64,000 nt of DNA from positions 19,116 through 83,115 of the forward strand of contig CAYWRU010000001.1 of NCBI GenBank assembly GCA_964460795.1, read 5' to 3'. The translations under genes and the position numbers were made by a program. The notes below the pieces were generated by a model. That model searched no databases and was not told the origin of the DNA. It was given only the letters and a program-made list of their open reading frames with translations. This DNA is from an uncultured bacterium. GTDB taxonomy: Bacteria > Omnitrophota > Omnitrophia > Omnitrophales > Aquincolibacteriaceae. Of this stretch, positions 1 through 64,000 are shown piece by piece (within the stretch, counting starts at the first letter, position 1; the number at the start of each line of letters is the position of its first letter).

Positions 1-19
1 GTTTTGGCATCTTGCCACC

Positions 20-352
20 TTAGAGTGCTTGTTTAGTTTGCTTCGGCATAGGCGGACCGTCGAATCGGAAATCAACAAGCGCGGCCTTGCTGCCCAGCAT
101 TGCCTTGACCTGATCGATCACTTGCTGATCGTGCTCGTAGCAATGCACTTGTACGGCGCCGCTTTCGAGGCTGGTTCGAATGGAATCAAACACCAACTGC
201 GCGGCATAGTTCGTAGTTTGCTCCGGCGTACGTTGAATGCGTGATTCATTGCACTTGGCGCCAAGCCAGGCCTCAGTGGCGGCAACGCGTTCACCACGGC
301 CGTGTACCGCGTCCATGTCGATAATGTTTACCTTACCGTCCAGACTTTCCAT
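20..352 (-). CDS. hypothetical protein (110 aa)
   Basis: Track ORF. Co-directional with neighbours, 4-nt gap to the upstream gene. No motif recognised. Confidence 0.5.
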   Translation of the reverse strand: MESLDGKVNIIDMDAVHGRGERVAATEAWLGAKCNESRIQRTPEQTTNYAAQLVFDSIRTSLESGAVQVHCYEHDQQVIDQVKAMLGSKAALVDFRFDGPPMPKQTKQAL

Positions 353-356
353 CGTT

Positions 357-608
357 TCACCTAATTAGTGCAGAGCCGGCCGGAGGGGCAGGCAGTTTAA
401 GTAGCTTGACCTTCGGCGGTGTAATGCCGAAGGTCCAGCAGACGCGGTCGAAGTTAGAGTCAGTGACGCGTGAGACTGTTAATCCCCCGCCTTCGTGTTC
501 ACTGGCTATCATCACGACTTCGCCGGCATCGTTCCGAATCACCACAACGCTTGGGTTGTTGATGACTACGGCGTCCATGCCGAGTCCTTGATGGCACTCT
601 ACCCGCAT
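357..608 (-). CDS. hypothetical protein (83 aa)
   Basis: Track ORF, 1-nt gap to the upstream gene. No motif recognised. Confidence 0.5.
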   Translation of the reverse strand: MRVECHQGLGMDAVVINNPSVVVIRNDAGEVVMIASEHEGGGLTVSRVTDSNFDRVCWTFGITPPKVKLLKLPAPPAGSALIR

Positions 609-609
609 A

Positions 610-1251
610 CTACGCTACTTTCCGAGTCTTCGACAGGATGAGACGCATGGCGTCGGCCTTGTCCACGTTCGCTTCAAGCGCATGCAGCGACGGGTCAAAA
701 GCGTAGCTGCTAGTCTTTTCGCCGCCACCGCCACCGCCGGCCGCTAGAGCCGGAGACGCGCCTTGAATCGGCGAGATGCCGCTGATGGCGCTGCCTGGGC
801 CGGCTTGTTGCGTCTGCGTTTGCTGTTGTGCGAACTGCGTTACGTCGTTGGACGTAGCCACCATTTCGCTAGCAGGGATTTGAATACCGAGCGAGTCAGC
901 AATGCGCGCAAGAATCTTGAGGATCTGCAGCAACGTGACGTTAACGTCGATCTTCGGCTTGATGGGCTCTACGCCGCCGGCTCCACCGCCCGCAGCTGCA
1001 CCGCCGCCTTGGCTAAGGCCTTGAATTTGCTGCTGCATGGATTGGATCATTCCCATAAGGGCGTCCCCACCGCCTCCCCCTGCGGGGGCGCCGCCGGCCG
1101 CAGCTGGGTCAGCAGGAGGTGCACCGGCACCGCCAACAGACGGGTCGGTGGGAGGCGCACCGCCGCCACCGCCGCCAGTCATAGCCGCTTGATCAATGAA
1201 AGCTTCTTTTTGTAGCTGCGAAGCCATTTGCAGCAGTTGCGAATTGAGCAT
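610..1251 (-). CDS. Gly/Ala/Pro/Gln-rich low-complexity protein (213 aa)
   Basis: Contains runs such as GGGGGGAPPTDPSVGGAGAPPADPAAAGGAPAGGGGG and QQQTQTQQ, with a more ordinary segment (DVNVTLLQILKILARIADSLGIQIP). Called on composition only. Confidence 0.55.
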   Translation of the reverse strand: MLNSQLLQMASQLQKEAFIDQAAMTGGGGGGAPPTDPSVGGAGAPPADPAAAGGAPAGGGGGDALMGMIQSMQQQIQGLSQGGGAAAGGGAGGVEPIKPKIDVNVTLLQILKILARIADSLGIQIPASEMVATSNDVTQFAQQQTQTQQAGPGSAISGISPIQGASPALAAGGGGGGEKTSSYAFDPSLHALEANVDKADAMRLILSKTRKVA

Positions 1252-1292
1252 GTAAGAGATCTCCCTATTTCAAGCCAGTATATGGCAGCGCC

Positions 1293-1745
1293 TTACGGCG
1301 CGTAATAGATGTCGCGGACGTTGTCATTCTCGTCCAAATAGATGGTAACGTGGTTGGACACTCCTAGGCACCATTCGGCCTCGTTGTTACGGATAATCCA
1401 CATCGAGTGTGGCTGTAGCCGGAAAACAATATCCTCCCACAATCGGTCGCTGAGCGGCTTCCCAAAATGCCGGCCAAACTGGATACCGCCGCCTTTTTTC
1501 ATTGGGCAGCGTTCGAATCGCTCGTGCTGGCATCCAAGGAATCGGCCCCAGTCGGGCTTACCGTACTTCTTTTCGTCTGCCTCCATCTTAGCCAGGATCT
1601 TGTCCGCCTCTTCCTGGCTAAGCGGTTCGGGGCCGAAATGCACAAGCTGCGGTTTGCCTACGATCACGCCGGGGATGGTGCTTAGATCGAATCCTTCCGG
1701 TAACGTGAAACCTACGTAGTCCTTTTCGCTGCCGTCTTTACTCAT
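1293..1745 (-). CDS. hypothetical protein (150 aa)
   Basis: Track ORF is 1293..1757. I chose the ATG at 1745 because it gives an ATGAGTAA overlap with the upstream stop, the same junction seen at 9086. The ATG at 1757 is also possible. Confidence 0.5.
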   Translation of the reverse strand: MSKDGSEKDYVGFTLPEGFDLSTIPGVIVGKPQLVHFGPEPLSQEEADKILAKMEADEKKYGKPDWGRFLGCQHERFERCPMKKGGGIQFGRHFGKPLSDRLWEDIVFRLQPHSMWIIRNNEAEWCLGVSNHVTIYLDENDNVRDIYYAP

Positions 1746-2589
1746 TGTAGTTCCCATAGTGGCTTCGTAACCCGTGTACTATAGCAGGTTGAGCGGCTGC
1801 GAGCATGTAGGTGGGTAGTCCGACAAACGGAGAAAGACGCTTTGCCAGCGGTAGTTTCTTGCCCGCCGCAGCGGCCGCACTGGCCAAAAGGTTAGAGCCG
1901 CGCCGGGAAGCGTCAAATTCCGTATACAGCATAGGCAGAGCGGCGACGCCGCCGGCGATAGCGTTATCGCGTCCGGTCTCGCTGTCGTTTACCAGATACG
2001 AACCAAGCGACGAAGCGCCAAGAAGACCGCGGCTAAGCGCATGCCCTGTCAGCAATCCTTTGCTTTGCATCGAGTGCCCAAGCTCATGCGCCAGTACGCC
2101 GTTGGTGGGCAGCACGCGTTTACCATTATGCGAGTCCAGGCCGACGGTATTGGTGATAGGGTTGAAGTGTGGACCGGCTTTACTGCGCTCGGCCATCCAT
2201 CGCTGAAAGCGCTGCCAAGCATTACCGCCCTCGGGCATGTTCGCCATTTCGGCGACATTTTCATACGAACGCAGCGTAGGTCCGGCGTCCATGTTATGTA
2301 GCCGCGTGAATTGCATCCACGTGTCTTTCCGGCCTAGCCGATTCCTTGTCGAATCAAAGCGTTGCGGCGTGTGCAGTTTGGTCTGCTTGAGCAGCTGCTT
2401 CAAGATAGCGCGATCATCGCCGGCGCTTGGGTCATAGGCCCCGCCGTTCATGCGCCCAAAGCGCCTAACGATGTTCATAAGACCGCCGGCACCGAGGTCC
2501 ATGGCGACCAACCCGCGCAGATAGCCCAGCGGATCTTTACCTTCTTCCGGCGGCTTAGTAAAGCTATCGACAATGTCTTGAAGCGGCAT
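1738..2589 (-). CDS. putative zinc metallopeptidase (HExxH)
   Basis: 283 aa with a zincin motif, VLAHELGHSMQ. No other family signature recognised. Confidence 0.5.
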   Translation of the reverse strand: MPLQDIVDSFTKPPEEGKDPLGYLRGLVAMDLGAGGLMNIVRRFGRMNGGAYDPSAGDDRAILKQLLKQTKLHTPQRFDSTRNRLGRKDTWMQFTRLHNMDAGPTLRSYENVAEMANMPEGGNAWQRFQRWMAERSKAGPHFNPITNTVGLDSHNGKRVLPTNGVLAHELGHSMQSKGLLTGHALSRGLLGASSLGSYLVNDSETGRDNAIAGGVAALPMLYTEFDASRRGSNLLASAAAAAGKKLPLAKRLSPFVGLPTYMLAAAQPAIVHGLRSHYGNYNE

Positions 2590-2590
2590 C

Positions 2591-2869
2591 CTAACCTCTG
2601 CTTCCTTCGCAACACGATTCGTTAATTCGTCCGCAATCCTTGCATTGCAGTTTGGCTCGAATATCTACCAGTTCGCCGCCGCATGCAAGGCACTTAGTGA
2701 CCGCGCGTTCACAAAGTTGTTCAACCAAGTAGCCGTCATGGCGGCGCTGTTCTTCAACCGGATACGGCAATAAGCAGCCGACAGTCTGATAGGCGAAGAA
2801 TTCAAGCATTACCTCCGGTGTCGGTACGTACTTAATTGGCTCACCAAACTCGTCAAGAATATCAGCCAT
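2591..2869 (-). CDS. small zinc-ribbon protein (92 aa)
   Basis: Start moved to the ATG at 2869, giving a TAATG overlap with the RNAP stop. Cysteine pairs CLACGG...CKDCG. The track's longer N-terminus runs into the RNAP gene. Confidence 0.55.
   Translation of the reverse strand: MADILDEFGEPIKYVPTPEVMLEFFAYQTVGCLLPYPVEEQRRHDGYLVEQLCERAVTKCLACGGELVDIRAKLQCKDCGRINESCCEGSRG
2697..2712 (-). repeat. palindromic element copy (intragenic, 1 mismatch)
   Basis: The plus strand reads gtgaccgcgcgttcac. Lies inside the zinc-ribbon gene and encodes CERAVT. Confidence 0.55.
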
Positions 2870-5800
2870 TACTTCTCCATAATCACAACTTTGTCGCGCA
2901 CGTCGATGTCGCCTCGCTGCCATGCATTCCACACGTCTTGCGGATTGCGGAACACACGCGGGCGACGCTCGCTCTTGCCGGCAGTGGCTGCGTAAAGTCC
3001 GCCCACGTATTCCTGGGTAGGAGCGTGAACGGGAGACTTCATGTCCGACGGGCTCAACAGGTTTCGACTAGGCAGCATTCGATCAATCGCCTCTTTACGC
3101 GCTCGATCATCCACAGGAACGTGGAACTGCATAGCGTCGCCGTCGAAGTCGGCACCAAAGCCTTTCGTCACCAACGGGCTAACGCGCAGCGTTGCGCCCT
3201 TAGTTAGTTTAGGGAAGAAGGCCATGATACCGAAACGGTGAAGTACGGGCGCCCGGTTAAGCAGCACAGGCCGTTCCAGCATTTCAGCTTGCATGGCTTC
3301 CCGCGCTAGTTCCGTCTGGTCTTTTACGTGCCGGGCCGCTTCAACCAGCGGCATTCCGCGGCGAGCTAAGTGCCGGATGATAAAGTGCTTGTAGAGATCC
3401 CAGGCTTTTTCCTCAGGAAGTCCCACTTCATCCATGTCTAGGTTCGGGTCGGGCGTAATGGTTGCTCGTCCAACCAAGTCCACCGTCGAACTAATGAGTC
3501 GGCGCTGGACCGTACCAAGCTTTGGAGACGATCCGAAGATATGTCGCAGCAGGCCGCGGACGTTCTTTTCAACAAGCTTAGGATGCGTCGGATCACCGAG
3601 GCCCGTAACCGCTTTGAACGTGTCGTATACGGCCAAGCGCTCATCACCGACATCATCAATCTGCGTCGACAGTTCCCGCAGATTCTTGTTTGCATCGATC
3701 AGTTCCTTGTATAGGTAGTTTGGATCACTTACCAGCGGCAAGCCGGTATCGGACATGGCGCTGATGGGCCGGAAGCGAGGCGGCAGAACAGGCACGCGAT
3801 TAACGAACCAATCCTTCGGGTGAATGCCGAGAGCTTGCGCGGACTTGAGATAACCGAGTTTGCGGATGGCGTGGTCACGTGCCGTCTTGCGCCCGCCGTG
3901 AATCTCGGCTCTGGCTGTAGCAATCTCTTTGGTGATGTTCATCTTGGACAAAGCCTGGCGAATGCCGCTCGGCCCGCTAGAGCCGTCAGGCAGCTTCTCG
4001 CGGCCGGCCAGGATATCCAGGAACTTCTTTTCGGTAAGGTTGAGCATACGGCGAATAGGCTCTTCCATTACCGGGTTCGGCATAGGCTCGTGCAGCTTTA
4101 CAGCGGCCCAGCGATTGCCGTCGTGCCCGCCTGTTAGCGATGGGTCGAACAAGCCGCCCTTTACCGGCTCCATGCCTTTCTCAAGGCGGACGGTATCGCC
4201 GCTGTTGATATTACGGTCGCCGGCAAGCTCATCGATGTCGCTGTCCGTCATAGCCATAACGTGCAGCTTATTGCCTTCCGGTACTACGTTAATGCCGGCT
4301 GCTTTAAGCTCGTTCACGAACTTGTTGTAGATGAGCGGAATCTGCGGCTTCGGCGGCGTTACGCCCTTCATGAACGCAAGCCAGTAGTCCTCGTTACGCT
4401 GGCCGCGAATAGCGCCGGCATCACGCATGACTTCCAAGGCGCCGTGCGACAGCAGGGCGTTCTGGTCCATTAGCGACATACGCTTGGAACCGGTCTCGCC
4501 GCCCTTGGCCGGTTCGCCGGCCATTGTGTAGCCGCCGGTACCGCGACCCTGAGCTTTGGACTCAGATGTGTGGTGCAGCTTCATGAAGAAGCGGTGACCG
4601 GTAAGTACGGCAGGAATAGCGCGGCCAGTCTCCGGATCGGTAACCGTATCCGTGTCGCTAAGGCCGTGCATCTTCAGCTGATCTTGGACGTGAGCCATCA
4701 CGTCGCTGATCTTGTCGAAGTCCAGGATCTTTTGCGGCTGACCGGTTTGCTTGGCGATCTTGCCCAACGCGGCCTCGGCTACCTGCCCCACGTTAACGCG
4801 GGAGATAAGACCGAGCGGGTTGAGCAGAATATCGAACGCATTGCCCTGGCTGTCCTTCGGCATCTGATCATCCGGAACGATATCGGCAATAACGCCCTTA
4901 TCGCCGTAGCGGCCGGAAAGCTTATCGCCCACCTGCATCTGCGCAATGGACTTAACGAGAACGGTGTGGCCGTTCTTTGTCTTCACTACGTCGGTTACTA
5001 GACCGGGAGCATGATGCTTCCATAGTTCGGTGGCGTCCTCGAATCCGGCTTGGCCTTTGCGGTGGACTTTGTTCTGAGCCGACTCGCGCTCCTTGGCCGA
5101 AAGAATGAGCGGATCGCCGAAGTTAACGACCGTGCCAGGTTTAATAACGCCGTCATCGTCAAGATTCGCAATTGTGTTACGGTCGAACTTAGATGGGAAC
5201 AAGCCTAGATACGTGCGCTTGCCGGTCTTATGCTTGTCCGTCAGTTCGATTCCGTGTTGATACATGTGCTCGCTGGACAGCTTCTTGGCCGCAGCTTCGC
5301 TGATAACGAACGCGTCTTCGTAGTTCGCACCGCGGAAAGGCAGATAGCCGGCGTACAGGTTCTTGCCCAGTGCCGCCGTACCGGTCTTGTCCGTGTAGTT
5401 GCTGTACGCCAACAGCTGGCCTGGTTGAACCTGGTCGCCGATGTTTACGGCAGCGGTATTGTGCACGTACGTTTTACGGTTGTACGGGAAATGGTTGTAC
5501 AGCTGCTTGGTGGACGTAGTGCCGTCTGGATGACTGATCGTCATCGAGTCGTTGTCCATAGCCGTCACCCAGCCCGGCTTATCGGCGCGAATAGCGCCCA
5601 TCTGCCGGCCGTGTAGCTCTTCGAACGATTCGTTCTTACCGGGAGCCAATCCCTGCACTAGCGGAGCTTCTGCATCCACAAGCGGCAAAGCCTGTGTGAG
5701 CATGCGGCTACCCATCGCTACGCGCTGACCTTTAACCGCGCTCTTAAGCGGGATGAGGTTTGCGAGCGGACTGAAGGCATTCTCAAAGTGGGGCAGCGTG

Positions 5801-7332
5801 AGTTCGACCTGGTCCCGCGGCATATATTTGATCTTGCCGCCATGCATCGCAACAACACGTTTACCAGGACGGTCAAGTTCCCCTGGAAACGCGACAGCCA
5901 TGTCGGTAACGTCCTGCGGCGACTTCCATTCGGTGGCTCCGGTTTTGACATTAACGAATGGCGAGTAAATGCGACCGTCGCGACCTTTACGCGTTTGGTT
6001 AGCCAGAAAGATATCAACGCCCGCGCGAAGAGATTCCGGCGTGCGAATGGGGTCCATGAACCCGAGGTGCGATGGCTGGACGGATCGAGCTTCATCAGGC
6101 ACGGCTTCAAGCGATGGAATGCCGCCTTCGCCAAGCCGCGTGATACGGGTGAGCTTGTCAAAAATGTCAGCCGGGTTAATTTCTTCGAGACTCTGTCCCA
6201 GCCCCGAACCCAGCAAGGCTGCTTCCAATTGCGACGTAAGGGCTCCAGGTTGTACGTGCTTAAGGGTCCGCGAGAGGCCGGACTTCCATAGCAGGTTGTG
6301 TCGGATACGGCCCGAATCTTTGGTAAACCGCTCACTAAATAGATCCTCTGGTCCCATGACTACTTGGTTAGCGAGGTGATCGCGGTCGTCCGCTTCTTCC
6401 TCGCCGCGAGATACTTTAAGCAGCTTCTGTGTCAGTCGAAGAAGTGCGGCTTTATCGAGTTTGGCGAACGGCTGCCCCAGTGTTCGTTGTGTGATCTCTG
6501 GATCAAGTTCCATTTCATCCATAGCTGCAAGGAGCTTGGTCCGCTGTGTAGGCTCGTCGTCGGTGTCGGCTCGGCCTTTGGCGAGCTTGTCGTAGAGCTT
6601 ACGCAGTACGATGGGATCATCTTTAAGCATGTTGGAGGCAACAAGCTCAGGACCCCACGCTTCACGTAGTTCTTCGTCCTTTGCGCCCATGATGCGCAGC
6701 AGCGGCATGAGCGGAAGTTTCGCTTGGCCCAGGCGCATGTAGAACTGGCCTTTCGCAGGGTCCAAGAAATAGCGATGGCTAGGTCCCTTACCAGGCATAA
6801 TGTTCGCATGTGCTTCGATCTCTCCGTTGTCTTTGATACGGGTAAATACGCCGGGACGCAGACGCATCTGGTTGCCGAGCGTATATTCGTTACCGTTGTG
6901 GATGAATGTACCGCGGTCTGTAAGATACGGCACTCGGGCCACTGTGGACTTGATCTCGTCCAGTACGTTGCCGGTGGCGTTGTCCTTCAGTCGCCATGTG
7001 CCGCGCAAGCGCCGCCCAAGCGTCTTGCCTTCGAGAATGGCGCGCTTCTGGTCGGCAATGCTGTAATCGTCGGGATCGGCATAGTCCACGTCTGCAAGCT
7101 CCAACGTATGGAGCTTGTTCGTGGCCGGCTTCATAGTGCGAGCGGCTTCCAGGACGTTATCGAAGATAAGCTGCCGGCTTTTGGCCGCATCGCCGAATTC
7201 GCGATAGTCCGAACCGTCCGAAGCCGGCATGGGCTTCATAGGCGGCGCAGCCGGTTGCTGCGGCTTTACGACGGAAGCGGGCGTGGAAGCCATCGGGCGG
7301 GACAGCACAGAGAAGGGTTTATCTGCTGGCAC
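2869..7332 (-). CDS. multisubunit-type RNA polymerase, fused beta-like plus beta' N-terminal-half polypeptide (1487 aa)
   Basis: GTG start. Beta motifs appear in order: LTDRGTFIHNGNEYTL..RLRPGVF, TRLGEGGIP..VQPSHLGFMDPIRTPES, GQRVAMGSRMLTQALPL, GANYEDAFVIS, GDKLSGRYGDKGVI..LLNPLGLISRVNVGQV, FMKLHHTSESKAQGRGTGGY..GEPAKGG. Beta' motifs follow: GGLFDP, VLPPRFRP, NRAPVLHRFGIMAFFP, and GADFDGDAMQFHVP at about 3130-3160. Confidence 0.9.
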   Translation of the reverse strand: MPADKPFSVLSRPMASTPASVVKPQQPAAPPMKPMPASDGSDYREFGDAAKSRQLIFDNVLEAARTMKPATNKLHTLELADVDYADPDDYSIADQKRAILEGKTLGRRLRGTWRLKDNATGNVLDEIKSTVARVPYLTDRGTFIHNGNEYTLGNQMRLRPGVFTRIKDNGEIEAHANIMPGKGPSHRYFLDPAKGQFYMRLGQAKLPLMPLLRIMGAKDEELREAWGPELVASNMLKDDPIVLRKLYDKLAKGRADTDDEPTQRTKLLAAMDEMELDPEITQRTLGQPFAKLDKAALLRLTQKLLKVSRGEEEADDRDHLANQVVMGPEDLFSERFTKDSGRIRHNLLWKSGLSRTLKHVQPGALTSQLEAALLGSGLGQSLEEINPADIFDKLTRITRLGEGGIPSLEAVPDEARSVQPSHLGFMDPIRTPESLRAGVDIFLANQTRKGRDGRIYSPFVNVKTGATEWKSPQDVTDMAVAFPGELDRPGKRVVAMHGGKIKYMPRDQVELTLPHFENAFSPLANLIPLKSAVKGQRVAMGSRMLTQALPLVDAEAPLVQGLAPGKNESFEELHGRQMGAIRADKPGWVTAMDNDSMTISHPDGTTSTKQLYNHFPYNRKTYVHNTAAVNIGDQVQPGQLLAYSNYTDKTGTAALGKNLYAGYLPFRGANYEDAFVISEAAAKKLSSEHMYQHGIELTDKHKTGKRTYLGLFPSKFDRNTIANLDDDGVIKPGTVVNFGDPLILSAKERESAQNKVHRKGQAGFEDATELWKHHAPGLVTDVVKTKNGHTVLVKSIAQMQVGDKLSGRYGDKGVIADIVPDDQMPKDSQGNAFDILLNPLGLISRVNVGQVAEAALGKIAKQTGQPQKILDFDKISDVMAHVQDQLKMHGLSDTDTVTDPETGRAIPAVLTGHRFFMKLHHTSESKAQGRGTGGYTMAGEPAKGGETGSKRMSLMDQNALLSHGALEVMRDAGAIRGQRNEDYWLAFMKGVTPPKPQIPLIYNKFVNELKAAGINVVPEGNKLHVMAMTDSDIDELAGDRNINSGDTVRLEKGMEPVKGGLFDPSLTGGHDGNRWAAVKLHEPMPNPVMEEPIRRMLNLTEKKFLDILAGREKLPDGSSGPSGIRQALSKMNITKEIATARAEIHGGRKTARDHAIRKLGYLKSAQALGIHPKDWFVNRVPVLPPRFRPISAMSDTGLPLVSDPNYLYKELIDANKNLRELSTQIDDVGDERLAVYDTFKAVTGLGDPTHPKLVEKNVRGLLRHIFGSSPKLGTVQRRLISSTVDLVGRATITPDPNLDMDEVGLPEEKAWDLYKHFIIRHLARRGMPLVEAARHVKDQTELAREAMQAEMLERPVLLNRAPVLHRFGIMAFFPKLTKGATLRVSPLVTKGFGADFDGDAMQFHVPVDDRARKEAIDRMLPSRNLLSPSDMKSPVHAPTQEYVGGLYAATAGKSERRPRVFRNPQDVWNAWQRGDIDVRDKVVIMEK

Positions 7333-7340
7333 GTTAGTCT

Positions 7341-7386
7341 CTGATAGCTAAAGAAAAGAAGCGTAGGCGGGTTTCCCCGCCTACGC
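7341..7386 (-). terminator. rho-independent terminator followed by conserved TAGCTATCAG box
   Basis: Minus strand reads GCGTAGGCGGGgaaaCCCGCCTACGC then TTCTTTTCTTTAGCTATCAG. It lies between paralog A and the RNAP gene. Confidence 0.75.
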
Positions 7387-7425
7387 ATTCTAGTGCGAAC
7401 ACGGTATTTGAGCCTAGTCTTTCGA

Positions 7426-8031
7426 CTAGAACCCGACGTTGACCGGGTCCGCGGCCTTTTCCTTGGCTTTCCGATCGTTCTCTTCGAGAAGAGCAATGAC
7501 GCGGTCACATTCGGCATTCACTTCTTCGGGCGTAGCCGGACGCCACGTGGTGCCGTGAGCTTTCGCCTTTTCGGTGTTCGGCGCATAGCAGGGCGCGTTA
7601 TTGCCGCGCCGAAGTATGAAGCCTTTGTCGTCGAACTGGCGGCTGGCGCCGCTGGTGGTGCTGCCTTCGAAGAACGCGACTCGGTTCAAGGCGTAGTCGT
7701 GCTGCGACGAATTTCCGGTCATAACGATCGGAAAGCCCTTCGGAAGGTTGTAGGAACCGCCCGACGTAGCAATTCCGGCCGCTGCCGCCAACTTCTCGGG
7801 ATCAAGATCGAACAGAGCGGCTACGACCTGCACCACTCCCGGTGCGTTGGTCAAGAAGTGGGCCTTGGCGAGCCGGGCGGCTTTGATGGCGCGAGCTTCT
7901 TCAGCCGGCAACAAGGCCTCGGCCACGTCTTCGGCCACGGGCGGTTTGTATTCGGCCAACCGCTGGAGCGCCGTAGCGCGCAGATTGTTGACCTGAATGA
8001 CGGTAAGGGTTACGGGATACTCACTAGCCAT
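7426..8031 (-). CDS. hypothetical protein, tandem paralog A (201 aa)
   Basis: ATG at 8031 with AAAGGA upstream; the track ORF starts at a TTG at 8064. Homologous to the 8117..8752 product: NLRA(T/S)AL, HDY(A/G)LNRVAF, WRPAT.EE(V/I)NAECDR, and a C-terminal GF. Confidence 0.65.
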   Translation of the reverse strand: MASEYPVTLTVIQVNNLRATALQRLAEYKPPVAEDVAEALLPAEEARAIKAARLAKAHFLTNAPGVVQVVAALFDLDPEKLAAAAGIATSGGSYNLPKGFPIVMTGNSSQHDYALNRVAFFEGSTTSGASRQFDDKGFILRRGNNAPCYAPNTEKAKAHGTTWRPATPEEVNAECDRVIALLEENDRKAKEKAADPVNVGF

Positions 8032-8116
8032 GTTCTGCAATCCTTTCAAATAACTGAAATTCAAAACAAACTAACGCATACGTAAATCGAACTCGAACTT
8101 GGACGAACTGAACGAC

Positions 8117-8752
8117 TTAGAAGCCGATACCGGCCGTCTCCGGTTTTACAGTTGCGGCGCGCGCCAACGCCATCGCGCGATCACATTCGGCATTGATCTC
8201 TTCGGCAGTGGCCGGGCGCCACGTGTCTTGATACACGCGGCCGCGCTCGAAGAGCGGAGCATGATTGCCTTTGCCAAAAACGCCCTCATCAGAAAACTGC
8301 CAGCAGTGTCCCTGGCGGGTACCGTCCAAGAAGGCGACTCGGTTCAAGCCGTAGTCGTGACCGTTGACATTGGCGATCATAACGATCGCCATGCACTTGT
8401 CCGCGGGTTCGTCGACGAATCGCGGATACGTGCCGGTATCCGTTTCGGGACCCGTATAAATATCCGCGACTTCTACGCCGGCGATTGCGGCGATGAGATG
8501 GGCCAGACCTTTTTGGTGGCCCGAGCCGAAATGCACAGCGGCTTTTGCCATAGCTGCCGACGCGCGCTTGAACGGCAAGCCTTCTTTGTCAGTGCCCGTG
8601 GGCTTGACTTCAGCCGGCTTGTACGAGCGTTCGGCTTTGACGGTGTTGCACTTATCGACACGCGCAAGTGCCGACGCACGCAGATTCTGAATCTGCGTCA
8701 TGACCAGAGTTCGCGAATACCCGCTAGGCGTCCACATAGGTACAGTCTCCAT
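8117..8752 (-). CDS. hypothetical protein, tandem paralog B (211 aa)
   Basis: Shares blocks with 7426..8031 along its whole length. Its upstream intergenic region carries a terminator plus box. Confidence 0.65.
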   Translation of the reverse strand: METVPMWTPSGYSRTLVMTQIQNLRASALARVDKCNTVKAERSYKPAEVKPTGTDKEGLPFKRASAAMAKAAVHFGSGHQKGLAHLIAAIAGVEVADIYTGPETDTGTYPRFVDEPADKCMAIVMIANVNGHDYGLNRVAFLDGTRQGHCWQFSDEGVFGKGNHAPLFERGRVYQDTWRPATAEEINAECDRAMALARAATVKPETAGIGF

Positions 8753-8818
8753 ACAGTGAAAGTAAGAATAGGTAGCTCTCTACCCATTTACTTTGACACT
8801 GCATGGGGCTGTATTTAG

Positions 8819-8858
8819 CTGATAGCTAAAAGAAAGAGAATCACCGGGCTAAGCCCGG
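8819..8858 (-). terminator. rho-independent terminator followed by conserved TAGCTATCAG box
   Basis: Minus strand: CCGGGC-tta-GCCCGG stem, then TTCTCTTTCTTTTAGCTATCAG. Confidence 0.6.
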
Positions 8859-8876
8859 CAATACTCTAATCTTGTT

Positions 8877-9086
8877 TCACCAGTCTACGGGTACGGTGAT
8901 CCCTTCACGCCAATACCCACTGTCGGGATCGGCGGCACGCGCGGCGAATTCAGCCTTTGCCGCTGTTCGATCTTCGGCTTCGCAGCTATCCACTGCGTAA
9001 GCCACGCTGTCATCGGCATTCGGCCGGCTGCTCCACACTTCCATGGCGCAACCGTCGATCTCAACTAGGTAGTAGGTCTTACTCAT
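8877..9086 (-). CDS. hypothetical protein (69 aa)
   Basis: ATG at 9086 gives an ATGAGTAA overlap with the upstream stop. The track ORF starts at 9107. Confidence 0.5.
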   Translation of the reverse strand: MSKTYYLVEIDGCAMEVWSSRPNADDSVAYAVDSCEAEDRTAAKAEFAARAADPDSGYWREGITVPVDW

Positions 9087-9474
9087 GGCCCACACTCCTA
9101 GCGTCACGCATTGCAGCGTGAGCTTGATCCAAGGCTTGAATTATACTCAGCTCCCAATCGGAGATCTGCTTCCAAGTCATTCCTTGAATATCGAGCAGCT
9201 TCGGTCCGCGCCCTCTGTAGAAGCGCATCACGACGCGTACCCAATGCCGGCCCATCACCTGCGCGAACAGACAATCGATCATAGATCGATAGCTGCGCGC
9301 GGCGTGGCGAAAACCAGGGACGTACTTTAACGCCTTCTGGTATTCGGTTTCACGGAGCAATTCCTCGACATGAGGAAAGATGGTCTCGGTAGCGCCACCG
9401 AAGACCAGCAGCTGACGTTGCTGCAATACCGGAGCTTGAACAAGGCACAAGCTCATGCCGAAGCCTAGACCCAT
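9079..9474 (-). CDS. hypothetical protein (131 aa)
   Basis: Start moved to the ATG at 9474, with AGGAG upstream. The track's N-terminal extension to 9525 is encoded by a terminator hairpin. Confidence 0.5.
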   Translation of the reverse strand: MGLGFGMSLCLVQAPVLQQRQLLVFGGATETIFPHVEELLRETEYQKALKYVPGFRHAARSYRSMIDCLFAQVMGRHWVRVVMRFYRGRGPKLLDIQGMTWKQISDWELSIIQALDQAHAAMRDARSVGHE

Positions 9475-9503
9475 ATGGATCTGATCTCCTGGTCTGTGTG
9501 TCT

Positions 9504-9541
9504 GTGAAAAGAGCCTGCCCGGCACAGACTACCGGGCAGGC
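9504..9541 (-). terminator. candidate rho-independent terminator
   Basis: 10-bp stem GCCTGCCCGG/CCGGGCAGGC. On the minus strand it is followed by CTCTTTTCAC, a short T run. Confidence 0.5.
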
Positions 9542-9649
9542 CCCAATCAACGTGCCGTCCAAGACGGCCCGCGACGAACCGGCCGGTTCATCGCGTGTAA
9601 TCGAGAGATATGAGCCTCTCAAGTACTTTACCGCAATTCGCGGTAATAT

Positions 9650-11122
9650 TTAGCTGCCGTGAGTGCGGCTGGCGATGCTGTCACGCAAGCTCTGCGTTTG
9701 CTGCATGTACTCGTCATATGCCGAGTCCAGTTTACCGCGCAGGCCGCTAAGGTTGACTTGGCCTGCGCCGGCTAAAGCAGGGCGGCTGCCGTGCGAGCCT
9801 ACCATGGAACCAAGACCGGCTCCAAGAATGTCGCCGAGACCAAGTCGACTGAACAGCCTACGGCCTGCTAAGGTCTTGGCGCCTGCCACGCCGAGCAAGC
9901 TGCCGGCCAATCCGCTTAGACCTTCGCTTGTAGATGTTTCACCGCGCGTTAGGCCTTCAATAGGTTTGACGCCTCCGTGGATAAACCCACCGATACCGGG
10001 AACCGCGGCCAGTAGATCTTTGCGATCAAATGATTCCTTTTCCTGCGAAACCGGTTCAGCGTACAGCGGCGACGGTTGCGACTCGTACATCTTACGACGA
10101 CGGGCGCTTTGCGCACGGCGCAGAAGTTCCGACTCTTGACGCTTCTTGAAGTGGTTGTAAACCAGCGCAGCCGTAATGGCTCCGCTTCCAAGGGCACCTA
10201 CGCCGTATGCACCTGTAAGAGCACCGGCGGCGTTTGTGTACGTAGTGGGATCGATGGCCGCGGACGCTAGTTCCGAAAAGCCGGCTGTTTTCTCAAGGGC
10301 GCAGAATTGGTCGTATAGGCGATCAAGCTCTACAGCCGCCGACGAATCGGAAGCAGTTTTGCCTTTGTTCTTGTACTCGTTCATCAGCGCCTGTTCGTAT
10401 TCCGTCTGAGCGCTCTCTAGCTCGCCTTCAAGCTCGGCCTTGCGCCGGGAGTCCAGCAGCTTGTCCGCCACCTTCCAGCCGCCGTAGAGGCCTCCCAGGC
10501 CCGCTGCAAGGCCCGCGGGGATAGCCCAGGGGATTCCGGCCGGGGTCACAGCCTGATCGCCCTGCAGGAAGCTCCCAGGGCCTAATAGGCCACCTTCCTT
10601 ATTCAGCCCGCCCACGAGCGCGCCGATACCGCCTCCGGCGCCAGCGCCGTATTGGGCACCTTCTACACCGAAGCGCTTAATTGCCTGATTGCGCATCTGG
10701 CGAATCGCTTTGTCGCCAAAGATGCCCTTGAAGAAATTCATAACGGATGGCCGGGTGCTGTATAGTCCTCGAAGCAATCCAGCCATTCCGCCCAAGCCTG
10801 CGCCCACGCCAAGGCCGACTGCGCCGCCTGTGAGTGTGCGGCCAATAAGTCCTTGGTCCTCAGCCGTCTTGGCCGGAATCGGAATTTGCATGGAGACAGG
10901 GGCGGATGCCGGCCGCTTTTGCTTCTTAATGTTTCGGCGGTAAAGGCCGTGAAGAGCCGATACGCCGCGAGCCGCAGCCCCTACTCCGGCGAGGCCAAGG
11001 CCGGCAAGGCCGAGGCGACGAAGCGTATTCATTTGCATCTGGCGAGCCGTAGCCAATTGAACGGCATCTTCCAGGGAACCAACCTCAATGGCGGCGGATT
11101 TGAGTAGCGACATGCAAAACAT
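9650..11122 (-). CDS. glycine-zipper-rich membrane-associated protein (490 aa)
   Basis: Repeated small-xxx-small hydrophobic segments (GLAGLGLAGVGAAARG, GGAVGLGVGAGLGGMAGLL, GAGAGGGIGALVGG, AGLAAGLGGLYGG) and a charged coiled-coil middle. Confidence 0.6.
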   Translation of the reverse strand: MFCMSLLKSAAIEVGSLEDAVQLATARQMQMNTLRRLGLAGLGLAGVGAAARGVSALHGLYRRNIKKQKRPASAPVSMQIPIPAKTAEDQGLIGRTLTGGAVGLGVGAGLGGMAGLLRGLYSTRPSVMNFFKGIFGDKAIRQMRNQAIKRFGVEGAQYGAGAGGGIGALVGGLNKEGGLLGPGSFLQGDQAVTPAGIPWAIPAGLAAGLGGLYGGWKVADKLLDSRRKAELEGELESAQTEYEQALMNEYKNKGKTASDSSAAVELDRLYDQFCALEKTAGFSELASAAIDPTTYTNAAGALTGAYGVGALGSGAITAALVYNHFKKRQESELLRRAQSARRRKMYESQPSPLYAEPVSQEKESFDRKDLLAAVPGIGGFIHGGVKPIEGLTRGETSTSEGLSGLAGSLLGVAGAKTLAGRRLFSRLGLGDILGAGLGSMVGSHGSRPALAGAGQVNLSGLRGKLDSAYDEYMQQTQSLRDSIASRTHGS

Positions 11123-11204
11123 CCTTGTTTATCGGGACCGGTGCTCGTGACAGCCTAGCAAATATGAGACGGCTAGGAGTAGAGCAGCTACGGCGTAGTA
11201 CAAG

Positions 11205-11315
11205 CTAGAGGTTATCACTGCTGTGATGTTTCTTAAAAACGTACGCTGCTACCAGGGCGATCTGGATAAGCAGTCCAAGTCCAAGCCATAAGAACGGTGT
11301 AAGCGGACCGATCAT
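11205..11315 (-). CDS. small membrane peptide (36 aa)
   Basis: Found manually, below the track cut-off. The ATG is 1 nt after the upstream stop. Sequence MIGPLTPFLWLGLGLLIQIALVAAYVFKKHH. Confidence 0.35.
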   Translation of the reverse strand: MIGPLTPFLWLGLGLLIQIALVAAYVFKKHHSSDNL

Positions 11316-11316
11316 G

Positions 11317-11682
11317 TTAGTCTCCGTTGGGGCCATTTAGCCGGCTTTGGGGGATTTCCATGTGCGGTTCGAGCCATTCGATGTAGACCACCCAGTTCTT
11401 CTTTTCGCGTATAAACTGTCGCTCTACGAACAAGATCTTGTACCACTTGTTGGCGGCACGATCCAGGATTTGCTTGTATACGGCGCGCTGTTCCGGCACT
11501 GATAAGTCGAACGTATCAACCTGAGCATCGTTAACGCGCTCTGCAAGCGCCTCGTACTGGTCTTCCTTGAGGACTACTGCCTTAGGCCCGCGGAACGGTG
11601 CTCCGTCAGTCTTAGCCCGACCCCAAAAGATCTTATCTTGACCCTCACCGCCAATGTCTAGGTATTTGAGGAACGAACCCAT
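11317..11682 (-). CDS. hypothetical protein (121 aa)
   Basis: Track ORF, 1-nt gap to the upstream gene. No motif recognised. Confidence 0.55.
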   Translation of the reverse strand: MGSFLKYLDIGGEGQDKIFWGRAKTDGAPFRGPKAVVLKEDQYEALAERVNDAQVDTFDLSVPEQRAVYKQILDRAANKWYKILFVERQFIREKKNWVVYIEWLEPHMEIPQSRLNGPNGD

Positions 11683-11683
11683 A

Positions 11684-12112
11684 TTAAATCAATGGACGAC
11701 CACGACGCACATTCTGGTTCTTGGAAGCATGCAAAGACGCCGCCATACGAGCACGTTGAGCCAGACGCTTGTGTTCGTCAATTAGCTCCTTGAGTTTTGT
11801 TTCTTCGACGTCTTCATCGTTAACGTCGGTGAGAGCTGCGGCGCCATAACCAAGCCCGGCGCCTGCGGCAATCGGAAGACCAAGAGCCAAGCCCGTGCCT
11901 AGCCCAGTGGTCGTGTGGTAGAGGTTGTCCAGGATGCCGGCGCGCTTGGTGGCCGTAGCGTCCCATAGTGTGCTTGCCGTAGCGCCCTTAACGGCATTAG
12001 TAAGTTCAGCCTGGGCTTGTTTTACGGCCGCAAGAGTTTCGGCCATGTCAAAGCCCTTATCGGCGCAGCCGGCCAAAAAGGCGGCTTTGAAAGTCTCACG
12101 TCGAGTCAGCAT
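11684..12112 (-). CDS. glycine-zipper protein (142 aa)
   Basis: Contains GLGTGLALGLPIAAGAGLGYGAAAL flanked by helical charged regions. Confidence 0.55.
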   Translation of the reverse strand: MLTRRETFKAAFLAGCADKGFDMAETLAAVKQAQAELTNAVKGATASTLWDATATKRAGILDNLYHTTTGLGTGLALGLPIAAGAGLGYGAAALTDVNDEDVEETKLKELIDEHKRLAQRARMAASLHASKNQNVRRGRPLI

Positions 12113-12133
12113 CCTTGCTCTCCTTCTATCGGC

Positions 12134-12538
12134 CTAAGCCGGAAATTCACTCATCCGCTTAGTAGAAGCTTTTGGAATGTTCATGCCAACGCTGATCTGC
12201 TGCGGCAGCCGGCGGATACGGTCCTTAATCATGCTCGGATCGTCGTAAGAACCCTGCTCTCGGGCCTGCCGGATCACTGCGGGAGCTTTCTCGCAGAATT
12301 CCAGGTCCGATTCCAGATATGGCAGGAATTTGTATTCCGGCGTGTTTCTTTTACTATTCCCAAGACGCAGGCGTTTGCCGTTGAAGTCGGAGATAGCCGC
12401 CACACGCTCGGCAGCCACCCGCCAGTGCATGGCCTCGTAGTAGCCGGTCTTTACGTCCTCAACATGCACTAAGCCGTTCTCGGCCCACACTTTGATGTGC
12501 CGCAGGTTCAGTACGTTGTGTTGCCCTAGTATGTACAT
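12134..12538 (-). CDS. hypothetical protein (134 aa)
   Basis: Track ORF. Its start overlaps the upstream stop by 1 nt. Confidence 0.55.
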   Translation of the reverse strand: MYILGQHNVLNLRHIKVWAENGLVHVEDVKTGYYEAMHWRVAAERVAAISDFNGKRLRLGNSKRNTPEYKFLPYLESDLEFCEKAPAVIRQAREQGSYDDPSMIKDRIRRLPQQISVGMNIPKASTKRMSEFPA

Positions 12539-12729
12539 TACTTGCTCTCGTCCTTTTGGATGTACGGCCGCAGTAGCGAAATAGCCAAGTCACTCAGCTC
12601 TGCGTTGGGTAGGTTGACCGGGTCTGCGGCCGATTGCAGCATGTTTGTAACTTGCTGAATCGTCATGTGGCGCCGCATAAGCTCGGCTGTGACGCACAGA
12701 AGCAATTCCTCGGGCTCGAACTTAAACAC
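12538..12729 (-). CDS. hypothetical protein (63 aa)
   Basis: Track ORF, abutting both neighbours. Confidence 0.5.
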   Translation of the reverse strand: MFKFEPEELLLCVTAELMRRHMTIQQVTNMLQSAADPVNLPNAELSDLAISLLRPYIQKDESK

Positions 12730-12984
12730 TTAGTCGCCTCCGCAGTAATAGCCATATGAATCGTACTTACCTTGTCCGGCCCGACGCAAGCTTTGGTCTT
12801 TGACCGGGTAGAACGGAAGGCCCATGCTCGTTATACGCCACCACTTATCGGTGTCGTCGATGCGCACATAAGCGCCGGGCTCCAGCCCCTCCTGTACGGG
12901 GCACACAAACTGAGTAGTCAGGTCATCACGCTTTACGGACAGCTTGACGTGAAGCTCACGTCGTTCGCCTACATCAAAACACAT
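12730..12984 (-). CDS. hypothetical protein (84 aa)
   Basis: Track ORF. A copy of the palindromic element ends 1 nt before its ATG. Confidence 0.5.
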   Translation of the reverse strand: MCFDVGERRELHVKLSVKRDDLTTQFVCPVQEGLEPGAYVRIDDTDKWWRITSMGLPFYPVKDQSLRRAGQGKYDSYGYYCGGD

Positions 12985-12985
12985 A

Positions 12986-13003
12986 TTGCACGCGCGTTCA
13001 CAA
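12986..13003 (-). repeat. palindromic element copy (TGAACGCGCGTGCAAT on minus strand)
   Basis: The plus strand reads ttgcacgcgcgttcacaa. Abuts the start codon of 12730..12984. Confidence 0.7.
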
Positions 13004-13039
13004 AGTAGCGGTTAGTCTTACACCAGTGTACACGAAATG

Positions 13040-13067
13040 AAAAAAGCCGGCCCATTTAGGACCGGCT
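13040..13067 (-). terminator. rho-independent terminator
   Basis: Minus strand: AGCCGG-tcctaaatggg-CCGGCT followed by TTTTTTC. Lies downstream of 13085..13384. Confidence 0.65.
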
Positions 13068-13084
13068 TTGTGCAGCGCACGGCG

Positions 13085-13384
13085 TTACCCGGCGACCTTA
13101 AGCCGCTCGATACGCCGTTGCTCGACGGGCAGCTTCTTGTAGTCGTCGGTAGACAGGACTTTCTTTTGCTCTTCGCTACGTGTGTCATTCACGTACTTGA
13201 TGGCGGCGTTGAGGCCGGCGGTGATGAGCGGCAGGATGGCCAGACCGAGCGGGCTGGTGATGGCGATGCTCGGAATGACGGACTGCACTACGAACGTGAG
13301 AGCGGCGGCTAGCGCCACTAGACTAGTGTCCTTGAGAATCTTGATCAGATCGGACTTAGTCAATTGGAACGGAAAACTACCCAT
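13085..13384 (-). CDS. small two-helix membrane protein (99 aa), holin-like topology
   Basis: Hydrophobic stretches LVALAAALTFVVQSVIPSIAI and LGLAILPLITAGLNAAI, then a charged tail. Called on topology only. Confidence 0.5.
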   Translation of the reverse strand: MGSFPFQLTKSDLIKILKDTSLVALAAALTFVVQSVIPSIAITSPLGLAILPLITAGLNAAIKYVNDTRSEEQKKVLSTDDYKKLPVEQRRIERLKVAG

Positions 13385-13550
13385 GCTTCTTATCCTTTGC
13401 CTTGGAACGGAGTTCGCCTTCCATTCTAGCTGCTACCTTTAGCATTTCAATGAAGGCGGCTTTTTGATCAGGAGACGCTACTTTCTTAAGCCCGGCCTGT
13501 ACGGCACGCGCCACTCTATCAAGCGTTTCGTATGCTTCGTTTTCTAACAT
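13377..13550 (-). CDS. small helical protein (57 aa)
   Basis: Found manually. The ATG at 13550 is 2 nt after the TAGCTATCAG box. The stop overlaps the next ATG (ATGGGTAG). Confidence 0.45.
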   Translation of the reverse strand: MLENEAYETLDRVARAVQAGLKKVASPDQKAAFIEMLKVAARMEGELRSKAKDKKHG

Positions 13551-13552
13551 GG

Positions 13553-13600
13553 CTGATAGCTAAGAAAAAGCGATGGCGGGGCCGAAGCCCCAACCATCGC
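13553..13600 (-). terminator. rho-independent terminator followed by conserved TAGCTATCAG box
   Basis: Minus strand: GCGATGGttGGGGCttcgGCCCCgCCATCGC, then TTTTTCTTAGCTATCAG. Confidence 0.75.
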
Positions 13601-13636
13601 AGTATAGCCGGCGAGTGCGCACTTGTCAGCTACTAA

Positions 13637-14290
13637 CTACGGCGTCTCGTCTAAGACGGTCGGATTAGCACGAAAGCGACTATGCGGCAGCAGGTGCTGG
13701 ATTGCCCGCATAGGCGCGAATATGTGCTTTCCGGTCAACCACGGCAACTTACTCCACTGTGGAAGCTGGAAGAAGTTGATGCCGCCTACGTCCTTTTCAA
13801 TCGTACCCGCAGCTATCGCTACGAGTGCGTAGAAAACCTTGTCATGATAACAAGCGTCTACCATCTCCAGGCGTGTGAGGCCGAAGAAGTTTACAACGAC
13901 GTCGGGCTTAAGCGAGGCCGGCAACTTACGTGGAAACGTAAGCGTATCTTCCGTATACACGCCGAGAGAGAAATCCCACAGCAGCGGCTCTCTTCGAGTC
14001 GGCTCCTGCGGGAGGTTACTCCTCAGCGCGAAATGCATGGCGTTGAGCAAATGCTTTGCCTCAAGGAATGCATCGCCGGCGTACCTCGGAAAGAAATCAA
14101 GAACTTCGAAGGTGCTGTTTTCGAACGTCTTTGATGCTCGGAGCACGTATCGGCGATACGGTCTCCGCGGCATGTCTACCTTGGACGGAACCAAGGCGGT
14201 TTGATCGGGCTTGGCGAACAAGCCCTTGAAGCCGGTGACGACCGAGGCCATGACGGCCGTCACGGTCTCGATAAAGGAACGGCGATTCAA
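13637..14290 (-). CDS. Tat-signal protein (217 aa)
   Basis: N-terminus MNRRSFIETVTAVMASVVTGFKGLFA contains the twin-arginine consensus (RRxF followed by a hydrophobic stretch). Confidence 0.6.
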   Translation of the reverse strand: MNRRSFIETVTAVMASVVTGFKGLFAKPDQTALVPSKVDMPRRPYRRYVLRASKTFENSTFEVLDFFPRYAGDAFLEAKHLLNAMHFALRSNLPQEPTRREPLLWDFSLGVYTEDTLTFPRKLPASLKPDVVVNFFGLTRLEMVDACYHDKVFYALVAIAAGTIEKDVGGINFFQLPQWSKLPWLTGKHIFAPMRAIQHLLPHSRFRANPTVLDETP

Positions 14291-14291
14291 G

Positions 14292-14858
14292 CTAATCTCC
14301 TCGACCCAAAAGGCCCAATATGCCGGCTGCTCCGAGCATGCCGCGCTTAGTGGGCTCCAAGATGACAGGCTGACCGCGCTCCATGAGAATCACGGACACG
14401 CAGTTGCAGACCCAGTGAACTTCTCCCTCGTACGCCCTGTACCAGCTAAGGTCAGGGTCGTGCTCATTGCGCGCTTTAACGAACGCAAGGTTAGCCGATT
14501 CAAATAAGAGCTTTAATTCCTCCGGCGTCTTCCCACGGCAGGCTTCAAAACCCATCACAGCCCCATGTACCAACCGAGCGTAACACGGCTCCGGATATTC
14601 GCGTTTTACGACTTGAATACCGCGGTCGATTACGCGCTCCTGAAATTCCGCTAGGTCCAACTGCTTTGCCTCCATTCCCAGGTGTTTAAGAGCGACGTAC
14701 ATGTTGCTCTGTGGATTTGCATAAGCGGCTACGTAGGGCCTAACCCTGCATGCCGCCATTGCTTCGAACGTATCGTTCACGCACTCGATCACGAACTTCG
14801 ATACCCGTTGGCACAGATAGAACGGCCACAGCATCGCAAACAGGCATATGCGGACCAT
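14292..14858 (-). CDS. hypothetical protein (188 aa)
   Basis: Track ORF with a hydrophobic N-terminus. No motif recognised. Confidence 0.55.
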   Translation of the reverse strand: MVRICLFAMLWPFYLCQRVSKFVIECVNDTFEAMAACRVRPYVAAYANPQSNMYVALKHLGMEAKQLDLAEFQERVIDRGIQVVKREYPEPCYARLVHGAVMGFEACRGKTPEELKLLFESANLAFVKARNEHDPDLSWYRAYEGEVHWVCNCVSVILMERGQPVILEPTKRGMLGAAGILGLLGRGD

Positions 14859-14875
14859 GGCCGCGCTCTCCTTAG

Positions 14876-15355
14876 CTAGGCTTCGAATTCAACTCCACAC
14901 GTACGATTGATGTCGGACGGCCCTTCAACCAGGCTGATCAGATCATCGCGACCAAACTTGAGGTAGGTCGCCCAGAACTGACCGAGCCACAGGGTTGTTT
15001 CCGTCTCCAGCTTCGTCCACTTGAGCACACGAGTTTTACTCACAGGCTCTTTGGCGAAACGGAAGCCGGCCATCAGCCCCTTCATGCGGATGTACGGCCC
15101 GAACATGCGCGTAGACGTAAACGTCCGCATTTCAATGTCCTTGGCGTACGCTTCAGGGCTTTTACCGTCCACGGCGCAGGCGGTGGACACGATGCCGTAA
15201 CGCGGATCTTCGAACTCCATGACGAAGTTCAGAACCCCGCCTACGCCTTCAGGCAACTGGAGCTTAGGCCCCAGCGCTTGAACACTTTTAACACCGGCAA
15301 CACTGAACAAGGCCGTCGAGCCGGTGACGATGGCCATAAACTCACGCCGATCCAT
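14876..15355 (-). CDS. Tat-signal protein (159 aa)
   Basis: Start moved to the ATG at 15355, with GGAG 9 nt upstream. N-terminus MDRREFMAIVTGSTALFSVAGVKSVQA. Confidence 0.6.
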   Translation of the reverse strand: MDRREFMAIVTGSTALFSVAGVKSVQALGPKLQLPEGVGGVLNFVMEFEDPRYGIVSTACAVDGKSPEAYAKDIEMRTFTSTRMFGPYIRMKGLMAGFRFAKEPVSKTRVLKWTKLETETTLWLGQFWATYLKFGRDDLISLVEGPSDINRTCGVEFEA

Positions 15356-15383
15356 AGCGCCAATCTCCAACAGGGTTAAGTAA

Positions 15384-15866
15384 CTAAAGGCGAACAATCC
15401 CGCCGGTTCCGTTGATCATCTTCATGCAATTGTCGAAACCGGTCAGGCTAAACTGGTGCAGAAACCACTCGCAGGTAAACGGGACGCGGTCTTCGCCTTC
15501 CCACTTGGCCAGGTAATTGAAGATGCGCTCGACATGCTCCGTTTTGCCGCAGTAAGCAAGCGTTACGGCAAGCAACGGCGCTTGAGGATGCATGACCTTG
15601 GTGAAGCTGAGAACACGCGCGCACATCTCGATGGCCAACATCTTGGGATTTGGTCCCCAGATGCCGTCGGACAGTTTGCGCCAGTCATACAAGCCGCCGG
15701 CGCCGGAGATGGTGATACTGAAGCTCGCATCAGGCTCGCCCAACGGATTGTGCTTTTGGTTCTCCGGCTTCTCCACGGGGCCGTACGCATTAAGCACGGC
15801 AGGAGTCAATGCGCCCGAACCGGCAAGCGCTGCGATAAACGTACGACGATCCACGGTAACCTCCAT
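15384..15866 (-). CDS. Tat-signal protein (160 aa)
   Basis: N-terminus MEVTVDRRTFIAALAGSGALTPAVLNA. Confidence 0.6.
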   Translation of the reverse strand: MEVTVDRRTFIAALAGSGALTPAVLNAYGPVEKPENQKHNPLGEPDASFSITISGAGGLYDWRKLSDGIWGPNPKMLAIEMCARVLSFTKVMHPQAPLLAVTLAYCGKTEHVERIFNYLAKWEGEDRVPFTCEWFLHQFSLTGFDNCMKMINGTGGIVRL

Positions 15867-15880
15867 GAAAAGAAAGCTGA

Positions 15881-16189
15881 CTAGATAACTACGAGCGGCA
15901 CAGAAAGCCGTGTAGGAAATGTGTGCCCGTTAACGCACACAGAGTTACCGTCAAGTCGGCGCTCGGTGCTTTCGATATCGCCGGCACAGTGCGGACAGAC
16001 CCGCTTCTTAGCGGTATCGTCTTTGAGACGGGCGTCTTCCGGCTCTTTCGGAGTTTTCGCATCAAGAGACTTAAGACTGTGCTCTACGAAGCGAATAATG
16101 ACTTCTTGCGGAGTCATGGACAACATAACCGCCACCAAACCGATCTTGTCGTCGGTCTGGTCGGAGAACTCTACACAAATTATGCCCAA
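15881..16189 (-). CDS. zinc-ribbon protein (102 aa)
   Basis: TTG start. C-terminal CPHCAGD...CVNGH. A palindromic element lies upstream. Confidence 0.5.
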   Translation of the reverse strand: MGIICVEFSDQTDDKIGLVAVMLSMTPQEVIIRFVEHSLKSLDAKTPKEPEDARLKDDTAKKRVCPHCAGDIESTERRLDGNSVCVNGHTFPTRLSVPLVVI

Positions 16190-16213
16190 GGCTGCACCTG
16201 TTGGTTATAAGGA

Positions 16214-16231
16214 TTGCGAACGCGCGTTCAC
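16214..16231 (-). repeat. palindromic element copy
   Basis: The plus strand reads ttgcgaacgcgcgttcac. Lies directly after the stop of 16231..16416 and about 25 nt upstream of the next start. Confidence 0.7.
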
Positions 16232-16416
16232 TAAGTTGTTAAGTCTTTCTTTTCCTTTCGTAGAGAACGGAACATCGGCATTACGGACTGATGCTGCAGT
16301 TCCACCTCGATCTGGATGGTTTGCGTCGGCTCAGGTTTTCGGTCAGCCTGATAACAGATGTAGAAGAGCGCTGATACCCATGCCAGCGCTATGGACCCGA
16401 TTACGAAATCCTTCAC
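16231..16416 (-). CDS. small membrane protein (61 aa)
   Basis: One TM segment (VIGSIALAWVSALFYICY). ATGA-type overlap with the upstream gene. Confidence 0.5.
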   Translation of the reverse strand: MKDFVIGSIALAWVSALFYICYQADRKPEPTQTIQIEVELQHQSVMPMFRSLRKEKKDLTT

Positions 16417-16754
16417 TTAGTCCCTCCTTGTTTGGCCGGCTCAAGATACGCCGGATCAATGTTTGCCTGCGTGAGAATGCGCCGAAGTTGCGCCGTCATC
16501 GTTTCACAATCGCTATACGCTTGAAGTAGAGCGACCTTGGACTGGTTGTCGGCGATCTCTTTACGAACAGCCAGTTCGTTGCGCAGCTTGGCGATTTCGG
16601 CCATCTGCTCCGCGTGCTGTTGATCCAGTTTGACGTACAGGCCGTGGATCTTTTGATGGATGATCTCGTCAAGCGATTGGTAGCCGGCGCCGGCGCATGT
16701 GACTAGCAAGGCAACGACGGAGAGGAATCCGACGAAGAGGACGGTGGATCGCAT
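16413..16754 (-). CDS. N-terminally anchored coiled-coil protein (113 aa), spanin-like topology
   Basis: Strong SD (AAGGAG, 8 nt, ATG). N-terminus MRSTVLFVGFLSVVALLVTCAG, then a heptad-like helix. Confidence 0.55.
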   Translation of the reverse strand: MRSTVLFVGFLSVVALLVTCAGAGYQSLDEIIHQKIHGLYVKLDQQHAEQMAEIAKLRNELAVRKEIADNQSKVALLQAYSDCETMTAQLRRILTQANIDPAYLEPAKQGGTK

Positions 16755-16996
16755 TCTTGTTTCTCCTTGGGTAACGTGGAATGAAGTTCAGATTCGAACG
16801 TGTCTTCGGTAAAAGCTCGGGCAAATATCTCCCATGACAAGTGGTAAGTGATCGGCTTTTCGCAGTGCCGGCACGGTTTGACGACCGACCTAATCTCTAG
16901 AAACGGTACAACTACGCCGGCGCTGGGATAGTTGTTGATCTTGCCGCAGTACGGACAGGGGCAGTTGTAGTGATTGCCTTGCGTGTGGTTAGGCAT
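16703..16996 (-). CDS. zinc-finger protein (97 aa)
   Basis: CPCPYCGK...CRHCEKP. Overlaps the next gene by 52 nt. Confidence 0.5.
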   Translation of the reverse strand: MPNHTQGNHYNCPCPYCGKINNYPSAGVVVPFLEIRSVVKPCRHCEKPITYHLSWEIFARAFTEDTFESELHSTLPKEKQECDPPSSSSDSSPSLPC

Positions 16997-17013
16997 AATG
17001 GGCCTTGGTTTCG

Positions 17014-17049
17014 CATAGATAAAGAAAAAGGACGGCCTAAATGGCCGTC
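17014..17049 (-). terminator. rho-independent terminator with degenerate box
   Basis: Minus strand: GACGGCC-attta-GGCCGTC, then CTTTTTCTTTATCTATG. Confidence 0.65.
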
Positions 17050-17228
17050 CTTACTCACTTACTGTACCGCACTTGGTGGCCGTATTTAGCCGCCTAGTCG
17101 GTTTTCACGTACTGCCATGTACCCATGAAGTAGACGAACGTGACTCGTGTTGATCCGCCAAACGGATCAGTGTAGCTGAACTCTTGCCCTTCCTTGGGAT
17201 TCTCAGGCCATTGGATTTCGTCCACAGC

Positions 17229-18203
17229 TTAACCTCCAAATGCAATTGGGATCACGTTCTTTGCAATGCCGGCCCACATACCGACCTGCTTCAGCTTGTC
17301 TTGGGTCTCCTGAGGAGCCCCTATCAAACCGCCTAAAATCTTGCCCACGGCCCAGCCGCTCATGTAACCGCTGCCCATGCCGGCGGCAATCATGCCCACG
17401 TCCGCGGGGGTAACAAAGGGATTACCAGTGCGCTTAGCTGCGCCGCCTACAAGGCTGGTGAGAGCGACCTGTTCCGGTAGGTCCAGGCGCCCTGCTACGT
17501 CAGGGTCATGCCACACAATGCGATTAAACGCATCCACAGGGATGACGGGGGTCATCCTGGCTCCGGAGGCCCCGAAGTCGGCCGAGGCCTGCTTGGGCGT
17601 TCCTGAGGGGCCTGTAGGGGCGCTGTCGAGCAGGAAGGGGTCGTTGAAGTCCCGGCCGAGGATGCCGGTGTTAGCCAGGCCCCAGAGGAAGCCGGGCGTA
17701 GCCCCTGCCAAGCCGCCTGCAACGGCCAGGCTCTTGCGCAGCTTGCCTCGGCGCCAGTTGTTGGGCAGGGCCTTCTCGCCCAGGTAGCCGAGGCCGTAGC
17801 CCACGCCGGCACCCAATGCTCCTGAGGTGAGCATCGAGGCCAGCGGGCTTGGGCTGTTTGGAATGCCGAAGGTATCGCCTGGGGTGAGGTTCATGGCCTC
17901 GGTCGTATCCCGGATGAGCGGGCTGTACGCAACCTTGATCCAGTCGAGATCTTCGAGGTAGTAGGGCGGCGACACATTGGTCAACACGTCAGGATGCACG
18001 TCGGCTTTTTTTAGCCATTGGGCGACCTGGGCGTTGTCCTCGTCCTCAGCCGTCATCCACAGGCGGTTGTCCACCGTGTTGATGTATGCGCCGGCGCCTT
18101 TCCAGTACGGGAGTGTGCGAATGGCCGATTGGATGTCTTTTGCCGGTTCGCTTAGGGCATCCGTCAGCGTTTCCACCGCACTGTTCACTTCCATCCAGTT
18201 CAT
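17229..18203 (-). CDS. glycine-zipper-rich protein (324 aa)
   Basis: AAGGA sits 8 nt before the ATG. Contains GALGAGVGYGLGYLG, AVAGGLAGATPGFLWGLANTG and MIAAGMGSGYMSGWAVGKILGGLIG. Confidence 0.6.
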   Translation of the reverse strand: MNWMEVNSAVETLTDALSEPAKDIQSAIRTLPYWKGAGAYINTVDNRLWMTAEDEDNAQVAQWLKKADVHPDVLTNVSPPYYLEDLDWIKVAYSPLIRDTTEAMNLTPGDTFGIPNSPSPLASMLTSGALGAGVGYGLGYLGEKALPNNWRRGKLRKSLAVAGGLAGATPGFLWGLANTGILGRDFNDPFLLDSAPTGPSGTPKQASADFGASGARMTPVIPVDAFNRIVWHDPDVAGRLDLPEQVALTSLVGGAAKRTGNPFVTPADVGMIAAGMGSGYMSGWAVGKILGGLIGAPQETQDKLKQVGMWAGIAKNVIPIAFGG

Positions 18204-18438
18204 GTCGTATTCCTTTGCGTGCCCACTCTTTTTGGTAGTACCGGCCGAGCGGGCTATTGTACAGGTAGTCTGCTCGATCGGCCTCCGTCATTGCCATTAG
18301 TTTAACAGCGGCCCTGTTGCGGCCGATACACATCAATGGCACGTGGCAGGCGCTGCATATCGGGTCGCCGGCACGGTAGTTCAGCGCTCTTCGCACAGCC
18401 TTACCGCACAGCATGCAGGCCCATGTCTGGCTAGTCAT
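18046..18438 (-). CDS. zinc-finger protein with long 3' overlap (130 aa)
   Basis: The ATG at 18438 overlaps the upstream stop by 8 nt. CMLCGK...CSAC. The last 158 nt overlap the 17229..18203 gene, so the true end is uncertain. Confidence 0.4.
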   Translation of the reverse strand: MTSQTWACMLCGKAVRRALNYRAGDPICSACHVPLMCIGRNRAAVKLMAMTEADRADYLYNSPLGRYYQKEWARKGIRHELDGSEQCGGNADGCPKRTGKRHPIGHSHTPVLERRRRIHQHGGQPPVDDG

Positions 18439-18652
18439 CCCAATCCTCATCGTCGTCATCGGGGGTACAGTAGCCTTCCCAGTTGTCTACGCCCAAAGCC
18501 TCAAGATGCCGCAGCAGCTTGGAATCGGCCAATAATTCCAGATACTGCGACTTTGGGATAGTGATCATTTCCGGTTTGACGGTGATGGGTGTTTGGGCCT
18601 CTATTTCCGCGGCTTTGCGGAACTCTTCGGCCACCCTGCGAATATCGCTCAT
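18431..18652 (-). CDS. acidic small protein (73 aa)
   Basis: Track ORF with a C-terminal DDDDEDWDD. Confidence 0.5.
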   Translation of the reverse strand: MSDIRRVAEEFRKAAEIEAQTPITVKPEMITIPKSQYLELLADSKLLRHLEALGVDNWEGYCTPDDDDEDWDD

Positions 18653-18870
18653 TCAGGCTCGTGTTCTATTTTGCGTGTTTCGGATCCTAACGTGAATCCC
18701 GGTAAGGCCGTCCTGGGGTGTACTAAGCTAGGAAACTCGAAGTCATCGCATTCGCAGCCCTCTATCAAGCACAGGCAGTAGCTGCCTGCGGGCCTAGCAT
18801 GCGGCATGAAATGCGTCTCATGGTCTTCGCGCAAATGGCCGCATATAGCGCACTTGGCCTTACTGTGCAT
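18649..18870 (-). CDS. Cys/His-rich small protein (73 aa)
   Basis: CAICGHLREDHETH...CLCLIEGCEC. Confidence 0.5.
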   Translation of the reverse strand: MHSKAKCAICGHLREDHETHFMPHARPAGSYCLCLIEGCECDDFEFPSLVHPRTALPGFTLGSETRKIEHEPE

Positions 18871-19210
18871 CTTCGTCTTTGTCCCGGCCCAGATCGTTGA
18901 AGCCGGTCTTTTCGCCTCGGGCCAGCTTCATACGGGCCAGCCGGATGCATTCCTCAAGCTCGCCCATGACCTCGTACGCCGTTTGGTGCTCTCGGGAGTA
19001 GTCCAGCACCTCGTCTTCGCTCAAGTGCTCGCACAACTTGTTACGAGCCGAGCGGTAGTAGTTGAGCCACTTCTCCATCGTCTGCAGATCCGATTCGCTG
19101 AGGTTGTCCTCGTCCATGCAGATGATGTCGGCCGTAAAGCCGCCAATCAGGCGAATCATGTCGGCCGCATAGTCCCGTTTTGCCTTTTCTTTCGCATCCC
19201 ATTCGGACAT
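18860..19210 (-). CDS. hypothetical protein (116 aa)
   Basis: Track ORF, helical and acidic. Confidence 0.55.
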   Translation of the reverse strand: MSEWDAKEKAKRDYAADMIRLIGGFTADIICMDEDNLSESDLQTMEKWLNYYRSARNKLCEHLSEDEVLDYSREHQTAYEVMGELEECIRLARMKLARGEKTGFNDLGRDKDEDAQ

Positions 19211-19215
19211 TGCAT

Positions 19216-19674
19216 CTACCCTTCGTCAGACTGTTGTTGCTTGGGCCGCAGCGTACCGTCCTGGTACAAACCTACTGTCGGCCCAATATCACGAGGCGGA
19301 TGCGTGAAGCAGTGCAGCAATACCGGCCTGGTGCCGATATGCCCGTCTACTTGAACACACGCACCGCCGAAATCTCCCGGCCCTCGCCGAGGCCGACTTA
19401 ACCAGTGCAAATGGTAGTCGGGCTTAAAACACTTAAGCAGTTCAGTCAGGCACAGTGTGTAGCCGGCCGTGTAACACTTACCATCTAGCCGCCCTCCCAT
19501 GATCTCAACCTCGGTGGGAAAGCAGTAGATTTCCCAAGGGGCGTTGGGCTTATCGTCCGGCGCTTGCCAGTACCAGCGAATTTCACCGGATGTCTCCAGC
19601 GGACTCATGGCCCCGATTACACGATCGATTAAACGCTGCATCCAACGCGGCGTGCTGCTCTTTTCCGGCTGCAT
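19216..19674 (-). CDS. hypothetical protein (152 aa)
   Basis: Track ORF. No motif recognised. Confidence 0.55.
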   Translation of the reverse strand: MQPEKSSTPRWMQRLIDRVIGAMSPLETSGEIRWYWQAPDDKPNAPWEIYCFPTEVEIMGGRLDGKCYTAGYTLCLTELLKCFKPDYHLHWLSRPRRGPGDFGGACVQVDGHIGTRPVLLHCFTHPPRDIGPTVGLYQDGTLRPKQQQSDEG

Positions 19675-19765
19675 GTCATCTTCTCCAGTTTGCCAAAAGC
19701 TATTATACGTTTTTGGCCAAATCTACGAAGAAGATCAGTACGCGTGAGACTGAGGGCCGTATCCC

Positions 19766-20203
19766 CTACGAAAAAATTTCCGGTCCGCCGACCTCCGGTT
19801 CACTCCGGTTCGCCTCAGCCTTCGGATAATGCCGTGCAATGATTCGCTCAATATGGCTCGTCCCGACGTGCACGAGCGGCACTTTCAGAAAAGCGCACGC
19901 ACGGTATACCTCTGCATTGATCTCATCGGCGGCGCGGACTATCCAAGGCTCCGGGATAAACATATAGCCGTCATTGATCTTCTTCAGATCAAGAGGATTG
20001 CCTTGCTCGTCCGTCTGAACGAACCCGTGCAGTCCCCTGTCGGCGGCAATTGATTCGGGCGTTTCTTCGGACTTTCGCCAGATATTGTCGACACGCGAGA
20101 AATACTCGATGTACGAGGATTCTGAGACTTGTCGCCATCGAACGCGTTCATCGTCTCCGGTATTCCAGTACTTCGGCCATTTGTTTAACACGCTATCGCT
20201 CAC
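19766..20203 (-). CDS. hypothetical protein (145 aa)
   Basis: Start moved to the GTG at 20203, with AAGGAG 7 nt upstream. The track's longer N-terminus overlaps the upstream gene. Confidence 0.55.
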   Translation of the reverse strand: MSDSVLNKWPKYWNTGDDERVRWRQVSESSYIEYFSRVDNIWRKSEETPESIAADRGLHGFVQTDEQGNPLDLKKINDGYMFIPEPWIVRAADEINAEVYRACAFLKVPLVHVGTSHIERIIARHYPKAEANRSEPEVGGPEIFS

Positions 20204-20384
20204 TCTGTGTCTCCTTAGCGGTTTGTTCCCGTTCTCTGCACTCATTACTGCGAAACTTATCGCCGTTATCGTCGTTAGACGATCCGCAGTCGTACCTGAC
20301 GTACCAATCACCGGTGGCTAGATGTTCCCAGCATGCGGCGGCTGCTCCGCAATCAGGGCAATTCACGCACTCTCCTTTATCCAA
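20193..20384 (-). CDS. zinc-ribbon protein (63 aa)
   Basis: CVNCPDCG...C...C. Confidence 0.5.
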   Translation of the reverse strand: MDKGECVNCPDCGAAAACWEHLATGDWYVRYDCGSSNDDNGDKFRSNECREREQTAKETQSER

Positions 20385-20811
20385 GCTTTTGTATTCGTTG
20401 GTATTCCTCGTACTCCTCCTGCGTCACCTCTACGTTATCGCCGTTACGGCGGATGAATATCCCCGTGCCGGGGCTAGTCTTCTCAGTACCGGCGTTGAAC
20501 CAGCTGGCAATGACGTTCATCCACTCGGCACGGCAACCCTTGCAAACGCGCAGGTTATACGTCTGCATAGGCCTTAATTCGGCATCCGTACGCACAGTAC
20601 CGGAGGACAGCGTAATGGCCGGCCCGTTAGGCACCTGCAATACGCTGGGCTCCTTGGCTTGTACGTATTCCGCCCCTTCAGGCGGAATAAGCACAACTTG
20701 CCGGTCAAACATGATGCCCAGTTCCTCCATGGCGTAGAAACACGCCATATGCAGCGTACGCAGATCTTCAGTCTCTACGCCGCAGCGGGCGCACATTTTT
20801 GACTCCGGCAT
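20377..20811 (-). CDS. zinc-ribbon protein (144 aa)
   Basis: The ATG at 20811 forms a TAATG junction with the upstream small ORF. CARCG...CKGC. Confidence 0.55.
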   Translation of the reverse strand: MPESKMCARCGVETEDLRTLHMACFYAMEELGIMFDRQVVLIPPEGAEYVQAKEPSVLQVPNGPAITLSSGTVRTDAELRPMQTYNLRVCKGCRAEWMNVIASWFNAGTEKTSPGTGIFIRRNGDNVEVTQEEYEEYQRIQKLG

Positions 20812-20981
20812 TACCAATCTCCTAGTTCGTACAGCCCTACTGATATCCAGCTACGTTTGCCGCTTTTCAGGTCTTCTTCAAGCTTTTTCTTCTTTCGTTC
20901 CAGTTCCTTTTTGCGTGCAATTGCAGCCGCATTGACCCAAACAGCCAGGACTATAACGACAGCCCAAAACAACCAGGTCAT
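20811..20981 (-). CDS. small membrane protein (56 aa)
   Basis: Found manually. ATGA overlap with the upstream stop. Sequence MTWLFWAVVIVLAVWVNAAAIARKKELERKKKK. Confidence 0.45.
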   Translation of the reverse strand: MTWLFWAVVIVLAVWVNAAAIARKKELERKKKKLEEDLKSGKRSWISVGLYELGDW

Positions 20982-21322
20982 GGCTGGGCCTCCTCTTTGC
21001 TGCTGATGTCGTCGACGTGCGTAATACGGAAGCCTTCCAAGCAGCCCAAGCGCAGGCCTTCGTGATCGCAGATGACGATGGTGCCTTCTACGGCTTCTTC
21101 TTTCGACAACTCGTGCTCAAGGCTGCATTCCGGGCACTGCCAGCGATGCACCACCAGTGTTTCCACCGTTATGCCCAGAAGCTCATTCGCGGTGCGGGTC
21201 TTTTTCTTTGCCGGCTTGCCGACAATGCACGCTTGACGCTTGGGTTTGGTTTTGGGTTTACCGGCCTTCATAGTCATTGAAAGCGGTATTCCTCGGGTAT
21301 CGGACGTTTCGCGATCTGCCAT
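20978..21322 (-). CDS. zinc-ribbon protein (114 aa)
   Basis: Basic N-terminus, CPECS...C...C. Confidence 0.5.
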   Translation of the reverse strand: MADRETSDTRGIPLSMTMKAGKPKTKPKRQACIVGKPAKKKTRTANELLGITVETLVVHRWQCPECSLEHELSKEEAVEGTIVICDHEGLRLGCLEGFRITHVDDISSKEEAQP

Positions 21323-21326
21323 GACG

Positions 21327-21503
21327 TTATTCCTCTAAGATTTCCGGCTCTCCAAGACTAGTGACTTCTATCTCCTCGTGTACAAACTCGGCCTCGCCTT
21401 TCTGGAACGCTTTAATCGCTTCTTTGGGCGATTCGGCCGTTACTCTGTACTCTTGCCAACCTGATGCTTTCTCTACGGGGACGATCAGTCGGTAGTTATT
21501 CAC
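21327..21503 (-). CDS. small protein (58 aa)
   Basis: Found manually. GTGA overlap with the upstream stop. Sequence VNNYRLIVPVEKASGWQEYRVTAESPKEAIKAFQKGEAEF. Confidence 0.4.
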   Translation of the reverse strand: MNNYRLIVPVEKASGWQEYRVTAESPKEAIKAFQKGEAEFVHEEIEVTSLGEPEILEE

Positions 21504-21958
21504 TTAGTGCTTTGTTTTAGGTGCTTTCTTACTGTTTCACGTACTTTGTCCACGGCATCGTAATCTTGGCCGTGCATAGCGTCCTGAGCTTGAGCCAGTT
21601 CTATGCCTACTTCGTGCAAAGCATCCGTTAAGCGCGCTACTTCGGCCGTTAGTTTTTGGACGTTGGCGTCGCGCTTCCAAATGGTATGGATAGCCTGCGC
21701 TAAGCCGTAGCCAAAGCCGTTCGTCTTCGCTTCCGCTTCCATTTGAGCGCGGGGCTCAATATCGAATTCGGTTTCGATATGCAGCCATGCGCGTTCACGT
21801 TCCGCTAGCAGCGCATCATGCGCCGCTTTCAATTCGCTATAGTCCCGCTCGCTGTACACCATTTCCGGTTTCTCCGCCCCCGCCGCGCCGTAGTCGGCAA
21901 ATGCGCGGAACGGCTTATGCTGCATCTCGGACACGGCTGCTCCTTTGTTAAAGGTCAA
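21500..21958 (-). CDS. coiled-coil protein (152 aa)
   Basis: Track ORF, helical. Confidence 0.55.
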   Translation of the reverse strand: MTFNKGAAVSEMQHKPFRAFADYGAAGAEKPEMVYSERDYSELKAAHDALLAERERAWLHIETEFDIEPRAQMEAEAKTNGFGYGLAQAIHTIWKRDANVQKLTAEVARLTDALHEVGIELAQAQDAMHGQDYDAVDKVRETVRKHLKQSTK

Positions 21959-22069
21959 AGTAAGAAGGACAAGCGGACGCTAATCCAACCTATTTTCAGA
22001 AACGCTCCAAGCCGGCTTTGCTTAGTCCGGTCCCTGTCACTTCAAATGAGACGCAGTATTTATCGTCGG

Positions 22070-22303
22070 TCATAAGCCTCCCGGCTCCTTCAAAACGGTG
22101 AGGCCGGCGGCTTTGAATCCCACCAGCGTCTGAGTCTTGTCATCCTTGGTAACTAAGCCCCACACGATGGTGTAGGAGCTGCCTGAGTAGCCGACGATTT
22201 CCACCGAGCAGCCTACTACTACGGCCGTAGCGACGGTACCGCCCGGCAAACCGCTGTACACTTCTCCTCGTACGGTACGTCCCATCATGCCTGCGAGAAT
22301 CAT
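22070..22303 (-). CDS. hypothetical protein (77 aa)
   Basis: Track ORF. Confidence 0.5.
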   Translation of the reverse strand: MILAGMMGRTVRGEVYSGLPGGTVATAVVVGCSVEIVGYSGSSYTIVWGLVTKDDKTQTLVGFKAAGLTVLKEPGGL

Positions 22304-22328
22304 GGCTTAGGTCCTTTCCAAGAATGAG

Positions 22329-22967
22329 TTAAAAATCAGTATCGGCTTCTCCTTCGTCCGCTTCGGGCGGATTGGTCAGTTCTTCGTATTCAGGGTTACG
22401 TTCCACTACGTGCACCGGCGCAGTGGGTAGGATGAGGATGTCCGGTTTGTGCGTACACACCGTCAGCCCCATGTCGTAGATAGCTTTGTTGACCATGGGG
22501 CTGTCTTTTTCCGTGTACTTGTCGAAGCTCTCCTGCTTAAGCAGCGCGAAGAACACCATGTCCTGGTCGTTGCCCAGCCGCATGTATCCGAACAGCGGAT
22601 AGTCCTTCGGATCCACCGGATTGTCCGGTCCGCCGGCTACTATTCGCACGCATTTGGACGTTACCGGGCCTTTGTCCAACTGGCAGAAGGCCAGAGAGTT
22701 GGGCGTCGGCGGATTGCGTACGGCAAAGCTGTTATTCGCCAGCGGCCCGCCGATGAACCTGTACACGGATAGGCTTTCCTCGTACGCCAGCTCCGTCTCG
22801 CCCAGTTTGTACAGAGCAAGGCGTTTGCCTTCGTCCAGGTAGACGCCCGTGTATCCGCCTACGGTTATGATGCCTTCAAAAGCACCGGCGGGTACCTCGG
22901 TGCCGTCCATAGGCCCGCCGACCGCAACAAGCATTGCTTCCTTGTTGAATTCTTCCTCAAGAGACAT
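22329..22967 (-). CDS. hypothetical protein with GGPxDG-type motifs (212 aa)
   Basis: Contains VGGPMDGTEVP, IGGPLANN and AGGPDNP. The neighbouring 22972..23205 product shares KGGPYDGK. Confidence 0.55.
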   Translation of the reverse strand: MSLEEEFNKEAMLVAVGGPMDGTEVPAGAFEGIITVGGYTGVYLDEGKRLALYKLGETELAYEESLSVYRFIGGPLANNSFAVRNPPTPNSLAFCQLDKGPVTSKCVRIVAGGPDNPVDPKDYPLFGYMRLGNDQDMVFFALLKQESFDKYTEKDSPMVNKAIYDMGLTVCTHKPDILILPTAPVHVVERNPEYEELTNPPEADEGEADTDF

Positions 22968-22971
22968 GCGT

Positions 22972-23205
22972 TTATTTTCCTTTACACTCTGTTAAGAACA
23001 GATCGCGGGCATCGTGCGGCGCGAATAAGGTTTGGAACACGTACTTGTCCTGAGCTACGTCGTAGCCGTAATGCGCCCACTGCTTGCGGCTTTCGGTCAT
23101 AAGCAGCAATTCGTCGCCTTGTGCCGGCTCATCGCCACTGTACGCGGTCAGCTTTCCGTCGTACGGTCCGCCCTTCAATTCAATCTTGCGATCCATGCTT
23201 GTCAT
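22972..23205 (-). CDS. hypothetical protein (77 aa)
   Basis: Track ORF with the GGPYDG motif. Confidence 0.5.
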   Translation of the reverse strand: MTSMDRKIELKGGPYDGKLTAYSGDEPAQGDELLLMTESRKQWAHYGYDVAQDKYVFQTLFAPHDARDLFLTECKGK

Positions 23206-23226
23206 GCCCCATTGTCTGTGTTGTCG

Positions 23227-23553
23227 TTAAAACTCGGATTCTTCCGCGTGACGTAGATTTACGGTGTGCACCATGGACACTAGCAACTGAGTATTCATGT
23301 CCATGATCACGCAGTGACCGTTGTCAACGCGGTGCTTCTTCATCTTTCCCGCGGAATTAGCCCACTCGCTTTGCGAATAGATGCGAGTGATGAAAACGAA
23401 CATACGTGGTTTCTCTTCGCCGTAGCCGAGATACCCGTAATACTTCTTCTTGTCCTCGTCGCTGTAGTCCTTGATGGTCTCCAGGTCGAGGGTTACGACA
23501 TCGCCGCGGCGAATGCGTTGTTTATCTTTTTTCTTGCTCATACTCTGCGTCAC
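23227..23553 (-). CDS. hypothetical protein (108 aa)
   Basis: Track ORF. Confidence 0.5.
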   Translation of the reverse strand: MTQSMSKKKDKQRIRRGDVVTLDLETIKDYSDEDKKKYYGYLGYGEEKPRMFVFITRIYSQSEWANSAGKMKKHRVDNGHCVIMDMNTQLLVSMVHTVNLRHAEESEF

Positions 23554-23956
23554 CTAATAGCTGATTTGTAAACGTGAGGAAGTGTTGGTTGAGTCTTTCT
23601 CGCTGCATGCCTCTTTGAAACGACTCATACATAAAAAAGAAGACACCGATGAGGAGCATAATAAAGCCGGCAATGCCGCTGGTCGTACGCGGCGATAAGT
23701 TGACGGCTTGGAGCACCAAAGATGATCCTGTGCCGACCAATACAGCGCGTACGACCAGCAGCAACCGTTGCATTACATGACCCTCCAGATAGCGCGTAAC
23801 GTGTAGAAAACGGCCTTGGCGAACATCGCCGTAGGCAAAGACACGGACACTGACGCAAACATGAAACCAACTCCCGAAACTAACTACTAACTTCCTCCAT
23901 GGACACGGATAGTCGTTATCCACAAGCACTTGCTTGTTCCTTCCTTTAAGCCGCAC
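23522..23956 (-). CDS. membrane protein (up to 144 aa; start uncertain)
   Basis: GTG start in the track. Two TM segments (LLLVVRAVLVGTGSSLVLQAV, IAGFIMLLIGVFFFMY). Confidence 0.45.
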   Translation of the reverse strand: MRLKGRNKQVLVDNDYPCPWRKLVVSFGSWFHVCVSVRVFAYGDVRQGRFLHVTRYLEGHVMQRLLLVVRAVLVGTGSSLVLQAVNLSPRTTSGIAGFIMLLIGVFFFMYESFQRGMQRERLNQHFLTFTNQLLGDAEYEQEKR

Positions 23957-23980
23957 GTTTCACATACGGCTGGCGAACAA

Positions 23981-24000
23981 TTGTGAACGCGCGTTCACAA
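23981..24000 (-). repeat. palindromic element, perfect 20-bp copy TTGTGAACGCGCGTTCACAA
   Basis: Read directly from the sequence. Intergenic, 25-44 nt upstream of the 23956 start. Confidence 0.8.
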
Positions 24001-24008
24001 TGTGTACG

Positions 24009-24311
24009 TTATTTGTCTTTGGGCAGCACGATTACGATGGGAATCGTAATAACGTAGCCCCTTGCCGTGTTTTGTTTGTTCAGGCACGCAAGTGCGCGGT
24101 ACGTGTAACCTTCAGAAGTGATGTCGATGAGCCACCATCCGTTGCCGGCATCCATGTTTATCTTGGTGCCCTCCGGCAAATATTGCTTTAGTAGCTCGGC
24201 GTTGCGCTCGCGCTCGATTTGAGTGACTTGCTCGGGCGTCAGCTGAATCTTCGGCTGAGCTTCACAGCCCAGCGCCGTCAGCAGAACCAGGCATGCGATC
24301 AGGTATCTCAT
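24009..24311 (-). CDS. lipoprotein (100 aa)
   Basis: MRYLIACLVLLTALG-C, with lipobox LTALGC. Confidence 0.6.
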   Translation of the reverse strand: MRYLIACLVLLTALGCEAQPKIQLTPEQVTQIERERNAELLKQYLPEGTKINMDAGNGWWLIDITSEGYTYRALACLNKQNTARGYVITIPIVIVLPKDK

Positions 24312-24510
24312 CCTTTTCTTCCTTGAGTTTGAGTTCGGCTTTCTCTTCAGCGCGTGTTACTTCGCCCTTATGCCTTCGCGCATTGCCGCACATTGCACAC
24401 GAGCACTGAGCTAGATGGTCAGCCAATGTGGCCTCTTGATCATGCGGATAGATCTTGCGCGCCTTGGCTTTCATGCGCTTACTGTCTTCGCGTCGTCGTG
24501 CTCGTCCCAT
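24262..24510 (-). CDS. basic Cys-containing small protein (82 aa)
   Basis: The ATG at 24510 is 2 nt after the upstream stop. MGRARRRED...CSCAMCGNARRHKGE. Confidence 0.5.
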   Translation of the reverse strand: MGRARRREDSKRMKAKARKIYPHDQEATLADHLAQCSCAMCGNARRHKGEVTRAEEKAELKLKEEKDEIPDRMPGSADGAGL

Positions 24511-24512
24511 AG

Positions 24513-24716
24513 TTAGGTCCAGGTAATAGTGACATGCTGACTGAGCCAATAAAGCAGGCTTACCCACGCTATGGCCCCTGCGATGACCACAAACTGTTCA
24601 TTATCGCCCAGTGAGCTTCTACCGTTTGTGAACGCGTCAATGAGCTTCGCAACGACGGCTCCGGGAAGGGCCAGCAGGATCATGAGGGCCATGTGCAAAA
24701 AAGGAATGATTTCCAC
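24513..24716 (-). CDS. small membrane protein (67 aa)
   Basis: GTG start preceded by AAGGAG. Two TM segments. Confidence 0.5.
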   Translation of the reverse strand: MEIIPFLHMALMILLALPGAVVAKLIDAFTNGRSSLGDNEQFVVIAGAIAWVSLLYWLSQHVTITWT

Positions 24717-24726
24717 GGCTACTCCT

Positions 24727-24759
24727 TAAAACAACGGAGCCGCAGTGGTTAGCTGCGGC
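24727..24759 (-). terminator. candidate rho-independent terminator
   Basis: Minus strand: GCCGCAG-ctaacca-CTGCGGC, then TCCGTTGTTTTAAGGAG. Confidence 0.5.
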
Positions 24760-24777
24760 CCCGTATAGTGTTACTTG

Positions 24778-25308
24778 TTACCGACCTGCGAACTTCTTTC
24801 GATCGGCGGCGATGTATTCATCCGCCTTAGCGATGACCGCTTCCGTCATCGCCCACGTTACGGAATCATCATCATTGAACCCAGTGATGGTGTCGTGACG
24901 AACAGAGCGCTCGTACTCTTTCTGGTTGTAGTAAGGACTGTGATCCGGACGCGCCATCGCGTCTTTGATGTACTGCGCACTGGTGATCGCTATATCGTTC
25001 TTTTCCTTGAACTTCTCGGGGTACATCTCCTTGATGGCATTGAAGATGAAGTTCTCGTACTTCAAACGCAGTTCTTGGTTGATCTCGTCACGAACCTGCG
25101 TCAAACGATGAGCGGCCCCAAGGAGACAGAACGTACGGGCCTCCGGGCTCCATGGGTCCACTTCATCGCAGTGATCTTCGTCGTAAGCCAAAGCCCCTTT
25201 CACCCAGAAGGTGGCGCTCTTGAGGATGTCCCCAAGTCGCTTGGTGGTGTTAAGGCTTTTGATTACGGTCGGCTTCTTGCTTGCGATCTTCGTCATTTTG
25301 GCGATCAA
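24778..25308 (-). CDS. hypothetical protein (176 aa)
   Basis: Track ORF. Overlaps the upstream ORF by about 59 nt. Confidence 0.5.
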   Translation of the reverse strand: MIAKMTKIASKKPTVIKSLNTTKRLGDILKSATFWVKGALAYDEDHCDEVDPWSPEARTFCLLGAAHRLTQVRDEINQELRLKYENFIFNAIKEMYPEKFKEKNDIAITSAQYIKDAMARPDHSPYYNQKEYERSVRHDTITGFNDDDSVTWAMTEAVIAKADEYIAADRKKFAGR

Positions 25309-25453
25309 TTTCTTGTTCGATCTTGGTTACTATCTGGCGAATGTCATCCGGCATTTCCGCTTCAAGTCCCGAGTAGATCAATTTGCCCTTTTCACGGGCT
25401 ACGATCTTTCCGCAATTCCTGATGATCCAAGTGGCAAAGTCCGATGCGCGCAC
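25250..25453 (-). CDS. hypothetical protein (67 aa)
   Basis: GTG at 25453, with GGGAGG 7 nt upstream and 2 nt after the upstream stop. Confidence 0.45.
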   Translation of the reverse strand: MRASDFATWIIRNCGKIVAREKGKLIYSGLEAEMPDDIRQIVTKIEQEIDRQNDEDRKQEADRNQKP

Positions 25454-25455
25454 TA

Positions 25456-25770
25456 CTATTCCTCCCAATCATCCTCGTCCAACCACTCGCGGTAGGCTTC
25501 GGGATCGTAATCAGGAGGGCCGGCAAGCTCGACATCTTCGAACTTGCTGACATCGTCTTTGTAATCGCAGCCGGTATCAAACCGACTCTTATTCATTTCC
25601 TCGGCATCGTGGACCAACCAACCGATGGTGTCCGCAATGTCTTCAGCCGTTGTCCCTGCGTCTTCGCCGGACTCATCCACCGCTTCCATAACGGTTTCGA
25701 GCGTGGCTACGATTCCTTGGGACTTGATTGCCTCGATAAGAAGCATTTTCAACTCGAAGCTCATACGCAC
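25456..25770 (-). CDS. acidic protein (104 aa)
   Basis: Track ORF with a C-terminal WLDEDDWEE. Confidence 0.5.
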   Translation of the reverse strand: MRMSFELKMLLIEAIKSQGIVATLETVMEAVDESGEDAGTTAEDIADTIGWLVHDAEEMNKSRFDTGCDYKDDVSKFEDVELAGPPDYDPEAYREWLDEDDWEE

Positions 25771-25785
25771 TCCTGCGTAAAGCGG

Positions 25786-26370
25786 TTAATTATCGGAGCT
25801 GTGAGGCCCCGGCGGGTCCGGCATAGGTGCGGTTAAACCCGGTGGATTGGCACGAAGAACCTTGGCAATCTGCTCAAACGTACATACTGTATCGTCGGCA
25901 AGATTGCTGCTGAGCCCGTCATTGAGTTCGACAATGTTGGCTTCGCCGGCGCCATCTGCAAAGAATAGCTGGCGAGCCTTGAAGGCCGCAGACTTACGCA
26001 ATTGCTCCGGAACAATTTCCGGAGCCAGTTTCAAACTTGAATTACCGTGGTTTACGACACCCAGCCATTGTTTGACGCGCCACGGTAGATAGCAGATTTC
26101 CCCGTCAAAGTATTTGAGGCCCTTGCTTATTTCAACAGATAGCGCGTGTTCCGGTTCTTCCTTGATGAATACCTCGCACGCTACGCCTAGGCAGCAGTGG
26201 GTCTCAACAGTCACGCCGTCTTTAAGTTCAACGACGCTGGCTAAGTGTCCTCGGCCCTGTTTGTATTTGCCTGACTCAAGGGCTTCATACCATTTCTCGC
26301 GAGCTTGCTCGGGAGTAAGTCTAAATTTGAGAGTCGGCAATTCGGCGCCTTCAACAACAGGCTCAGGCAT
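25786..26370 (-). CDS. hypothetical protein (194 aa)
   Basis: Track ORF. HCCLGVACEVF segment. No family recognised. Confidence 0.55.
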   Translation of the reverse strand: MPEPVVEGAELPTLKFRLTPEQAREKWYEALESGKYKQGRGHLASVVELKDGVTVETHCCLGVACEVFIKEEPEHALSVEISKGLKYFDGEICYLPWRVKQWLGVVNHGNSSLKLAPEIVPEQLRKSAAFKARQLFFADGAGEANIVELNDGLSSNLADDTVCTFEQIAKVLRANPPGLTAPMPDPPGPHSSDN

Positions 26371-26569
26371 TGGCCGGTTCCTCTTTCTTAGGCGGATTGA
26401 GCCACACGCGACCCTTGGTCACCACTTTCGGGAGCGGCTTACCTAGCCGCTTCTTCAGCGCGGCGCGGGCGTCGCCCGGAGTATGCGCTTCGACTTCATG
26501 CTTGGAACCGTCGACGAATTCGTACGAAAAACGATATAAGCGACGTTCCTGCTTCTTGCTGAACAACAT
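26363..26569 (-). CDS. hypothetical protein (68 aa)
   Basis: Track ORF, 8-nt overlap with the next gene. Confidence 0.5.
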   Translation of the reverse strand: MLFSKKQERRLYRFSYEFVDGSKHEVEAHTPGDARAALKKRLGKPLPKVVTKGRVWLNPPKKEEPANA

Positions 26570-26589
26570 GGGCGTCCTTGTCTTAGTTA

Positions 26590-26913
26590 TTAGGAAAGGT
26601 ACAGGTAAACACCGTATGCGACGGCAGCCATGGCTGCTTCAATCGCAAAGAAAATGCAGGCTACCGTAGGCCATGACGGCTCATACGGTGTTTTGCTTTT
26701 TGTTTCATTCAGGTAATCTTCCGCAGCGCCGACAAGCATATCGTCGTCGATATAAAACAAGTCAGCGTTGGTTTTCGAGGCAAGCATGTAAAGCAATTGC
26801 CCCAAACGAAGACTCGGGTTTTTGCTCCAAACGAGCTTTATCGTGCCTAGCACGCTGGAGATTCTGACGGGATCTCTCCCTTGATCTGGATCTCCATTTT
26901 TCCAAAGTTGCAT
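26590..26913 (-). CDS. hypothetical protein with C-terminal TM (107 aa)
   Basis: C-terminus PTVACIFFAIEAAMAAVAYGVYLYL. Confidence 0.5.
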   Translation of the reverse strand: MQLWKNGDPDQGRDPVRISSVLGTIKLVWSKNPSLRLGQLLYMLASKTNADLFYIDDDMLVGAAEDYLNETKSKTPYEPSWPTVACIFFAIEAAMAAVAYGVYLYLS

Positions 26914-26923
26914 GGTGTAACTC

Positions 26924-26955
26924 TAAAAGTATCGGGGCCGTGGAGGTCCGGCCCC
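26924..26955 (-). terminator. candidate terminator
   Basis: GGGGCCG/CGGCCCC stem. The T run on the minus strand is short (ACTTTTAG). Confidence 0.4.
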
Positions 26956-26973
26956 TGTGTTGAACATCGCTAG

Positions 26974-27402
26974 TTAGGCTACTACCGCCAGGCGCGGACG
27001 CCGGCGGCTTCGCTTTCGGCGCGAATCACGCTTATGCAGAACGGAGTCAATTGCGGCTTTCACGTCATCAGACGTTAGTTCGCAATTGGGAAGCGGGTAC
27101 TCTTTGTCGTAATCAAAGCCTTTGGAAATGTGCTCAGCCAAAGCATCCCAGTTGGAGATGACCTGCGCCACCAACTTCCGTATGGCTGCGTGATCCATTC
27201 CTTTGGAAATGCGCGAGATCCAGTAATCGCGCAGAGGGCGATCTTGAACCTCGTGCTCGCTTAACCAATAAACGAGGCACCCTCGGTTTTCGCTGTAGTC
27301 GTAGAAACGACCACGGATCACCTCGTTTGCCTCCAGAGCCGCACGGAGCTTGATTAGAGTTGCGCTCTTAATGAGCGCAAGCAAAGCCAGCAATTCACTC
27401 AC
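26974..27402 (-). CDS. hypothetical protein (142 aa)
   Basis: Track ORF with a basic C-terminus, RRKRSRRRPR. Confidence 0.55.
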   Translation of the reverse strand: MSELLALLALIKSATLIKLRAALEANEVIRGRFYDYSENRGCLVYWLSEHEVQDRPLRDYWISRISKGMDHAAIRKLVAQVISNWDALAEHISKGFDYDKEYPLPNCELTSDDVKAAIDSVLHKRDSRRKRSRRRPRLAVVA

Positions 27403-27433
27403 TGTTAGAGTCCTTCCATGTTTGACGAGGGAA

Positions 27434-27982
27434 CTAAGCGAAGAAACGATGCCGAGGCGTCTTGGCGATCAGAAGAGCAATGTTCTTCGATTGCTGACGC
27501 GCAACACGCCCGCTGGGCGTATCGAGAGTATCGAGCACGTAATGCATGTCGTACAAGTTGCCGAGTTGATACACGGCGTTGTTACGAAAGCGATCGTTAG
27601 GGAGATACAACTGGTCGTATTTGAACGTGACGTCTGCGTCCACAATACCGAGTCGAACTTCCTTCACGATCCCCTTAGCTTGAGGATCGCAGTACGTGTT
27701 ATCCAATCCTTCGGCAATCCAGCTAGCTACCGCCAATGCGGCAACTTCCGGACACGAAGGACGCACGAGAAACTCTTCAAACCACCGAAGAACTCTGGTC
27801 TTACCGGAGACTTCCATCGTTTCGAGAATCTCGTACATAAACGTAAGCGGATACGGAATATCCACTTCGTCTTCAACCTGCTTCGAACGAAGCGGGCCGG
27901 CGAGGTTGTAGGCCGTAAGGCCAAACTCGACGGCAACCGCACCTGATCCGACCATCGATGCCAGAAATGTCCTGCGATCCAT
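27434..27982 (-). CDS. Tat-signal protein (182 aa)
   Basis: N-terminus MDRRTFLASMVGSGAVAVEFGLTA. Confidence 0.6.
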   Translation of the reverse strand: MDRRTFLASMVGSGAVAVEFGLTAYNLAGPLRSKQVEDEVDIPYPLTFMYEILETMEVSGKTRVLRWFEEFLVRPSCPEVAALAVASWIAEGLDNTYCDPQAKGIVKEVRLGIVDADVTFKYDQLYLPNDRFRNNAVYQLGNLYDMHYVLDTLDTPSGRVARQQSKNIALLIAKTPRHRFFA

Positions 27983-27999
27983 GCAAACTACTCCTTATG

Positions 28000-28647
28000 T
28001 CACATGTCATGTGCGCCATGTTCGCGCATCCACTGGTAGTGATCGGCCAATGCCTTCTCGTAGCTACGCTTCTTCCGGTACTCCAAGTATGGAATCCGCA
28101 TAGCCAATACCATTGGAATTGTGACGGCCAAGTTGTACATCATGTGCACCTCCGGCCGTCGTATCACAAAGAGCCACGGTGTCCAGTTGTGGAACGTGCC
28201 CGGTTTAGCGCCCGGACAGTCGCACTCACCGAAGTGACTCATTTTCAGAAGTCCGCCGAATCCGTCCTCCGGTGTTCCATTAAAGAAACCCAGGAATTGG
28301 ATTACGGATATCGGCGTCGCTGCGCCGAAGAAGTTATGCCCTGCTAACGCTTGACCGAACAGCAGGGTGTGCTCAAAGAAATGCCACGCTTGGATGTATG
28401 TTGCAATCATCCACCACTTGCGCGCTCTTCCGGTAAACACGTTGCGAAAATGATACAGCCCGTACAGCATCATTAGCGCATAGGCCCAATGCAGCACTTC
28501 CGTGTGCATGAGCCACGGATACCAAGTACCCAGCAAACCACGGGAGTCGCCCATCCGCATGCCGTAGACATACAACTGGATGACCTGTGCTATGTGCTCC
28601 GCCAAGTGAGCAATACACAGCGCAACGAACACATAGAACAGCCCCAT
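28000..28647 (-). CDS. His-rich polytopic membrane protein (215 aa)
   Basis: At least 5 hydrophobic helices with His clusters: HLAEH, HTEVLH, WHFFEH, HNFFG. Confidence 0.6.
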   Translation of the reverse strand: MGLFYVFVALCIAHLAEHIAQVIQLYVYGMRMGDSRGLLGTWYPWLMHTEVLHWAYALMMLYGLYHFRNVFTGRARKWWMIATYIQAWHFFEHTLLFGQALAGHNFFGAATPISVIQFLGFFNGTPEDGFGGLLKMSHFGECDCPGAKPGTFHNWTPWLFVIRRPEVHMMYNLAVTIPMVLAMRIPYLEYRKKRSYEKALADHYQWMREHGAHDM

Positions 28648-28663
28648 AGCGAAGATTCCTTTC

Positions 28664-29467
28664 TTAAGCGGACCTAGACATGGTTATAAGCCAATTGTGA
28701 GTGCTATCGTCCTCGACACCTTTAATTGCTTCTGGATCCTTCTGCCTGGATGTAAGCAGATTTTTCAACGGCTCAGCCGCGTAAGCGTTTCCGGTTCTTT
28801 TCAACTCTTCCAGCCGGCGTATCTCAAGATCGCGCGCCAGCTGTCGCTCACGTCGTCGCATCTCCGCAATTTCGTTTTTCAGTCTTGTGTTCTCTAGAAC
28901 AATGTCGTTGTTTTTTCGGACAATGTCGTTGTTTTTTCGGACTTCGTTCTTAACCTTGCTCTCGAGAACATCAACCTTTTCTACGATTTCCGTGAGCGCC
29001 TTAAACGACGATTCGGCCTTAACGGCTTCTTCAGCGTTCTGGCGTCGACGCTTTTCAAAGTGCTGTACCCAGGCTTTCTCAACCGATGTCAGCAGCTTAT
29101 CGCTTTCTTCTTGCCATTCAATCATGGCCTTCTGACACGCTGCGTACACTTCCTCAATGCTGGCGTCGGCAGGGCTTGCCACGATAGGTGCCACTTTTTT
29201 GTAGTAGCAAATAAGGCGAGAAGCCGTGTACACCACTGCCACGCCTCGCCCGCTAGTGCCGGGCATCGGTGCAGCAAAGCTCTCTGCGATCTCGGATCGA
29301 CCTTTCCACGCTACTAGCTCGAACAACTGCAGGGATGCGTAGTCATCCGCGCTAGTCCTTACCGCCATCAGCGGCTCTTTGCCTCCGTTTTTGAGGCGGT
29401 TAACAAGGGCCGGCGTAAGTACGTGAATTGCACGCATAGTACCGGCTGCCAATACAATCTTTCGCAT
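28664..29467 (-). CDS. hypothetical protein with C-terminal coiled coil (267 aa)
   Basis: Track ORF. Contains an internal 7-aa duplication, RKNNDIV x2. Confidence 0.55.
   Translation of the reverse strand: MRKIVLAAGTMRAIHVLTPALVNRLKNGGKEPLMAVRTSADDYASLQLFELVAWKGRSEIAESFAAPMPGTSGRGVAVVYTASRLICYYKKVAPIVASPADASIEEVYAACQKAMIEWQEESDKLLTSVEKAWVQHFEKRRRQNAEEAVKAESSFKALTEIVEKVDVLESKVKNEVRKNNDIVRKNNDIVLENTRLKNEIAEMRRRERQLARDLEIRRLEELKRTGNAYAAEPLKNLLTSRQKDPEAIKGVEDDSTHNWLITMSRSA
28899..28940 (-). repeat. perfect 21-bp tandem duplication
   Basis: acaatgtcgttgttttttcgg x2, in frame, encoding RKNNDIV twice. Confidence 0.9.
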
Positions 29468-29484
29468 CCTGCTTACCTCCGTTC

Positions 29485-29667
29485 CTAGTTGTCTGATTTC
29501 AGATCTTTAAGCGCTTCCTTCTGTTCTTCGGTAGCAAACTTCTCAATGAACTTGCCGGGACCGATTTCTTTCTTTCGTTTATCGGACGCAGTCCAACCGA
29601 ACAGCACGGCTTTTTCGACTAAGTCGTTTAGCGCACTTTCAGCTTTAGTTATCCAACGCCATGCCAT
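29485..29667 (-). CDS. hypothetical protein (60 aa)
   Basis: Track ORF. Confidence 0.45.
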   Translation of the reverse strand: MAWRWITKAESALNDLVEKAVLFGWTASDKRKKEIGPGKFIEKFATEEQKEALKDLKSDN

Positions 29668-29674
29668 GTGTATC

Positions 29675-29869
29675 TCAATTTGCCTTGGGAATCAGCCAAT
29701 TCAGATTGTTGCCTACTTGTTTGTTTTCCAGTTCTTTCACGCGCCGCTTAAGATTTTCGAACTTCACATCCGCTGCTTTCACCACATCCTCTGTAGCTTG
29801 ATACAGCGCTTTGAACCTTGCTTCGAGAATCCTTATGCGATGCTCAAAGTTACCGATACTCTCATCCAT
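29675..29869 (-). CDS. coiled-coil small protein (64 aa)
   Basis: Track ORF. Confidence 0.45.
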   Translation of the reverse strand: MDESIGNFEHRIRILEARFKALYQATEDVVKAADVKFENLKRRVKELENKQVGNNLNWLIPKAN

Positions 29870-30284
29870 CGCTTTCCTCTGCGAGTAGCTTTATGCCGTG
29901 CGGTACGGCTGTGCGACGATCAAGGTCGTACGCGACAAATTTGAATTTTCCTTCGGCCATCTTGTCGTGAGTTCCGTCAGGGTTTTCACGAAAACAAGTG
30001 ACGGCCACGTCAACTGATTTAATGCCGGCTTTGACGACCAACGCATGTACGTGGATCAGGTCTTTGATCTCGGCTCCGGCGAAGAATGTGACATCGGTAA
30101 CCTGTACGGTCACTGCGTCGCGTACGCCTGTAGGAGAACTGTATAAGAATCTCCGTACGGCGCACGCCGCTGCGATATCCATTTCCGAAAGCATCTTGCC
30201 GCCAAACACCATGGGCGGCATGTAGTTTGTATCCTGGGGAAACACGACAAAGCTTCCTTGGAAGCTAGTCAGCGTTGTACTCAT
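29862..30284 (-). CDS. acyl-CoA thioesterase, hotdog fold (YciA-like)
   Basis: 140 aa. FPQDTNYMPPMVFGGKMLSEMDIAAACAVRRF..VTVQVTDVTFFAGAEIKDLIHVHA..SVDVAVTCF..GKFKFVAYD. This parallels the YciA/BFIT pattern (P.DTN..G..FGG.LM..MD.A; V.F..P...GD). Confidence 0.7.
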   Translation of the reverse strand: MSTTLTSFQGSFVVFPQDTNYMPPMVFGGKMLSEMDIAAACAVRRFLYSSPTGVRDAVTVQVTDVTFFAGAEIKDLIHVHALVVKAGIKSVDVAVTCFRENPDGTHDKMAEGKFKFVAYDLDRRTAVPHGIKLLAEESDG

Positions 30285-30957
30285 CTTCGACGCGATCTCC
30301 GAAAGTGCTTACTTCTACCAGACTGGTAGGGACGGGGACTTTACCTTCCAGTACGGCGTGCACCAGTCGGGACACTCGCTCTCGCACTGCGTTGAATTGA
30401 TCCAGATATGGAACAGTGTCAATCAGGTTGGCCGCTTCTTGTACTTTGTTCACCAGCAGCAGCGCAACACAGCAGTTGACTTTGTGGCTTGGATCTTCGG
30501 GGTCCAACTCCATGATGAGCTTGCCGTAGTACACGGCATCGGAAAATCGATTTGTAGCCATGCACTGAGCGCTCAGATCGCGCAGCACCATATCCATAGT
30601 CGTCGATTCAATGAAGCCCGGCGGTTTGCCGCCCACGGCTTCAGCCGCTTCGGCGAGCACTCCGCTTTCGCACAATGTCTTGGCGACTTTGTACGCGTCC
30701 TTGAGAATCAAATACGACGACTCGTTTTGGCCGGCCAGATGATGCGCTTTAGCGGCCAACCACATAGCCGGCACATTTAGCGGGTTCATGAATACTACCC
30801 GCTTTAGGAGCTTTGTAGCTTCTACTAAATCGGTATACATAGCTTCCGTGAGTTCAAAGCCTTGGTCCGGATCGTACGCCTTCTGCAGGATAGGGAACAC
30901 AATCTTCTCCGCCGAATCGAACAGAGCGTTGTGAATTTCCGACATCTCTGGATCCAT
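30265..30957 (-). CDS. helical-repeat (TPR-like) protein (230 aa)
   Basis: Repeated amphipathic helix pairs with A/Y/L spacing. Weak call. Confidence 0.45.
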   Translation of the reverse strand: MDPEMSEIHNALFDSAEKIVFPILQKAYDPDQGFELTEAMYTDLVEATKLLKRVVFMNPLNVPAMWLAAKAHHLAGQNESSYLILKDAYKVAKTLCESGVLAEAAEAVGGKPPGFIESTTMDMVLRDLSAQCMATNRFSDAVYYGKLIMELDPEDPSHKVNCCVALLLVNKVQEAANLIDTVPYLDQFNAVRERVSRLVHAVLEGKVPVPTSLVEVSTFGDRVEDEYNAD

Positions 30958-32072
30958 TAGTCTCCCTTTCTACGCACGCCCAGTGCCACAGGATGCCACG
31001 GCACGGGTTTTTCTGTATTGGTGTAATACGCATATTTGACTTTCATCCATTGGCCGATGTACTCGTTTCGATCTATCCAAGCTTGTTGCTTTTCTTCGAT
31101 AGAGCCCGGCGCATATGCCTCGAATTCATGGCCGGCCTTGGTCACCATTTTGAATGTGACCGTAGCGTTGTGCCCAGGCTTGTAGCCTACGATCAAGAAT
31201 TCGTCGTCCTGGAAAGTCTTTACCTTAAGCAGCGAGGTGGAGCGCTTAGGCTCGTACGGAGCTTTACCGTGTCGAAGCATCGAGCCTTCATAGCCGTTGG
31301 CAATGCGGTGCGCTTGCATAGCAAACAAATCGGCTTCTCCGCCGATGCGCACGGTCGATACAAGCTGGACGCATTTCGGCACTTCAAACAAAACCTTTTT
31401 GCACAGCCAGTCGTACCGTTCTTCAAACGGAGCGTCCATCGGCGTGTCGTACACGTTGTACGTGATCTTCAGCGTGTCGTCGCACGGCTTATCAATAAGC
31501 GAATCAATCTTATTAAGGCTAAAACCGTGGCAATATAGTTCGCCGTCTAGCGCTTCGCCGGCTCTAAGTAGATCGGACAGAACGTCCGAAATATGCGGAA
31601 GGTTGAACACGCTCCCGCGGCGGCTTGTAAGAGAGACGGACTTGCCTTCTTTGCGCGCTATGCACCGATAGCCGTCAAGCTTCGGTTGTTCAAAGGCCGA
31701 GGACCAATCGACCTTATCTTTGTGCTTCTCGTACGGATGCGCTAGCATCGGCGACAGCGCGCGCTTATCGCCGGATGTCTCTACGTCCTCAGCGTAATGG
31801 CTGCGATCGCGCTGATGCTTCCACCGGCTTTGTGCATCCTTAATCGCCTGCTCGTACGGCGTTGTAGCGTTTTTCTTACCTATGTTCTTGCCTTCAAGAA
31901 CAGGAACTATCTGTACCTGCTTTTTACCGCCTTGTAGCCCGTACTCAATTCGAACTGCCGCCGTGCCGTCTTTTGCCTCTAGTGCCTGTACGTGCCATTC
32001 CTGTATCTCGCCTTTGCTTGTCTTTTTGTAAAGCATCGGCAATTTGACTTTCTGAAGCTTCTTAGTAGCCAC
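30957..32072 (-). CDS. ATP-dependent DNA ligase (371 aa)
   Basis: Motif I QPKLDGYRCIA, III ALDGELYCHG, IV YEGSMLRH, V SLLKVK. Start moved to the GTG at 32072 because the track's N-terminal extension is encoded by a terminator hairpin. Confidence 0.85.
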   Translation of the reverse strand: MATKKLQKVKLPMLYKKTSKGEIQEWHVQALEAKDGTAAVRIEYGLQGGKKQVQIVPVLEGKNIGKKNATTPYEQAIKDAQSRWKHQRDRSHYAEDVETSGDKRALSPMLAHPYEKHKDKVDWSSAFEQPKLDGYRCIARKEGKSVSLTSRRGSVFNLPHISDVLSDLLRAGEALDGELYCHGFSLNKIDSLIDKPCDDTLKITYNVYDTPMDAPFEERYDWLCKKVLFEVPKCVQLVSTVRIGGEADLFAMQAHRIANGYEGSMLRHGKAPYEPKRSTSLLKVKTFQDDEFLIVGYKPGHNATVTFKMVTKAGHEFEAYAPGSIEEKQQAWIDRNEYIGQWMKVKYAYYTNTEKPVPWHPVALGVRRKGD

Positions 32073-32083
32073 GGTACTCCTGT

Positions 32084-32114
32084 AAATAAAGAAAGGCGAA
32101 CCATTTGGTTCGCC
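32084..32114 (-). terminator. rho-independent terminator
   Basis: Minus strand: GGCGAACC-aaat-GGTTCGCC, then TTTCTTTATTTAC. Confidence 0.7.
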
Positions 32115-32174
32115 CCTAGAGCTAATAGTAACGCCGTAGGGCGTCAATAATGATGCCGCGATATGGTCTTCAAT

Positions 32175-32768
32175 TTAGTGCGGATTCACCTCTGTCGGCT
32201 TTGCCGGAAACCAGCGCCCTTTGTGGATCACATGAGCGCTTCCGTTCCATCGACTCTTAAACCAAGGCCAAGGTCGCCACTGTTCTTGTTGAGTAGCATT
32301 AGGATCTACGAACTTTACGTACCATCTTCCGTCCTCAGCCTCGTATATGTCGGTAAGAACGATGGCGTGATTGCCCCATATAGGGCGACGGTACTTGTCA
32401 TAGCCGAAAGGTACGGCGATGCACACGATCGGAGTATGGCCTTTTTCAACGGCTTCGGTAAGAAACCAATCGTTGGCTTTATCGCTGTTGTAAGAAAATG
32501 GCGTGTTTGTCTTAAACAGCCAGTACAGCATGTCCTCTTTGGACGCGCCATCGTCTCTACCTGTGCCGTCTATGGTTACCCATTCGCGCATGTTGTGCAG
32601 GTGTGTGAGATTGTTCTCTCGGCCTACCATTTCTAGGCAGCAAAACCAACAAAGCCCGATTCCCACGTCCACATTAGGGACACGGTTCTCGGGCTTTATC
32701 TCTCCGGCTTTAGCCGGCAGGCTAAACGGCAGCGCAAACGCCACCGCGAGAAGCAATCTGTACAGCAT
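32175..32768 (-). CDS. secreted papain-like cysteine peptidase candidate (197 aa)
   Basis: Signal peptide MLYRLLLAVAFALPFSLPAKA. Cys in IGLCWFCC and His in GNHAIVLTD, arranged as a Cys...His pair. Confidence 0.4.
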   Translation of the reverse strand: MLYRLLLAVAFALPFSLPAKAGEIKPENRVPNVDVGIGLCWFCCLEMVGRENNLTHLHNMREWVTIDGTGRDDGASKEDMLYWLFKTNTPFSYNSDKANDWFLTEAVEKGHTPIVCIAVPFGYDKYRRPIWGNHAIVLTDIYEAEDGRWYVKFVDPNATQQEQWRPWPWFKSRWNGSAHVIHKGRWFPAKPTEVNPH

Positions 32769-32770
32769 GG

Positions 32771-33070
32771 CTAATCACCATAGTCTTCGGCTAACCCGAG
32801 CCCCCAGTCTTCATCATCCTCTTCATCGTCTTCAAGCTCAGTAGGCTCGGAGTGGTGATGGCATTCGAACTCTTCCTTGCACTCGCTGCACTTGCAGGTA
32901 TCCGGGTACTTGTAGAAGCTGCCTTCTTCGTAGATCTCAATACCTAGCTCGTCTTTGAGTTCTTCGATGTCCTCTGCCGACAACTCAATAGCCTTGCCGG
33001 CAATGAAGTTCAGTGTGCCGCATTCGGAGCACACCCAACTGTACGCCGGATGCATTTCTGCTTTCTTCAC
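32771..33070 (-). CDS. zinc-ribbon protein with acidic tail (99 aa)
   Basis: CSECGT...CKCSECK, followed by ELEDDEEDDEDW. Confidence 0.5.
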   Translation of the reverse strand: MKKAEMHPAYSWVCSECGTLNFIAGKAIELSAEDIEELKDELGIEIYEEGSFYKYPDTCKCSECKEEFECHHHSEPTELEDDEEDDEDWGLGLAEDYGD

Positions 33071-33861
33071 GGTAAGGCCCTCTTAGGCATGTGGTATCGG
33101 AATCCGGTTCGTTTGTTTCTTACGCTGGCCATGCCTTTGTCTTGACCTACTTCCCATCCGGCCGGATGCCGGCCCATGAGCGTACGTAGCAAGTGATGCT
33201 TGGCCTGGTATTGTTTGGCGTCGCTTAACCGTTTGACCTTCTTCAGTTCATCGACTGATGCGTCCTGTGACTGCTTATCCAGAGATTCTTCGAGTGACAT
33301 TACGAACGCGCGGAGACAATCCGCTTTATAGCTTAGATCGCCCAACGCTTCTGAGATCTTTGCGACCTCGTTTTCTTGCAGTACCTTGGTTTTGCGAATA
33401 GCGAAGGTTAGATGAAACGGAAGCTCTTCACCATTGCGTGTAGGCATCGACGGAAGACCATAGCTGCGCCGTAGAGCAGACAAGTCAGGCGAGCGAATCT
33501 CTACAAACCACACACGGCTTACGCCGTTCCAGCCGGCAGGGTTAACGGTCTTTACCGGGCCAAGCTGATACGTGAATTCGTGGCCCCGTTCGGTGATGGC
33601 GTTTACACCGCCGATGCCCTCTAACTCATCTGGCCGCATGACCGAAATGTGGGCATTTAGAATCCCATCTTTTAGGGGGAGTTCAATACCCGGCTCGCCT
33701 AGCGCGTCGAATAGGCCGCGGGCAATGGCGTTGGGCACCGAGAGTAGTACCCACCCACTCTTCGACGCGTACAGGCGTCCTACGAGCCCATACGTGGATT
33801 CAGCGGCTGCTCCGACCTTGCAGAGACAGCCGTGAGCTTGAGCGATATCGTAAACATCCAT
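33067..33861 (-). CDS. 2H phosphoesterase-superfamily protein with C-terminal extension (264 aa)
   Basis: Two H-x-[ST]-x motifs 79 residues apart: H71-I-S-V and H150-L-T-F. C-terminal roughly 100 aa are helical and basic. Confidence 0.55.
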   Translation of the reverse strand: MDVYDIAQAHGCLCKVGAAAESTYGLVGRLYASKSGWVLLSVPNAIARGLFDALGEPGIELPLKDGILNAHISVMRPDELEGIGGVNAITERGHEFTYQLGPVKTVNPAGWNGVSRVWFVEIRSPDLSALRRSYGLPSMPTRNGEELPFHLTFAIRKTKVLQENEVAKISEALGDLSYKADCLRAFVMSLEESLDKQSQDASVDELKKVKRLSDAKQYQAKHHLLRTLMGRHPAGWEVGQDKGMASVRNKRTGFRYHMPKRALP

Positions 33862-33891
33862 ACCTATATTCCCTGGTTTACCAGATTTGAT

Positions 33892-34236
33892 TTATCGCTG
33901 AATCTTGTTGCCAGGATGATTGATGATCTGAATGTTCTCAAGCCGCTCGATACGCTTGTCGATTTCAGCCAATTTGCCTTTGACTTCTGGCGTTGTAAGG
34001 TCTTCGCGCAGCGCTTTGATTTCCACCCGTACACGCTCTTCAACTTGAGCTGTGCGCTCAATCCAGCGGCGGTCCATGTCAACCAACTCTGACCGCATAT
34101 TCAATTGTACCGAGTAGAGCGAAGCCACTGTCGTAGCCACGCCGGCCACGACAATACCAAGCAAGCTGAAGAACGTCTTTAGATCGAAGGTAACGCGAGT
34201 AAGCGGTCCGTTATTGTGCTCTTGTTCTGCGCTCAT
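33892..34236 (-). CDS. TM plus coiled-coil protein (114 aa)
   Basis: TM segment FFSLLGIVVAGVATTVASLYSV. Confidence 0.55.
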   Translation of the reverse strand: MSAEQEHNNGPLTRVTFDLKTFFSLLGIVVAGVATTVASLYSVQLNMRSELVDMDRRWIERTAQVEERVRVEIKALREDLTTPEVKGKLAEIDKRIERLENIQIINHPGNKIQR

Positions 34237-34239
34237 GTT

Positions 34240-34615
34240 TAACCCTCATGGCTGTCATGCGACCCCTCCGGTATCCCCTAACCGGAGTCCGGCTACTGCG
34301 GTGAACCGCAGCAGTTCGCGGTAACGAATCGGTACAGCTACCGCTCCACCTTACACGCCCCGGCGTCACCATGGCGTGCTTTCCTAGCCAAGCCGGTACA
34401 TCCTGTAACCGGCCCAACCTCCTAACCTGCCAGTACCTTTGGCAAAGTCGCATGAGGCCCATTTATCCTAATCGGCTGGGCCAGACCGTCCTATATAGAT
34501 TATCGGCGCTGCGGCTATCAGCTTCAACCAGCCCGAAGGCCTGTGGGTCATTCTAGGGCACTGAATCCGCAGGCTACTATTGCCCTTTATTCGCGGTATT
34601 ACCCGCCGACAATTG
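34240..34615 (-). ncRNA. candidate structured ncRNA or long structured leader (class unknown)
   Basis: 376 nt without a credible ORF in an otherwise gap-free genome. At least 9 local hairpins of 5-7 bp, including a C(UUCG)G tetraloop on the minus strand. Possible long-range GACCC/GGGTC closure. Confidence 0.4.
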
Positions 34616-35305
34616 TTATTCTTCCCGGCTTAGGTCGTCGAACATAACTTCCAGTTCCATGTCACCGATTCTGTCGCGGAGATCCGCTAGCTCTTTTTCA
34701 AGGAAAGCGATGCGTTTATCCTTCTCGTCACCCTCCTCAATAACTCCGTTGATTCGTTTAGCGTACGAATCAAGTTGGCCGAAGATGTATTCTTCGCGCG
34801 AAGGAATAAAGTCCTTGTTAGTATTCCACGGCTGCGGAACAAGGATGGCGTATCCGCCGGCTTCTCGGAAAGGGTCTACCTTGTGATCGTTGTCGTCTAC
34901 CAAGATAGTCTGCGGTGTAGCGCAGAATTCTTTGCGCGGACCAATCAAGTAATCACGGCAGTTGAATCCGCCGAAATGCTTCTGCATCCACTTGAGCTTG
35001 CCTGAAGCCGAAGTAGGGTGCGCGCTGGACGATGTAAGGAAGATTGTCTCACCTAGCGCTCGACACTCTTTCCACAGACGCTTAGCCCACGGCGTAAGCT
35101 CGATATCCAACCAGAAGTCTTCGCCGGCGGCGTCAATGCGTTTCCAGATGCCTGCTCGCTGCTCGCTTGTCAGGTGGTGCTTGCTCCACTGGCCGATGGC
35201 GTCAACAAGATCGGGCCGCTCTGCAGCCATTAGTCGAGCGGCTGCGCCGCAGAAGTCGCCCATCACTCCGTCAATGTCCAAACAGATTCTCAATTTCTTC
35301 TTCAT
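34616..35305 (-). CDS. HAD-family 5'(3')-deoxyribonucleotidase-like (229 aa)
   Basis: Motif I ICLDIDGVMGDF (DxDxV), motif II FLTSSS, motif IV ILVDDNDHKV. C-terminal coiled coil. Confidence 0.65.
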   Translation of the reverse strand: MKKKLRICLDIDGVMGDFCGAAARLMAAERPDLVDAIGQWSKHHLTSEQRAGIWKRIDAAGEDFWLDIELTPWAKRLWKECRALGETIFLTSSSAHPTSASGKLKWMQKHFGGFNCRDYLIGPRKEFCATPQTILVDDNDHKVDPFREAGGYAILVPQPWNTNKDFIPSREEYIFGQLDSYAKRINGVIEEGDEKDKRIAFLEKELADLRDRIGDMELEVMFDDLSREE

Positions 35306-36195
35306 TTCTTCTCCGAACTTTCTAACTCGTTCTCAACTTCGTCTGGTAATTTGTTCCATAAATCCAGCCCTGACCAGTGTTCGATGAAATCTACATCAAT
35401 GCGGTACTGCTGCGCCCAGGCTTCTCGAAGATCGAGAACCTCGTTAGGCAAGCAATAAGACCATATGTAGGGCTTGTCACCGAACTCTGCGAGCATGCAC
35501 TTAGCAAAGTGCGTTGGTACGGCCACATGATTAGGGCCGATTAGTTTGTACGTTACTGTGTCGTTTTCCGGCTTCCCTTGTTCTTCCGGTAAAGCCGGCA
35601 AGTACATCGGAATTGTGACCACCCAGATTTCTTCAACATCCTCTCGCTCCAGCATGTCTTTGCAATAAAGCTCTAGCCGTCGCCAAGGTCCACGATTGAA
35701 GCTGGGATTCTGCGGAGACACATTACGCAGATTGAACGTGGAGTCAATCAACGGCTGTGTTGCACGATGGGCGTCGGCCGAAGCCAAGTGACCGCGGTCA
35801 TAACCTGATCCGATGTAGTCTTTGAGCGATGCGCGCACTTCAACAGGTACAGAGGTATCTTCGTAGAAGTCACTGTTCTGTCGTTCGCCTAGCCCCTGAT
35901 ACGACTGTCGAGTAATGCGCTCCATTACCCACAAGGCATTGCGAGTACGCGGATCGTATGCAGCCAGGAAATCGCCAATACGCTCATATGCTGGTGACGG
36001 TGCGCCCCATTGAGACACTTTTGCCATAGCATCAGCATCAAACGGCACAGCCGGAGGCGCTTTGATAGCCTCCGGCTGTTGTGCTTTGCTGTCAGAGCTT
36101 ATGGTCTTAACGATGGCGCCTACGATCATCCAGAAGCCCACGAAGGCGCACAAGCAGAATACGATGTGTAAGCCGTGCCATTTACTTTGTTTCAT
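35302..36195 (-). CDS. membrane-anchored DNA/RNA non-specific endonuclease (EndoG/NucA family)
   Basis: ATG at 36195, a 14-nt overlap with the upstream gene. TM segment LHIVFCLCAFVGFWMIVGAIV. Catalytic GSGYDRGHLAS and NVSPQNPSFNRGPWRRLE. Confidence 0.8.
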   Translation of the reverse strand: MKQSKWHGLHIVFCLCAFVGFWMIVGAIVKTISSDSKAQQPEAIKAPPAVPFDADAMAKVSQWGAPSPAYERIGDFLAAYDPRTRNALWVMERITRQSYQGLGERQNSDFYEDTSVPVEVRASLKDYIGSGYDRGHLASADAHRATQPLIDSTFNLRNVSPQNPSFNRGPWRRLELYCKDMLEREDVEEIWVVTIPMYLPALPEEQGKPENDTVTYKLIGPNHVAVPTHFAKCMLAEFGDKPYIWSYCLPNEVLDLREAWAQQYRIDVDFIEHWSGLDLWNKLPDEVENELESSEKK

Positions 36196-37075
36196 AGTTT
36201 TTCCAAAACTCCTCAATGGCCTCTTGCCAGGTAGGCAGCTTAGGCCCGCCGGCGTCTTCAATGAACTTTGTGTTGTCTAGGACCACGCAGCCAGGATGCG
36301 CCCATTCGCTTAGCCCGCTGTCATAGTCGTGTACCGGCACGGGAATCGGTGTAAAGGCAATAGGTCCGCGCGCCAGGTGTTCAGCAAACTGGAAAGCCGA
36401 ACACGAATCCTGATTAGTTACGTTGTAGATGCCTGACAGGAATTCGTTATGGTGCGTAACCAGATACTTGATTGCTTTGGCCAAGTGCGGCAGGTACGTG
36501 AACGAGATCCGATGATCATTAGGCACTTCGAGTTTTCGCGCAATCTGACCACGCTCCAACATGACATGCGCAATAGAACGCTTGCTTGGGCGATCATACG
36601 AATTAAACAGCGTCGATGTACGAAGTACCCAGTAGCGGAAGCCGTTCTTCCAATAGTCGGGACACAAGCATTGGCCCATCCGCAGTACAGCGTGTTCACC
36701 GGCAATCTGTGCAAAGCCTTTCCAACTGCGCGATTTAACGGGAGAGCTTTCAGACAGCAGCTTATTTGTATAGAGACCTGAGAAGACCTTATCAGAGCTG
36801 ATGTTGATGAACTTAGCGCCCACTGCCGCACTGGCTTTGAGCAAGTTATCAACACCTGTGCTCAATACGTCCCACTGATAGTTGTTATCAGAGCCGCAAT
36901 GCGGCGCAGCCGTGTTGATTACAAACTCCGGCCGCAAGCTGTAAACGGCTTCCGTAACCTTGTCAGCCTTGGTGATATCCAATTGCTCACGAGTTTTTGG
37001 AAGCGTATCCGGCAATAGCTTGACCAACGCCTGGCCAAGTTGGCTGTTAGCACCGGTGATAAGGATCTTCGTCAT
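36182..37075 (-). CDS. NAD(P)-dependent sugar reductase/epimerase (RmlD-like)
   Basis: N-terminal Rossmann MTKILITGANSQLGQAL. Length and layout resemble dTDP-4-dehydrorhamnose reductase. Confidence 0.65.
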   Translation of the reverse strand: MTKILITGANSQLGQALVKLLPDTLPKTREQLDITKADKVTEAVYSLRPEFVINTAAPHCGSDNNYQWDVLSTGVDNLLKASAAVGAKFINISSDKVFSGLYTNKLLSESSPVKSRSWKGFAQIAGEHAVLRMGQCLCPDYWKNGFRYWVLRTSTLFNSYDRPSKRSIAHVMLERGQIARKLEVPNDHRISFTYLPHLAKAIKYLVTHHNEFLSGIYNVTNQDSCSAFQFAEHLARGPIAFTPIPVPVHDYDSGLSEWAHPGCVVLDNTKFIEDAGGPKLPTWQEAIEEFWKNYETK

Positions 37076-37093
37076 ATGGTTCCTATTTGATGT

Positions 37094-37324
37094 CTAGCCG
37101 GTAGCGTTGCGGTATTCTTTGCACTTGTGGGCGCCGCTATCTCCGAACAACCTCCAGCCGCGTGATGTTAGCACCCACTGCAGCCCTTGAAGTCCGCAGT
37201 ATCGGCATGTGGGGCTTTTAGGCGTCGACAGCTTTGCGCTGTACGATCCGTCTTCGTAATCGGCCTCCCAATCCCAGTAGTCCTGTAACGACTCATCCAG
37301 GTGGTCGTCTGCATGTTGTCCCAT
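37094..37324 (-). CDS. small Cys-containing protein (76 aa)
   Basis: CRYCGL...H.C. Start/stop junction with the next gene. Confidence 0.5.
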   Translation of the reverse strand: MGQHADDHLDESLQDYWDWEADYEDGSYSAKLSTPKSPTCRYCGLQGLQWVLTSRGWRLFGDSGAHKCKEYRNATG

Positions 37325-38151
37325 TAGTAGATCGTAATTTGCGATGGGTTAATGAACTGCCGATCAAAGCCGGCCTGGGCCATCCCTTGGTGCAAACATA
37401 CGTGCTCACAATCGGTCCCGGCATAGCAGGCGGACTTGTATGCATCCATCCTATAAACGCCTAATCCCCCAAAGCACGATTTAACAGGCACCACTGGATC
37501 GCCCAGGCGCGGCAACCACGGGTTGACTTGTCGCGCCGTCAACGGCGTATAGTCCGGATTGCGAAAGGCCCACACATCGTAGTGAACCCAGTTACCTAGT
37601 TTTCCCTTTGCCCACGAAACTGAGCCCATAAAGTCCCAGTCATTGTGGCCGATGGTATTAGCGATTCCGTCTACGCTCCAACAGCCGCTAAGGTCAGTAT
37701 CAGCTACAATCACGTAGTCGTAGTCGCCGTACTTAGCCAAAGCCTCTTTGCGGCAACGGTTGCGGTAATCAGCCAGATCAGCCATACGGCCAAGCTCTCG
37801 TGTAGCCGGCCAATGTTTGCGATTAAGCTGCTCGCTAATGATGTTCACGCGAGGGCTGATACTAGCCCACTCTTTGAGACGAGCAGGTGTGTCGTCTTTG
37901 CTGTCATTTTCAAAGATCACAACAGCATAGTCTTTGAACTTCTGCCCCGTGGCCTCGATCAACTCAATAGTCTGGTCTAAGCGATCGCCAAGGCTACGAG
38001 CCAAGCCGCAGATAACGACTCGGCTGTTTTCCATGCGCTTGTAGCCTTCCTTGACGTAAGCGTGGTAAGCCTCTTTGTTTGGCTCAAACATGCGGCCGGC
38101 AGGCGGCAGTAGATTGAGCATGTCGAAAGATTGTGCACGCGCGTTCAACAT
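37324..38151 (-). CDS. putative GT-A glycosyltransferase (275 aa)
   Basis: VVIFENDSKDDT and VIVADTDL (DxD). A palindromic element overlaps its start codon. Confidence 0.45.
   Translation of the reverse strand: MLNARAQSFDMLNLLPPAGRMFEPNKEAYHAYVKEGYKRMENSRVVICGLARSLGDRLDQTIELIEATGQKFKDYAVVIFENDSKDDTPARLKEWASISPRVNIISEQLNRKHWPATRELGRMADLADYRNRCRKEALAKYGDYDYVIVADTDLSGCWSVDGIANTIGHNDWDFMGSVSWAKGKLGNWVHYDVWAFRNPDYTPLTARQVNPWLPRLGDPVVPVKSCFGGLGVYRMDAYKSACYAGTDCEHVCLHQGMAQAGFDRQFINPSQITIY
38131..38150 (-). repeat. palindromic element copy
   Basis: The plus strand reads ttgtgcacgcgcgttcaaca. Covers codons 1-7 of 37324..38151. Confidence 0.7.
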
Positions 38152-38152
38152 C

Positions 38153-38815
38153 TTATTCTCCGGCCTTGTCGCGGGCTTCTTTTAGCAACGCTTTTACGAG
38201 CATATGCAGGACTTCGTTTCGCTCCTTTAGGTACGTCAACTGTTCCTTCCGTTCCTCCTCGGGCAAACCAACAAGGTACGCGGCAGTCTTTTCGGCCTCG
38301 ATCATAAGCTGTTCAGGAGTGATCGGCCGGCCTAGGTACGGCTTAAGGATGTCTGGGCGCTGCGTGGACTTTTGCGCGCGCAGTGTTGCTGTAAGGTTGC
38401 CTGACTCGTAATCGCGTAAGATTTTAACAATCTGCCACCGGCTGCGCGTGTAATGCCGACCGTAGCGTTGTCCGAGATCCGTTCGATCGTCAAGGTAGTC
38501 AAAGCTTCGCTCATCGTATGCCCGCTTATGTGTTGGATCGATCCAGAAGTTGCGACTGGTGTAGTGCGGCACTTGTACTGTGATTTCACAGCCGTCGCGC
38601 AGTATCAGGTGCGCTTCGTTGAAGAACGAGATGTAATCATCAAGATGCTCAAGCACGTCGATGGCCAGGATTTCGTCAACCGTGTCGATGGACCACGGCC
38701 AGGGCGTCTTATTCAGATCGTGGACTACATCTACACCTTCGTGGTCAGATACGTCCACGTTGCAATACCCTTCGCGGATATCGCCTCCGCAACCCAGGTT
38801 AAGCTTTAGTGACAT
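38153..38815 (-). CDS. SAM-dependent methyltransferase (220 aa)
   Basis: Motif I LNLGCGGDIREGYCNVD and post-I/II region VDEILAIDVLEHL. Confidence 0.7.
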   Translation of the reverse strand: MSLKLNLGCGGDIREGYCNVDVSDHEGVDVVHDLNKTPWPWSIDTVDEILAIDVLEHLDDYISFFNEAHLILRDGCEITVQVPHYTSRNFWIDPTHKRAYDERSFDYLDDRTDLGQRYGRHYTRSRWQIVKILRDYESGNLTATLRAQKSTQRPDILKPYLGRPITPEQLMIEAEKTAAYLVGLPEEERKEQLTYLKERNEVLHMLVKALLKEARDKAGE

Positions 38816-39612
38816 CGCGTATGCACAACTCCGTATTGGTTGGTAAGGACGCTGGACAGTACAAACTTCTCGTCTTCAGACAAGTGCCATACGCCGTACA
38901 TGTCTGGATCGGCGTATCGCTGCATGATGTGCTTGTGATCCCAAGTATTAGCGCCATGGTAGAACCGCATATACAGTTCCGGTCCCGGCGTCTTACCTGG
39001 GGCATTGTCGATGATCGTCGTCTTAGGAAAGTGATCAAGCAGGAAATGCGAGTCCTCGTGACGGGATTCCGATCGATACCGATACGGACTGCACGATTTG
39101 CGCACGTAGAGGTTGTTGGGCAGGTTTTGGAATGGCACAGGTACTTCGGTCACAATGGCATGCCGTGGGAAGCACACTGTTCCTGGAATGCCTGGAATCT
39201 TACCTGTCCACCGAATGGCATAGGCCGAATCGTTAACAAAGCTATATCGAATCTGCCAGTTCAGGAGGGTGGGCTGATCATACTCGTAGTCAGCCATCTG
39301 AACAGTTATGCGATCTGGGCCGTACCAGTCGTCGTCGTCCCACTGAATACACCAGTCGCCGGCAGCGTTGTCGACGGCTACGTTGCGAAGGTCGCCTAGG
39401 TTGCGACCGCCCGGCAAGAAGATTTCTTTGATTTGGGCGTTGGTACGAAATTCGTCGTCGTCAAGAGTCAACGGCTCGGGGCCGTCGTTGACGATGATTA
39501 GTTCTTTGTTTTCGTACGTTTGCGCTAAGAAAGACCGTATAGCGGCCTTAACGAGATGCTGGCGACCGGGCTTACCCGTCACCATTAGTGCGCTGACTAG
39601 AGGTTGATGCAC
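38806..39612 (-). CDS. family-2-like glycosyltransferase (268 aa)
   Basis: VSALMVTGKPGRQHLVKAAIRSFLAQTYENKELIIVNDG and GDWCIQWDDDDW. Paralogous block in 58846..59508. Confidence 0.65.
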   Translation of the reverse strand: MHQPLVSALMVTGKPGRQHLVKAAIRSFLAQTYENKELIIVNDGPEPLTLDDDEFRTNAQIKEIFLPGGRNLGDLRNVAVDNAAGDWCIQWDDDDWYGPDRITVQMADYEYDQPTLLNWQIRYSFVNDSAYAIRWTGKIPGIPGTVCFPRHAIVTEVPVPFQNLPNNLYVRKSCSPYRYRSESRHEDSHFLLDHFPKTTIIDNAPGKTPGPELYMRFYHGANTWDHKHIMQRYADPDMYGVWHLSEDEKFVLSSVLTNQYGVVHTRCH

Positions 39613-39823
39613 AAGCCGCTCCGTCTAAGAAACAGAATTGGCGGCGTCCTTTCCGTTTCCAGTGTCGTTTGATCGACGCTGGCGCGTCCCCTTGCACGTA
39701 ACAAATTGATCCATCAGTTCGTTGATACTCATCAACTGGCTGATTTAAGTCAAAGCCGGCGTCTTGCATCAAAGCAATAAGGCCGGTAGCTAGGTCCGCG
39801 TCGGGCTGAACAATAAGCATCAT
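39572..39823 (-). CDS. hypothetical protein (83 aa)
   Basis: Track ORF, 41-nt overlap with the next gene. Confidence 0.45.
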   Translation of the reverse strand: MMLIVQPDADLATGLIALMQDAGFDLNQPVDEYQRTDGSICYVQGDAPASIKRHWKRKGRRQFCFLDGAACASTSSQRTNGDG

Positions 39824-39877
39824 GCTGGTTTCTCCCTGCGCCTAATTCTGACCTCACTTCGGTCGATCGTCAATGGG

Positions 39878-39921
39878 CTGAGGGCTAAAAAGAAGGAAGA
39901 CGTGGCCGGGTCGCCCCGGCC
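39878..39921 (-). terminator. rho-independent terminator with degenerate box (TTTTTAGCCCTCAG)
   Basis: GGCCGGG-tcgc-CCCGGCC stem. On the minus strand it is followed by TCTTCCTTCTTTTTAGCCCTCAG. Confidence 0.6.
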
Positions 39922-39967
39922 CCGCCCCCTTTTTACCCGGTTTCTAACGTGTTGCGATCAGGATGGA

Positions 39968-40450
39968 TTACGCCGCGTCTGACAACTGCGCCGAATCTTC
40001 ATCCTGATCTTCTTCTTCGTCGCCTTCGACGTAGCGCAGGGAATCCGTGACATCGTCGTCAAGGTCCCAGTCGGGGTCGTCGTGGCTACTCGGAATGCGA
40101 TCTGCGAACTCGTCCCAATCGATGCCGCGCAAATCGTCTTCGTAGGCAACGCCGGAGGACCGAGCGTATCCTTCGATTTCACGATAATCCGCGTTTTCTT
40201 CATCAAGATCATCGCAATCGGTGAAAACGGGTTTACCGTCTTGTCGAAACACGATCGCATCGACGCGATGATCTGTACCGTACAAAATCCGCTCCATCAC
40301 CAGCCCGTAGCTATCGGGATTCGCTAGGCTGTGGATTTGCATCATTTCTTCCGCTGCAGATTCCTGCTCCGAGAGCTTAGGAATATTGACGACCAGCGGC
40401 TTCTTGGTCGCCTTTAGTGGGGCCTTCTTGCTGGAAACGACTCTCTCCAT
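39968..40450 (-). CDS. acidic protein (160 aa)
   Basis: Track ORF, D/E-rich C-terminal half. Confidence 0.55.
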   Translation of the reverse strand: MERVVSSKKAPLKATKKPLVVNIPKLSEQESAAEEMMQIHSLANPDSYGLVMERILYGTDHRVDAIVFRQDGKPVFTDCDDLDEENADYREIEGYARSSGVAYEDDLRGIDWDEFADRIPSSHDDPDWDLDDDVTDSLRYVEGDEEEDQDEDSAQLSDAA

Positions 40451-40598
40451 AGGGTCGAACCTACTTTCTGCTTAGGATTTCTGGGAAAACCCTGCGGGCT
40501 GACCGGTTCCGCCTCATACGGTTCCGGGGCCATGTACCTTGTTTTTCAAAGATACGTTTAACTCAACACGCTAGATGCGATAGACGCCGGGCGGGGTC

Positions 40599-40766
40599 TT
40601 AGCGCAAGATCTCAACTCTGTACTCGACGCGAGCCGTCAAGTCGCCGTTGGTTCGATTGTCGAACCGGTTCGAGTATTCGGCGCCCAAGCTGAGCGCTTC
40701 TCTCGATGATGTGCAGCCGGCGAAAAGCATAACGATTATCGCGATAGCGATGAAAAACCTACGCAT
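40599..40766 (-). CDS. small lipoprotein (55 aa)
   Basis: ATG at 40766: MRRFFIAIAIIVMLFAG-C, with lipobox LFAGC. The track's 137-aa version adds an implausible N-terminus. Confidence 0.55.
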   Translation of the reverse strand: MRRFFIAIAIIVMLFAGCTSSREALSLGAEYSNRFDNRTNGDLTARVEYRVEILR

Positions 40767-40824
40767 AAAAATCCCCTTGTGACTGAACTGCCGGGTTGTA
40801 ACTGCCAAATTTTTCGAACGCAGA

Positions 40825-41016
40825 CTAGGACTCGATTTCAGCCTCCCGTTCCATCTGAGCATCTTTTCGCCTGTAATGCCGACAATCAGCGCGATCGATA
40901 ATCGGTCGCATCGGCCTGCTGAACAGCAGGTCGTCGTCATCCATGTAATCCACACTTGATGCGTACACCATGTGTGTGATCGGTTCAGGCGAATCATCCT
41001 TGCTTCGTGCAATCAT
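40825..41016 (-). CDS. hypothetical protein (63 aa)
   Basis: Track ORF. Confidence 0.4.
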   Translation of the reverse strand: MIARSKDDSPEPITHMVYASSVDYMDDDDLLFSRPMRPIIDRADCRHYRRKDAQMEREAEIES

Positions 41017-41061
41017 CGTGCCGTCCTTTGGGAAACTAACTACAGGCCATCCGTGTACCCG

Positions 41062-41265
41062 CTAGAGCCTTATGACGTTGATGGCGCATGGCCCGCTACG
41101 TCCTTGACCCATCTCGAAGCTAACTCGATCGCCTAGCTTAAGGTCGTCGAATTGCCGCTCGATAACACCGCTGCCGTTGAAAAATACATCGGACCCTTGA
41201 TCATCAGCTTCAATGAAGCCATAGCCTTTTCCTTGGTTAATGTGTACAACGGTTCCGTAATGCAT
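41062..41265 (-). CDS. cold-shock domain protein (CspA family, 67 aa)
   Basis: ATG at 41265. GTVVHINQGKGYGFIEADDQGSDVFFNGS..LKLGDRVSF carries the RNP1-like KGYGFI and RNP2-like VFF motifs. Confidence 0.85.
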   Translation of the reverse strand: MHYGTVVHINQGKGYGFIEADDQGSDVFFNGSGVIERQFDDLKLGDRVSFEMGQGRSGPCAINVIRL

Positions 41266-41275
41266 AGCAGTCCTT

Positions 41276-41476
41276 CTAACGCGACAACAGTCGTGGCGGC
41301 TGCAAGTGATCGATTGGGTACTCCGGATAGTCGTCCGAGAAATACTCCAACCAATCTTCTTCCGTCCACGCCTCGCTGTCGTCAGACACCACATCCTCTT
41401 CTCCGCTGTCAGGCGGGCATTGTCCACGGATGGCATAAGACAATGTCGTACAGTCCTCTGTGATTTGGTGCCCCAC
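41276..41476 (-). CDS. acidic small protein (66 aa)
   Basis: Track ORF, immediately downstream of the E1-like gene. Confidence 0.45.
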   Translation of the reverse strand: MGHQITEDCTTLSYAIRGQCPPDSGEEDVVSDDSEAWTEEDWLEYFSDDYPEYPIDHLQPPRLLSR

Positions 41477-41491
41477 GCGCTTCCCCTTTGC

Positions 41492-42214
41492 TTAGGTTAC
41501 GACTGGTTCAGCGGCTGCAACTGCCGGCTCAGTATTGGCGTCAAAGTCAGCTACAGTCAATTCGCCGGCCAGCAAGTTGAGACTCATATCGCGGTCTACA
41601 TCGTAACCGCGCAAATATCGAGTGAACTGCTGGATCATAAGGCCGGCGGCGATGCCTGACGTATAGATCGTGCTCCGAGCGGTACAAGCGCCTTGCTGCG
41701 CTTGCTCAGGAGCGAACAACGTCTTCGGATAGTACTTGGCGTCAGGATCACTGCTGACGGCCAGAATACGCATGACTTCTCCAAGCATTCGCCCATCGGC
41801 ATAGAAGCGGCTAGCTTTACCGCCGTTCTCCCAGATGGACTGGCGAACCTTGATCGAATCGACGCAGCAGAACATCTGCGGCTTTGAATACTTGCCGCGA
41901 TATACGTCGTCAATTGCCGTGACTTCACATTCGGGATCAATTTCCAGTAATGCCGCTTTCAGAGCTTCGACTTTCTTCATTCCCACATCCGCAAGGCGGT
42001 AGCCTTGGGTAGTTCGGTTGTGGTCTTCGACAGTGTCGAAGTCGATAATCGTCAAACGCCGAACACCCATGGCGACCAACTGAATGGCCACCTGTCGTCC
42101 GATTGCGCCTACGCCGATTACCGCAATGTTAGCCTCTGCCATCTTCGCCGCCGGGACAAAGCCCGACTGGCGAATGAAACGATCAGTAGGCTTAGTCGAC
42201 GAATCCGTCATCAT
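41492..42214 (-). CDS. ThiF/MoeB/E1-like adenylating enzyme (240 aa)
   Basis: RFIRQSGF..ANIAVIGVGAIGRQVAIQLVAMGVRRLTIIDFDTVEDHNRTTQ, i.e. a Rossmann GxGxxG plus the D..N..R of E1-like enzymes. Overlaps the JAB gene by 23 nt. Confidence 0.8.
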   Translation of the reverse strand: MMTDSSTKPTDRFIRQSGFVPAAKMAEANIAVIGVGAIGRQVAIQLVAMGVRRLTIIDFDTVEDHNRTTQGYRLADVGMKKVEALKAALLEIDPECEVTAIDDVYRGKYSKPQMFCCVDSIKVRQSIWENGGKASRFYADGRMLGEVMRILAVSSDPDAKYYPKTLFAPEQAQQGACTARSTIYTSGIAAGLMIQQFTRYLRGYDVDRDMSLNLLAGELTVADFDANTEPAVAAAEPVVT

Positions 42215-43649
42215 GCCCTCCTAGCATGTGCGCCGACGCCATTTGTCCTTCGGACTCTTCGGCAGCGTCGGCTTGTTGATTGTGGTCAGCAATTTCCTGT
42301 ACTGACATCGAGTTGACTTCGGACTCCCAAGCGGCGAGTTCTCGCTCAAGTTCCGCTTCGTCCTCAGCCTCGTCCGGTTGAATGATGGCGTCGATTTCGA
42401 TGTCGGCATTGCGTTTTTGCTCAGCCTCTTCGAAACGCTCCCAATCAGCGTCTGTGATTTCTTCAAGCGGCTTGTCGCCGAAGAACTTGGAAGCACGCTC
42501 GTTTAGACTGATTGTGCGATCATCGTCGTCATCGTCGTCATCTTCCGAATCCGGAACGGTCGGATCGTCCAAATCACCGATGCTGTACATCGATGTGATG
42601 ACGTCTTCCGCCATTTCTTCCCAGCGAAGGAGTTCGCCTTCCTCCCACTCTTCTTGAGTGAGCGTATGTATGTCCTTCGCATTGAGTTCAGCGATGCGAT
42701 CACCGCGAGCAATCCATGCGCCGGACTCTTCTTTCGCCACACGTCGGAGGATGGTCTTCCAGCCGTCCAGCGTGAGGCTGTCCGGACACGAATTGGCGAT
42801 GTAATCGTCGGCGGCAGCGGCCTTGGCATCTTCTTCGTCTTTGCGTAGACGGCGAGCTTCTTCCGCGTCCTCCGCGCTTACTTGATCCCGATACGTCGTA
42901 ATAGGAGGTAAGCCGCGTGTTTGATAAACGGAAGGAAGCCGGTGCCCTGGGATTCCGTTGACATCAAGGGCTTCTCCGTCATCGGAGAAGATTTGTCCTT
43001 GGCGAACGGCACTGCGACTGATGTGAGGATGCGCGACCCCTTTCGAGGGCGCCGGCGTCCAAACCTCCCGCGAGCAGCAGTCTTCGTACTCAGCAATCCA
43101 TTCGTCATAGTTGACGCCCGGAAATGCGCAATCGGTGGTAACTTCCACCGGCAGCGTCATGGCGTAACCGGGGCCAGCCGTGTACTTAAGCCGGCAATAT
43201 GTATCACCGCCCTTAGCGATGATGAACATGACGGACCAAGCTGGAGCACCAAAGCATTTGGCGAACGTAGCTTCGTCAACTCCGGACGGCGATGGCGAAG
43301 AACCAGGGTGAGTATGGATCCATACTCGGAAGCACTGATCCATCGTGTAGCCAAGTTCGGCCATATCTTCGACGTACGCATTTACTGCGTCTTCGTCGAA
43401 TTCGACGGTAACCGAACTGCACACCTGTTTGATCATCATCACATCTTCGATGAACAGCGGGTTGTCCGCTGCGCCGACACCGAAGAAGCCTACCTCGGTA
43501 TCGCCGAGATCGCGAATGAATTTGAGCTTAGCCCAGGCGTATGGGCTAAAGACGATCTTGTTTCGAAGCTTCGGGGGCTCCGGTACGAAATACTTCGCGA
43601 CCTTCATGGGAGTAACTGATTTGCCCTTCGACGCTACGTTAGGACTCAT
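42192..43649 (-). CDS. JAB/MPN+ (JAMM) metalloprotease with long acidic C-terminal extension
   Basis: Exact JAMM signature: DTE90VGFF...H150-T-H-PGSSPSP-S160-GV-D163 (nt 43275-43316). I chose the ATG at 43649, an 11-nt overlap with the E2-like stop. The track start is 43763. Confidence 0.75.
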   Translation of the reverse strand: MSPNVASKGKSVTPMKVAKYFVPEPPKLRNKIVFSPYAWAKLKFIRDLGDTEVGFFGVGAADNPLFIEDVMMIKQVCSSVTVEFDEDAVNAYVEDMAELGYTMDQCFRVWIHTHPGSSPSPSGVDEATFAKCFGAPAWSVMFIIAKGGDTYCRLKYTAGPGYAMTLPVEVTTDCAFPGVNYDEWIAEYEDCCSREVWTPAPSKGVAHPHISRSAVRQGQIFSDDGEALDVNGIPGHRLPSVYQTRGLPPITTYRDQVSAEDAEEARRLRKDEEDAKAAAADDYIANSCPDSLTLDGWKTILRRVAKEESGAWIARGDRIAELNAKDIHTLTQEEWEEGELLRWEEMAEDVITSMYSIGDLDDPTVPDSEDDDDDDDDRTISLNERASKFFGDKPLEEITDADWERFEEAEQKRNADIEIDAIIQPDEAEDEAELERELAAWESEVNSMSVQEIADHNQQADAAEESEGQMASAHMLGGHDDGFVD

Positions 43650-45078
43650 CGTTGTACTCTCGATGGTTGTATTGGAAGTATGGGGTGTGGCCGTAGGCTG
43701 TTCCGCGCGCTTCTGCGACAGACTCTTGTCTTTGTTCTTCCGACGTTTGTTCTTCCGTCCCATTGGCTTCCTTTGCCTCTTCTGCTTCGTCTACTTCAGC
43801 AATTGCTTCCGCGATTACGGATTCAATTTTGATAGGGGACGACGGAATTGTTAGAGTTTCAGTGGATTCTTGATTCAACGCCTCGGCTTCAGCGTCTTCG
43901 GCAGCTTTCGCTTTGGCTTCAATTTCTTCGTCGATCTGCTCCATGCACCGTTCGCACATGGCCTTGCCGGCAAACTGCTTATGCTCGGGCGCATCTTCCG
44001 GGCATGTCCAGCCGTGCTGATTGGTTTCAGCTAGACAGGCTGTGCAGCATGTCCTGTCGCACTTTGCGCATTTACCAACACAGTCGTCGGAATTCGAGCA
44101 AGTCGACTCAGAGCAAGCGTCGCACGTAGTGCGGCAGTTAGAGCAAAGCGAATTACTGCACCAAACGCAGGTGGCCGTGCAGCCGGCGCACGCGATGCGT
44201 TCATGGCATCCTTGGCACGAGTAATCTTCGCCGTACGTAGGATCGCCACAGTCATCACAATATGGCGCATTATCATCGTCCTCGTCGTCATCGCTTTCAT
44301 CCCAGACGTCCATTTCGTGGTACGCTGCGCCTGGGTTGTACACGCGAAGAATAGCCAACCACATGGTTAGCGCGTCTACGATAAGGCCTTCGTCCAAGGC
44401 GGTAGAGATAACTCCACCATGGTCGCCTTCGCATAGAACGCCGCCAGACATGTGCGGATGATAGTAACCGTGACCGGACCGAGAGTCTTCACTCATTGGC
44501 GTCACGTTCATAGGCCGCGACCGGCTATACTCCCACAGGTTCATGCGGATGCAGAACTGGCCCATATTCATCTTGGCCGGCTTGCCGTTCAGATCCGTGT
44601 AATCAAGCGTAATCTCTTCAGTGATCACCTCGATGTACGTTTTGGCTGCCGTATTACCGCGATAGAATTTGCATGACACGAACGGTACATCGCGCATGTC
44701 GCGCAGCTTTTTGAGATCGTGGAGGATGCCGTTAACATCGGACGAAGCATCAACGAAGCTGTTTCGCCGTTCTAACTCGGAAGCAATGATAACGATCTCC
44801 GCATGCGCATCGCGCAGAGCGTTAACAAGCTTCTGGTTTTCGGCTTTCGCCGCTTCGGCGTCCCCTTTTGACTGCGCCTTTTCCAACGCTGCTGTTAAAG
44901 TTACGACCGTGTCCCAGCGGCTTTCCATCATGCGCCAGTTAATAGGCGTTAGTGGGCTGCTTTTCTGGGCGCCGTACTTATATGTCTCACGTTCCGGAAT
45001 TTGCTCGGCGATTTTCTTGGCCATGAGAAGAAGCTGCTTATCGCTAAGCGTTACTTCTTCAAAGCCGGCTAAAGTCAA
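43639..45078 (-). CDS. E2 (UBC)-like protein fused to CxxC-rich zinc module (479 aa)
   Basis: TTG start with AGGAG upstream. UBC-like core around aa 115-255: FCIRMNLWEY..PMNV..YHPHMSGGVLC216EG..LIVDALTMWLAILRVYNP. Nine CxxC pairs in aa 274-378. Acidic tail. Confidence 0.55.
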   Translation of the reverse strand: MTLAGFEEVTLSDKQLLLMAKKIAEQIPERETYKYGAQKSSPLTPINWRMMESRWDTVVTLTAALEKAQSKGDAEAAKAENQKLVNALRDAHAEIVIIASELERRNSFVDASSDVNGILHDLKKLRDMRDVPFVSCKFYRGNTAAKTYIEVITEEITLDYTDLNGKPAKMNMGQFCIRMNLWEYSRSRPMNVTPMSEDSRSGHGYYHPHMSGGVLCEGDHGGVISTALDEGLIVDALTMWLAILRVYNPGAAYHEMDVWDESDDDEDDDNAPYCDDCGDPTYGEDYSCQGCHERIACAGCTATCVWCSNSLCSNCRTTCDACSESTCSNSDDCVGKCAKCDRTCCTACLAETNQHGWTCPEDAPEHKQFAGKAMCERCMEQIDEEIEAKAKAAEDAEAEALNQESTETLTIPSSPIKIESVIAEAIAEVDEAEEAKEANGTEEQTSEEQRQESVAEARGTAYGHTPYFQYNHREYNDES

Positions 45079-45088
45079 GGTTCTCTCC

Positions 45089-45123
45089 TAGCTAAAAAAG
45101 ACGGGGCGGCTTTCGCCGCCCCG
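45089..45123 (-). terminator. rho-independent terminator with TAGCTA box between Ubl and E2-like genes
   Basis: Minus strand: CGGGGCGGC-gaaa-GCCGCCCCG, then TCTTTTTTAGCTAGGAG. Confidence 0.7.
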
Positions 45124-45162
45124 CCCGTGATTCAACCTAGGCCCGGCTGCTCCGCAGCGGGG

Positions 45163-45420
45163 TTAGGCTACGAGGGCGCCCTCGATCTTTTGCGGCGTCA
45201 CAGTGACGGAGTCGCCGTCCTTCAACGTAGCGCCAGCCGAGGTGCTCTCTCGGTTGACCTTCACGTTGAAACGCTCAAAAGCGACCGAGGCCGACACGCC
45301 GAGCTTCGTCTCCAGAAGCTGGCCTACCGTATAGTTCGCAGGCACTTCGATGTTATCGACACCGCCGCCCGTGTTGCTGTTCAAAAACCGAATCTTGACC
45401 GTTTCGAAACCGCTACCCAT
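45163..45420 (-). CDS. ubiquitin-like beta-grasp protein (ThiS/MoaD-like, 85 aa)
   Basis: VKIRFL..NIEVPANYTVGQLLETKL..FNVKVNRE..ATLKDGDSVTVTPQKIEG-ALVA. The spacing matches the beta-grasp pattern, with a Gly near the C-terminus followed by a 4-residue tail. Confidence 0.6.
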   Translation of the reverse strand: MGSGFETVKIRFLNSNTGGGVDNIEVPANYTVGQLLETKLGVSASVAFERFNVKVNRESTSAGATLKDGDSVTVTPQKIEGALVA

Positions 45421-45491
45421 GATGTGTTTTCTCTTACAAAGTTACTGAATTGTTTTACTGCGTGGGGATGTCCGGTCAATGACATATCCAG

Positions 45492-46151
45492 TTAGAAGCC
45501 CGTTAAACTGACTTTCTTTGGCCGTTGCGCTTTGCGCGTGCTTGGGCCTTTTACCCTATTAGCACGACACCGATACGAACCCGTGCTGTCAAATTCCTCA
45601 GTGAGCCAGCCTTGTCGCCGCAGGTTGTACAACTCTTGTACGGCGATATGTGTTTCAACGGCTTTGCGCTCAAACGCGGAATCGACCTCTGAATTTATCG
45701 GCAGCTTATTACGCTTCTGCAGCCAGGTAACCAACTCCGGCACGTTAGCCTTGTGTCCTACCGCATCGGCGATTTCAGACAAAGTGTGCCATTCGTAATC
45801 CGATCGGAGATACTCCCGAACGGCTTCAGTGGTTATACCGTAATCGCTTTTGGTCTCGCGCTCCTTCACTGGAAGAAACTTTAACGTCAGCGTATTTCCG
45901 GATCCGCGCACTTCTACGCTATGTCCTTTGATAAGCTTTTTAACGTAGTCTTGCGCGAATAATGTGCGACCCATTCGTTGCTTTTGATCGCCTGTCAGCT
46001 TACTACCGTCAATGTTTCGCTTTGGCTCATAATGCCGATAAGCGTGCATCGCTTCTTCTGCCGACATAATCTTAGCGACACGTATAACCGCGTCGCTTTG
46101 ACCGATCCAGTCGTTGCCGATTGCTTCCCTAACTAGTAACTGGTGAGGCAT
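45492..46151 (-). CDS. hypothetical protein, possible winged-helix C-terminus (219 aa)
   Basis: WHTLSEIADAVGH..VTWLQKR and ELYNLRRQGWL. Weak call. Confidence 0.5.
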   Translation of the reverse strand: MPHQLLVREAIGNDWIGQSDAVIRVAKIMSAEEAMHAYRHYEPKRNIDGSKLTGDQKQRMGRTLFAQDYVKKLIKGHSVEVRGSGNTLTLKFLPVKERETKSDYGITTEAVREYLRSDYEWHTLSEIADAVGHKANVPELVTWLQKRNKLPINSEVDSAFERKAVETHIAVQELYNLRRQGWLTEEFDSTGSYRCRANRVKGPSTRKAQRPKKVSLTGF

Positions 46152-47238
46152 TTTTGTTCATCAGTCGTTCGCATGTTGCATGCACTCGACGTATGGCGCT
46201 ATCCATGGTGTTAATTTGCGCCATGTTCATTCCACCCATAGAGCCATACGAGGACATTCGGCTTTCGTACTTGTCGTTCAACTTATCAAACATGCGACAA
46301 GCTTTCATGAACTCGTCAAATGCGATTTCGTCTCGCGATCGTTTCTTTTTGGTTCGGCTTTCAGCTAACGAGCCGGGTTCCTCGTTGGCGTACTTTTCCG
46401 ACAGCGCTTCAGCCACACTAAGCCGAACTTGGACTTCGGCATGCTTGGACACTTCTTTGATCATGGCGTCCAATTGCCGGCCGTTCAAACTGCCTGTCAC
46501 GACGGCGTACGCTAATGCATAGAGCGTTTCATGCTCGTCGCGGAAGCAATACAGGCTGGCTAGCATCTCGTCGGTAAACACCGCGCTATCAGCCTTAATC
46601 ACTTCCATTGCTACCAGCTTGGCGTGAATAGCGTCGGCATGCAGCGAGGCGTAGAGGTCTTCTACTTTTACGCCGCTGGCGTCGGCCGCGTCTGTTGCCG
46701 GCACTTTGTTTTCACAAAGTTCTTTAGCGAACTGCAGGCACTCGTTGTACGTCGGCGGCATACCGTGGGTGCGGTTGGCGTCGCGGGCGAAACGCTTCAA
46801 GAGATCCGGAGTATACGTGCCTTCTTCAAGAACGTACGCTTCGATGTATTCAAACTTAGCCTTGATAGCAGCGGTAATGCGCTGGTTGCCGGACAAAGTC
46901 GAATACATGCCATTGCCTAGCCGTACCAGTACAGGGCGCGGGAATCGATCGTAATTCGGTTTCGCCATGTCGACGAAATACCGAGTTACGGCATCTTTTA
47001 CGATGGTTCCGTCGGGTCGAGGATTGATACCGAGGCTATGTTCCCGGTCAACAGATGTGAGTGGAACGATTTCAATTTTGACTGGAAATCGATATTTAGC
47101 CAGAAGCGACTCGGCCATTAAACATGGCCCCCAGTGCGACTGCACCGAACACTGGGTTTCAAGCGGCAACGTCCGTGTTTGATGAATTTGCGTTGCAGGA
47201 GTTGCGGCAACCAGCCGATCTCCAAGGGTGACGGACAT
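46129..47238 (-). CDS. ParB/Srx N-terminal-domain-like protein (369 aa)
   Basis: SD GAGGAAAA. VKIEIVPLTSVD...PVLVRLGNGMYSTLSGNQRITAAIKA resembles the ParB-type GxxR..A box. Confidence 0.5.
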   Translation of the reverse strand: MSVTLGDRLVAATPATQIHQTRTLPLETQCSVQSHWGPCLMAESLLAKYRFPVKIEIVPLTSVDREHSLGINPRPDGTIVKDAVTRYFVDMAKPNYDRFPRPVLVRLGNGMYSTLSGNQRITAAIKAKFEYIEAYVLEEGTYTPDLLKRFARDANRTHGMPPTYNECLQFAKELCENKVPATDAADASGVKVEDLYASLHADAIHAKLVAMEVIKADSAVFTDEMLASLYCFRDEHETLYALAYAVVTGSLNGRQLDAMIKEVSKHAEVQVRLSVAEALSEKYANEEPGSLAESRTKKKRSRDEIAFDEFMKACRMFDKLNDKYESRMSSYGSMGGMNMAQINTMDSAIRRVHATCERLMNKNASPVTS

Positions 47239-47260
47239 TCGAGAATTTTCCTCGGGTGTG

Positions 47261-47288
47261 AAACAAAAAACGCAGCAATAGCTGCGTT
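47261..47288 (-). terminator. rho-independent terminator
   Basis: Minus strand: AACGCAGC-tatt-GCTGCGTT, then TTTTGTTT. It ends the ORF-free region downstream of the AAA gene. Confidence 0.7.
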
Positions 47289-47607
47289 ACACAATTATTG
47301 TGACGCGCGTAGGAAGAGAATTTAGACCTACGCGAAAGAAAAAATGGGAGCTAGATGGGCACACCTAGGCCGGTTGCGGAAAGGTACGCATTCGTGCCAT
47401 GGTTCTAGATCGGTCGGATGGATCGATGGAGCCCTACCGGAAGGTGAGGCGATCTCTTCTAGTGCCCATCCGGGTCATGTCGCACAGTGGCTTCTCCGGT
47501 ATTGCATGACCGACGTTGTTAGGAAACGTCATAACAAGGATGTATGTAGGATTTACTAACCTCCACTGTATCCTTGCCAGCTCACTCCCACACGTATTGG
47601 AGCCAAC
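47289..47607 (-). ncRNA. candidate structured ncRNA or long 3'UTR (class unknown)
   Basis: 319 nt without an ORF, lying between the AAA stop and a terminator. Long-range 9-bp helix GATGGGCAC/GTGCCCATC plus several 6-8-bp hairpins. Strand not settled. Confidence 0.3.
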
Positions 47608-49002
47608 CTAGGCTAAGTGGTCAATAGCCCGCGCAGCCGCTAGTTCTTCGGTGTCGGCAATTTGATTGGCTATTTCGATACATCTGTTTTGGAACTCGGC
47701 ACCGGTCTCACCATCGCCGGCAGCAACCGCCTTATCGATCATGTCGGGCCAATCCACCAAAATCCGTGTCGCCAGTTTACGGCGCCCGGCTTCATTCAGA
47801 GGCAGCATCTCGACTTTGTAATCGACGCGCCCGTCCCGCACCAAAGCGCTATCCAATTTGGATGCGTCGTTAACGGTAAGAATTACAATAATACCATCGC
47901 GACGTTTAACGCCGTCAATAGTATTGATGAATGTACGAAACGATACGCCGCCGGCGATTGTTTCGTCTTTGTTAAATACGCGGTCTATGTCTTCGAACAA
48001 AGCGATGCACGGAGTGAATGCAGTGACCTTGTTCCAAGCGGCCGTAAACTCATGCGTATGCATGCTGGACAAATCAATAGAGTACAAGCGGAGGTCCAGC
48101 GAATACGCTATAGCTTGAGCAAATGCCGACTTACCGGTACCAGGAAGCCCGTACAATTGCATACCGCGCTGCCACGGCAGTCCGCGGTCTTTGTACCACT
48201 TCTCCGAGCGGAACCAATGCTGTATTCGCTTTAACGCTAATTCAGCCTGATCCGGTAACCACATGTCTTTAATCGGATCGCCGGAGGATTTGTATTGATC
48301 CAAGGTTTTCTTGTCGTGAACAAGCGTTCTTACATGCTCGAACCGACGCAACCCATGGCCCATACCTATCGCCGTAATAAGCTCGTTTACGTCGCCTTGC
48401 CCGCCGCTTTGACCGGACGAAGGCTCGCGGACTACCGTGTTGTTTTGTCCGTAAGATCCAGTTAGATGCGTGATACAGTAGCGCTCTTTAAGCTCAGGGT
48501 CTCTCTTATCCTCATCGGCGGCTAACCTGTTGTAGGCTTCGACAATATGTGCCTCTACGTCGAACGTGCCGCGTAAATAAGTGATGGAGACGCAGTTAGG
48601 CGACCTGGCCGTGCTGCCGGCGGGTGCCGGAGCGACGCCGCCGTTAGATGTACCACTGCCTAAGTGATCAGGTATGGCATTTGTTACCCATACCGGAATC
48701 CAGCCTTTCCAGAACAGAACGCCGGCCGGACCCATTCGCTCAAACGGGATTGTACGATATTTGGACTCTATCGGCACATAAGCTCTATCGGAGCCATAAC
48801 GCGCCGGTCCAAGCTTGGTCGTCTTGTATTTATCTTGAAGCACTACAAGAAGAACGTAACCAACCTGATCGTTTACTTCGGCGGTCATGATGAAGTAGTT
48901 CACTACAGACAACAGCATTAGTCGCGCCCGGCTCCAGGCTGCAATAAGCAAACCAGAGCTAGCGGCGAGAATGCCGACCCAAATTCCTTTTGATGTGTCC
49001 AT
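47608..49002 (-). CDS. BCS1-like membrane-anchored AAA+ ATPase (464 aa)
   Basis: N-terminal TM IWVGILAASSGLLIAAW. Walker A GLPGTGKSAF, Walker B ALFEDIDRVF. VSFRTFINTIDGV and RDGRVDYKVEM resemble Bcs1 (LTFSGLLNALDGV, RPGRVD). Confidence 0.7.
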   Translation of the reverse strand: MDTSKGIWVGILAASSGLLIAAWSRARLMLLSVVNYFIMTAEVNDQVGYVLLVVLQDKYKTTKLGPARYGSDRAYVPIESKYRTIPFERMGPAGVLFWKGWIPVWVTNAIPDHLGSGTSNGGVAPAPAGSTARSPNCVSITYLRGTFDVEAHIVEAYNRLAADEDKRDPELKERYCITHLTGSYGQNNTVVREPSSGQSGGQGDVNELITAIGMGHGLRRFEHVRTLVHDKKTLDQYKSSGDPIKDMWLPDQAELALKRIQHWFRSEKWYKDRGLPWQRGMQLYGLPGTGKSAFAQAIAYSLDLRLYSIDLSSMHTHEFTAAWNKVTAFTPCIALFEDIDRVFNKDETIAGGVSFRTFINTIDGVKRRDGIIVILTVNDASKLDSALVRDGRVDYKVEMLPLNEAGRRKLATRILVDWPDMIDKAVAAGDGETGAEFQNRCIEIANQIADTEELAAARAIDHLA

Positions 49003-49010
49003 CCGAATCC

Positions 49011-49057
49011 ATAGCTAAAGAGTAAGAAAGACGGGGTGGCCGTTTCCGACCACCCCG
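49011..49057 (-). terminator. rho-independent terminator followed by TAGCTAT box
   Basis: Minus strand: CGGGGTGG..CCACCCCG stem, then TCTTTCTTACTCTTTAGCTATGG. Confidence 0.65.
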
Positions 49058-49093
49058 CTTAGTTGTTATCCACACTGCTTCCAGATTTGGCGA

Positions 49094-49921
49094 TTAGCCG
49101 TGCGTGATCATCTGGTTATGCACCGTGCCTTCCGGCGCCGGCGCGGGCAGAGACACGGACTGCATACCGTTTCGGCTAGCGCGGATCTTTTCGAGCAGCG
49201 CGTGCGTATCGGCTTTCTTCGCATCTTCGGCATCCTTCGCTTCAGCAAGCAGGCGATCGGCGCTTTGGCCGTTCATGTCCGCTACGCCGAGCGAAGTATA
49301 GACCTGCGTGTTGAGCGCGGCCTTTGCTTTCTTGTATTCTTCGTCTTCGAAACCGCCGTTGACGGAATCGCCGATAAGAGCAAGGGAGGCGTTGGTCGCG
49401 TTCGAGATCTGCAGGCGAAGTTGCTTGTTTTCGGCGTCTTTCCGTTCGGCATCGATCGCTTCTTTCGCGGCCTTGATGATGAGCTTCTGGTTGCCGACCT
49501 GCGAGGTCAGATTTTCCAGAGTTTTACGCTCTGCCTGGATTCGCTTCTGCAGCGAGTCCAAATCAGCGACGTAGTTCATCAGCGTGCCGTTCTTATCGCC
49601 TTCCGGCGACTGGTCGATCAAATTGATACGGTTGAGAAGCCTCTGTTCCTCTTGCGTCATCTGCGTCAGAGCTTCTTGCGACTGCATCATCATGCCTCGC
49701 AGAGTCCCTAGCGCGATGTCCGCTGCTTTCATTTTTGCAGCCTGTTCATCGATCTTCTGAGCGACTACGGCTGCGGGATCGGTATTGAGAAGCGCATTGC
49801 TTGCTTTACCGATCTTAGCCCGACCAAAGGTCACGATGGACCAGAAGGCCGGACGGTTGAGTACGAAAATCACCGACAAGGCGCCGGCAACAAAAATCAA
49901 AGACGTTTCGATAATACCCAA
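49094..49921 (-). CDS. PspA/IM30-like coiled-coil protein with N-terminal TM (275 aa)
   Basis: TTG start with AGGAG upstream. IGKASNALLNTDPAAVVAQKIDEQAAKMKAADIALGTL parallels the PspA N-terminal helix (NANINALLEKAEDP..). Long heptad region. Confidence 0.45.
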   Translation of the reverse strand: MGIIETSLIFVAGALSVIFVLNRPAFWSIVTFGRAKIGKASNALLNTDPAAVVAQKIDEQAAKMKAADIALGTLRGMMMQSQEALTQMTQEEQRLLNRINLIDQSPEGDKNGTLMNYVADLDSLQKRIQAERKTLENLTSQVGNQKLIIKAAKEAIDAERKDAENKQLRLQISNATNASLALIGDSVNGGFEDEEYKKAKAALNTQVYTSLGVADMNGQSADRLLAEAKDAEDAKKADTHALLEKIRASRNGMQSVSLPAPAPEGTVHNQMITHG

Positions 49922-49946
49922 AACGGAGTCTCCTACTCGTTAAAGA

Positions 49947-49965
49947 TTGTGAACGCGCGTTCAAG
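49947..49965 (-). repeat. palindromic element copy
   Basis: The plus strand reads ttgtgaacgcgcgttcaag. Overlaps the stop of 49961..50269 and lies about 25-45 nt upstream of the PspA-like start. Confidence 0.75.
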
Positions 49966-50269
49966 ATCCGAAGTTTGGAGCGGACTGGGTCCCGCACCCT
50001 GGGCACTGCGTAGCGTACTTGTACTTCATAGTGCCGCATACGCCGCAGCGGGTCTGGTTACCCTGAGCCCCTGTAATAGGATTGGCCCGCTGCTGCTGAC
50101 TGGCTCGGTACGAATTGTCCGCATTGATGAAGCTTTGCATCACGCTTTCGAGGCTTGGCTGCGGTGCCGGCTTGGGCGCCGTAAGACGAGCAACCCCGAA
50201 CCCAATGCCGACCAAAACAACCAACACAAGGACCGCAATGCCGGCCACCACGAACTTGTTGCGAAACAT
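49961..50269 (-). CDS. TM plus zinc-ribbon protein (102 aa)
   Basis: TM VVAGIAVLVLVVLVGIGFGV. C-terminal CGVCGT...CPGCGT. Confidence 0.6.
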   Translation of the reverse strand: MFRNKFVVAGIAVLVLVVLVGIGFGVARLTAPKPAPQPSLESVMQSFINADNSYRASQQQRANPITGAQGNQTRCGVCGTMKYKYATQCPGCGTQSAPNFGS

Positions 50270-50343
50270 AGCTTATCTCCCCAAACTAAGTGCGACCAAT
50301 TCGGGCCGCGCGATGCGGCCGCAAAATGCATGGCCGCTATACG

Positions 50344-51033
50344 TTAATCAGTCAAAACTGCTTCGCGTCGAAGTGCGTAACCGAATTCGACTCGGTACGT
50401 ACTATTGTTTTCGTGCTCAACGAACGCATACTGCACGATGTCGACGCCGTCCAATTGCGTCTTTCGGCTGTAATCCCAAACGGACACGTACCGCTTAGTT
50501 ACTTCATCCGTCTCAACCTTTCCGCTGCCATCGGTATCGGCAATGTCAGTGACCGTGCCCATGATGGCTTTACGTCGGCCGTCAAGTCGCGAGTAATGCG
50601 ATTGGACGCCGTCGGTTTCGATGATGAACTTACCTTCGGGATCTTCTAGAGCGCCGGCAATGCCTGAGTCGGCTTCAGCCTCTTCGTGCAAGTGCAAAGC
50701 GATCAGGTACAGCTTGCCGTACTTTTTGTATGCACGAAGTCGGATAGCTTGGTCCATGCCGTCTTTAGAGCCGATGAGCGAATAATCGCACCACTGCTCT
50801 CCGGAGATGCTGGATTCAAACTGACTCAATTTCGTGACGCGAAACTGGACACCGGTGAAATCGATTCCTTCCAACCTCACGGGGTATCCCACCAACAATT
50901 CCAACGGATTGAAGACAGTGTCTTCTGTCCGCTTAGGCTGGGCGGGTGGAGCGGGCGACGCAGCCGGCTTTGAGCCAAACAACGCCACCAAGAACTTCCA
51001 CCCTCTAACAAGCAGGCTGATAATCCAGGCCAT
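50344..51033 (-). CDS. N-terminally anchored protein of unknown function (229 aa)
   Basis: TM MAWIISLLVRGWKFLVALF, then a beta-rich domain. No motif named with confidence. Confidence 0.55.
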   Translation of the reverse strand: MAWIISLLVRGWKFLVALFGSKPAASPAPPAQPKRTEDTVFNPLELLVGYPVRLEGIDFTGVQFRVTKLSQFESSISGEQWCDYSLIGSKDGMDQAIRLRAYKKYGKLYLIALHLHEEAEADSGIAGALEDPEGKFIIETDGVQSHYSRLDGRRKAIMGTVTDIADTDGSGKVETDEVTKRYVSVWDYSRKTQLDGVDIVQYAFVEHENNSTYRVEFGYALRREAVLTD

Positions 51034-51047
51034 GCGTTCCTTTCGAG

Positions 51048-51620
51048 TTAGAACCCATTACGCGCTTTGGCTACCATGATCACCAAAGCAAGAAGTAGTA
51101 CAGTCAGCAAAACCCATCCAAAGACTTTTGCGGCTTTTTCTTGAGCCGCTTGTTCTTCTGGCGTCAACGGTTTGGGCGGAGCGCTTGATACGGTAGACGA
51201 CGGTTTGTCATCGTCATCGGAATCCCATCCCCAGAAAATCACACTGGGCGAGCTAGAAGTGGATGATCCGCTGCTTGACTTACTTGTCGTCGAAGGCGAA
51301 GAGCTTGTAGTGCTTTTCTTATCGCTCGTAGATCCCCAGGACCATGTGCTTCCGCCGCCGCTGGATTTGGTCGATCCGCTGTAGCTTGGGCTGCTGGACT
51401 TGGTTGAGCCGCCGGAGTAGGTGCTCGACTTGGAGCCGCCTGAATACGTGCTCGACTTAGAGCTGCCCCCGCTGTAGCTGGAGGAGCTTTTACTGCCTCC
51501 GCTATAACTGGACGAACTGCGCGACGACCCGCCCGAATAAGAGCTTTTGCCTGCGCTCCATGCTTCGATCGGGGCAAGGACTAAGGCCACGGACAAAAGG
51601 ACTGCTAGAAACCGATTCAT
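51048..51620 (-). CDS. Ser/Gly-repeat membrane protein (190 aa)
   Basis: Signal peptide, about 6 repeats of S-S-Y-S-G-G-S-x-K-S, DSDDDDK, and a C-terminal TM VFGWVLLTVLLLALVIMV. Confidence 0.6.
   Translation of the reverse strand: MNRFLAVLLSVALVLAPIEAWSAGKSSYSGGSSRSSSSYSGGSKSSSSYSGGSSKSSTYSGGSKSSTYSGGSTKSSSPSYSGSTKSSGGGSTWSWGSTSDKKSTTSSSPSTTSKSSSGSSTSSSPSVIFWGWDSDDDDKPSSTVSSAPPKPLTPEEQAAQEKAAKVFGWVLLTVLLLALVIMVAKARNGF
51336..51551 (-). repeat. coding tandem repeats (about 27-30 nt units, SSYSGGSKS)
   Basis: Imperfect tandem units read in the DNA and in the protein. Confidence 0.7.
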
Positions 51621-51622
51621 CG

Positions 51623-52540
51623 CTACTCCTTAGCGGTGGGGGCAACTGCTGTCGCCGGAACGGTAATGAAAGGAAGCTGCGTGTCACCGCTCATAAATTG
51701 CGGCATTTTGCCGTCCCACTTTTCCAGCGCTCGATACTGGAGAAGAGCCGGTGTAAGAGACTTGGTAATGGAATCGTTAGCCTGGGCTACGCCGAGCGCT
51801 TCGGTCTTTTTGGCTTCAGCCAGACCAGTAGCTTGCTCTTTGGCTTGCTCGGCTTCAGCCTTAATCTGTTCGACCTTTTCACGAGCAGCGGCAGCGGATT
51901 GTTGAGCCTCAATGGTGCGGTTAATAGCCGCTTCGATATTTGGAGGCCAACGCAGCGCGCCGATGAATGTCACCATGTCGATTTCAAAGTCATCACCGAT
52001 TTCTTCAATCAGGCGTTTCTTAGCGTCGACCAGCAACTTTTCGCGACCAGGGCCGTACAGGTCTTTGAGCGTCATCGAGCCGGCAAGGTTGTTGATGGCA
52101 TCGCGGATCTTGCCGCGCATGAACTCACGCACGACCTTTTCCTTGTCTTCAATGCCGCGCAGTTTTACGAAAACGTGCGGGATGCGCTCCCGTTTGATTT
52201 GGTAGTTTGCAGCAACGTCCGCGCCGATCTGCACGCCTTCACAGCTGAACGTGATACCTTCATCCGTGGGCGAGCCCTCGTTGTTATCCTTGGTCCAGAT
52301 GGCTCGGAGCATGTAGTTCGGGTACACGTAGATGCGCGTGGTCCAGTCGTTGTACCATACGCGACCGGTTTCAATCGTGATGTTATCGACACCGCGATCC
52401 TCGCCGTAGAGCGGAACCTTGATGCCGACGTGGCCCGGTTCGATCAGCTCACTGCTGCAGCCGGTGATAACCGGCGTAATAACCATACCACCGACGAGAA
52501 GACCCAAAACAAGGATCACTCGCGCTTTCAGATAATTCAT
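51623..52540 (-). CDS. SPFH/Band-7 (prohibitin/flotillin-like) lipoprotein (305 aa)
   Basis: Lipobox VITGC. GHVGIKVPLYGEDRGV..ETGRVWYN..YVYP is SPFH-like. C-terminal AQQSAAAAREKVEQIKAEAEQAKEQA helix. Confidence 0.7.
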   Translation of the reverse strand: MNYLKARVILVLGLLVGGMVITPVITGCSSELIEPGHVGIKVPLYGEDRGVDNITIETGRVWYNDWTTRIYVYPNYMLRAIWTKDNNEGSPTDEGITFSCEGVQIGADVAANYQIKRERIPHVFVKLRGIEDKEKVVREFMRGKIRDAINNLAGSMTLKDLYGPGREKLLVDAKKRLIEEIGDDFEIDMVTFIGALRWPPNIEAAINRTIEAQQSAAAAREKVEQIKAEAEQAKEQATGLAEAKKTEALGVAQANDSITKSLTPALLQYRALEKWDGKMPQFMSGDTQLPFITVPATAVAPTAKE

Positions 52541-52555
52541 GCCTTCACTCCGTTA

Positions 52556-52771
52556 TTATTCTTTTTCCTTAATCAGTACGCGCAGCAGGGCTCGCACCCA
52601 GTAAACCGCGATAATGATATCCAGAAAGAAGATGCCGATGGTTCCGAGTACGCCGAGCATCGACGTATTACTGGCTCGAGATACCATGTTTGTCGTATAC
52701 GTAGTACCTGCGATGGTACTGATAACGACGAGAATGGCGATAAACGCCAGGCCGATGAGTTTCGGCAACAT
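52556..52771 (-). CDS. small two-TM membrane protein (71 aa)
   Basis: Track ORF. TAATG junction with the upstream small ORF. Confidence 0.5.
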   Translation of the reverse strand: MLPKLIGLAFIAILVVISTIAGTTYTTNMVSRASNTSMLGVLGTIGIFFLDIIIAVYWVRALLRVLIKEKE

Positions 52772-52950
52772 TAGGTAACACTTTCTTTGAGAGCTTTGAG
52801 CTTGAAGCGGGCGCGCTTCAATTTCTCTTTTGTCTTTTTGACCTCATCCTTGCTCACGTTTGCCAGGAAGTTTTCAGAGGCCAAGCGCCGTTCCAGGAAT
52901 TTGACGTACTCCGTTTCGTGCTGCAGTTGCTGCTCAATTCGCTTGTTCAT
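52771..52950 (-). CDS. small helical basic protein (59 aa)
   Basis: Found manually. MNKRIEQQLQHETEYVKFLERRL. Confidence 0.4.
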   Translation of the reverse strand: MNKRIEQQLQHETEYVKFLERRLASENFLANVSKDEVKKTKEKLKRARFKLKALKESVT

Positions 52951-53151
52951 GTTAAACCTCGCGGGGCCTAGGTCTCCGTCCCCCTCAGTCCGTCACGCCC
53001 TAGGCCCCGCGCACAATTTTTACTGTCGGCCGAGAAGAGGCTTCAGATCACAGGCAAACAAGTAATCTAGGTAGTCCCGGAATTCGCTATCAGACATAGC
53101 GCTGATTTCTTCCGGTGAAACTAGATCAAAGTCTCTGCGGCCGACTGCTCT

Positions 53152-54012
53152 CTAGCCGCCGTGGTTTTCGGCAAGCTCGCCAAGCTGCTTCACGCGCTCG
53201 GCCACCTTTTCGTAAGTGTCCTGTTGAAGCGCAACCGCGCCGATCAGGAGTTCTTTCATCTGTGCGAACGTGAAACCGTCCGACAGTTCGACGAGATGCG
53301 TAATCTTCTCGTCGTCCAGTTCACCTTGGCTGAGCTGCGTGACGTACTTTGTCCGAATGTTCTTCGGCACCGGCCCAACTTCAATCTGGCGATCAATGCG
53401 CGACGGGCGATACAGGATACGCGCCGGAATGGCGTTCAGGTCGTTGGCCGTGGCCAAGTACATGATGCCGTTGCGTGTGGTTCCGAAACCGTCGAGGATT
53501 TTCAACCACCAGTCTTCAAGGCGGGCGTTGTTCTTGAGCAACGAATCGAAGTCGTCCATGATCGCCAACATAGGGCGATCCGGCTCGTACTGGTTGAGCT
53601 TGTTGAAGCAGCCGTAGAACCCGTCCGGTTTTTCGTTGACGATGGCGACGAGGCCGTCCATCTTGATGATCTTGCCGGCGAACTGGCGAACGATGGCCGT
53701 TTTGCCTGTGCCAGGAGGGCCGTGCAATACGATGCCGCGTTTGTGGGTGAGGCCCCATTTGCGGTATCGGGGCGCTGCCGCCCAGAAGGCCTTGAACTCT
53801 TGGAAGAGCGTCGTGACGCGTTCGTCGTCGTCGCTTTCCACGAGCATGTCTTCTTGTGCCTTATCTTGTTCGGCGTGTACGTTGCCGAACATATCGCGGG
53901 AGAAACGATAGGCGCCGGCCGGAAGGCGATCCGGCATGCGTTCTTTCTGCTGCAGAGCCGAGGTCATGAAAGAGTTGTCACCGGTCATCTGCCAAGCAAT
54001 CTGCGCGCTCAT
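53152..54012 (-). CDS. classical AAA+ ATPase (286 aa)
   Basis: Walker A LHGPPGTGKTAI, Walker B AIMDDFDSLL, second region of homology YRPSRIDRQIEV. Confidence 0.8.
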   Translation of the reverse strand: MSAQIAWQMTGDNSFMTSALQQKERMPDRLPAGAYRFSRDMFGNVHAEQDKAQEDMLVESDDDERVTTLFQEFKAFWAAAPRYRKWGLTHKRGIVLHGPPGTGKTAIVRQFAGKIIKMDGLVAIVNEKPDGFYGCFNKLNQYEPDRPMLAIMDDFDSLLKNNARLEDWWLKILDGFGTTRNGIMYLATANDLNAIPARILYRPSRIDRQIEVGPVPKNIRTKYVTQLSQGELDDEKITHLVELSDGFTFAQMKELLIGAVALQQDTYEKVAERVKQLGELAENHGG

Positions 54013-54072
54013 TTAGAGACTCCATTCAAATTAAACGGTTCAACTGAATTGCCTATTCAAAGTTGTCGCGGG

Positions 54073-54798
54073 CTATAGCCCGAATGTTTTTGCCAACAAG
54101 TTAACGCTGAGCGTCAACATTGGCTGATGTTTGGGCGAGGAAGCAATGGCTTGCTTGACCTGATCACCTAGCTGCACAGAGTCGCAGATAGGGAAGTAAT
54201 CGCACCAAGAATGCACGGCTGCCGATACGTCAGCGCCTTTATCGCTGACATCTTCGGCAAGTATGCCGGCGGCGATGAGTACGTACTTGTTTCCGTCGTC
54301 TATCTGCTTTTGCAGATTAGGCCGAATGATGTCGTACTGATCCTGTAGCCGAATCTTAAGCAGCTTCTCTCCGATGTAGGCTTTGGAGTGGAGGGCAACT
54401 AATCCGTTTATGTAACGGTTGCCGTCAGCGGCCTCCCAAGGGCCATCGGACATATGCCATGCGACGGCTACGCCGTCCAGCAAGCCTTTGCCTGAAAACG
54501 AAGTAAGAGCAAGCTCATTGGCCTTTTCCTTTGTTAGGACAAAGTTCTGCTTGCCGTTGCAATACCACGACAGCTCGCCTTCCATAAGGTGACACTGTTC
54601 GATGGTAAGCTCGCCGGATGCGAACAAACCCGACGCAATGTACTCGTATAGCGTCAACCCGATGCTTCTGACAAAGTCGACTTCTTTTGGGTCAGTACCG
54701 GCCGGCAGCGATGCCGTGATTGCGCGGTCGGTGAGTCCAAAAGGCGTCGGAACAAACGATTGCTCCATGTGAAATTTCCGTGAGGTATGGATGACCAA
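54073..54798 (-). CDS. hypothetical protein (up to 241 aa; start uncertain)
   Basis: Track ORF with a TTG start. The alternative ATG is at 54768. Confidence 0.5.
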   Translation of the reverse strand: MVIHTSRKFHMEQSFVPTPFGLTDRAITASLPAGTDPKEVDFVRSIGLTLYEYIASGLFASGELTIEQCHLMEGELSWYCNGKQNFVLTKEKANELALTSFSGKGLLDGVAVAWHMSDGPWEAADGNRYINGLVALHSKAYIGEKLLKIRLQDQYDIIRPNLQKQIDDGNKYVLIAAGILAEDVSDKGADVSAAVHSWCDYFPICDSVQLGDQVKQAIASSPKHQPMLTLSVNLLAKTFGL

Positions 54799-54830
54799 AT
54801 ATTGTGACGCCCTAAAGGGCGTTATTTAGT

Positions 54831-55382
54831 CTAATAGGCTCTAACCTCCCATATGACGGCGTTACGGTACGGTATACAACCTACGGCCTTATCAAAGGCG
54901 GAAAACTCAACAGCGCCGTCCGGATGGTCATCTAGAAGCTCCATCAGGTCGTCATAGCTATTAGGCCACAGGTGCCGCTGAAGCAGCATCTTGGCGCGAA
55001 GACCTGTAGCCGTTAGCGAAGCTTTCCTGTTAATGGCGTCACGAAGCGCTATACCGCGTTCCGTGCTGTACTGCAGGTCCAAGCCGGTCGTCTGCCTGGA
55101 AAGCTCTCCCTGGATCAATAAGAGATCGTCAGGGGGCGTTTCATTGAAGTGGAAGTTCTCCGGCGGTTCAACCAAGGGCCACTTCTCTCGAAGCGCGTCT
55201 ACAGGCTGACCGTAAACAAAAAGGCCGGCAGTTTTTACGTGCCGGCAGGAGACCTTCCCGTGATATTCGCTGTCACATAGGGCAGCGTATGTTGTCCAAG
55301 TTCGCAGTTTATTGCCGAAAGCACCTTGTTCGTACATTCGGCGAAACTCGACCTTTGACTTGGGCGTCAAATGTATTGACAT
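54831..55382 (-). CDS. hypothetical protein (183 aa)
   Basis: Track ORF, 16-nt overlap with the upstream HD gene. Confidence 0.55.
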   Translation of the reverse strand: MSIHLTPKSKVEFRRMYEQGAFGNKLRTWTTYAALCDSEYHGKVSCRHVKTAGLFVYGQPVDALREKWPLVEPPENFHFNETPPDDLLLIQGELSRQTTGLDLQYSTERGIALRDAINRKASLTATGLRAKMLLQRHLWPNSYDDLMELLDDHPDGAVEFSAFDKAVGCIPYRNAVIWEVRAY

Positions 55383-55978
55383 AGCCTCTCAAGAAATTCA
55401 GCAGCAGCGTGATCAGGCGACCAGCACTCGATCTTGATGCTGTCTAGTAGCACAATGTCGGGCGTCCAACCCCAACCCTCACCTTTGCTCGGCATAAGTA
55501 CTTCAGCCTCGGCGCGAAGTACTAAGTTGTCGGCAAGCTTTATTGCTTTGTGGATTGCTTCTGAATCCACAATATCAAACTTCCGGCGAATCGCGTCCAT
55601 GATCGTCGTCTCAAGCTGGTGGTAGTTTGTTACCAGCGGCTTCAACGGACGAGGAAGATCAACAAGGTATGCCTCACTTGCGTCGTGCATCAAGCCGGCC
55701 AAAGCCAGCTTTGCGCCCGACGTTCCGCTATCCATAAACATTCCGAACGCGCGTTCAATAAGGTCATGGACATGGCAGCAGTGCTCGGCCACCGAATAAA
55801 ACCTATTCGTGTGGCCGGCATATCGGCACTGCTTAGAAAGAGCCAAGGCAATGTCGGCTACGATGATATCTTCGTTTTTCGGGTTTAAGATATCGAATCG
55901 AACTCCGGAATTGCACTCAATGAAACCGCCCCCATGAAGGTTGCCGGTTACGTCAATCTCTCTAATTACTGCAGTCAT
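55367..55978 (-). CDS. HD-domain phosphohydrolase (YfbR-like 5'-nucleotidase type)
   Basis: H..HD and downstream D: RFYSVAEHCCHVHD and LMHDASEAYLVDLPRPLK. Confidence 0.7.
   Translation of the reverse strand: MTAVIREIDVTGNLHGGGFIECNSGVRFDILNPKNEDIIVADIALALSKQCRYAGHTNRFYSVAEHCCHVHDLIERAFGMFMDSGTSGAKLALAGLMHDASEAYLVDLPRPLKPLVTNYHQLETTIMDAIRRKFDIVDSEAIHKAIKLADNLVLRAEAEVLMPSKGEGWGWTPDIVLLDSIKIECWSPDHAAAEFLERLCQYI
55743..55758 (-). repeat. palindromic element copy (intragenic)
   Basis: The plus strand reads ccgaacgcgcgttcaa. Lies inside the HD gene and encodes IERAFG. Confidence 0.6.
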
Positions 55979-55989
55979 TCATTCTCCAA

Positions 55990-57306
55990 TTACCACCGAC
56001 CGCCTGTATTAGGTACGCCGAACGATGCGCGGTCGTTGAAGTCGCCGCGCTCAGTCAAGATATCGCTGTAGCGTCGAATACACTGAGCCGCATCTTCGCG
56101 GTTCGAGGCAGGAAGGTGTGGGTCTTCGATCTCTCGCAAATACACTTCTTTGTCAGGCGTAATCGGAATTGGCTGAAGGATATCGCTATCCATTCCCTTT
56201 GGCGACACGTAGGCAAGAAAGCCAACAGGGCGCTGGTTCGATCCAAGCTTGATACGAGCGTTGCGCTGCAGTCCGCCTGTGGTATCGAACGGGAGTCCCA
56301 CAATTCGTTCCAGATCGACGGACAGCCAGTGCGTGTGGCCGGAGAGAACCCGGCGATACTGCTCGTTAGGCTGCATCTGACGCTGCTTGACGATGATTTC
56401 GTCCTTTACAGCGTTGATGAAAGATGGGGAATTTGGGCTGGTATTGGAATGCCCGAAGCCGTGACGAACCAAGGCATTGTACGTGCCAACGTCCGCAAGG
56501 TTAGCGGTTACACAGTCCCAGCTTAACTTGAAGTCCACGTTCTCAAGCGGGGCGCATAGGTTCTTAAGCGTCAAGAACAGCGTTTCGGACATGGACACGT
56601 TGTTTGCGTAATCGTGGTTACCACGCATTACATACCAACGAACCGGCGCTTTGGTGATCTTACGAAGGCTAGTAAGGAAGTCAAAAGCCTTAACGGCGCC
56701 GACTTGTACTTGCTCATTTACGTCGCAAGTCACCATGTCCAAATCCTGCTCACGGTAAATACCGCGGCCGGCCACCCAGTCGTCACCGGCTATGATTTGG
56801 ATTCGTTCCGGAAGATACTGTTCCACCAAGACGAGAAACTTCTCATGCAAACAACGACCGCATGATAGGAGATGGTTAGCATCTCCGTAATGGTGATCGG
56901 AAGCACGAAGAGTAAGTACGCCGCCCGTTCGGCTAGTGCTCTCAGCATGTTGAGCCCAGGTAAGTTGTTGACGAAGTCGAGCATTCTCTTGCTCAAGTTC
57001 GTGGATACGGCCGCGATCGGCGGCACGAGTATCGATTGGCGGATTTAAGGCATTAGCCTCAAGAACAGCCTGACGGCGCTGCGCAGTGGTCATCACCGGC
57101 ACGGCCGGCACTGTCGCAACTACTTGTTCTTGTCCTGCTTTCTCAGCGTCCTTGCGCAGCATGTACCAAGCGGTACGAACTGCTGCATACGTCCGGCCCA
57201 AACGAAGAGCACATTGCCCATACGGAACCGGCGGGTCCTGTGTCCGAAGAGAATGCAGAAGATTGAGATCTGCGTCGGACCAAGGAGTGTTCTGAAGATC
57301 AGCCAT
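55990..57306 (-). CDS. Myb/SANT-like N-terminal domain fused to calcineurin-like metallophosphoesterase (438 aa)
   Basis: N-terminus WSDADLNLL..LGRTYAAVRTAWYMLRK. Phosphoesterase motifs LRASDHHYGD, IIAGDDWVAGR, RGNHDY, SGHTHW. Confidence 0.75.
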   Translation of the reverse strand: MADLQNTPWSDADLNLLHSLRTQDPPVPYGQCALRLGRTYAAVRTAWYMLRKDAEKAGQEQVVATVPAVPVMTTAQRRQAVLEANALNPPIDTRAADRGRIHELEQENARLRQQLTWAQHAESTSRTGGVLTLRASDHHYGDANHLLSCGRCLHEKFLVLVEQYLPERIQIIAGDDWVAGRGIYREQDLDMVTCDVNEQVQVGAVKAFDFLTSLRKITKAPVRWYVMRGNHDYANNVSMSETLFLTLKNLCAPLENVDFKLSWDCVTANLADVGTYNALVRHGFGHSNTSPNSPSFINAVKDEIIVKQRQMQPNEQYRRVLSGHTHWLSVDLERIVGLPFDTTGGLQRNARIKLGSNQRPVGFLAYVSPKGMDSDILQPIPITPDKEVYLREIEDPHLPASNREDAAQCIRRYSDILTERGDFNDRASFGVPNTGGRW

Positions 57307-57603
57307 TAAGGTCTCCTGGCTAAGGATGAATTCACACCAAGTATATCAGGTGAATTCATCTCCGCTAGGAGTCGGCTAGAGACTTTCCAAAATAAATTAG
57401 ACGGCGCCCCACCATTCAAGATCTTCTAGATCAAGGTCGCTCGGGTCTTCGTCCATGTCATAGTCGTTACGAATGACGTATTGGTTTACCATGGCTTGGC
57501 TCCTTTGACTGGTTCCCGAAACAGGAACCCAATCTAGGAGCCGGCCGTAGGCTTCTCAACAGGCATTCTTTGTGCCGACAAAATTGCCTTACCTGGACGC
57601 TTA

Positions 57604-57864
57604 TCAGTTGTCCAGATTGCCCATTCGTACTGGCGGATTGGAGAGATTGCGCACAGGGGAGCGACTTGGATTTCGAATAAACCGCCTTGACGCGGCCAAG
57701 ACCGGTGTAGCCAGGTCTTGGGTTTCTTCGTCGCTTTCGTCGTAGAAATGACGGTACAAAAGTACGCAGCGGCCGGCCCCGTACATCGGCGGCTCGACAA
57801 CAAGCGGTGTGAGATCAAAGTGACCGTCGTCGTCAAAAAACCAAAATAGACGCGCTACTGTCAT
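57604..57864 (-). CDS. hypothetical protein (86 aa)
   Basis: ATGA overlap with the upstream stop. Preferred over the alternative-frame ORF 57534..57836. Confidence 0.45.
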   Translation of the reverse strand: MTVARLFWFFDDDGHFDLTPLVVEPPMYGAGRCVLLYRHFYDESDEETQDLATPVLAASRRFIRNPSRSPVRNLSNPPVRMGNLDN

Positions 57865-58841
57865 TGTGAGTCTCGCGAAACAAGCTTACGCCAGTAGCGC
57901 ATGCTTCCGTTGATCGAAGCCTGTACGGTGACGACGGCCGTCTCACCCTCGCCTACACGATCCGTGTTCTCATCGTACTTGTAGCTGCCCGTGCTTCCGA
58001 TTTCGGTCATAGCCGTATTGGATACCAGATCGGAACCGTCGGACCGATTGGTAACGGTGATGCTAGGCGACGTGATGCCGGATGTTTGCATGACGCCGTT
58101 TCGGTACCACGTTACGGTGTATTCGTCTTGGCTGTTGGCATCATCCACCACAAAGTCGACGTACGCGGCGTAGACGTCTTCTTCATCGCCAAGCAAGACG
58201 CCGTTTGTGCCTACGTTACCGCCGGCCGGCATGATAGCCGCACCAGCCGCAGTATACGCAAGAACAGGGCCGGTCGAGCTTACGGTTGGCACATAGGCAG
58301 GTGTGACGACGTACACGCTGGTCGTGTCTGGTGTCGTATTCCAAGCGTTTTCAACCGTAGCTGCTTTCGTAGTGCCGTTGTAGTCCGAAACAATGCGAGT
58401 CTGGCCTACGCCGGTTCCGCTAACGATCGTGACATATGCGCGGTTATACGTATCGTCGGTTGCACTGGCGGTAGCGGCCAAAGTGATGGAGCTAGAAGCT
58501 CCGGCCTGCGCTGTACCATAATGCGGCGAGCGAATCGTATCGTTTACGTCATAAGGCAGGATGTAGATGCTTTCGACCAGTACCGTCTGCGTTACGCCTG
58601 ACAGCGTCACGGAGGCGACTATATGCAGAGTCGTAGAGTTGGCCGTGCTGCTGCTGGTCGCATAAGTTCCGTAGTAGATGCCCGTACCGGCACTGGTGAA
58701 GTTCGTAGGACCGGCTACGGACGAGTACGAGGACGACCTGATGGTAAAGGTCGGAGTTGAGTCGGCGTTTACGTTGGCTCCGGTGTCGTCGTGCGTAGTG
58801 AGAAGAAACGCAACGGTAGTGCCGGCTTTGACGGTAATCAT
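57861..58841 (-). CDS. fibre/receptor-binding-like structural protein, paralog 1 (326 aa)
   Basis: S/T/A/G-rich and beta-rich. The C-terminal roughly 110 aa are homologous to 62703..63329: (E/R)Y(T/A)V.W(Y/F).NGV, SP(S/T)ITVT, G(S)(M/T)RYW.K.VSRDS. Confidence 0.55.
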   Translation of the reverse strand: MITVKAGTTVAFLLTTHDDTGANVNADSTPTFTIRSSSYSSVAGPTNFTSAGTGIYYGTYATSSSTANSTTLHIVASVTLSGVTQTVLVESIYILPYDVNDTIRSPHYGTAQAGASSSITLAATASATDDTYNRAYVTIVSGTGVGQTRIVSDYNGTTKAATVENAWNTTPDTTSVYVVTPAYVPTVSSTGPVLAYTAAGAAIMPAGGNVGTNGVLLGDEEDVYAAYVDFVVDDANSQDEYTVTWYRNGVMQTSGITSPSITVTNRSDGSDLVSNTAMTEIGSTGSYKYDENTDRVGEGETAVVTVQASINGSMRYWRKLVSRDSQ

Positions 58842-58845
58842 AGTG

Positions 58846-59508
58846 CTATCCTTGCATGCCTAATTTCTGAGCCAATGCGACCGAGTAGTTGCGCCACTCC
58901 CACTCCGGCCCTTCCGGATAGACCGAGTTAAAGCTGCGCACCAGACCCAACACCTGCGACACAAAGTGGTACTTCCAACCGAAGTGGATCAGGTAATAAG
59001 CCATTCGCCAGTCGCTGTACCACCAGCCTCGTTCGATTTTATCTGAAATGCTCTGCCAAGCGGTACGTCGAATAGCCCAGAAAGAACCGCCGAGTCTCGT
59101 AACTTGCTCGGGCTTAACGATAGGCTGTCCGCGCTTGAGAATATAGACCGATTTGTCAGTCATGTCTCCGCCAAGCCGCAAAAACAAGGTCGAACCTGAG
59201 ACTAGCCCGACTTCCGGGGACATGGCTTCAAAATTGACCGGCTGGAAATACCACAGGTCGTCATCATCGACGTTTACGACCCAGTCGCCTACGGATTCGT
59301 CCAGTAAGCGGTAGCGCACTTCGCCGGCTTCTTCTGGGTTGTTGGTACCGGGAATGATGCGAACTCTTGGAATGGCGCGTAACTGCGCTAGTTCGTCTTC
59401 GGTCAAAGACGGCGCAGCCGCGATAAGAAACTCGACGTACGCAGGCATGATCCTTATTACGTGGTCGACAGCCTGCATCATTAGATGCGGCTTGCTGGCC
59501 ATCATCAT
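58846..59508 (-). CDS. GT-A glycosyltransferase-like (220 aa)
   Basis: ATG at 59508, 4 nt after the upstream stop. VGDWVVNVDDDDLWY is paralogous to GDWCIQWDDDDWY of 38806..39612. Confidence 0.5.
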   Translation of the reverse strand: MMMASKPHLMMQAVDHVIRIMPAYVEFLIAAAPSLTEDELAQLRAIPRVRIIPGTNNPEEAGEVRYRLLDESVGDWVVNVDDDDLWYFQPVNFEAMSPEVGLVSGSTLFLRLGGDMTDKSVYILKRGQPIVKPEQVTRLGGSFWAIRRTAWQSISDKIERGWWYSDWRMAYYLIHFGWKYHFVSQVLGLVRSFNSVYPEGPEWEWRNYSVALAQKLGMQG

Positions 59509-59512
59509 CAAG

Positions 59513-60214
59513 CTATAGGTACTGCTCAAGTTCCGTTCCTTTCCAGGCAGCGCAAAGTTCATCGTAGTTTGAAATAGCCTCTGGAAGACTGCGCGTAGCT
59601 TGCTTGCGAGTGCGTGGATAAACGTCCATCACCGGCACCTCCAGAAATCGCTGGATAGAGTTAAGCGTGCCGGGAATATCGGCCACCATGTCTTCATAGA
59701 ATACGACCAAATTGGGTCGATCCTTGTAGCGCTCTTGCCACAGCAGCGATTGTTTCAAATCCCAACGAATAAACTTTGCAGCCAAAATTGGATCAACCTG
59801 TACCGCCGGCTCGGGTTCCAGGCTTGGATAGCGATTGCTCCACACCCCGGTTTTGGTAGCGGTAAGACCAGAGACGTAGCCTTTCAAAAGATTCCGTCGA
59901 CGAAGATGCAGCAGTTGGATGTCGCTGCGGTTGTCTACGAAAGTCCAGAAAGCTTCCGAAGGCTCATGTTCTAGCATGCCCGGCGCGCACGGAAGTACCA
60001 CGGCTGTATCGTCCGGAACGGCCAAAGCCTCTCTGTTGAAGCAACGCTCGCCAAGTTGGTAGTTAGTGAGATTGCGGACGAACACGTGTCGCTTTGCCGG
60101 ATCAGGCTCGGAGAACAGTTGCTCATGTGTAAATACGTGCGGGTTCTTTTCCAACGACGTGAGAATGAGAAACGTACCCTTGCGGCCGTTTGTCGCCATT
60201 ACCGTATTAGTCAT
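59513..60214 (-). CDS. sulfotransferase-like protein (233 aa)
   Basis: LHLRRRNLLKGYVS, LVVFYEDMVADIPGTLNSIQRFLEVP and RKQATRSLPEAISNYDEL resemble Stf0/Sulfotransfer_3 blocks. The 5'-PSB loop is not clear. Confidence 0.4.
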   Translation of the reverse strand: MTNTVMATNGRKGTFLILTSLEKNPHVFTHEQLFSEPDPAKRHVFVRNLTNYQLGERCFNREALAVPDDTAVVLPCAPGMLEHEPSEAFWTFVDNRSDIQLLHLRRRNLLKGYVSGLTATKTGVWSNRYPSLEPEPAVQVDPILAAKFIRWDLKQSLLWQERYKDRPNLVVFYEDMVADIPGTLNSIQRFLEVPVMDVYPRTRKQATRSLPEAISNYDELCAAWKGTELEQYL

Positions 60215-60828
60215 AACCAGCTACCTGCCCAGTGATGTACAGCGTAAGCATCCGGAAACTGCTCATGCCGTCGATGATGTTCGTTCCAAGCATATGGATA
60301 GAACAGCTGTGGTCCGTATGCTTTTACGTCCGGTGAGTCTTTGAATTGAGACCAAGCTTCGGTGAGCAGTCCCGGCCCGGTTGATTTGGCTTGATGTAGA
60401 TCAGAAGCGATTCGAGCCGGCAACAGTTCGATGGCCTTTTCCACCAAAGGATGGCCTGGTGCGGCTGCAATAAAGCCGGCCGATAGCATGTTCTCTTGCT
60501 CGCCAGCGCCTACGAAGTCGTATCCGACTAGAAGCGATTCGACGTTACGCTGACACAAGAAGTCAGTATCCAGGTAAACGCCGCCAAACCGGTGCAGTAC
60601 CTCGTAACGTACGATGTCGGACAGCTGTGCCAGGTTTCGAGCCAGCGGCACGGAGTCGGCGTTGCGCATCTCTGCAAGCTGTGCAAGGTCGGACCAGTGC
60701 ACCATGGTCCAATCAGGGTGATGCTCTAACCAGCTGCATCCGTAGTCTACGAACTCTTGCGGCATCGGCTTACCGCCGAGCCACACACGGTGGAAGACCT
60801 TGGGGATTCGTAATTCTCCGTTACCCAT
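60211..60828 (-). CDS. DXD-motif glycosyltransferase (Gly_transf_sug/GT32-like, 205 aa)
   Basis: IPKVFHRVWLGGKPMP..W..HPDW and SDIVRYEVLHRFGGVYLDTDF. Confidence 0.65.
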   Translation of the reverse strand: MGNGELRIPKVFHRVWLGGKPMPQEFVDYGCSWLEHHPDWTMVHWSDLAQLAEMRNADSVPLARNLAQLSDIVRYEVLHRFGGVYLDTDFLCQRNVESLLVGYDFVGAGEQENMLSAGFIAAAPGHPLVEKAIELLPARIASDLHQAKSTGPGLLTEAWSQFKDSPDVKAYGPQLFYPYAWNEHHRRHEQFPDAYAVHHWAGSWL

Positions 60829-61448
60829 CTGCAAAGCTCGTTGGTGTCTGGATGGAACTCTTTACGGATATCGGAATCTGAGAGGTCGGTGATGCAGAGG
60901 TTAGGAGAAGCCACAAACACTCTGTCGTCACCTGAGTACAGCTCGGCCAGTATGGCGTCCGCCGTCTTCTGCAGTTTGACGTATTCGTCGATGATTTTCG
61001 AGTACTCGGACCGAGCTATCAGCATGGCCCAGGTGCCGTATGTGTGACACGGACGATAGAACCCCTCAATACAGCTGGGCACGACACCGCTCCAATCGAG
61101 TTGTGTAGCTCCTAGGTAGACGAGTTTCCAGTCCGGCAATTTGTCCAACCGACTTGCTTCGGTTTTGAAATCACGGTGAAGCAACACATCATCTTCAAAT
61201 ACGGCGATGCGCTCATAGCCTTTGGCCGCTGCATCTTGCAATACGGCGGCGTGAGTCAAAAGACAGCCGGCTGCACCAGGCGTACGCAACGTGTTTGTGT
61301 CGTAGCTGCTTTGTTCAATCAGTTGGCCGTCTATAGCAGAAAACCGCTCGGCAGTTAGGCCGGCGGTTTCTAGCTGCTTTGAAATGTGCATCCATCGGTC
61401 GGTACGGCGGTCTAGATTGACGCCGTAGATATGGTCTACAGGCAGCAT
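60747..61448 (-). CDS. family-25-like glycosyltransferase (233 aa)
   Basis: IYGVNLDRRTDRWMHISKQLETAGLTAERFSAIDG matches the GT25 N-terminal signature. Overlaps the next gene by about 82 nt. Confidence 0.65.
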   Translation of the reverse strand: MLPVDHIYGVNLDRRTDRWMHISKQLETAGLTAERFSAIDGQLIEQSSYDTNTLRTPGAAGCLLTHAAVLQDAAAKGYERIAVFEDDVLLHRDFKTEASRLDKLPDWKLVYLGATQLDWSGVVPSCIEGFYRPCHTYGTWAMLIARSEYSKIIDEYVKLQKTADAILAELYSGDDRVFVASPNLCITDLSDSDIRKEFHPDTNELCRWVTENYESPRSSTVCGSAVSRCRKSS

Positions 61449-62692
61449 TAGCTGTGCCAGCCGCCGTCGTAGTAATTGCCGCCACCGACAATATTGCCGA
61501 GCTTAGTTGATATAAAGCTAAGGTATGTGTTGATGTCACCACTTTGACCGGAATTGCCGCCCTGCGCGTCTGCGCTGTTCAGGACTGTGGAACTTCGAAG
61601 GTAAATATTACCGCCGACAGAGGTATACGCACCTCCACACTGACCACCAGTTGAGCTGAGATTGTAGGCGCACGAGTTGTACAAAGTTATAGGCCCGCCG
61701 TCGCCGCCGTCATTGTCAGGCAAACCAGAGCCACCATTATTGCCGCACGCGCCGCCGCCGGAAGCAAGCGTAGCGCCAGGTAAATAGGTACCATGCGCGA
61801 CAACACTACCACCGGGGCCGCCTACGCCTCCGGAACCGGCTCCAGTCAGGTACATGTCCGGTCCGTCGCCGTTGCCGGCTCCGCCACCGTATGCAGCAAT
61901 AATCGTGCTAGTTAAGGTAGGCGCAGCTGTTACTCCAACGAGATATACGATTCCGCCCGCTCCACCGGTACCGCCGGTTAGTGCACCGCCTCCAGGGCCG
62001 GATGCCGCGGTCCCGGCCCCGCCGTTTGCGTAAATGACCGTAGAATCATTGGCTATGAAACTGTTGTAAACACGTACAGTTCCACCTAGTCCGCCCTCGG
62101 TTCCGGCGCTAGTGCCAGTTAGTGTTCCGCCGCCGCCGCCGGAACAATATACGTTTCCAGATATGATGCAATTGTTGAATTCAATTGAGCCGGCCGAATA
62201 TCCGGTACCATTATTGGCTCCAACGGTACCACTGGCGTAGACCGCCGTAGATGTCAGGCTATTTAGTTTGACTTCACCACCTGAGCCCGCCGTCGGCGTA
62301 GCCAGCACATTAGCGATTTGCAAAGATGACGGCGAACCAAGGTTGGTGACATGAACTGAGTTACTCGCCCCCGTGGTCTCAATAGTGCCGATAGAAGCGT
62401 ATGAATAACCAGTAAGACCGCAAAGTGGCAGGATCGTGATGACGATAGCGCCGGCTGTCGTAATACCGGCATAGGTAGAAGCCTTTGCAGCCAACAAAAA
62501 GAAACGACCACCGTCATCAAATGCCGCCTGCATAGTGGCATAGGGAAGCGAAAGATCGCCGACAGTTCCGGTAGTGTCGTTGCCGTTTACAGCATCAACC
62601 AAGACTGCTCCGTTTACCGGGATGTCGGTAATACCGCCGCCACCGCCGCCGGCTGGAACAAACGCACCACCTGGTGTTCGAATAAAAGGCAT
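61448..62692 (-). CDS. glycine-rich beta-helix-like fibre protein (414 aa)
   Basis: Gly blocks (GGGGGI, GGAGGIVYLVG, GGGAGNGDGPDMYLTGAGSGGVGGPGGSVVAHG, GGSGLPDNDGGDGGPITLYN) alternate with short beta-strand-like segments. ATG overlaps the upstream stop. Confidence 0.55.
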   Translation of the reverse strand: MPFIRTPGGAFVPAGGGGGGITDIPVNGAVLVDAVNGNDTTGTVGDLSLPYATMQAAFDDGGRFFLLAAKASTYAGITTAGAIVITILPLCGLTGYSYASIGTIETTGASNSVHVTNLGSPSSLQIANVLATPTAGSGGEVKLNSLTSTAVYASGTVGANNGTGYSAGSIEFNNCIISGNVYCSGGGGGTLTGTSAGTEGGLGGTVRVYNSFIANDSTVIYANGGAGTAASGPGGGALTGGTGGAGGIVYLVGVTAAPTLTSTIIAAYGGGAGNGDGPDMYLTGAGSGGVGGPGGSVVAHGTYLPGATLASGGGACGNNGGSGLPDNDGGDGGPITLYNSCAYNLSSTGGQCGGAYTSVGGNIYLRSSTVLNSADAQGGNSGQSGDINTYLSFISTKLGNIVGGGNYYDGGWHS

Positions 62693-62702
62693 TGTCTATT
62701 CC

Positions 62703-63329
62703 TTAGCTTCCAGAATCTCGGGATACCCACTTGGACCAGTAGCGCGTCGAGCCGTCGATGGTCGCAGCAACCAATACTTCAGCCTGTTCGCCTGTTGGAA
62801 TGCGCGCTCCGCCTGTAGCCGTACGCACCAGCATTCCAGATGCCACATCCGTCATGGCCTGCGCTGAAATCAAAACAGTGCCGGTCTGCTGTGTAACTGT
62901 GATAGTTGGGGAAACAACTACAGTAACACGTACGCCGTTTTTGAACCACCGTACGGCGTAACGATCAGTCGTATCGTCTTGATCCCGTGTAAACCGAATG
63001 TCAGCCGAGTACAGTACCTCAGCGGCGCCTAGCTTGGTGCCATCGGTATTTTGGTACACGCGGATAGGGGCGGATTCGCACCGATGTGTCGTAGCAGTAT
63101 CGGTCAGATAGACGTCATGCACAGCGATGCACGTGCCGGATTCAAAGATGTGCGCGGTATGCCACCCTGAAATGGACTCAGCGATAGTGGCCGTATACAG
63201 GCCTTTACGGTTTGTGGCTTCCGTGAGCGTGTCACCGGACCCATTGGCGATAGTGTCCGAGCCGTACGGGAAAAGCTTGACCGTAAGCGAGAGAGCCGTC
63301 TCAGCGCGGACTTCTAGAGTTTGAGCCAT
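62703..63329 (-). CDS. fibre/receptor-binding-like structural protein, paralog 2 (208 aa)
   Basis: C-terminal domain homologous to 57861..58841. Confidence 0.55.
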   Translation of the reverse strand: MAQTLEVRAETALSLTVKLFPYGSDTIANGSGDTLTEATNRKGLYTATIAESISGWHTAHIFESGTCIAVHDVYLTDTATTHRCESAPIRVYQNTDGTKLGAAEVLYSADIRFTRDQDDTTDRYAVRWFKNGVRVTVVVSPTITVTQQTGTVLISAQAMTDVASGMLVRTATGGARIPTGEQAEVLVAATIDGSTRYWSKWVSRDSGS

Positions 63330-63369
63330 AGTTCCTCCATAGACGTGAACAGGCGATTACAACAGCATA

Positions 63370-63555
63370 CTAGCTGGGGTCTGTCTCTTTAAGCCCGAAC
63401 ACGAAGGAACCGTCGGTATCAACCTTCATATAGGCCTTGAGCCGACCTGTTCGAATATCGGCGATAAGCGCGCGAATGTCGGCAATTAGCTCATCGGCGC
63501 CAAAGCCGCGAAATACGCCTTTATCAAGAATCGGCTCGGATTTGTTTTCTGACAT
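63370..63555 (-). CDS. hypothetical protein (61 aa)
   Basis: Track ORF. Confidence 0.45.
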   Translation of the reverse strand: MSENKSEPILDKGVFRGFGADELIADIRALIADIRTGRLKAYMKVDTDGSFVFGLKETDPS

Positions 63556-63563
63556 TGCTCACC

Positions 63564-63603
63564 AATAGGTAAAGAAAAGGGCCGTCGAATGACGACCCCT
63601 TTC
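63564..63603 (-). terminator. candidate terminator with degenerate box
   Basis: Imperfect stem GGGgCCGTC-gaat-GACGaCCC. On the minus strand it is followed by CTTTTCTTTACCTATTGG. Confidence 0.45.
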
Positions 63604-63650
63604 TCATGTTACCGCCATCCTAGCCAACAGTCCAGGATGGCAGCGCATCT

Positions 63651-63953
63651 CTAGCTTTGGGCGGTCGCCGCTTCTTGAGCCGACGCCGAAAGCTCTTTCT
63701 GTTCAACGTCCGTAGCCGGAGTTTCAACGACGTGGGTCGCCGGTTCCGTTTCTTCGGTTTCCATGACCACGAGGCCGGCCCGTTTGAGAACGGTGACGGC
63801 TGCGCGATACTGGTCGCTGCCGACCTCGTAGAATCGCAAGAGGTCATGCACCAGCTGCTCACCGCTGTTGGTGCCTTGACTTATTTGCAGGTGAAGCATG
63901 GACCGATTGATCAGCTCCGCCGCCCAGTGGCTGGGAGCGAACTGATCAAACAC
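63651..63953 (-). CDS. hypothetical protein (100 aa)
   Basis: Track ORF. Preferred over the overlapping Arg/Ser-rich frame 63620..63862. Confidence 0.45.
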   Translation of the reverse strand: MFDQFAPSHWAAELINRSMLHLQISQGTNSGEQLVHDLLRFYEVGSDQYRAAVTVLKRAGLVVMETEETEPATHVVETPATDVEQKELSASAQEAATAQS

Positions 63954-64000
63954 GGGCAGGTCGGTTGCCTGATAGCCGGCAGCTAGAAACGCCCCGACGA

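Follow-up and report, generated by a model that had tools for sequence, protein, structure and literature searches.

Phage multisubunit RNA polymerases (RNAPs) are at present discussed almost solely as the phiKZ/AR9 type. In the phiKZ-like (Chimalliviridae) and AR9/PBS-like phages, beta' is cut into an N and a C piece, beta is present in two to three pieces, and no subunits are fused. According to reviews, alpha and omega homologues are not known for these enzymes and the phages are without sigma homologues, gp68 or gp226 being used instead. A bacterial-like set of unfused genes is found in the Rhizobium Kleczkowskaviridae (e.g., RHph_Y65), Cobetia phage Carin-5 and Vibrio phage Va2, where beta' is one protein of 1083-1127 aa and beta, where found, is separate; in Carin-5 a sigma gene adjoins the polymerase genes. 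In YonO, the crAss-like gp66 and the tape-measure-fused RNAP of P23-45, both barrels lie on one chain and some of these enzymes are packaged in the virion, but they are minimal, extremely diverged and devoid of most beta/beta' accessory domains.

Related rearrangements are also found in cellular enzymes. The beta::beta' fusions of Helicobacter and Wolbachia carry the whole of beta' in a chain of ~2,900 aa, and these enzymes, like engineered E. coli RNAPs with tethered subunits, still use alpha2, omega and sigma. In cyanobacteria and plastids, beta' is divided into gamma/RpoC1 and RpoC2 after the NADFDGD motif and before the bridge helix, while rpoB is separate and the zinc-binding domain is kept.

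The gene analyzed here lies in a 64-kb window, i.e., the whole stretch of DNA that was analyzed, and joins an unsplit beta to the N-terminal part of beta' (beta'N). Its product is very probably the large catalytic subunit of a bacterial-type multisubunit phage RNAP with a core of two polypeptides. The same layout occurs in Salmonella phage Arash (gp206 and gp216) and Vibrio phages D69, D148 and D181 (VPHD69_0261 and 0264), the only isolated phages found to have it; in both the record and the paper on Arash, gp206 is termed only 'subunit beta' (PMC10585845). Polypeptide 1, of 1487 aa, unites beta in full with the initial ~40% of beta', so that both double-psi beta-barrels (DPBBs) of the active centre stand in one chain, as in YonO and its like; here the bacterial domain set is kept, and the bridge helix and trigger loop have to come from a second polypeptide. 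Polypeptide 2, beta'C of ~650 aa, would contribute these two elements together with what remains of the secondary-channel and jaw parts. For the clade of the window, we infer activity, subunit composition and virion packaging from the comparisons given below.

The sequence-only reading had set this architecture apart both from phiKZ/AR9, with a divided beta and no fusion, and from Helicobacter and Wolbachia, with beta' fused over its whole length; both distinctions hold. The chain of the window ends at about beta' residue 553. As in the window, the end of beta runs directly into the start of beta' in the Helicobacter and Wolbachia proteins and in an rpoB-rpoC tether engineered in E. coli, which shows that such a join is sterically compatible with activity. 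The place at which beta' is cut is nearly that of the phiKZ/AR9 type: the equivalent beta'N ends lie at ~1459 in the RAY nvRNAP (gp223), ~1452 in the AR9-like Goe21 rpoC_2 and 1487 in the fusion, a distance of ~30-35 residues. Cyanobacterial gamma (8syi_D) matches fusion residues 1119-1479 (E 8e-46) and runs ~72 residues past the fusion end, its position 552 of 624 being aligned to residue 1479; the separate rpoB and the retained zinc-binding domain are both unlike the fusion. Matches of the fusion to phiKZ/AR9 PHROGs were weak (phrog_3295, 5e-23; phrog_2987, 1e-17), and in tblastn the phiKZ/AR9-type sequences scored ~49-64 bits as compared to ~155-184 bits for bacterial beta'. The nearest phage profiles to the two halves were those of the unfused bacterial-like genes, phrog_24349 (E 8e-73) and phrog_25354 (E 1e-53). 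By these sequence comparisons, the fusion is outside the phiKZ/AR9 subunit families and much closer to bacterial enzymes.

Domain content of the fusion protein

The gene and its parts are located as follows.

2869-7332, minus strand: whole beta-beta'N fusion gene (1487 aa; stop codon TAA at 2871-2869)
4270-7332, minus strand: beta module (residues 1-1021; from E. coli alignment and PDB beta-chain matches)
6118-6207, minus strand: equivalent of the rifampicin-binding region of beta (residues 376-405; phmmer against E. coli RpoB)
2872-4269, minus strand: beta'N module (residues 1022-1487; clamp without zinc-binding domain, and catalytic DPBB)
4084-4158, minus strand: Cys-free segment GGLFDPSLTGGHDGNRWAAVKLHEP in place of the beta' zinc-binding domain (from alignment with E. 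coli and a 10-member alignment)
3136-3156, minus strand: GADFDGD motif with the Mg2+-binding Asp triad D1395/D1397/D1399 (residues 1393-1399)

That a single 1487-aa polypeptide comprises beta and beta'N was borne out by the ORF, by Pfam and by alignments with the E. coli subunits. The ORF list and translation gave an uninterrupted frame with a GTG start and zero internal stops; the start codon is the sole soft point (GTG at 7332 or ATG at 7293), and the first ~50 residues are rich in Pro, Ala and Ser and poorly conserved. Pfam searches detected RNA_pol_Rpb2_6 (PF00562) at residues 592-937 (E 1e-51), Rpb2_3 at residues 380-439 (E 2.6e-5) and Rpb1_2 (PF00623; E 3.5e-26, the best stretch ending at 1417), as well as Rpb1_1 at residues 1169-1223, which was weak and under the curated cut-off. 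The earlier reading had proposed alignment to RpoB and RpoC as a check, and both are covered: phmmer aligned fusion residues 116-1018 with E. coli beta 107-1339 and residues 1094-1474 with E. coli beta' 155-540. PDB beta chains matched with E-values down to 2e-70 and PDB beta' chains with about 1e-52, and by E-value these similarities are far beyond chance. Moreover, an AF2 model of residues 288-1487 (mean pLDDT 80.5, pTM 0.69) returned bacterial beta chains as the top matches in Foldseek.

A complete bacterial-type beta is formed by residues ~60-1021, with a Pro/Ala-rich extension (~1-55) followed in order by the lobes, the fork and Rif pocket, the beta DPBB and the C-terminal part contributing to the clamp, ending in ...GINVVPEGN. 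The DPBB region aligns with E. coli beta 1058-1126 and 1193-1339. The description of this beta as compact is fair, as ~960 homologous residues compare with 1342 in E. coli; gaps fall where the alignment jumps from E. coli position 241 to 419 and from 886 to 1058.

The junction between beta and beta' lies at residues 1021/1022, about nt 4270, without a linker, and the fusion has nothing that corresponds to the first ~17 residues of E. coli beta'. Further on, GGLFDPSLTGGHDGNRWAAVKLHEP (residues 1059-1083, nt 4158-4084) stands for E. coli beta' ~58-106, including C70, C72, C85 and C88. The reported absence of the beta' zinc-binding cysteines was thus found in every family member aligned, Arash and D69 included: all have a short Cys-free loop instead of the zinc-binding domain, and the alignment shows the linker-free junction and this deletion to be common to the window clade, Arash and D69. 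The polypeptide had been described as ending about 95 residues past the catalytic loop; its end is 88 residues from the last catalytic Asp.

D1395, D1397 and D1399 are invariant across 82 homologues of 56-88% identity, and so are the beta-barrel residues K918, H921, K926 and R930. By contrast with E. coli, the Rif region carries the changes D516 to E, H526 to K, S531 to T and F514 to S; because the pocket of the fusion is diverged in this way, insensitivity to rifampicin is predicted, and the phage enzyme is probably insensitive.

The beta'C gene and the polymerase cassette

The elements around the fusion gene are listed below.

1-21, minus strand: start of the beta'C gene (ATG at 10-8; Shine-Dalgarno-like AAGGTGG at 21-15), continuing past the left window edge
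610-1251, minus strand: 213-aa Gly/Pro/Met-rich protein, conserved cassette partner with the motif KPKIDVNV...Q-I-K-x-LA-K
2591-2869, minus strand: 92-aa CxxC-x12-CxxC protein (ATG at 2869-2867)
7341-7386, minus strand: hairpin, T-tract and 11-mer TTAGCTATCAG upstream of the fusion gene
9650-11122, minus strand: 490-aa protein of a conserved family (~300 aa elsewhere), directly upstream of the fusion in relatives

The sequence-only reading had predicted that the C-terminal half of beta' must be encoded by a separate gene outside the window. Its ATG lies at nt 10-8 with the remainder off the window, and the full gene is present in L003, a contig of 99% identity: window positions 10 to 1 read ATGCCAAAAC, in agreement with L003 from 17323 (ATGCCAAAG...). 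There, beta'C (17323-19269) encodes 648 aa with a match to Rpb1_5 (PF04998, E 5e-19); its residues 136-356 align with E. coli beta' 721-954 and residues 311-478 with E. coli beta' 1096-1268, so that the bridge helix and trigger loop, both missing from the fusion protein, are carried by beta'C. Furthermore, phrog_25354 (1216 positions) is tiled by the two proteins, the fusion covering positions 139-540 and beta'C positions 614-1099. In all 60 related loci of sufficient length, beta'C follows the fusion on the same strand at a distance of 0.9-6.7 kb; the gene was also found downstream in L003, L004 and L005.

Two protein families flank the fusion in the related loci. A gene of the Gly/Pro/Met-rich family lies between the fusion and beta'C in 58 of 60 loci, and the family of the 490-aa protein ends less than 400 nt from the fusion start in 59 of 60; searches of Pfam, PHROG and PDB gave no match for either protein. 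The 92-aa CxxC protein is restricted to the window and the relative of 99% identity and does not occur clade-wide. A one-base overlap (TAATG) between its ATG and the TAA of the fusion gene points to translational coupling of the two genes. Upstream, a GC-rich hairpin of 11 pairs (7386-7361) and the conserved 11-mer TTAGCTATCAG (7351-7341) form an element that ends 8 nt ahead of the fusion GTG; this strong terminator-like hairpin implies that the fusion gene starts its own unit, timing aside. Matches to sigma70-like promoters around the gene numbered 1 as compared to 4.1 expected, which is weak evidence. The ORFs of the window around the fusion are mostly ORFans by Pfam and PHROG. Elsewhere the window encodes proteins of host-takeover type, e.g., a T7 gp5.9-like RecBCD inhibitor. 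In L004, a minor-tail-protein PHROG match lies ~8 kb downstream of the polymerase cassette.

The layout of Arash and D69 is a fusion of ~1525 aa and, downstream on the same strand, a separate beta'C of ~606-609 aa. These phages share with the window the linker-free junction, the deletion of the zinc-binding domain and the C-terminal end point, but the fusion proteins are no more than ~30-31% identical. Genome size is 180-187 kb in Arash and the Vibrio phages, while related contigs of the window clade are up to ~235 kb long. Arash and D69 have a portal gene upstream, where the window clade has the ~300-aa family, as well as sigma-like genes 8-10 kb away, and the Gly/Pro/Met-rich gene is absent from the interval between their fusion and beta'C; no homology was detected between the neighbours in the window clade and those in Arash and D69.

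Distribution of the family and origin of the fusion gene

A family search yielded 1873 cluster representatives at E <= 1e-30. Among the best 150 of these, the full-length proteins have at least 1440 aa, with beta'N at the extreme C-terminus and one common end point, and PF00562 and PF00623 occur together in each of the 120 best database homologues. The fusion was present in 61 of 70 IMG/VR loci, the longest of these viral contigs measuring 234,886 bp, and in the genomes of four isolated phages, whereas 185,579 bacterial and archaeal species genomes gave a family match on a single 1.7-kb MAG fragment. Judged from these databases, the distribution is exclusively viral and the layout is conserved over a very large family. 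The sequence-only reading had allowed that the same fusion might already be catalogued; homologues have indeed been deposited as 'RNA polymerase subunit beta' (Arash gp206, JGI) and there is virion proteomic work on Arash, but as a fusion the protein was not found in PHROGs or in the literature open to search, and the reviews of phage multisubunit RNAPs that were examined make no mention of it.

An artefact, i.e., a sequencing or assembly frameshift at about 4200-4260 or a chimeric join of an rpoB-like and an rpoC-like gene, is an idea that rests only on beta and beta' being normally encoded by separate adjacent genes. Against it, the same ORF was recovered in independent assemblies at 99% (P0001) and 86% (P0002) identity, it is uninterrupted in assemblies from Logan, JGI, ENA and NCBI, in the 61 IMG/VR contigs and in the four isolates, the junction is conserved at the protein level, and the Arash counterpart gp206 has a peptide coverage of 100%. 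We therefore regard the fusion as real, and the probability of an artefact as practically negligible. It is also very improbable that the gene is captured host DNA, namely a non-functional fragment of a decaying rpoBC operon with rpoC truncated. The closest structures and the best BLAST matches outside the family do belong to bacterial beta and beta', yet the family is only ~25-33% identical to any bacterial enzyme, as compared to 44-99% among its members. The catalytic residues are invariant and the end point is uniform in the family, every locus has the missing half in a downstream gene, and cellular genomes contributed nothing beyond the one 1.7-kb fragment. Moreover, the gene has been colonized repeatedly across the family by inteins and homing endonucleases, which suggests that it is conserved and essential.

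Accessory subunits, probable virion packaging and significance

In bacteria, beta and beta' are assembled on an alpha-dimer platform. Pfam families of sigma70, alpha and omega had no match among the 104 minus-strand ORFs of the window; with sigma-like seeds from Arash, D69 and Carin-5, no sigma-like gene was detected in the window or, in 70 related loci, within 10 kb of the fusion. The window shows 64 kb of a genome of ~200 kb, the remainder of which may carry another set of polymerase genes. The covalent link between beta and beta' would stand in for the alpha dimer, and promoter recognition would need a further factor. It is conceivable that the core of fusion and beta'C forms a hybrid enzyme by recruiting alpha2, omega and/or sigma of the host, which would be in line with its much greater similarity to bacterial polymerases than that of the phiKZ type, with the alpha-CTD-like protein of the 99%-related phage (L003 904-1254, PF03118, E 4e-12) and with the failure to find a phage sigma near the cassette. 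However, the beta' zinc-binding domain has been deleted together with the adjacent region, and in bacterial holoenzymes the zinc-binding region adjoins sigma and the RNA exit path. In addition, an artificial tether between E. coli beta and beta' reportedly eases assembly (Severinov et al., J Biol Chem 1997), and Arash and D69 encode sigma-like proteins of their own, one of which is present in particles. Taken together, recruitment of host subunits appears unlikely.

In purified Arash particles, gp206 was the most-detected protein, with 3516 spectra and 128 unique peptides, and gp216 (beta'C) and the sigma-like gp10 were present as well, although the authors noted that abundant enzymes might merely co-purify with the particles (PMC10585845). 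By likeness to this homologue of 31% identity, the enzyme of the window clade is probably packaged in the virion; it would then be injected and would start phage transcription without the host polymerase. A functional enzyme made after infection for middle and late genes, with host RNAP transcribing the early ones, is a possibility to be taken seriously, if on balance doubtful. It would agree with the adjoining ORFans, none of which was identified as a virion gene, with the host-takeover-type proteins of the window and with the possible contamination of particle preparations that the Arash authors allow for (PMC10585845); the terminator-like hairpin, which makes the fusion gene a unit of its own whatever its timing, also fits. 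On the other hand, the Arash fusion, beta'C and sigma-like protein rank with the most abundant proteins of the particles, in a phage with a single copy of the beta/beta'N gene, the L004 cassette has the minor-tail-protein match ~8 kb downstream, and, as a weak indication, sigma70-like promoters are scarce at the gene.

Chances are about even that the family constitutes a third major class of phage multisubunit RNAP, hitherto not described as such. It would be characterized by a virion-packaged, bacterial-like core of two polypeptides that lacks both the alpha platform and the beta' zinc-binding domain, by its own conserved transcription punctuation (hairpin, T-tract and TTAGCTATCAG) and by two conserved partner proteins flanking the fusion, in hundreds of uncultivated phage lineages with genomes of 180-235 kb. 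If this is true, the break shared with phiKZ/AR9 and the bacterial-like sequence would make the new class a link between both groups. The family represents a different solution: a tie between the two largest subunits, a cut in beta' at the phiKZ-like position, loss of the zinc-binding domain and, apparently, of alpha as well. It can be tested whether a bacterial-type core assembles and works without an alpha dimer, what recognizes promoters for an enzyme of the beta-beta'N type, and whether common descent with the phiKZ type or convergence on a permissive site explains the shared beta' break. All three questions touch on the debated origin of phage polymerases, which could be ancient or could lie in bacteria. 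In practical terms, the enzyme would provide a compact and orthogonal transcription system that is probably insensitive to rifampicin. The family is abundant in metagenomes and has cultivable members, namely Arash on Salmonella and the D69-like phages. The latter were isolated from a mix of seawater and oyster.

Architecture of the fused polymerase gene

The gene in question encodes the beta subunit of RNA polymerase and the N-terminal part of beta' (beta'N) in one reading frame, its positions in the window being:

2869..7332, minus strand: fusion gene, one ORF starting at GTG and running for 1487 codons
3156-3136, minus strand: GADFDGD, residues 1393-1399, with the end of the protein 88 residues further on

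Pfam analysis recognized the beta domains Rpb2_3 (residues 380-439) and Rpb2_6 (residues 592-937, E 1e-51), followed in the same frame by a weak Rpb1_1 match and by Rpb1_2 up to residue 1417 (E 3.5e-26). In a PDB sequence search, the N-terminal ~1040 residues matched bacterial beta chains with E values down to 2e-70, and residues 1091-1484 matched bacterial beta' chains (E about 1e-52) as well as cyanobacterial gamma. The single 1487-aa beta-beta'N polypeptide proposed in the sequence-only reading is thus borne out by the ORF call, the Pfam domains and the PDB matches.

E. coli RpoB and RpoC, aligned to the fusion protein, served as mapping reference. Residues 116-1018 correspond to E. coli beta 107-1339 and residues 1094-1474 to beta' 155-540, the chain ending at about beta' position 553. 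At the junction the beta part closes with GINVVPEGN and beta' follows without a linker from residue 1022, at about nt 4270; according to the RpoC alignment, the first ~17 residues of beta' are missing. The zinc-binding domain of beta' (E. coli C70, C72, C85 and C88) and part of the next region are replaced by the Cys-free stretch ...GGLFDPSLTGGHDGNRWAAVKLHEP..., as expected from the earlier claim that the zinc-binding cysteines are absent. Likewise, the description of beta as compact holds because two stretches of E. coli RpoB, 241->419 and 886->1058, are skipped in the alignment. The factual statements of the sequence-only reading were right to within a few residues in this mapping.

Across 82 aligned homologues, neither the catalytic Asp triad nor the Lys/Arg residues of beta vary. 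The equivalents of the rifampicin pocket are changed with respect to E. coli (D516->E, H526->K, S531->T and F514->S), and from these substitutions the enzyme is predicted to be insensitive to rifampicin. An AF2 model of residues 288-1487 was confident (pLDDT 80.5, pTM 0.69), and a Foldseek comparison of this model with the PDB returned bacterial beta chains as best matches and recovered nothing else; no fused analogue was found by Foldseek among the viral predicted structures of BFVD.

The beta'C gene and the spread of the family

An exact-match look-up of the window fusion protein with either start codon gave no hit. A 99% identical homologue, P0001, led to retrieval of its contig, L003, in which the fusion gene is followed by six small genes and a 648-aa PF04998 protein, beta'C. 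The separate gene for the rest of beta' that had been postulated outside the window indeed begins at its left edge:

10..1, minus strand: start of beta'C, reading ATGCCAAAAC and preceded by AAGGTGG at 21-15

The complete gene could be read in L003, where its product aligns with E. coli beta' 721-954, i.e., the bridge helix and the first half of the trigger loop, and with beta' 1096-1268, and lacks the SI3 insertion. Moreover, the fusion and beta'C tile the full-length phage beta' profile phrog_25354 (1216 positions), covering positions 139-540 and 614-1099, respectively. All 60 related loci that were long enough have beta'C 0.9-6.7 kb downstream, in the same orientation as the fusion gene, and in none of them are the two genes fused.

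A search of 5.8 billion proteins gave 120 best matches that were 51-99% identical to the fusion, all 120 of them carrying both PF00562 and PF00623 and most being 1444-1530 aa long; longer ones carried precomputed Pfam matches for inteins or homing endonucleases (PF14528, PF14890, PF03161). Logan, JGI, ENA and NCBI assemblies all contributed matches, with contigs reaching 234 kb. Furthermore, when the C-terminal 487 residues of the fusion were searched exhaustively with HMMER, 1873 cluster representatives were obtained at E <= 1e-30, of which the best 150 were 44-67% identical. In the full-length proteins among these 150, all of at least 1440 aa, the beta'N segment forms the extreme C-terminus, so the fusion and its stop point are conserved together. 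This conservation across assemblies rules out an artefact as the source of the fusion. The full fusion is present in 61 of 70 IMG/VR loci, on viral contigs of up to 234,886 bp, the length of IMGVR_UViG_3300025536_000010, and only a single 1.7-kb MAG fragment was matched in the bacterial and archaeal genomes of 185,579 species (one genome per species); the family is therefore viral. Megablast of window positions 1-20000 against GenBank phages gave no match.

Fusion or beta'C genes far above normal length, up to 3350 aa, were observed in many relatives (P0010, P0019, P0089, P0118, P0155 and others), and those with precomputed Pfam matches contain intein or LAGLIDADG domains. Examples are:

L005 (a related locus), 10001-16594 and 17992-23406: overlong genes
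L009 (Vibrio phage D181), 2941-8455: fusion gene with an insert

In the Vibrio phages D181 and D148, an insert of ~950 nt with a homing endonuclease splits the fusion gene into ORFs of 514 and 1006 aa. Nine further loci, L072-L080 (IMG 3300045988 and 3300038441; contigs of 103-212 kb), were rejected as members of the fused family since they hold only a stand-alone homologue of the beta N-terminal lobe. They represent a different phage group, in which this homologue spans fusion residues 77-483 at ~40% identity and is cut in two by a 388-aa ORF (e.g., L072 9860-10639 and 11839-12981); a catalytic barrel was not detectable within 10 kb of it.

Relation to known polymerases and proposed function

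The position at which beta' is broken is not far from that in known split enzymes: it lies within ~30-35 residues of the break in the Chimalliviridae nvRNAP (RAY gp223) and in rpoC_2 of AR9-like Goe21, and cyanobacterial gamma ends ~72 residues beyond it. The layout differs from that of phiKZ and AR9, as had been suggested, in that beta is unsplit and fused in the window's clade of uncultivated phages, and the sequence is far closer to bacterial enzymes than to phiKZ/AR9. The Helicobacter and Wolbachia fusions include the whole of beta', whereas here the chain takes in no more than its first 40%. Related phage genes from Kleczkowskaviridae, Cobetia phage Carin-5 and PHROGs 24349 and 25354 are unfused. 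The phage RNA polymerase reviews and comparative papers that were found treat the phiKZ/AR9 and single-chain types only and do not describe the fusion layout; a paper on the 'moraphage' lineage (PMC12619734) concerns phages without RNA polymerase genes. The window gene adds a member to a large family already deposited in databases, whose layout represents a variant among phage multisubunit RNA polymerases of which we could not find a description in the literature.

Isolated relatives were identified by tblastn against GenBank phages: Salmonella phage Arash and Vibrio phages D69, D148 and D181 gave one-piece matches over 94-96% of the fusion at 30-31% identity (Arash gp206, 1525 aa), each with a beta'C of ~606-609 aa shortly downstream. 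In Arash and D69, the records examined, sigma-like genes lie 8-10 kb off. Arash and D69 share the junction and the deletion of the zinc-binding domain with the window's clade, and this sequence comparison argues for one origin of the layout. When the Arash portal, gp205, gp216-220 and sigma were compared with the window by tblastn, only the fusion itself was matched, and iterated profiles of the conserved neighbours in the window's clade found nothing among the Arash and D69 ORFs. In purified Arash particles, gp206 was the most-detected protein (3516 spectra, 128 unique peptides, 100% coverage), and gp216 and the sigma-like gp10 were likewise found; there, gp206 is labeled 'subunit beta' and gp216 'beta'', and the fusion is not mentioned (PMC10585845).

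One chain thus contains both catalytic barrels, and the second chain contributes the bridge helix and trigger loop. The covalent beta-beta' tether may stand in for the alpha-dimer assembly platform; among 104 and 58 ORFs of the window summarized by Pfam, there was no sigma, alpha N-terminal domain or omega. By analogy to Arash, the enzyme is probably packaged in the virion and injected. Jackhmmer searches with three phage sigma proteins found no sigma in the window, nor in the 70 related loci up to 10 kb from the fusion gene. Taken together, the observation of the fusion is confirmed and its interpretation as a distinct architecture is supported; the main uncertainties are functional and concern the activity of the enzyme, its partners, its packaging in virions and the way in which promoters are recognized. 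Separately, L003 encodes at 904-1254 a 116-aa protein that contains the C-terminal domain of bacterial RNA polymerase alpha (PF03118, E 4e-12). Unrelated sequence takes its place in the window (15891-16398), and no other of the 70 loci has such a gene within 10 kb.

Flanking genes and repeated elements

Members of two conserved families (alignments A3 and A4) sit on either side of the fusion gene in the window's clade, and in the window additional genes are inserted on both sides of it:

9650-11122: window copy of a ~300-aa family
610-1251: window copy of a ~230-aa Gly/Pro/Met-rich family

In 59 of 60 loci, the ~300-aa family ends no more than 400 nt from the start of the fusion gene. The ~230-aa family, made up of GGAPPMDPAM-like repeats followed by a conserved KPKIDVNV..QI.K.LAK motif, is encoded between the two polymerase genes in 58 of the 60. 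Neither had a Pfam or PHROGs match, and PDB sequence profile searches returned noise; both may serve as accessory subunits or packaging partners.

A 92-aa CxxC-x12-CxxC protein (2591-2869, minus strand) is probably translationally coupled to the fusion, its start overlapping the fusion stop (TAATG), and its CxxC spacing resembles the lost beta' zinc ribbon. Replacement of the zinc-binding domain in trans by this protein was rejected as a general feature, as it occurs only in the window and L003; three unrelated CxxC proteins are found elsewhere among the 60 loci.

A composite element, consisting of a GC-rich hairpin whose stems vary by copy, a T-tract and the invariant TTAGCTATCAG, is found repeatedly in the window and in related loci:

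7386-7341, 8862-8819 and ~13600-13553, minus strand: window copies with the exact 11-mer
near 39888-39878, 45095-45085, ~49030 and ~63590: degenerate copies in the window
L003 4678 and 9983; L004 4565; L015 3252; L017 1817/3554: copies in related loci
L018 2004/3498; L021 4027; L054 6458; L069 19360: copies in related loci

Three exact TTAGCTATCAG 11-mers occur in the window against a calculated expectation of about 0.03, and about 17 distinct sites were counted over 1.5 Mb of related loci, every one of them on the coding strand, with no instance on the opposite strand. One copy of the element ends 8 nt ahead of the fusion gene start. The element may combine a terminator with a promoter, act as a promoter that depends on the hairpin, or mark a processing site in the phage transcription system.

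In addition, the palindrome GTGAACGCGCGTTCAC has seven window matches with at most 3 mismatches, against 0.66 expected:

2697, 12986, 16216, 23983 (exact), 38133, 49949 and 55743: palindrome GTGAACGCGCGTTCAC

At least three copies are intergenic (12986, 16216 and 23983) and that at 2697 lies within the 92-aa gene; the palindrome looks like an operator for a dimeric DNA-binding protein.

No tRNA genes were found in the window. A T7 gp5.9-like RecBCD inhibitor is encoded within its first ~31 kb, and positions 31000-64000 encode several glycosyltransferases, RmlD/epimerase, ThiF, two AAA ATPases, an ATP-dependent DNA ligase, a 5'-deoxynucleotidase, a cold-shock domain, a Band-7 protein and a non-specific endonuclease. 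By our own ORF picking, minus-strand ORFs account for ~96% of the window.

Follow-up and report, generated by a model that had tools for sequence, protein, structure and literature searches.

Four RR-leader genes in the window

The window, which is the whole stretch of 64,000 nucleotides analysed from a 175-kb contig (C1), holds on its minus strand four genes, P1 to P4, whose products start with M-[D/N]-R-R-x-F-[I/L/M] (Table 1; predicted cleavage sites are marked by arrows). All four N-termini that the initial annotation had quoted as sharing a twin-arginine (RR) leader are present there. P1–P3 are encoded together with a 188-aa gene in a transcription unit that extends from ~17.0 kb to 13.57 kb, as bounded by a terminator at either end. 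The terminator that closes the unit was missed by a simple consensus scan because of a bulge in its stem; its hairpin has a folding energy of −25.6 kcal/mol (z = −4.3), which none of 200 shuffled sequences attained. P4 lies 9 kb from this block, directly after the gene for a His-rich membrane protein that had no match in a Pfam search, and the pairing of these two genes is kept in one relative (L004). An ORF of 198 aa overlaps P4 on the opposite strand.

Table 1. Positions of the RR-leader genes, their leaders and the neighbouring features in the window
Feature	Position	Strand	Description
Terminator ending the P3-P2-188aa-P1 unit	13561..13600	-	intrinsic; hairpin 13570-13600, then U-run
P1	13637..14290	-	217 aa, TTG start; leader MNRRSFIETVTAVMASVVTGFKGLFA↓KP; orphan mature domain
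P1 leader	14213..14290	-	residues 1-26; RR motif, 13-residue uncharged h-region, c-region Lys, LFA↓K site
188-aa gene	14292..14858	-	no RR leader; mid-operon; best conserved of the block
P2	14876..15355	-	159 aa, ATG start; leader MDRREFMAIVTGSTALFSVAGVKSVQA↓LGP
P2 leader	15275..15355	-	residues 1-27; 17-residue uncharged run, c-region Lys, VQA↓L site
P3	15384..15854	-	156 aa counted from GTG start; leader MDRRTFIAALAGSGALTPAVLNA↓YGP
P3 leader	15786..15854	-	residues 1-23; 23-residue uncharged run, LNA↓Y site
Upstream terminator	17028..17052	-	after 324-aa gene; consensus scan
P4	27434..27982	-	182 aa; leader MDRRTFLASMVGSGAVAVEFGLTAYNLA↓GP
P4 leader	27899..27982	-	residues 1-28; 14-residue uncharged run, interrupted by conserved Glu
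His-rich polytopic membrane protein gene	28000..28647	-	215 aa, immediately upstream of P4

All four starts are preceded at 5–10 nt by a Shine-Dalgarno GGAG or AGGAG, with AGGAG 6 nt 5' of the TTG of P1 and GGAGG 5 nt 5' of the GTG of P3. The initial annotation had begun P3 at the ATG at 15866, with an MEVTV extension; this codon overlaps the GGAGG that serves the GTG at 15854, so the latter is most likely the true start, and with it P1–P4 all read M-[D/N]-R-R-x-F-[I/L/M]. The P3 counterpart in a relative (P0004) was also called at 156 aa. For P2, the start is the ATG at 15355 rather than the TTG further 5' that opens the longest ORF. The initial annotation had also raised the concern that the true starts might lie downstream of the RR motif; the Shine-Dalgarno sites, together with leader conservation in orthologs at 25–27% identity, place them upstream of it.

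The 188-aa gene is 99.5% identical to its copy in one relative (L008), with a dN/dS of 0.04, and is kept in another (L021) that lost P3 and most of P2. Family and PDB searches with its product gave no match; a role as partner or chaperone of its neighbours is only a guess.

The leader is enriched and under selection

Four RR-leader N-termini were observed among 217 ORFs, against 0.0013 expected from composition, and the enrichment relative to the rest of the co-binned genome (MAG) corresponds to a 7- to 15-fold odds ratio (Fisher p = 0.001–0.006). The RR pair is invariant in all nine leaders compared, with Arg codons that vary (CGG, CGT, CGC, AGG and AGA), and 10 leaders agree in the complete R-R-x-F-Φ motif. 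Ortholog pairs at 25–27% identity retain MDRREF[M/L]A and RREFLAGL, the former being conserved in the P2 ortholog of L009 (27% identity), and the P4 homologs (84% and 61% identity) retain MDRR.FLA along with the Glu of the h-region. Thus, the leader is under selection. Over the genes, dN/dS is 0.15 for P1 (against L008), 0.17 for P2 and 0.68 for P3, the last value resting on just 10 differences.

Leader anatomy compared with Tat signals

As sequence criteria for Tat signals we used the TatP pattern RR.[FGAVML][LITMVF] (PMC1182353), the consensus Z-R-R-x-Φ-Φ placed at the n/h boundary no further than ~35 residues from the N-terminus (PMC13673990), and an uncharged h-region of some 12–20 residues with lower hydrophobicity than in Sec signals. 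The pattern and the consensus occur in all four window leaders, where the motif takes the form D/N-R-R-S/E/T-F-I/M/L, and in six leaders from relatives. The uncharged runs of these ten leaders span 13–28 residues, are rich in Gly, Ser and Thr and poor in Leu, and reach a maximum 10-residue Kyte-Doolittle mean of 1.6–2.4 (1.6–2.0 in P1–P4), compared with 1.3–2.0 in the MAG's own RR leaders. The composition of the P1–P4 leaders (Gly+Ser+Thr fraction 0.26–0.38, Leu 0–0.13) is likewise similar to that of the MAG's own. AxA-like signal peptidase I sites are plausible by pattern in P1, P2 and P3; in P4 the choice between LTA↓Y and NLA↓G is ambiguous, and thus an uncleaved anchor is possible for this protein. 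A lipoprotein (signal peptidase II) signal was not found in the four window leaders, from all of which Cys is absent.

The leaders depart from textbook Tat signals in several respects. They are short (23–28 aa) compared with the mean Tat signal length of 37 (PMC1182353), their n-region consists of one residue, and the consensus Lys after F-L is missing, with Glu in its place in P1. In the MAG's own leaders, too, the layout is M-x-R-R-x-F-L and a single residue makes up the n-region. Scores against Tat-signal HMMs are below the curated cutoffs (TIGR01409, 16.7 bits; PF10518, 22.7 bits): the P1 leader reaches 14.8 bits with TIGR01409, those of P3 and P4 reach 14.8 and 14.2 bits with PF10518, and the P2 leader has no match to the Tat HMMs. 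For P1, P3 and P4, a Tat-signal model is nevertheless the only meaningful family match. The relatives' leaders score 16–20 bits, one of them above the TIGR01409 cutoff (16.9 against 16.7), and the MAG's own leaders 14–18 bits, mostly below cutoff; three non-RR phage N-termini taken as controls gave no match to the Tat models. The Tat-type assignment of the initial annotation is therefore partly supported: the motif, the TatP pattern, the uncharged h-region and the plausible AxA-like sites of P1–P3 agree with it, and the curated HMM scores fall short.

Unrelated cargo domains and cassette turnover

Behind the leaders lie mature parts of about 130–190 aa, somewhat shorter than the 150–200 aa first estimated. 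They were initially taken to form a protein family, a view at odds with our comparisons: the mature parts of P1–P4 have no significant similarity to each other, and the leader is all that they share. Nor do they match any other gene of the 175-kb contig, possible capsid copies included. In agreement with the earlier remark that they carry no recognisable motif, searches of the mature domains against Pfam, NCBIfam, PHROGs and PADLOC were without match, and comparison with PDB sequences gave nothing significant. The suggestion that they might bear cofactors found no backing in the family searches, in which neither a cofactor motif nor a known Tat-dependent family was detected. AlphaFold2 models built on 3-sequence alignments reached pLDDT values of 38 (P4) and 49 (P2), too poor for a fold search. 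Homolog searches returned close phage relatives only; two candidate distant homologs (P0007 and P0008) were rejected as repetitive low-complexity proteins. Judged by sequence comparison, the mature domains of P1–P4 are unrelated orphans.

P1–P4 occupy a variable region, in which whole cassettes have been gained and lost among the relatives and the cargo domains evolve faster than their neighbours. In three relatives (L008, L009 and L022), this region has the leader in front of different cargoes, and for the phage and its relatives combined we count at least seven cargo families so equipped. One deletion fuses two leaders, with its junction precisely 5' of the RR codons.

The leader layout also recurs further afield. 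A search of IMG/VR with a narrow DNA pattern recovered 22 such leaders (L023–L044), nearly all on small viral ORFs, with the same M-x-R-R-x-F-L-A layout as here; the phage lineages and the cargoes differ from those of the window. Two of these contigs (L035 and L044) feature tandem arrays; the former, an unrelated 256-kb viral contig, encodes four RR-leader genes in tandem, whose leaders are of textbook type (predicted sites ALA↓L, AKA↓E, AMA↓D and AKA↓F). These cases make the initial assertion that phages rarely encode Tat substrates doubtful. A tblastn search of cultured phages with the leader gave no match; a search with an anchor gene found none in IMG/VR or the JGI metagenomes and one distant relative among the GTDB genomes.

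Phage and host context

P1–P4 belong to a large uncultured phage of the jumbo type, in which they are accessory genes. Their neighbourhood consists of small early-type genes by an RNA polymerase gene, not recognisable head genes. In a PHROG search of the large ORFs of C1, NAMPT and a Ro-like protein were identified but neither capsid nor portal, and matches to Terminase_6N are confined to contigs of the bin other than C1. The phage also encodes lipoprotein-type signals of the ordinary kind (24009–24311) and a PspA-like membrane operon.

The co-binned MAG encodes TatC (C59), TatA (C34) and two signal peptidase I (LepB) genes; genes for TatA, TatC and signal peptidase I are all absent from the phage contig. 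The assignment of this MAG as the host, made by binning only, is doubtful: GC differs between contig and MAG (53.8% against ~47.5%), a relative of the phage sits in an 'Aquaspirillum' MAG, and a search for spacer-like matches yielded one 24-nt match only, on C28.

A candidate route into the host envelope and its alternatives

From the sequence evidence as a whole, P1–P4 are probably accessory envelope-acting phage proteins exported via the host Tat system; we infer their export, the Tat route, cleavage and function from the features described above. Each product would carry a class I twin-arginine signal consisting of M-[D/N]-R-R-x-F-Φ, a short, moderately hydrophobic h-region and an AxA-like site. 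The proteins would be translated and folded in the infected cell, the RR leader would be recognised by the TatBC receptor of the host, and passage across the inner membrane would proceed through TatA, powered by the proton-motive force. Host signal peptidase I would then cut P1, P2 and P3 at their predicted sites, and P4 would possibly stay anchored. The released domains of 130–190 aa would most likely act in the envelope, for example in the exclusion of superinfecting phages, receptor masking, or modulation of the wall or of lysis. Given a Tat-like leader on each of four genes, several fast-changing proteins of the phage probably reach this compartment.

Among the alternatives, the leaders could be uncleaved N-terminal membrane anchors (class III Tat signals, or signal anchors inserted by Sec/YidC), with the domains tethered on the outer face of the inner membrane. 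P4 lends itself to this reading by its ambiguous cleavage site, its h-region broken by a conserved Glu and its position behind a polytopic membrane protein gene, kept in L004, as do the P1 leader and that of one relative, which touch the Rieske Tat-anchor model PF10399, and a fifth RR ORF outside the window (C1:97330), which is clearly more hydrophobic and anchor-like. In contrast, P1–P3 and most of the relatives' leaders match the AxA-like pattern well, with Pro-rich linkers behind the predicted sites, and weakly hydrophobic h-regions of 13–17 residues are short for a stable transmembrane helix. Anchoring is an unlikely account of the set.

Export by Sec rather than Tat, with the RR as incidental positive charge of the n-region, would fit the Sec-like leader length of 23–28 aa and a phage that also encodes ordinary lipoprotein-type signals (24009–24311), and many B. 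subtilis signals that match the RR pattern are indeed Sec-dependent (PMC1182353). Yet the conservation of the full R-R-x-F-Φ in 10 leaders goes beyond mere positive charge, hydrophobicity is low and Leu scarce, a basic c-region residue (a known Sec-avoidance feature) is present in P1, P2 and one relative's leader, and three of the four leaders have no meaningful HMM match other than a Tat model. We regard the Sec route as improbable.

A phage-specific cytoplasmic sorting or assembly tag, akin to the capsid-targeting sequence of T4 and resembling a Tat signal in appearance only, would account for one short leader on unrelated cargoes, a variable locus and cassette turnover, a layout also seen in the T4 internal-protein genes. 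The leader, however, is composed of the three parts typical of an export signal and matches Tat models; moreover, the mature parts resemble no other gene of the contig, capsid included, an obvious site of the prohead-protease type is absent, and the genes lie among small early-type genes. This makes it a very improbable explanation. Finally, the notion that the ORFs or N-termini are products of chance or annotation, prompted by database homologs limited to close relatives and the 198-aa ORF opposite P4, is effectively refuted by the Shine-Dalgarno sites, purifying selection, orthologs at 25–61% identity and the four leaders seen where 0.0013 were expected.

Significance and comparison with known systems

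Should the leaders function as Tat signals, the export route for folded proteins would allow phages to bring several fast-evolving proteins into the host envelope, the very compartment that decides access to receptors, entry of DNA, exclusion of superinfecting phages and lysis. The cargo domains, as putative new folds without annotation, are therefore candidates for unknown envelope-targeting activities, and a shared leader with interchangeable cargoes offers a simple search handle for such effectors in metagenomic phages. More tentatively, large phages of at least two unrelated jumbo lineages might keep a variable arsenal of unrelated small effectors that ride the host Tat system into the envelope, the RR-leader coding sequence possibly acting as an address label and, at the same time, as the junction for cassette exchange or deletion. 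In this picture, the PspA-like operon of the phage might help to uphold the proton-motive force on which Tat export draws. Our literature searches found no paper that describes such an arsenal and no described phage-encoded Tat substrate; a 2026 review of the Tat system does not mention phage-encoded substrates.

The leaders resemble bacterial class I Tat signals (TIGR01409/PF10518) in the Z-R-R-x-Φ-Φ motif at the n/h boundary, the weakly hydrophobic h-region, the predicted AxA-type site and, in some cases, a basic c-region residue. E. coli CueO begins with M-Q-R-R-D-F-L. They differ from these bacterial signals in being phage-encoded and short, with a minimal n-region, no Lys after F-L and sub-cutoff scores, and in preceding orphan cargoes without a cofactor or known Tat-dependent fold.

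The T4 internal proteins (IPI–III and relatives) have an N-terminal capsid-targeting sequence in common and are encoded at a variable locus. They are alike in combining one conserved short leader with unrelated, fast-changing cargoes whose cassettes are gained and lost. Their leader, however, is not a hydrophobic export signal: it serves for entry into the prohead, and the head protease cleaves it off, whereas the leader described here is built like an export signal.

T4 Sp/Imm and T5 Llp are phage proteins that reach the periplasm or envelope through Sec or lipoprotein signals. The T4 antiholin RI is a further phage periplasmic/envelope protein, exported by a Sec-type or lipoprotein signal (PMC8385771). 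Like P1–P4 as we read them, these are small accessory proteins that a phage sends across the inner membrane, in their case for lysis timing or superinfection exclusion; they are single genes with Sec-type or lipobox signals, whereas the window holds a multi-gene set with RR leaders.

RR-Leader Genes and Their Translational Starts

The four minus-strand open reading frames with an N-terminal RR leader reported in the initial annotation (P1–P4) are all present as described. That the true starts might lie downstream of the RR motif was checked and is not so: a GGAG or AGGAG is found 5–10 nt 5' of the start codon in all four genes. In P3, an ATG that lies further upstream (15866) shares bases with the GGAGG serving the GTG start, and the P3 gene of a relative is likewise called at 156 aa. 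The N-terminal pattern M-[DNK]-R-R-x-F-[ILM] occurs four times, against 0.0013 expected from composition (217 ORFs), and such N-termini are enriched 7- to 15-fold relative to the remainder of the MAG (p = 0.001–0.006). The P1–P3 block is packed as a single unit between two terminators.

Features of the RR-leader locus and its relatives (window positions unless a contig or locus is named; dN/dS, window versus relative L008)
Feature	Position	Strand	Description	dN/dS
P1	13637-14290	-	217 aa, TTG start, leader MNRRSFIETVTAVMASVVTGFKGLFA then KP	0.15
P2	14876-15355	-	159 aa, ATG start, leader MDRREFMAIVTGSTALFSVAGVKSVQA then LGP	0.17
P3	15384-15854	-	156 aa, GTG start, leader MDRRTFIAALAGSGALTPAVLNA then YGP	0.68 (just 10 differences)
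P4	27434-27982	-	182 aa, ATG start, leader MDRRTFLASMVGSGAVAVEFGLTAYNLA then GP	
188-aa gene	14292-14858	-	no leader, within P1–P3 block	0.04
324-aa neighbour				0.07
Terminator bounding P1–P3 unit	17028-17052			
Strong hairpin and U-run bounding P1–P3 unit	13561-13600		-25.6 kcal/mol, z = -4.3	
102-aa zinc-ribbon-like protein	15881-16189			
182-aa cassette junction	14282-14296	-	TTGAAT/CGCCGT	
182-aa cassette ends	L008 8855-8870, 9398-9415		left TTGAAT/AGGCGT; right GTGATTGAT/CGCCGT	
170-aa cassette repeat	L008 7750-7766, 8272-8292; window 14858-14880		one copy left in window	
Fusion remnant	L021 449-625 (ENA ERZ27282954)		58 aa: N-terminus of 102-aa protein plus last 38 residues of P2	
490-aa protein	9650-11122	-	TLRRLGLAGLGLAGVGAAARGVSALHG at residues 33-59	
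Lipobox protein	24009-24311	-	exported-looking; MRYLIACLVLLTALGC then EAQ; non-RR control	
Second exported-looking protein	16413-16754	-	MRSTVLFVGFLSVVALLVTCAGAG, then coiled coil	
89-aa ORF outside window	C1:97064-97330	-	starts MKRRGFFAAIGVAVVAALLW; RR motif	

Leaders and the Tat Signal

We assessed the leaders by published motif definitions, physical features, profile HMMs and the presence of the machinery. As the initial annotation had claimed, the N-termini match the Tat consensus: all four, together with six leaders of relatives, fit both the general form Z-R-R-x-Φ-Φ (PMC13673990) and the TatP default pattern RR.[FGAVML][LITMVF], which covers 97% of the TatP training set (PMC1182353). 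Their uncharged runs span 13–23 residues, with a maximum 10-residue Kyte–Doolittle mean of 1.6–2.0, and the h-regions are Gly/Ser/Thr-rich and Leu-poor. P1 and P2 have a c-region Lys, and P1–P3 show AxA-like sites by pattern, each leading into a linker that contains Pro. In physical features, the RR leaders of the MAG itself are alike, including the unusual one-residue n-region (M-x-R-R-x-F-L).

With 40-residue N-termini as input, P1 scored 14.8 bits against TIGR01409 (cutoff 16.7 bits), and P3 and P4 scored 14.8 and 14.2 bits, respectively, against PF10518 (cutoff 22.7 bits); the corresponding P2 segment matched no Tat HMM. Leaders of relatives score up to 16–20 bits, one exceeding the TIGR01409 cutoff (16.9), four Tat-like N-termini from the MAG score 13.8–17.9 bits, and three control N-termini from this phage that lack RR gave no Tat-model match. 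The scores of the phage leaders fall below cutoff but are specific, and the presumed genuine substrates of the MAG do no better. Genes for TatC and TatA and two for signal peptidase I are present in the MAG, all of them outside C1, the contig carrying the window.

The segment of the 490-aa protein could represent either an RR-type signal in an internal position or a membrane segment of the glycine-zipper kind, the N-terminus of the lipobox protein matches the lipoprotein families YfiB and RcsF, and the far more hydrophobic segment of the 89-aa ORF (Kyte–Doolittle 2.97) is therefore probably a membrane anchor.

A Shared Leader with Unrelated Cargo

The mature parts of P1–P4 show no significant similarity among themselves or to the rest of C1, and none to Pfam, NCBIfam, PHROG, PADLOC or PDB entries; in database searches, their homologs are confined to close relatives. 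AlphaFold models of P4 and P2 were unusable (pLDDT 38 and 49, respectively). At least seven unrelated cargo families lie behind the leader across the clade. Since the leader alone is common to these proteins, the name "family" is wrong, and nothing was found in support of the suggestion that they bear cofactors.

In nine of nine leaders the RR pair is unchanged despite differing Arg codons (CGG, CGT, CGC, AGG, AGA), so the constraint lies at the protein level and not in a copied DNA stretch. The P2 ortholog of L009 retains MDRREF[M/L]A at 27% identity, and in another leader family, whose members are 182 aa (L008) and 206 aa (L009) long, RREFLAGL is retained at 25% identity. The dN/dS values show that P1–P3 are real genes under purifying selection, with constraint weaker than on their neighbours.

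A Variable Cassette Locus

The distance from the conserved 324-aa gene to the RNA polymerase gene is ~10 kb in the window, 9.3 kb in L009, ~5 kb in L022 and ~2 kb in L010 and L011. Between the two, the 96% identical relative L008 codes for five RR-leader genes, L009 for two and L022 for one, with none in L010, L011 and L020. This pattern, with the deletions among relatives, marks the RR genes as dispensable accessory cassettes. The RR-leader protein of the more distant L022 (12113–12787) has a collagen-like G-x-y tail (GPSGPTGPVGPVGIAGSNGPLGPPGLLGP).

Two of the L008 RR genes, of 170 aa (MKRREFLAAAAAAAAGLPVAASA then L) and 182 aa, are extra with respect to the window. The window phage lacks the 182-aa cassette, whose ends both fall exactly after codon 2, before the first Arg codon, in two successive RR leaders; since L009 retains an ortholog, its absence reflects a deletion in the window lineage. 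With the junction placed before the first Arg codon, P1 inherited its Shine–Dalgarno site, start codon and "MN" from the lost gene, and the leader-coding sequence itself would be the recombination joint. In L008, a direct repeat, TTAG[T/C]TAAGGAGA, borders the 170-aa cassette on both sides; it corresponds to the stop codon–Shine–Dalgarno junction, and cassette gain and loss seems to occur at such gene-boundary repeats. In L021, P3 and most of P2 are deleted and the 188-aa gene is retained.

The Probable Phage Contig and Its Bin

The window spans C1:19116-83115 in a 3.7 Mb MAG of 176 contigs. C1 (174.7 kb) has a GC content of 53.8% versus ~47.5% for the other large MAG contigs. Its gene content includes types that are usual in large phages, namely a 1487-aa RNA polymerase beta–beta'N fusion matching RNAP PHROGs of phages, an ATP-dependent ligase (phrog_114), AAA ATPases, an exonuclease, NAMPT and a Ro-like RNA-binding protein, and it is syntenic with relatives on metagenomic contigs of 75–170 kb. 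A Terminase_6N search and a PHROG search of its large ORFs recognised no gene for a terminase, capsid or portal. Hence, C1 is in all likelihood, though not demonstrably, a jumbo phage that was mis-binned or binned together with a bacterium.

Six Terminase_6N (terminase large-subunit) genes lie elsewhere in the bin (C27, C29, C62, C66, C109 and C157), so that several other phages or prophages are present in it. A 24-nt exact match, coinciding with a palindrome, connects window 12980–13003 to C28:32425-32448, where it adjoins an N stretch; C28 could be part of a related element. Binning assigns the phage relatives to different phyla: L020 (CAZWRK010000003.1), a distant relative with a 43% identical anchor gene, was binned with an "uncultured Aquaspirillum sp." MAG, so that binning-based host assignment is inconsistent across the clade.

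Similar Leaders in Other Phages

The exact heptapeptide MDRREF[L/F]A is rare in IMG/VR, with eight matches, none followed by a hydrophobic region. A somewhat broader DNA pattern, encoding M-x-R-R-x-F-L-A-[A/G]-x-Φ-A, matched 22 contigs (L023–L044), nearly all matches being N-termini of small ORFs (54–200 aa) with Tat-like leaders. Several of these ORFs have conserved mature starts, e.g., DPERLLWxPG..ISIP or AAARG.YIHRG.YIVGE. On L035 (IMGVR_UViG_3300037466_002112, 256 kb), a contig unrelated to the window phage, four small genes of 197, 137, 139 and 88 aa form a tandem array (3100–4765), and a gene for an ATP-dependent ligase lies ~1.8 kb downstream of it. All four have a textbook Tat-type leader and AxA site, and three match TIGR01409; L044 has two RR-leader genes in tandem. 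We found no description of phage-encoded Tat substrates in the literature, and in a 2026 Tat review phages appear only via SlyD/ΦX174 and T4 RI. Thus, such leaders, called rare in phages by the initial annotation, seem under-described rather than rare.

Predicted Export and Possible Functions

The best reading of the leaders is export by the host Tat system followed by signal peptidase I cleavage. The RR-leader proteins would cross via Tat and then lose the leader, with P4 possibly staying anchored, and unrelated, fast-changing phage accessory proteins would thereby be placed in the envelope. A rival reading has the RR leaders as uncleaved anchors; the ambiguous cleavage site of P4 allows this, and the sites of P1–P3 are clearer. 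Another has the proteins exported through Sec, to be set beside the Tat-model matches of P1, P3 and P4. The leader might also be a phage-specific cytoplasmic tag of the T4 capsid-targeting-sequence type, to be weighed against the moderately hydrophobic, uncharged runs behind the RR pair.

As background to host-Tat export, DeLisa in 2004 reportedly found that saturation of Tat export is relieved by E. coli PspA (as cited in PMC13673990). Phage periplasmic proteins have precedents in superinfection exclusion, receptor masking, and wall or lysis modulation; judged from location and evolutionary behaviour only, these would be the candidate functions of the RR-leader proteins.

Follow-up and report, generated by a model that had tools for sequence, protein, structure and literature searches.

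A palindrome of 26 bp is repeated at 24 sites in the genome of a large phage, and these sites are the predicted targets of a clade-specific, phage-encoded dimeric DNA-binding protein, whose likeliest effect would be a genome-wide control of the transcription that reads through gene junctions, an account that we hold tentatively and at a little below an even chance. The sites are symmetric as duplex DNA, their two arms decay independently of each other, they are restricted to the phage, and on the main phage contig they are biased toward gene junctions and regularly spaced. In addition, related clades carry a different palindromic word at the same copy number, and in these relatives selection acts on the word at the DNA level.

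The window analysed here, a stretch of 64,000 nucleotides, corresponds to positions 19116-83115 of contig C1, one of the 176 contigs of a 3.7-Mb bin. C1 is 174,705 bp long, with a G+C content of 53.8%, compared with approximately 47% in most other large contigs of the bin, and a codon-usage gene call places 228 of its 244 genes (93%) on the minus strand. Besides an RNA polymerase (RNAP) beta-beta'N fusion, this contig codes for the beta' C-terminal half, a family-A DNA polymerase and a large terminase, and it was on account of these genes that C1 was assigned to a large phage. The phage also encodes a T7 gp5.9-like inhibitor of RecBCD, and it looks lytic. A second contig, C28 (36 kb, 54.3% G+C), encodes a protein homologous to gp10, the sigma-like protein in the virion of Salmonella phage Arash (tblastn, 4e-11); because of this gene and of the four copies of the palindrome that it carries, C28 was taken to be part of the same phage, which is then at least 211 kb in size. 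No near-identical phage record was found by megablast, and a search of IMG/VR with an exact 14-mer returned 78 single, unrelated matches, which by estimate is close to the level of chance.

The earlier note on the window had drawn attention to a perfect 20-bp palindrome, TTGTGAACGCGCGTTCACAA, at 23981-24000, with several close copies. The perfect copy is present as described, and close copies were recovered at 2695-2714, 12984-13003, 16214-16233, 38131-38150, 49947-49966 and 55741-55760. That their number goes beyond chance, as had been asserted, is borne out by the 12-mer core GAACGCGCGTTC, which occurs seven times in the window with at most one mismatch, against 0.59 expected, a count that none of 100 shuffles reached; the 20-mer with up to three mismatches is found six times, against 0.00 expected. 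Over the entire 175-kb contig the most over-represented 10-mer is CGCGCGTTCA, with 14 occurrences against 0.38 expected; this 10-mer statistic refers to an order-2 background, a Markov model of maximal order being uninformative. When the sites are aligned on the coding strand, conservation extends over a block of 26 bp, ASATWGTGAACGC|GCGTTCACWATST, and no information is found outside it. A symmetrised position-weight matrix (PWM) was then scanned over C1, C28, the other 174 contigs of the bin and five shuffles of C1. It identified 20 sites on C1 (scores 27-37) and 4 on C28 (22-37), nothing in the other 174 contigs of the 3.7-Mb bin scored above 15, and the shuffles gave no match. The scores are cleanly bimodal, with the sites at 22-37 and the remainder of the bin at 15 or below. 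The phage thus shows what defines a dispersed dyad repeat, namely tens of near-identical inverted repeats spread phage-wide and absent from the other DNA of the bin. Eight sites fall within the window (Table 1). Seven of them figured in the earlier list, which had missed the hybrid site at 33300-33319 and had included two others, at 47297-47310 and 54801-54822, that lie below the PWM threshold and are part of another element.

Table 1. Palindrome sites of the window, the RNAP fusion gene, and elements outside the palindrome family (window positions)
Feature	Position	Strand	PWM score	Context
Site 1	2692..2717	.	35.8	Inside the zinc-ribbon ORF after the RNAP gene; a 283-aa Zn-peptidase-like gene (1738-2589) starts 105 nt downstream
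Site 2	12981..13006	.	34.6	ORF 12730-12984 (84 aa) begins at the right edge; its minus-strand ATG is the last core base plus two flank bases, without Shine-Dalgarno
Site 3	16211..16236	.	33.5	First three bases of the left arm are the TAG stop of upstream ORF 16231-16416; ORF 15881-16189 starts with TTG 24 nt further down, behind an AGGTG Shine-Dalgarno
Site 4	23978..24003	.	36.7	Sole perfect copy, CAATTGTGAACGCGCGTTCACAATGT on the plus strand; intergenic; ORF 24009-24311 stops 8 nt before it, and the GTG start of ORF 23522-23956 follows after 24 or 51 nt
Site 5	33297..33322	.	27.1	Hybrid, TTGTCTCC GCGC GTTCGTAA on the minus strand; within ORF 33067-33861
Site 6	38128..38153	.	32.5	Overlaps the ATG (38151-38149) of glycosyltransferase ORF 37324-38151; 2 nt past the stop of ORF 38153-38815
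Site 7	49944..49969	.	33.6	Left arm contains the TGA stop of ORF 49961-50269; ORF 49094-49921 starts with TTG 25 nt further down, behind an AGGAG Shine-Dalgarno
Site 8	55738..55763	.	30.7	Within HD-domain ORF 55367-55978; right-edge ATG in frame with the ORF
RNAP beta-beta'N fusion gene	2869..7332	-		1487 aa; query for 70 related loci
TTAGCTA(T) element	7345..7351	-		Directly past an intrinsic-terminator hairpin with its T-run; the RNAP start codon follows after 12 nt
GCGTCACAATAATTG element (class ii)	47292..47306	-		Earlier taken as a 'one-base-deleted' copy; not a member of the palindrome family
GCGTCACAATATTTG element (class ii)	54796..54810	-		Preceded by an ACGCCC-TTTA-GGGCGT hairpin; earlier a 'related form'; not a member of the palindrome family

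Position by position, the base frequencies of the left arm are close to those of the mirrored and complemented right arm, the flanks ACAT...ATGT included, and since the arms match out to these flanks no orientation can be defined. The earlier statement that all copies share one orientation does not hold for an element that is symmetric out to 26 bp, including the very flanks from which the orientation had been taken. The full 8-bp stem is retained at one of the 20 sites on C1, and six hybrid sites combine one consensus arm with one TCTCC/GGAGA arm. In the alignment of all 24 sites, 64.4% of the cells are paired, compared with 69.1% in shuffles, 498 of the 500 shuffles being at least as high, and there is no covariation, its value lying under the shuffled mean. 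Symmetric arms that decay independently point to a duplex DNA site for a symmetric dimer able to accept a weak half-site on one side, rather than to a structured RNA or an extruded hairpin. Among the roles suggested before, an operator for a dimeric regulator agrees with this anatomy, that is, a perfect dyad of 26 bp, independent decay of the arms and hybrids that keep one good arm. The suggestion of an RNA hairpin is contradicted by the same alignment and by folding: the perfect copy forms, as RNA, a hairpin at -10.8 kcal/mol (z -2.7), but the hairpin was absent in five of six copies folded (z from -1.4 to +1.5), and no T-run follows the site. An element acting at the RNA level, in which the 8-bp stem and its GCGC loop would control translation, processing or termination at the junctions, has in its favor the fold of the perfect copy and the location of the junction sites within or beside the ribosome footprint; with a full stem so rarely kept and pairing below that of shuffles, and with palindromes in the relatives, such as CAAAGATATCTTTG, that are incapable of forming useful hairpins, we consider it scarcely credible.

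The genome-wide copy set and its positional bias, the check that had been called for, came to the 24 sites described above, with those on C1 favoring gene junctions. On C1, the uncorrected gene calls leave 11 of the 20 sites outside gene interiors, where 15.8% would be expected (P 6e-5); the count rises to 13 of 20 once two over-extended starts are corrected (P 1e-6), and the remaining seven lie in genes. Eight of the 20 are found no more than 60 nt upstream of a called start, compared with 11% expected (P 8e-4). Within the window, five of the eight sites are located at gene junctions, with a minus-strand start codon 0-51 nt away. Upstream of the junction sites no terminator hairpin or T-run can be seen, in agreement with the previous observation that these junctions lack a terminator. 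The bias toward start codons was upheld for the phage of C1 and not as a general rule, many of the sites in its relatives being inside genes. At 10 sites or more, the stop codon of the upstream gene is contained in the site itself, either as TAG, formed by the first bases of the left arm, or as the TGA of TGAAC, and the downstream gene starts 14-25 nt further on, behind a Shine-Dalgarno sequence, or at the right-edge ATG of the 26-bp site; the latter occurs, without a Shine-Dalgarno, in four genes. Such an ATG comes free, as A-T-S belongs to the palindrome consensus, and leaderless transcripts need not be invoked because the stop codon 14 nt upstream permits translational coupling. The genes downstream of the sites (DNA polymerase, glycosyltransferase, HD, radical-SAM and unknowns) do not form a single class. 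Along C1 the sites are spaced by 8.6 kb on average, with a minimum of 3.2 kb and a coefficient of variation (CV) of 0.46, compared with 0.96 for random placement (P 1e-4). The CV is 0.52 in genome G006 (P<1e-4) and 0.33 in G009, and it ranges from 0.33 to 0.64 in most of the relatives' genomes that carry their own palindromes; in G001 no significant regularity was found (CV 0.88, P 0.35).

The RNAP fusion, used as a query, retrieved 70 viral contigs, mostly at 50-63% identity and many of them 150-230 kb long, and the C1 word occurs in none of these. Two related clades have palindromes of their own, CAAAGATATCTTTG and GTGGAGACGTCTCCAC, at 24-27 copies per genome. With at most two to three mismatches, CAAAGATATCTTTG was counted 24 times in a complete 204-kb genome with terminal repeats and 23 times in 154 kb (0 for the reversed-word control), and GTGGAGACGTCTCCAC 27 times in 190 kb and 23 times in 181 kb (0-1 for the control). 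In the RNAP tree each word is found only in one shallow clade, and C1 forms a long branch of its own. That the word has been swapped between sister clades while the copy number was kept implies that the sites and a putative binding protein co-evolve. Within a clade, orthologous sites are 100% identical and their 45-nt flanks 24-67% identical. Many sites of the relatives are inside genes, including the essential and conserved RNAP beta' gene. In the GATATC clade, one site falls in a conserved beta' segment and there spells AKISL, the C1 counterpart being AAVKL, and another site is created by the codons CAA AGA TAT CTT TAC, which encode the conserved peptide QRYLY; other relatives encode QRYLY with different codons and have no site there. 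Identical orthologous sites in diverged flanks, together with sites made within genes by the choice of codons, show selection on the DNA word and its number, and probably also on the spacing. In C1 the site C1:10343 precedes a gene whose orthologue in the GATATC clade has the QRYLY site immediately ahead of it, and to judge from these sequences the place is kept and the word changed. In CGCGCG-rich relatives the flanks hold no motif, the composition being simply CpG-rich, and no dispersed palindrome was found in Arash, the closest, although distant, cultured relative. A-tract AAAA-N-TTTT 'palindromes' in L108, L126 and L142 were not counted; they occupy the place that in other relatives is taken by a terminator and TTAGCTAT-type elements.

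The latter elements are strand-specific and distinct from the palindrome. Family-wide, an intrinsic terminator and its T-run are followed by TTAGCTAT(C)AG a few bases before a start codon, and approximately 10 copies of this terminator-T-run-TTAGCTAT arrangement are found on the coding strand of C1, among them the TTAGCTA(T) ahead of the RNAP gene, which is outside the palindrome family. In distant family members TTTAGCTAT occurs 19 times on the coding strand and 4 times on the other. The most over-represented word of Arash, a phage whose virion packages RNAP and a sigma factor (PMC10585845), is the asymmetric TTTACTTATACC (10-mer core, 16 copies), and TTTAnnTAT is common to it and TTAGCTAT. 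From its sequence context the terminator-TTAGCTAT element is a better promoter candidate than the palindrome. Another element (class ii), with six copies on the minus strand, consists of a short ACGC...GCGT hairpin followed by GCGTCACAATAATTG.

Among the 25 Pfam families listed per scan, of 36-37 in all, for 188 small C1 proteins there was no HTH, RHH or repressor family and no candidate binder, which weighs against the binding-protein reading, and none of the families listed (Pfam, PHROG) for the genes downstream of the sites provided a DNA-binding candidate. ParB_N (PF02195) had no match on C1 or C28 at E<=0.1, in contrast to parS systems, whose replicon encodes a ParB-family protein. Pfam searches with Sigma70_r2 and Sigma70_r4 gave nothing on the phage contigs, the sigma-like gene having been found only by way of Arash gp10. 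The site at C1:147070 adjoins alpha-CTD-like and CsrA-like genes; this is recorded as a lead only, and no link to the motif is drawn.

In the mechanism that we propose, each arm (ASATWGTGAACGC) would be read by one subunit of the dimer, and one good arm would suffice for a site to be retained. The protein is most likely encoded by the phage, with a specificity that would vary by clade. Selection would retain approximately one site per 8 kb, and the sites would be placed at the least cost, in tiny intergenic gaps or, where no gap is free, inside genes, with the TAG or TGA of the left arm serving as the upstream stop and the right-edge ATG as the next start. As no terminator hairpin or T-run precedes the junction sites, the bound protein would meet the transcribing polymerase, and the effect that we prefer is that of a 'gate' of the repressor or roadblock kind, which would act on read-through transcription much as stoperators do, and not that of a core promoter. 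The sites within genes (in the RNAP beta' of the relatives, and seven on C1) fit poorly with a pure gate, the lack of a single functional class among the downstream genes also speaks against this account, and the regular spacing points at least equally to a role at the level of the chromosome.

Such a chromosome-level role, the main rival, in which the sites would form an array of landmarks through which a phage protein organises, replicates or marks the 210-kb genome (by loop anchoring or condensation, by a replication or enhancer function, or by the loading of a clamp or other factor), is unlikely but deserves serious consideration. It may similarly be supposed, with the same reserve, that some 25 copies at about 7-8 kb act as a genome-wide ruler, whose word co-evolves with a clade-specific protein, whose sites are set in conserved genes through codon choice if no gap is free, and which organises the phage chromosome rather than regulating single genes; the corresponding view of the junctions, that they are merely where 26 bp are cheapest to place, is doubtful to a like degree. 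The regularity of the spacing in C1, G006 and G009 speaks for a landmark array, and so do the maintenance of about 24-27 copies per genome across clades with different words, the placement of sites in the conserved coding sequence of long genes by the choice of codons or residues (AKISL in RNAP beta'; QRYLY) and the heterogeneity of the downstream genes; moreover, the authors of the study on Cluster O mycobacteriophages judged a transcriptional role unlikely for their own dyad repeats (PMC4351075). However, C1 and C28 carry no ParB_N gene and the searches yielded no recognisable organiser protein, the bias toward junctions on C1 is strong, with several sites that exactly abut start codons, one site per transcription unit could equally give a regular spacing, and in G001 the spacing is not significantly regular.

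The transcription gate has also to be weighed against readings at which the palindrome would start transcription, answer to the host or have no binding protein at all. A promoter, or activator-dependent promoter element, of the phage RNAP, with the start at the nearly invariant right-edge A, appears rather improbable, and equally improbable are its corollaries, that the mRNAs would be leaderless at an abutting ATG and have leaders of 15-25 nt elsewhere, and that the regular spacing would serve transcription-driven genome entry or the uniform expression of a one-directional genome. The phage does encode a multisubunit RNAP and a sigma-like protein, 93% of the genes share one strand, four junction genes start at the right-edge ATG without a Shine-Dalgarno, and some 24 copies about 8 kb apart would be a plausible number of transcription units. 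Nevertheless, perfect dyad symmetry would give divergent transcription, the region that would need to melt is CGCGCG, nothing is conserved at a fixed distance downstream, and in the four genes mentioned the transcription start would fall inside the GC-rich site; the stop codon inside the site, by allowing translational coupling, already explains the missing Shine-Dalgarno. Across relatives the RNAP is 53-63% identical and the palindromes are unrelated, whereas it is the strand-specific terminator-TTAGCTAT element that is conserved across clades, and Arash lacks a palindrome, its repeated word being asymmetric. The phage-RNAP promoter core put forward in the earlier note is thus disfavored, being symmetric, without a fixed downstream element, and clade-specific in its word while the RNAP is conserved. 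It is very unlikely that the sites belong to a host regulator, through which the phage would sense or titrate a LexA-type repressor of its host and the words would differ with the host. The consensus TGAAC GCGC GTTCA does contain the core GAAC-N4-GTTC, which we take to be the Cheo-type LexA box of Gram-positive-like SOS systems, and clade-specific words would fit host-specific factors. LexA Cheo boxes have a variable, A/T-rich spacer and lie upstream of host SOS genes; here, unlike in those boxes, the GCGC spacer hardly varies and the conserved block reaches 26 bp. Furthermore, the word is not enriched in the rest of the bin, beyond the phage contigs, although the bin may not be the host, and the words of the relatives are unlike known LexA motifs. 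Still less probable is a recombination linker or selfish repeat, a short sequence that would have spread to gene boundaries, would promote modular exchange and would be bound by no protein. Its placement at gene junctions would be in keeping with this, and recombination between the Cluster O repeats has been inferred (PMC4351075), but the sites of the relatives arise in conserved genes by point substitution and codon choice and not by insertion, and strict symmetry, regular spacing and a kept copy number need selection on the word itself. Chi-like sites were rejected, the word being too long and too symmetric and the phage carrying its RecBCD inhibitor, as were sites for a type II topoisomerase, a recombinase or a homing endonuclease, since it is implausible that a phage would carry 24 points of cleavage or crossover in its own DNA, and the shifts of specificity between clades are too sharp.

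Dispersed palindromes are already known in a few phage groups. What the present case adds is that sister clades differ in the word yet agree in its copy number, that the spacing is regular, and that in the relatives the word is under selection inside conserved genes. These features provide a comparative handle for finding the binder, as a protein whose recognition surface changes with the word, and such a binder would probably serve, genome-wide, as a system of control or organisation in large phages that have their own transcription machinery.

Were the ruler array to be correct, it would be the phage counterpart of the baculovirus hr elements or of matS/MatP, with functions such as loop anchoring, replication- or enhancer-type loading, or the marking of self DNA. 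The hr elements are imperfect palindromes of approximately 30 bp, bound by dimeric IE-1, and they act as enhancers and replication origins. Similarly to the sites described here, they are species-specific palindromes distributed round a large viral genome, resembling one another within each genome but not from one lineage to the next; they differ in forming tandem non-coding clusters in a eukaryotic virus, whereas the phage sites are single copies, many of which overlap coding sequence. The matS/MatP, SBS/SlmA, NBS/Noc, parS/ParB and IncP KorB operator systems have 10-70 dispersed palindromes of 13-16 bp per replicon, many of them in genes and bound by dimers with a structural or global function. 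In contrast, the sites of this phage favor junctions and are evenly spaced genome-wide, and its contigs have no match to ParB_N, the family tested. The stoperators of Cluster A mycobacteriophages, recognised by repressors of the L5 gp71 and Bxb1 gp69 type, are asymmetric words of 13-14 bp, read by a monomer and oriented with transcription (PMC9283540, PMC6550527). They resemble the palindrome sites as many dispersed copies of one word in short gaps that often overlap stop or start codons, and they act on the elongating polymerase and not at promoters, as the palindrome sites would also do. However, they belong to temperate phages with a known repressor, whereas the sites here are symmetric over 26 bp, with no definable orientation, in a phage of lytic appearance. 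The nearest parallel in kind is found in the Cluster O mycobacteriophages, Corndog and its relatives, where a 17-bp dyad repeat, TGTTCGG-N3-CCGAACA, occurs in 34 copies (PMC4351075), intergenic, at gene starts and within genes, which the authors read as places where a dimeric protein binds. In both cases near-identical palindromes without a meaningful orientation are dispersed phage-wide, absent from the host there and from the rest of the bin here, at positions conserved among close relatives, and the mixed placement also recurs, 13 of the 20 C1 sites being junctional or intergenic and 7 in genes. The word is a different one and the phage family unrelated, 17 bp in 70-kb siphoviruses compared with 26 bp in a phage of approximately 210 kb with its own RNAP, so that the two are the same kind of feature and not the same family; what sets the present palindrome apart is an approximately 4-fold lower density, a regular spacing, and sister clades that carry unrelated palindromes at the same copy number.

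Two recurrent elements besides the palindrome, the 26-bp dyad-symmetric repeat, are found on the 174,705-bp phage contig C1. One of them is strand-specific and consists of a GC-rich terminator hairpin, a T-run and TTAGCTAT(C)AG, followed 2-15 nt further downstream by a start codon. This arrangement is kept in distant family members (L089, L090, L093, L110, L123, L126, L134 and L141), and among family members the coding strand has 19 copies of TTTAGCTAT against 4 for the opposite one; the element is probably a promoter or start region for the RNA polymerase (RNAP) of this phage family.

In the other element, a stop codon lying inside TAAAT is followed by a short ACGC-loop-GCGT hairpin, the loops of which are variable, and then by GCGTCACA(A/G)TA(A/T)TTG. 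CACAAT is common to this element and the right arm of the palindrome. Since an intrinsic terminator is found 40-70 nt downstream in three copies, these copies suggest short transcripts or leaders.

Features on contigs C1 and C28 (window, numbering within C1:19116-83115; L173, numbering of the corresponding locus)
Feature	Position	Strand	Remarks
TTAGCTAT element	window 7345-7351	minus	
TTAGCTAT element	window 8823-8829	minus	
TTAGCTAT element	window 13557-13563	minus	
TTAGCTAT element	window 45089-45095	minus	
TTAGCTAT element	window 49012-49018	minus	
TTAGCTAT element, further copies	C1:16908, C1:111135, C1:114974, C1:163475		
GCGTCACA element	window 47292-47306	minus	
GCGTCACA element	window 54796-54810	minus	
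GCGTCACA element, further copies	C1:97052, C1:100714, C1:113130, C1:119232	minus	
CsrA-like RNA-binding regulator	C1:147135-147323 (L173:4436-4624), outside window	minus	62 aa; 4e-21
Stand-alone RNAP alpha-CTD-like protein	C1:147341-147652 (L173:4642-4953), outside window	minus	103 aa; PF03118, 1e-11
Large terminase	C1:150403-152274, outside window	plus	gpA ATPase, 4e-8
Weak palindrome TCTCC ACGC GGAGA	C1:163937-163950, outside window		PWM (position weight matrix) score 14.4
Ro60/TROVE plus vWA protein	C1:164605-166260, outside window		551 aa; phage-encoded; 1e-60
Palindrome sites (n=4)	C28:6465, C28:11048, C28:21341, C28:32422		
Homologue of Arash gp10	C28:17920-18474		sigma-like virion protein

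The alpha-CTD-like and CsrA-like phage genes lie side by side, directly upstream of the palindrome site C1:147070. The large terminase gene is the sole long plus-strand gene of an otherwise one-directional contig. The product of one small ORF in the window matches Pfam Phage_T7_Gp5_9, a RecBCD inhibitor (3e-14). An RlaP-like RNA-repair protein is also among the matches listed in the small-protein scan, together with release-factor domains (RF-1/PCRF). With its gp10 homologue and four palindrome sites, C28 (36 kb, 54% G+C), from the same bin, is part of the same phage as C1; both contigs were wrongly binned together with an Omnitrophota genome whose G+C content is ~47%.

Among related loci, CGCGCG counts are bimodal (L083, L122, L123 and L120 versus L085, L097 and L111), with none per 24 kb in some relatives, even at 63% G+C, and 20-39 in others of 50-59% G+C. 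No shared motif around the hexamer was found in these loci, and the bimodality may reflect either restriction avoidance or a host-tied dinucleotide bias.

Both arms of the weak palindrome are alternative half-sites. The arm of the different palindrome carried by the GACGTC clade of relatives is the same GGAGAC/GTCTCC hexamer as at this weak site, but in the opposite arrangement. In the Salmonella phage Arash, a cultured distant relative, the repeated TTTACTTATACC matches the TTTAnnTAT core of the TTAGCTAT element.
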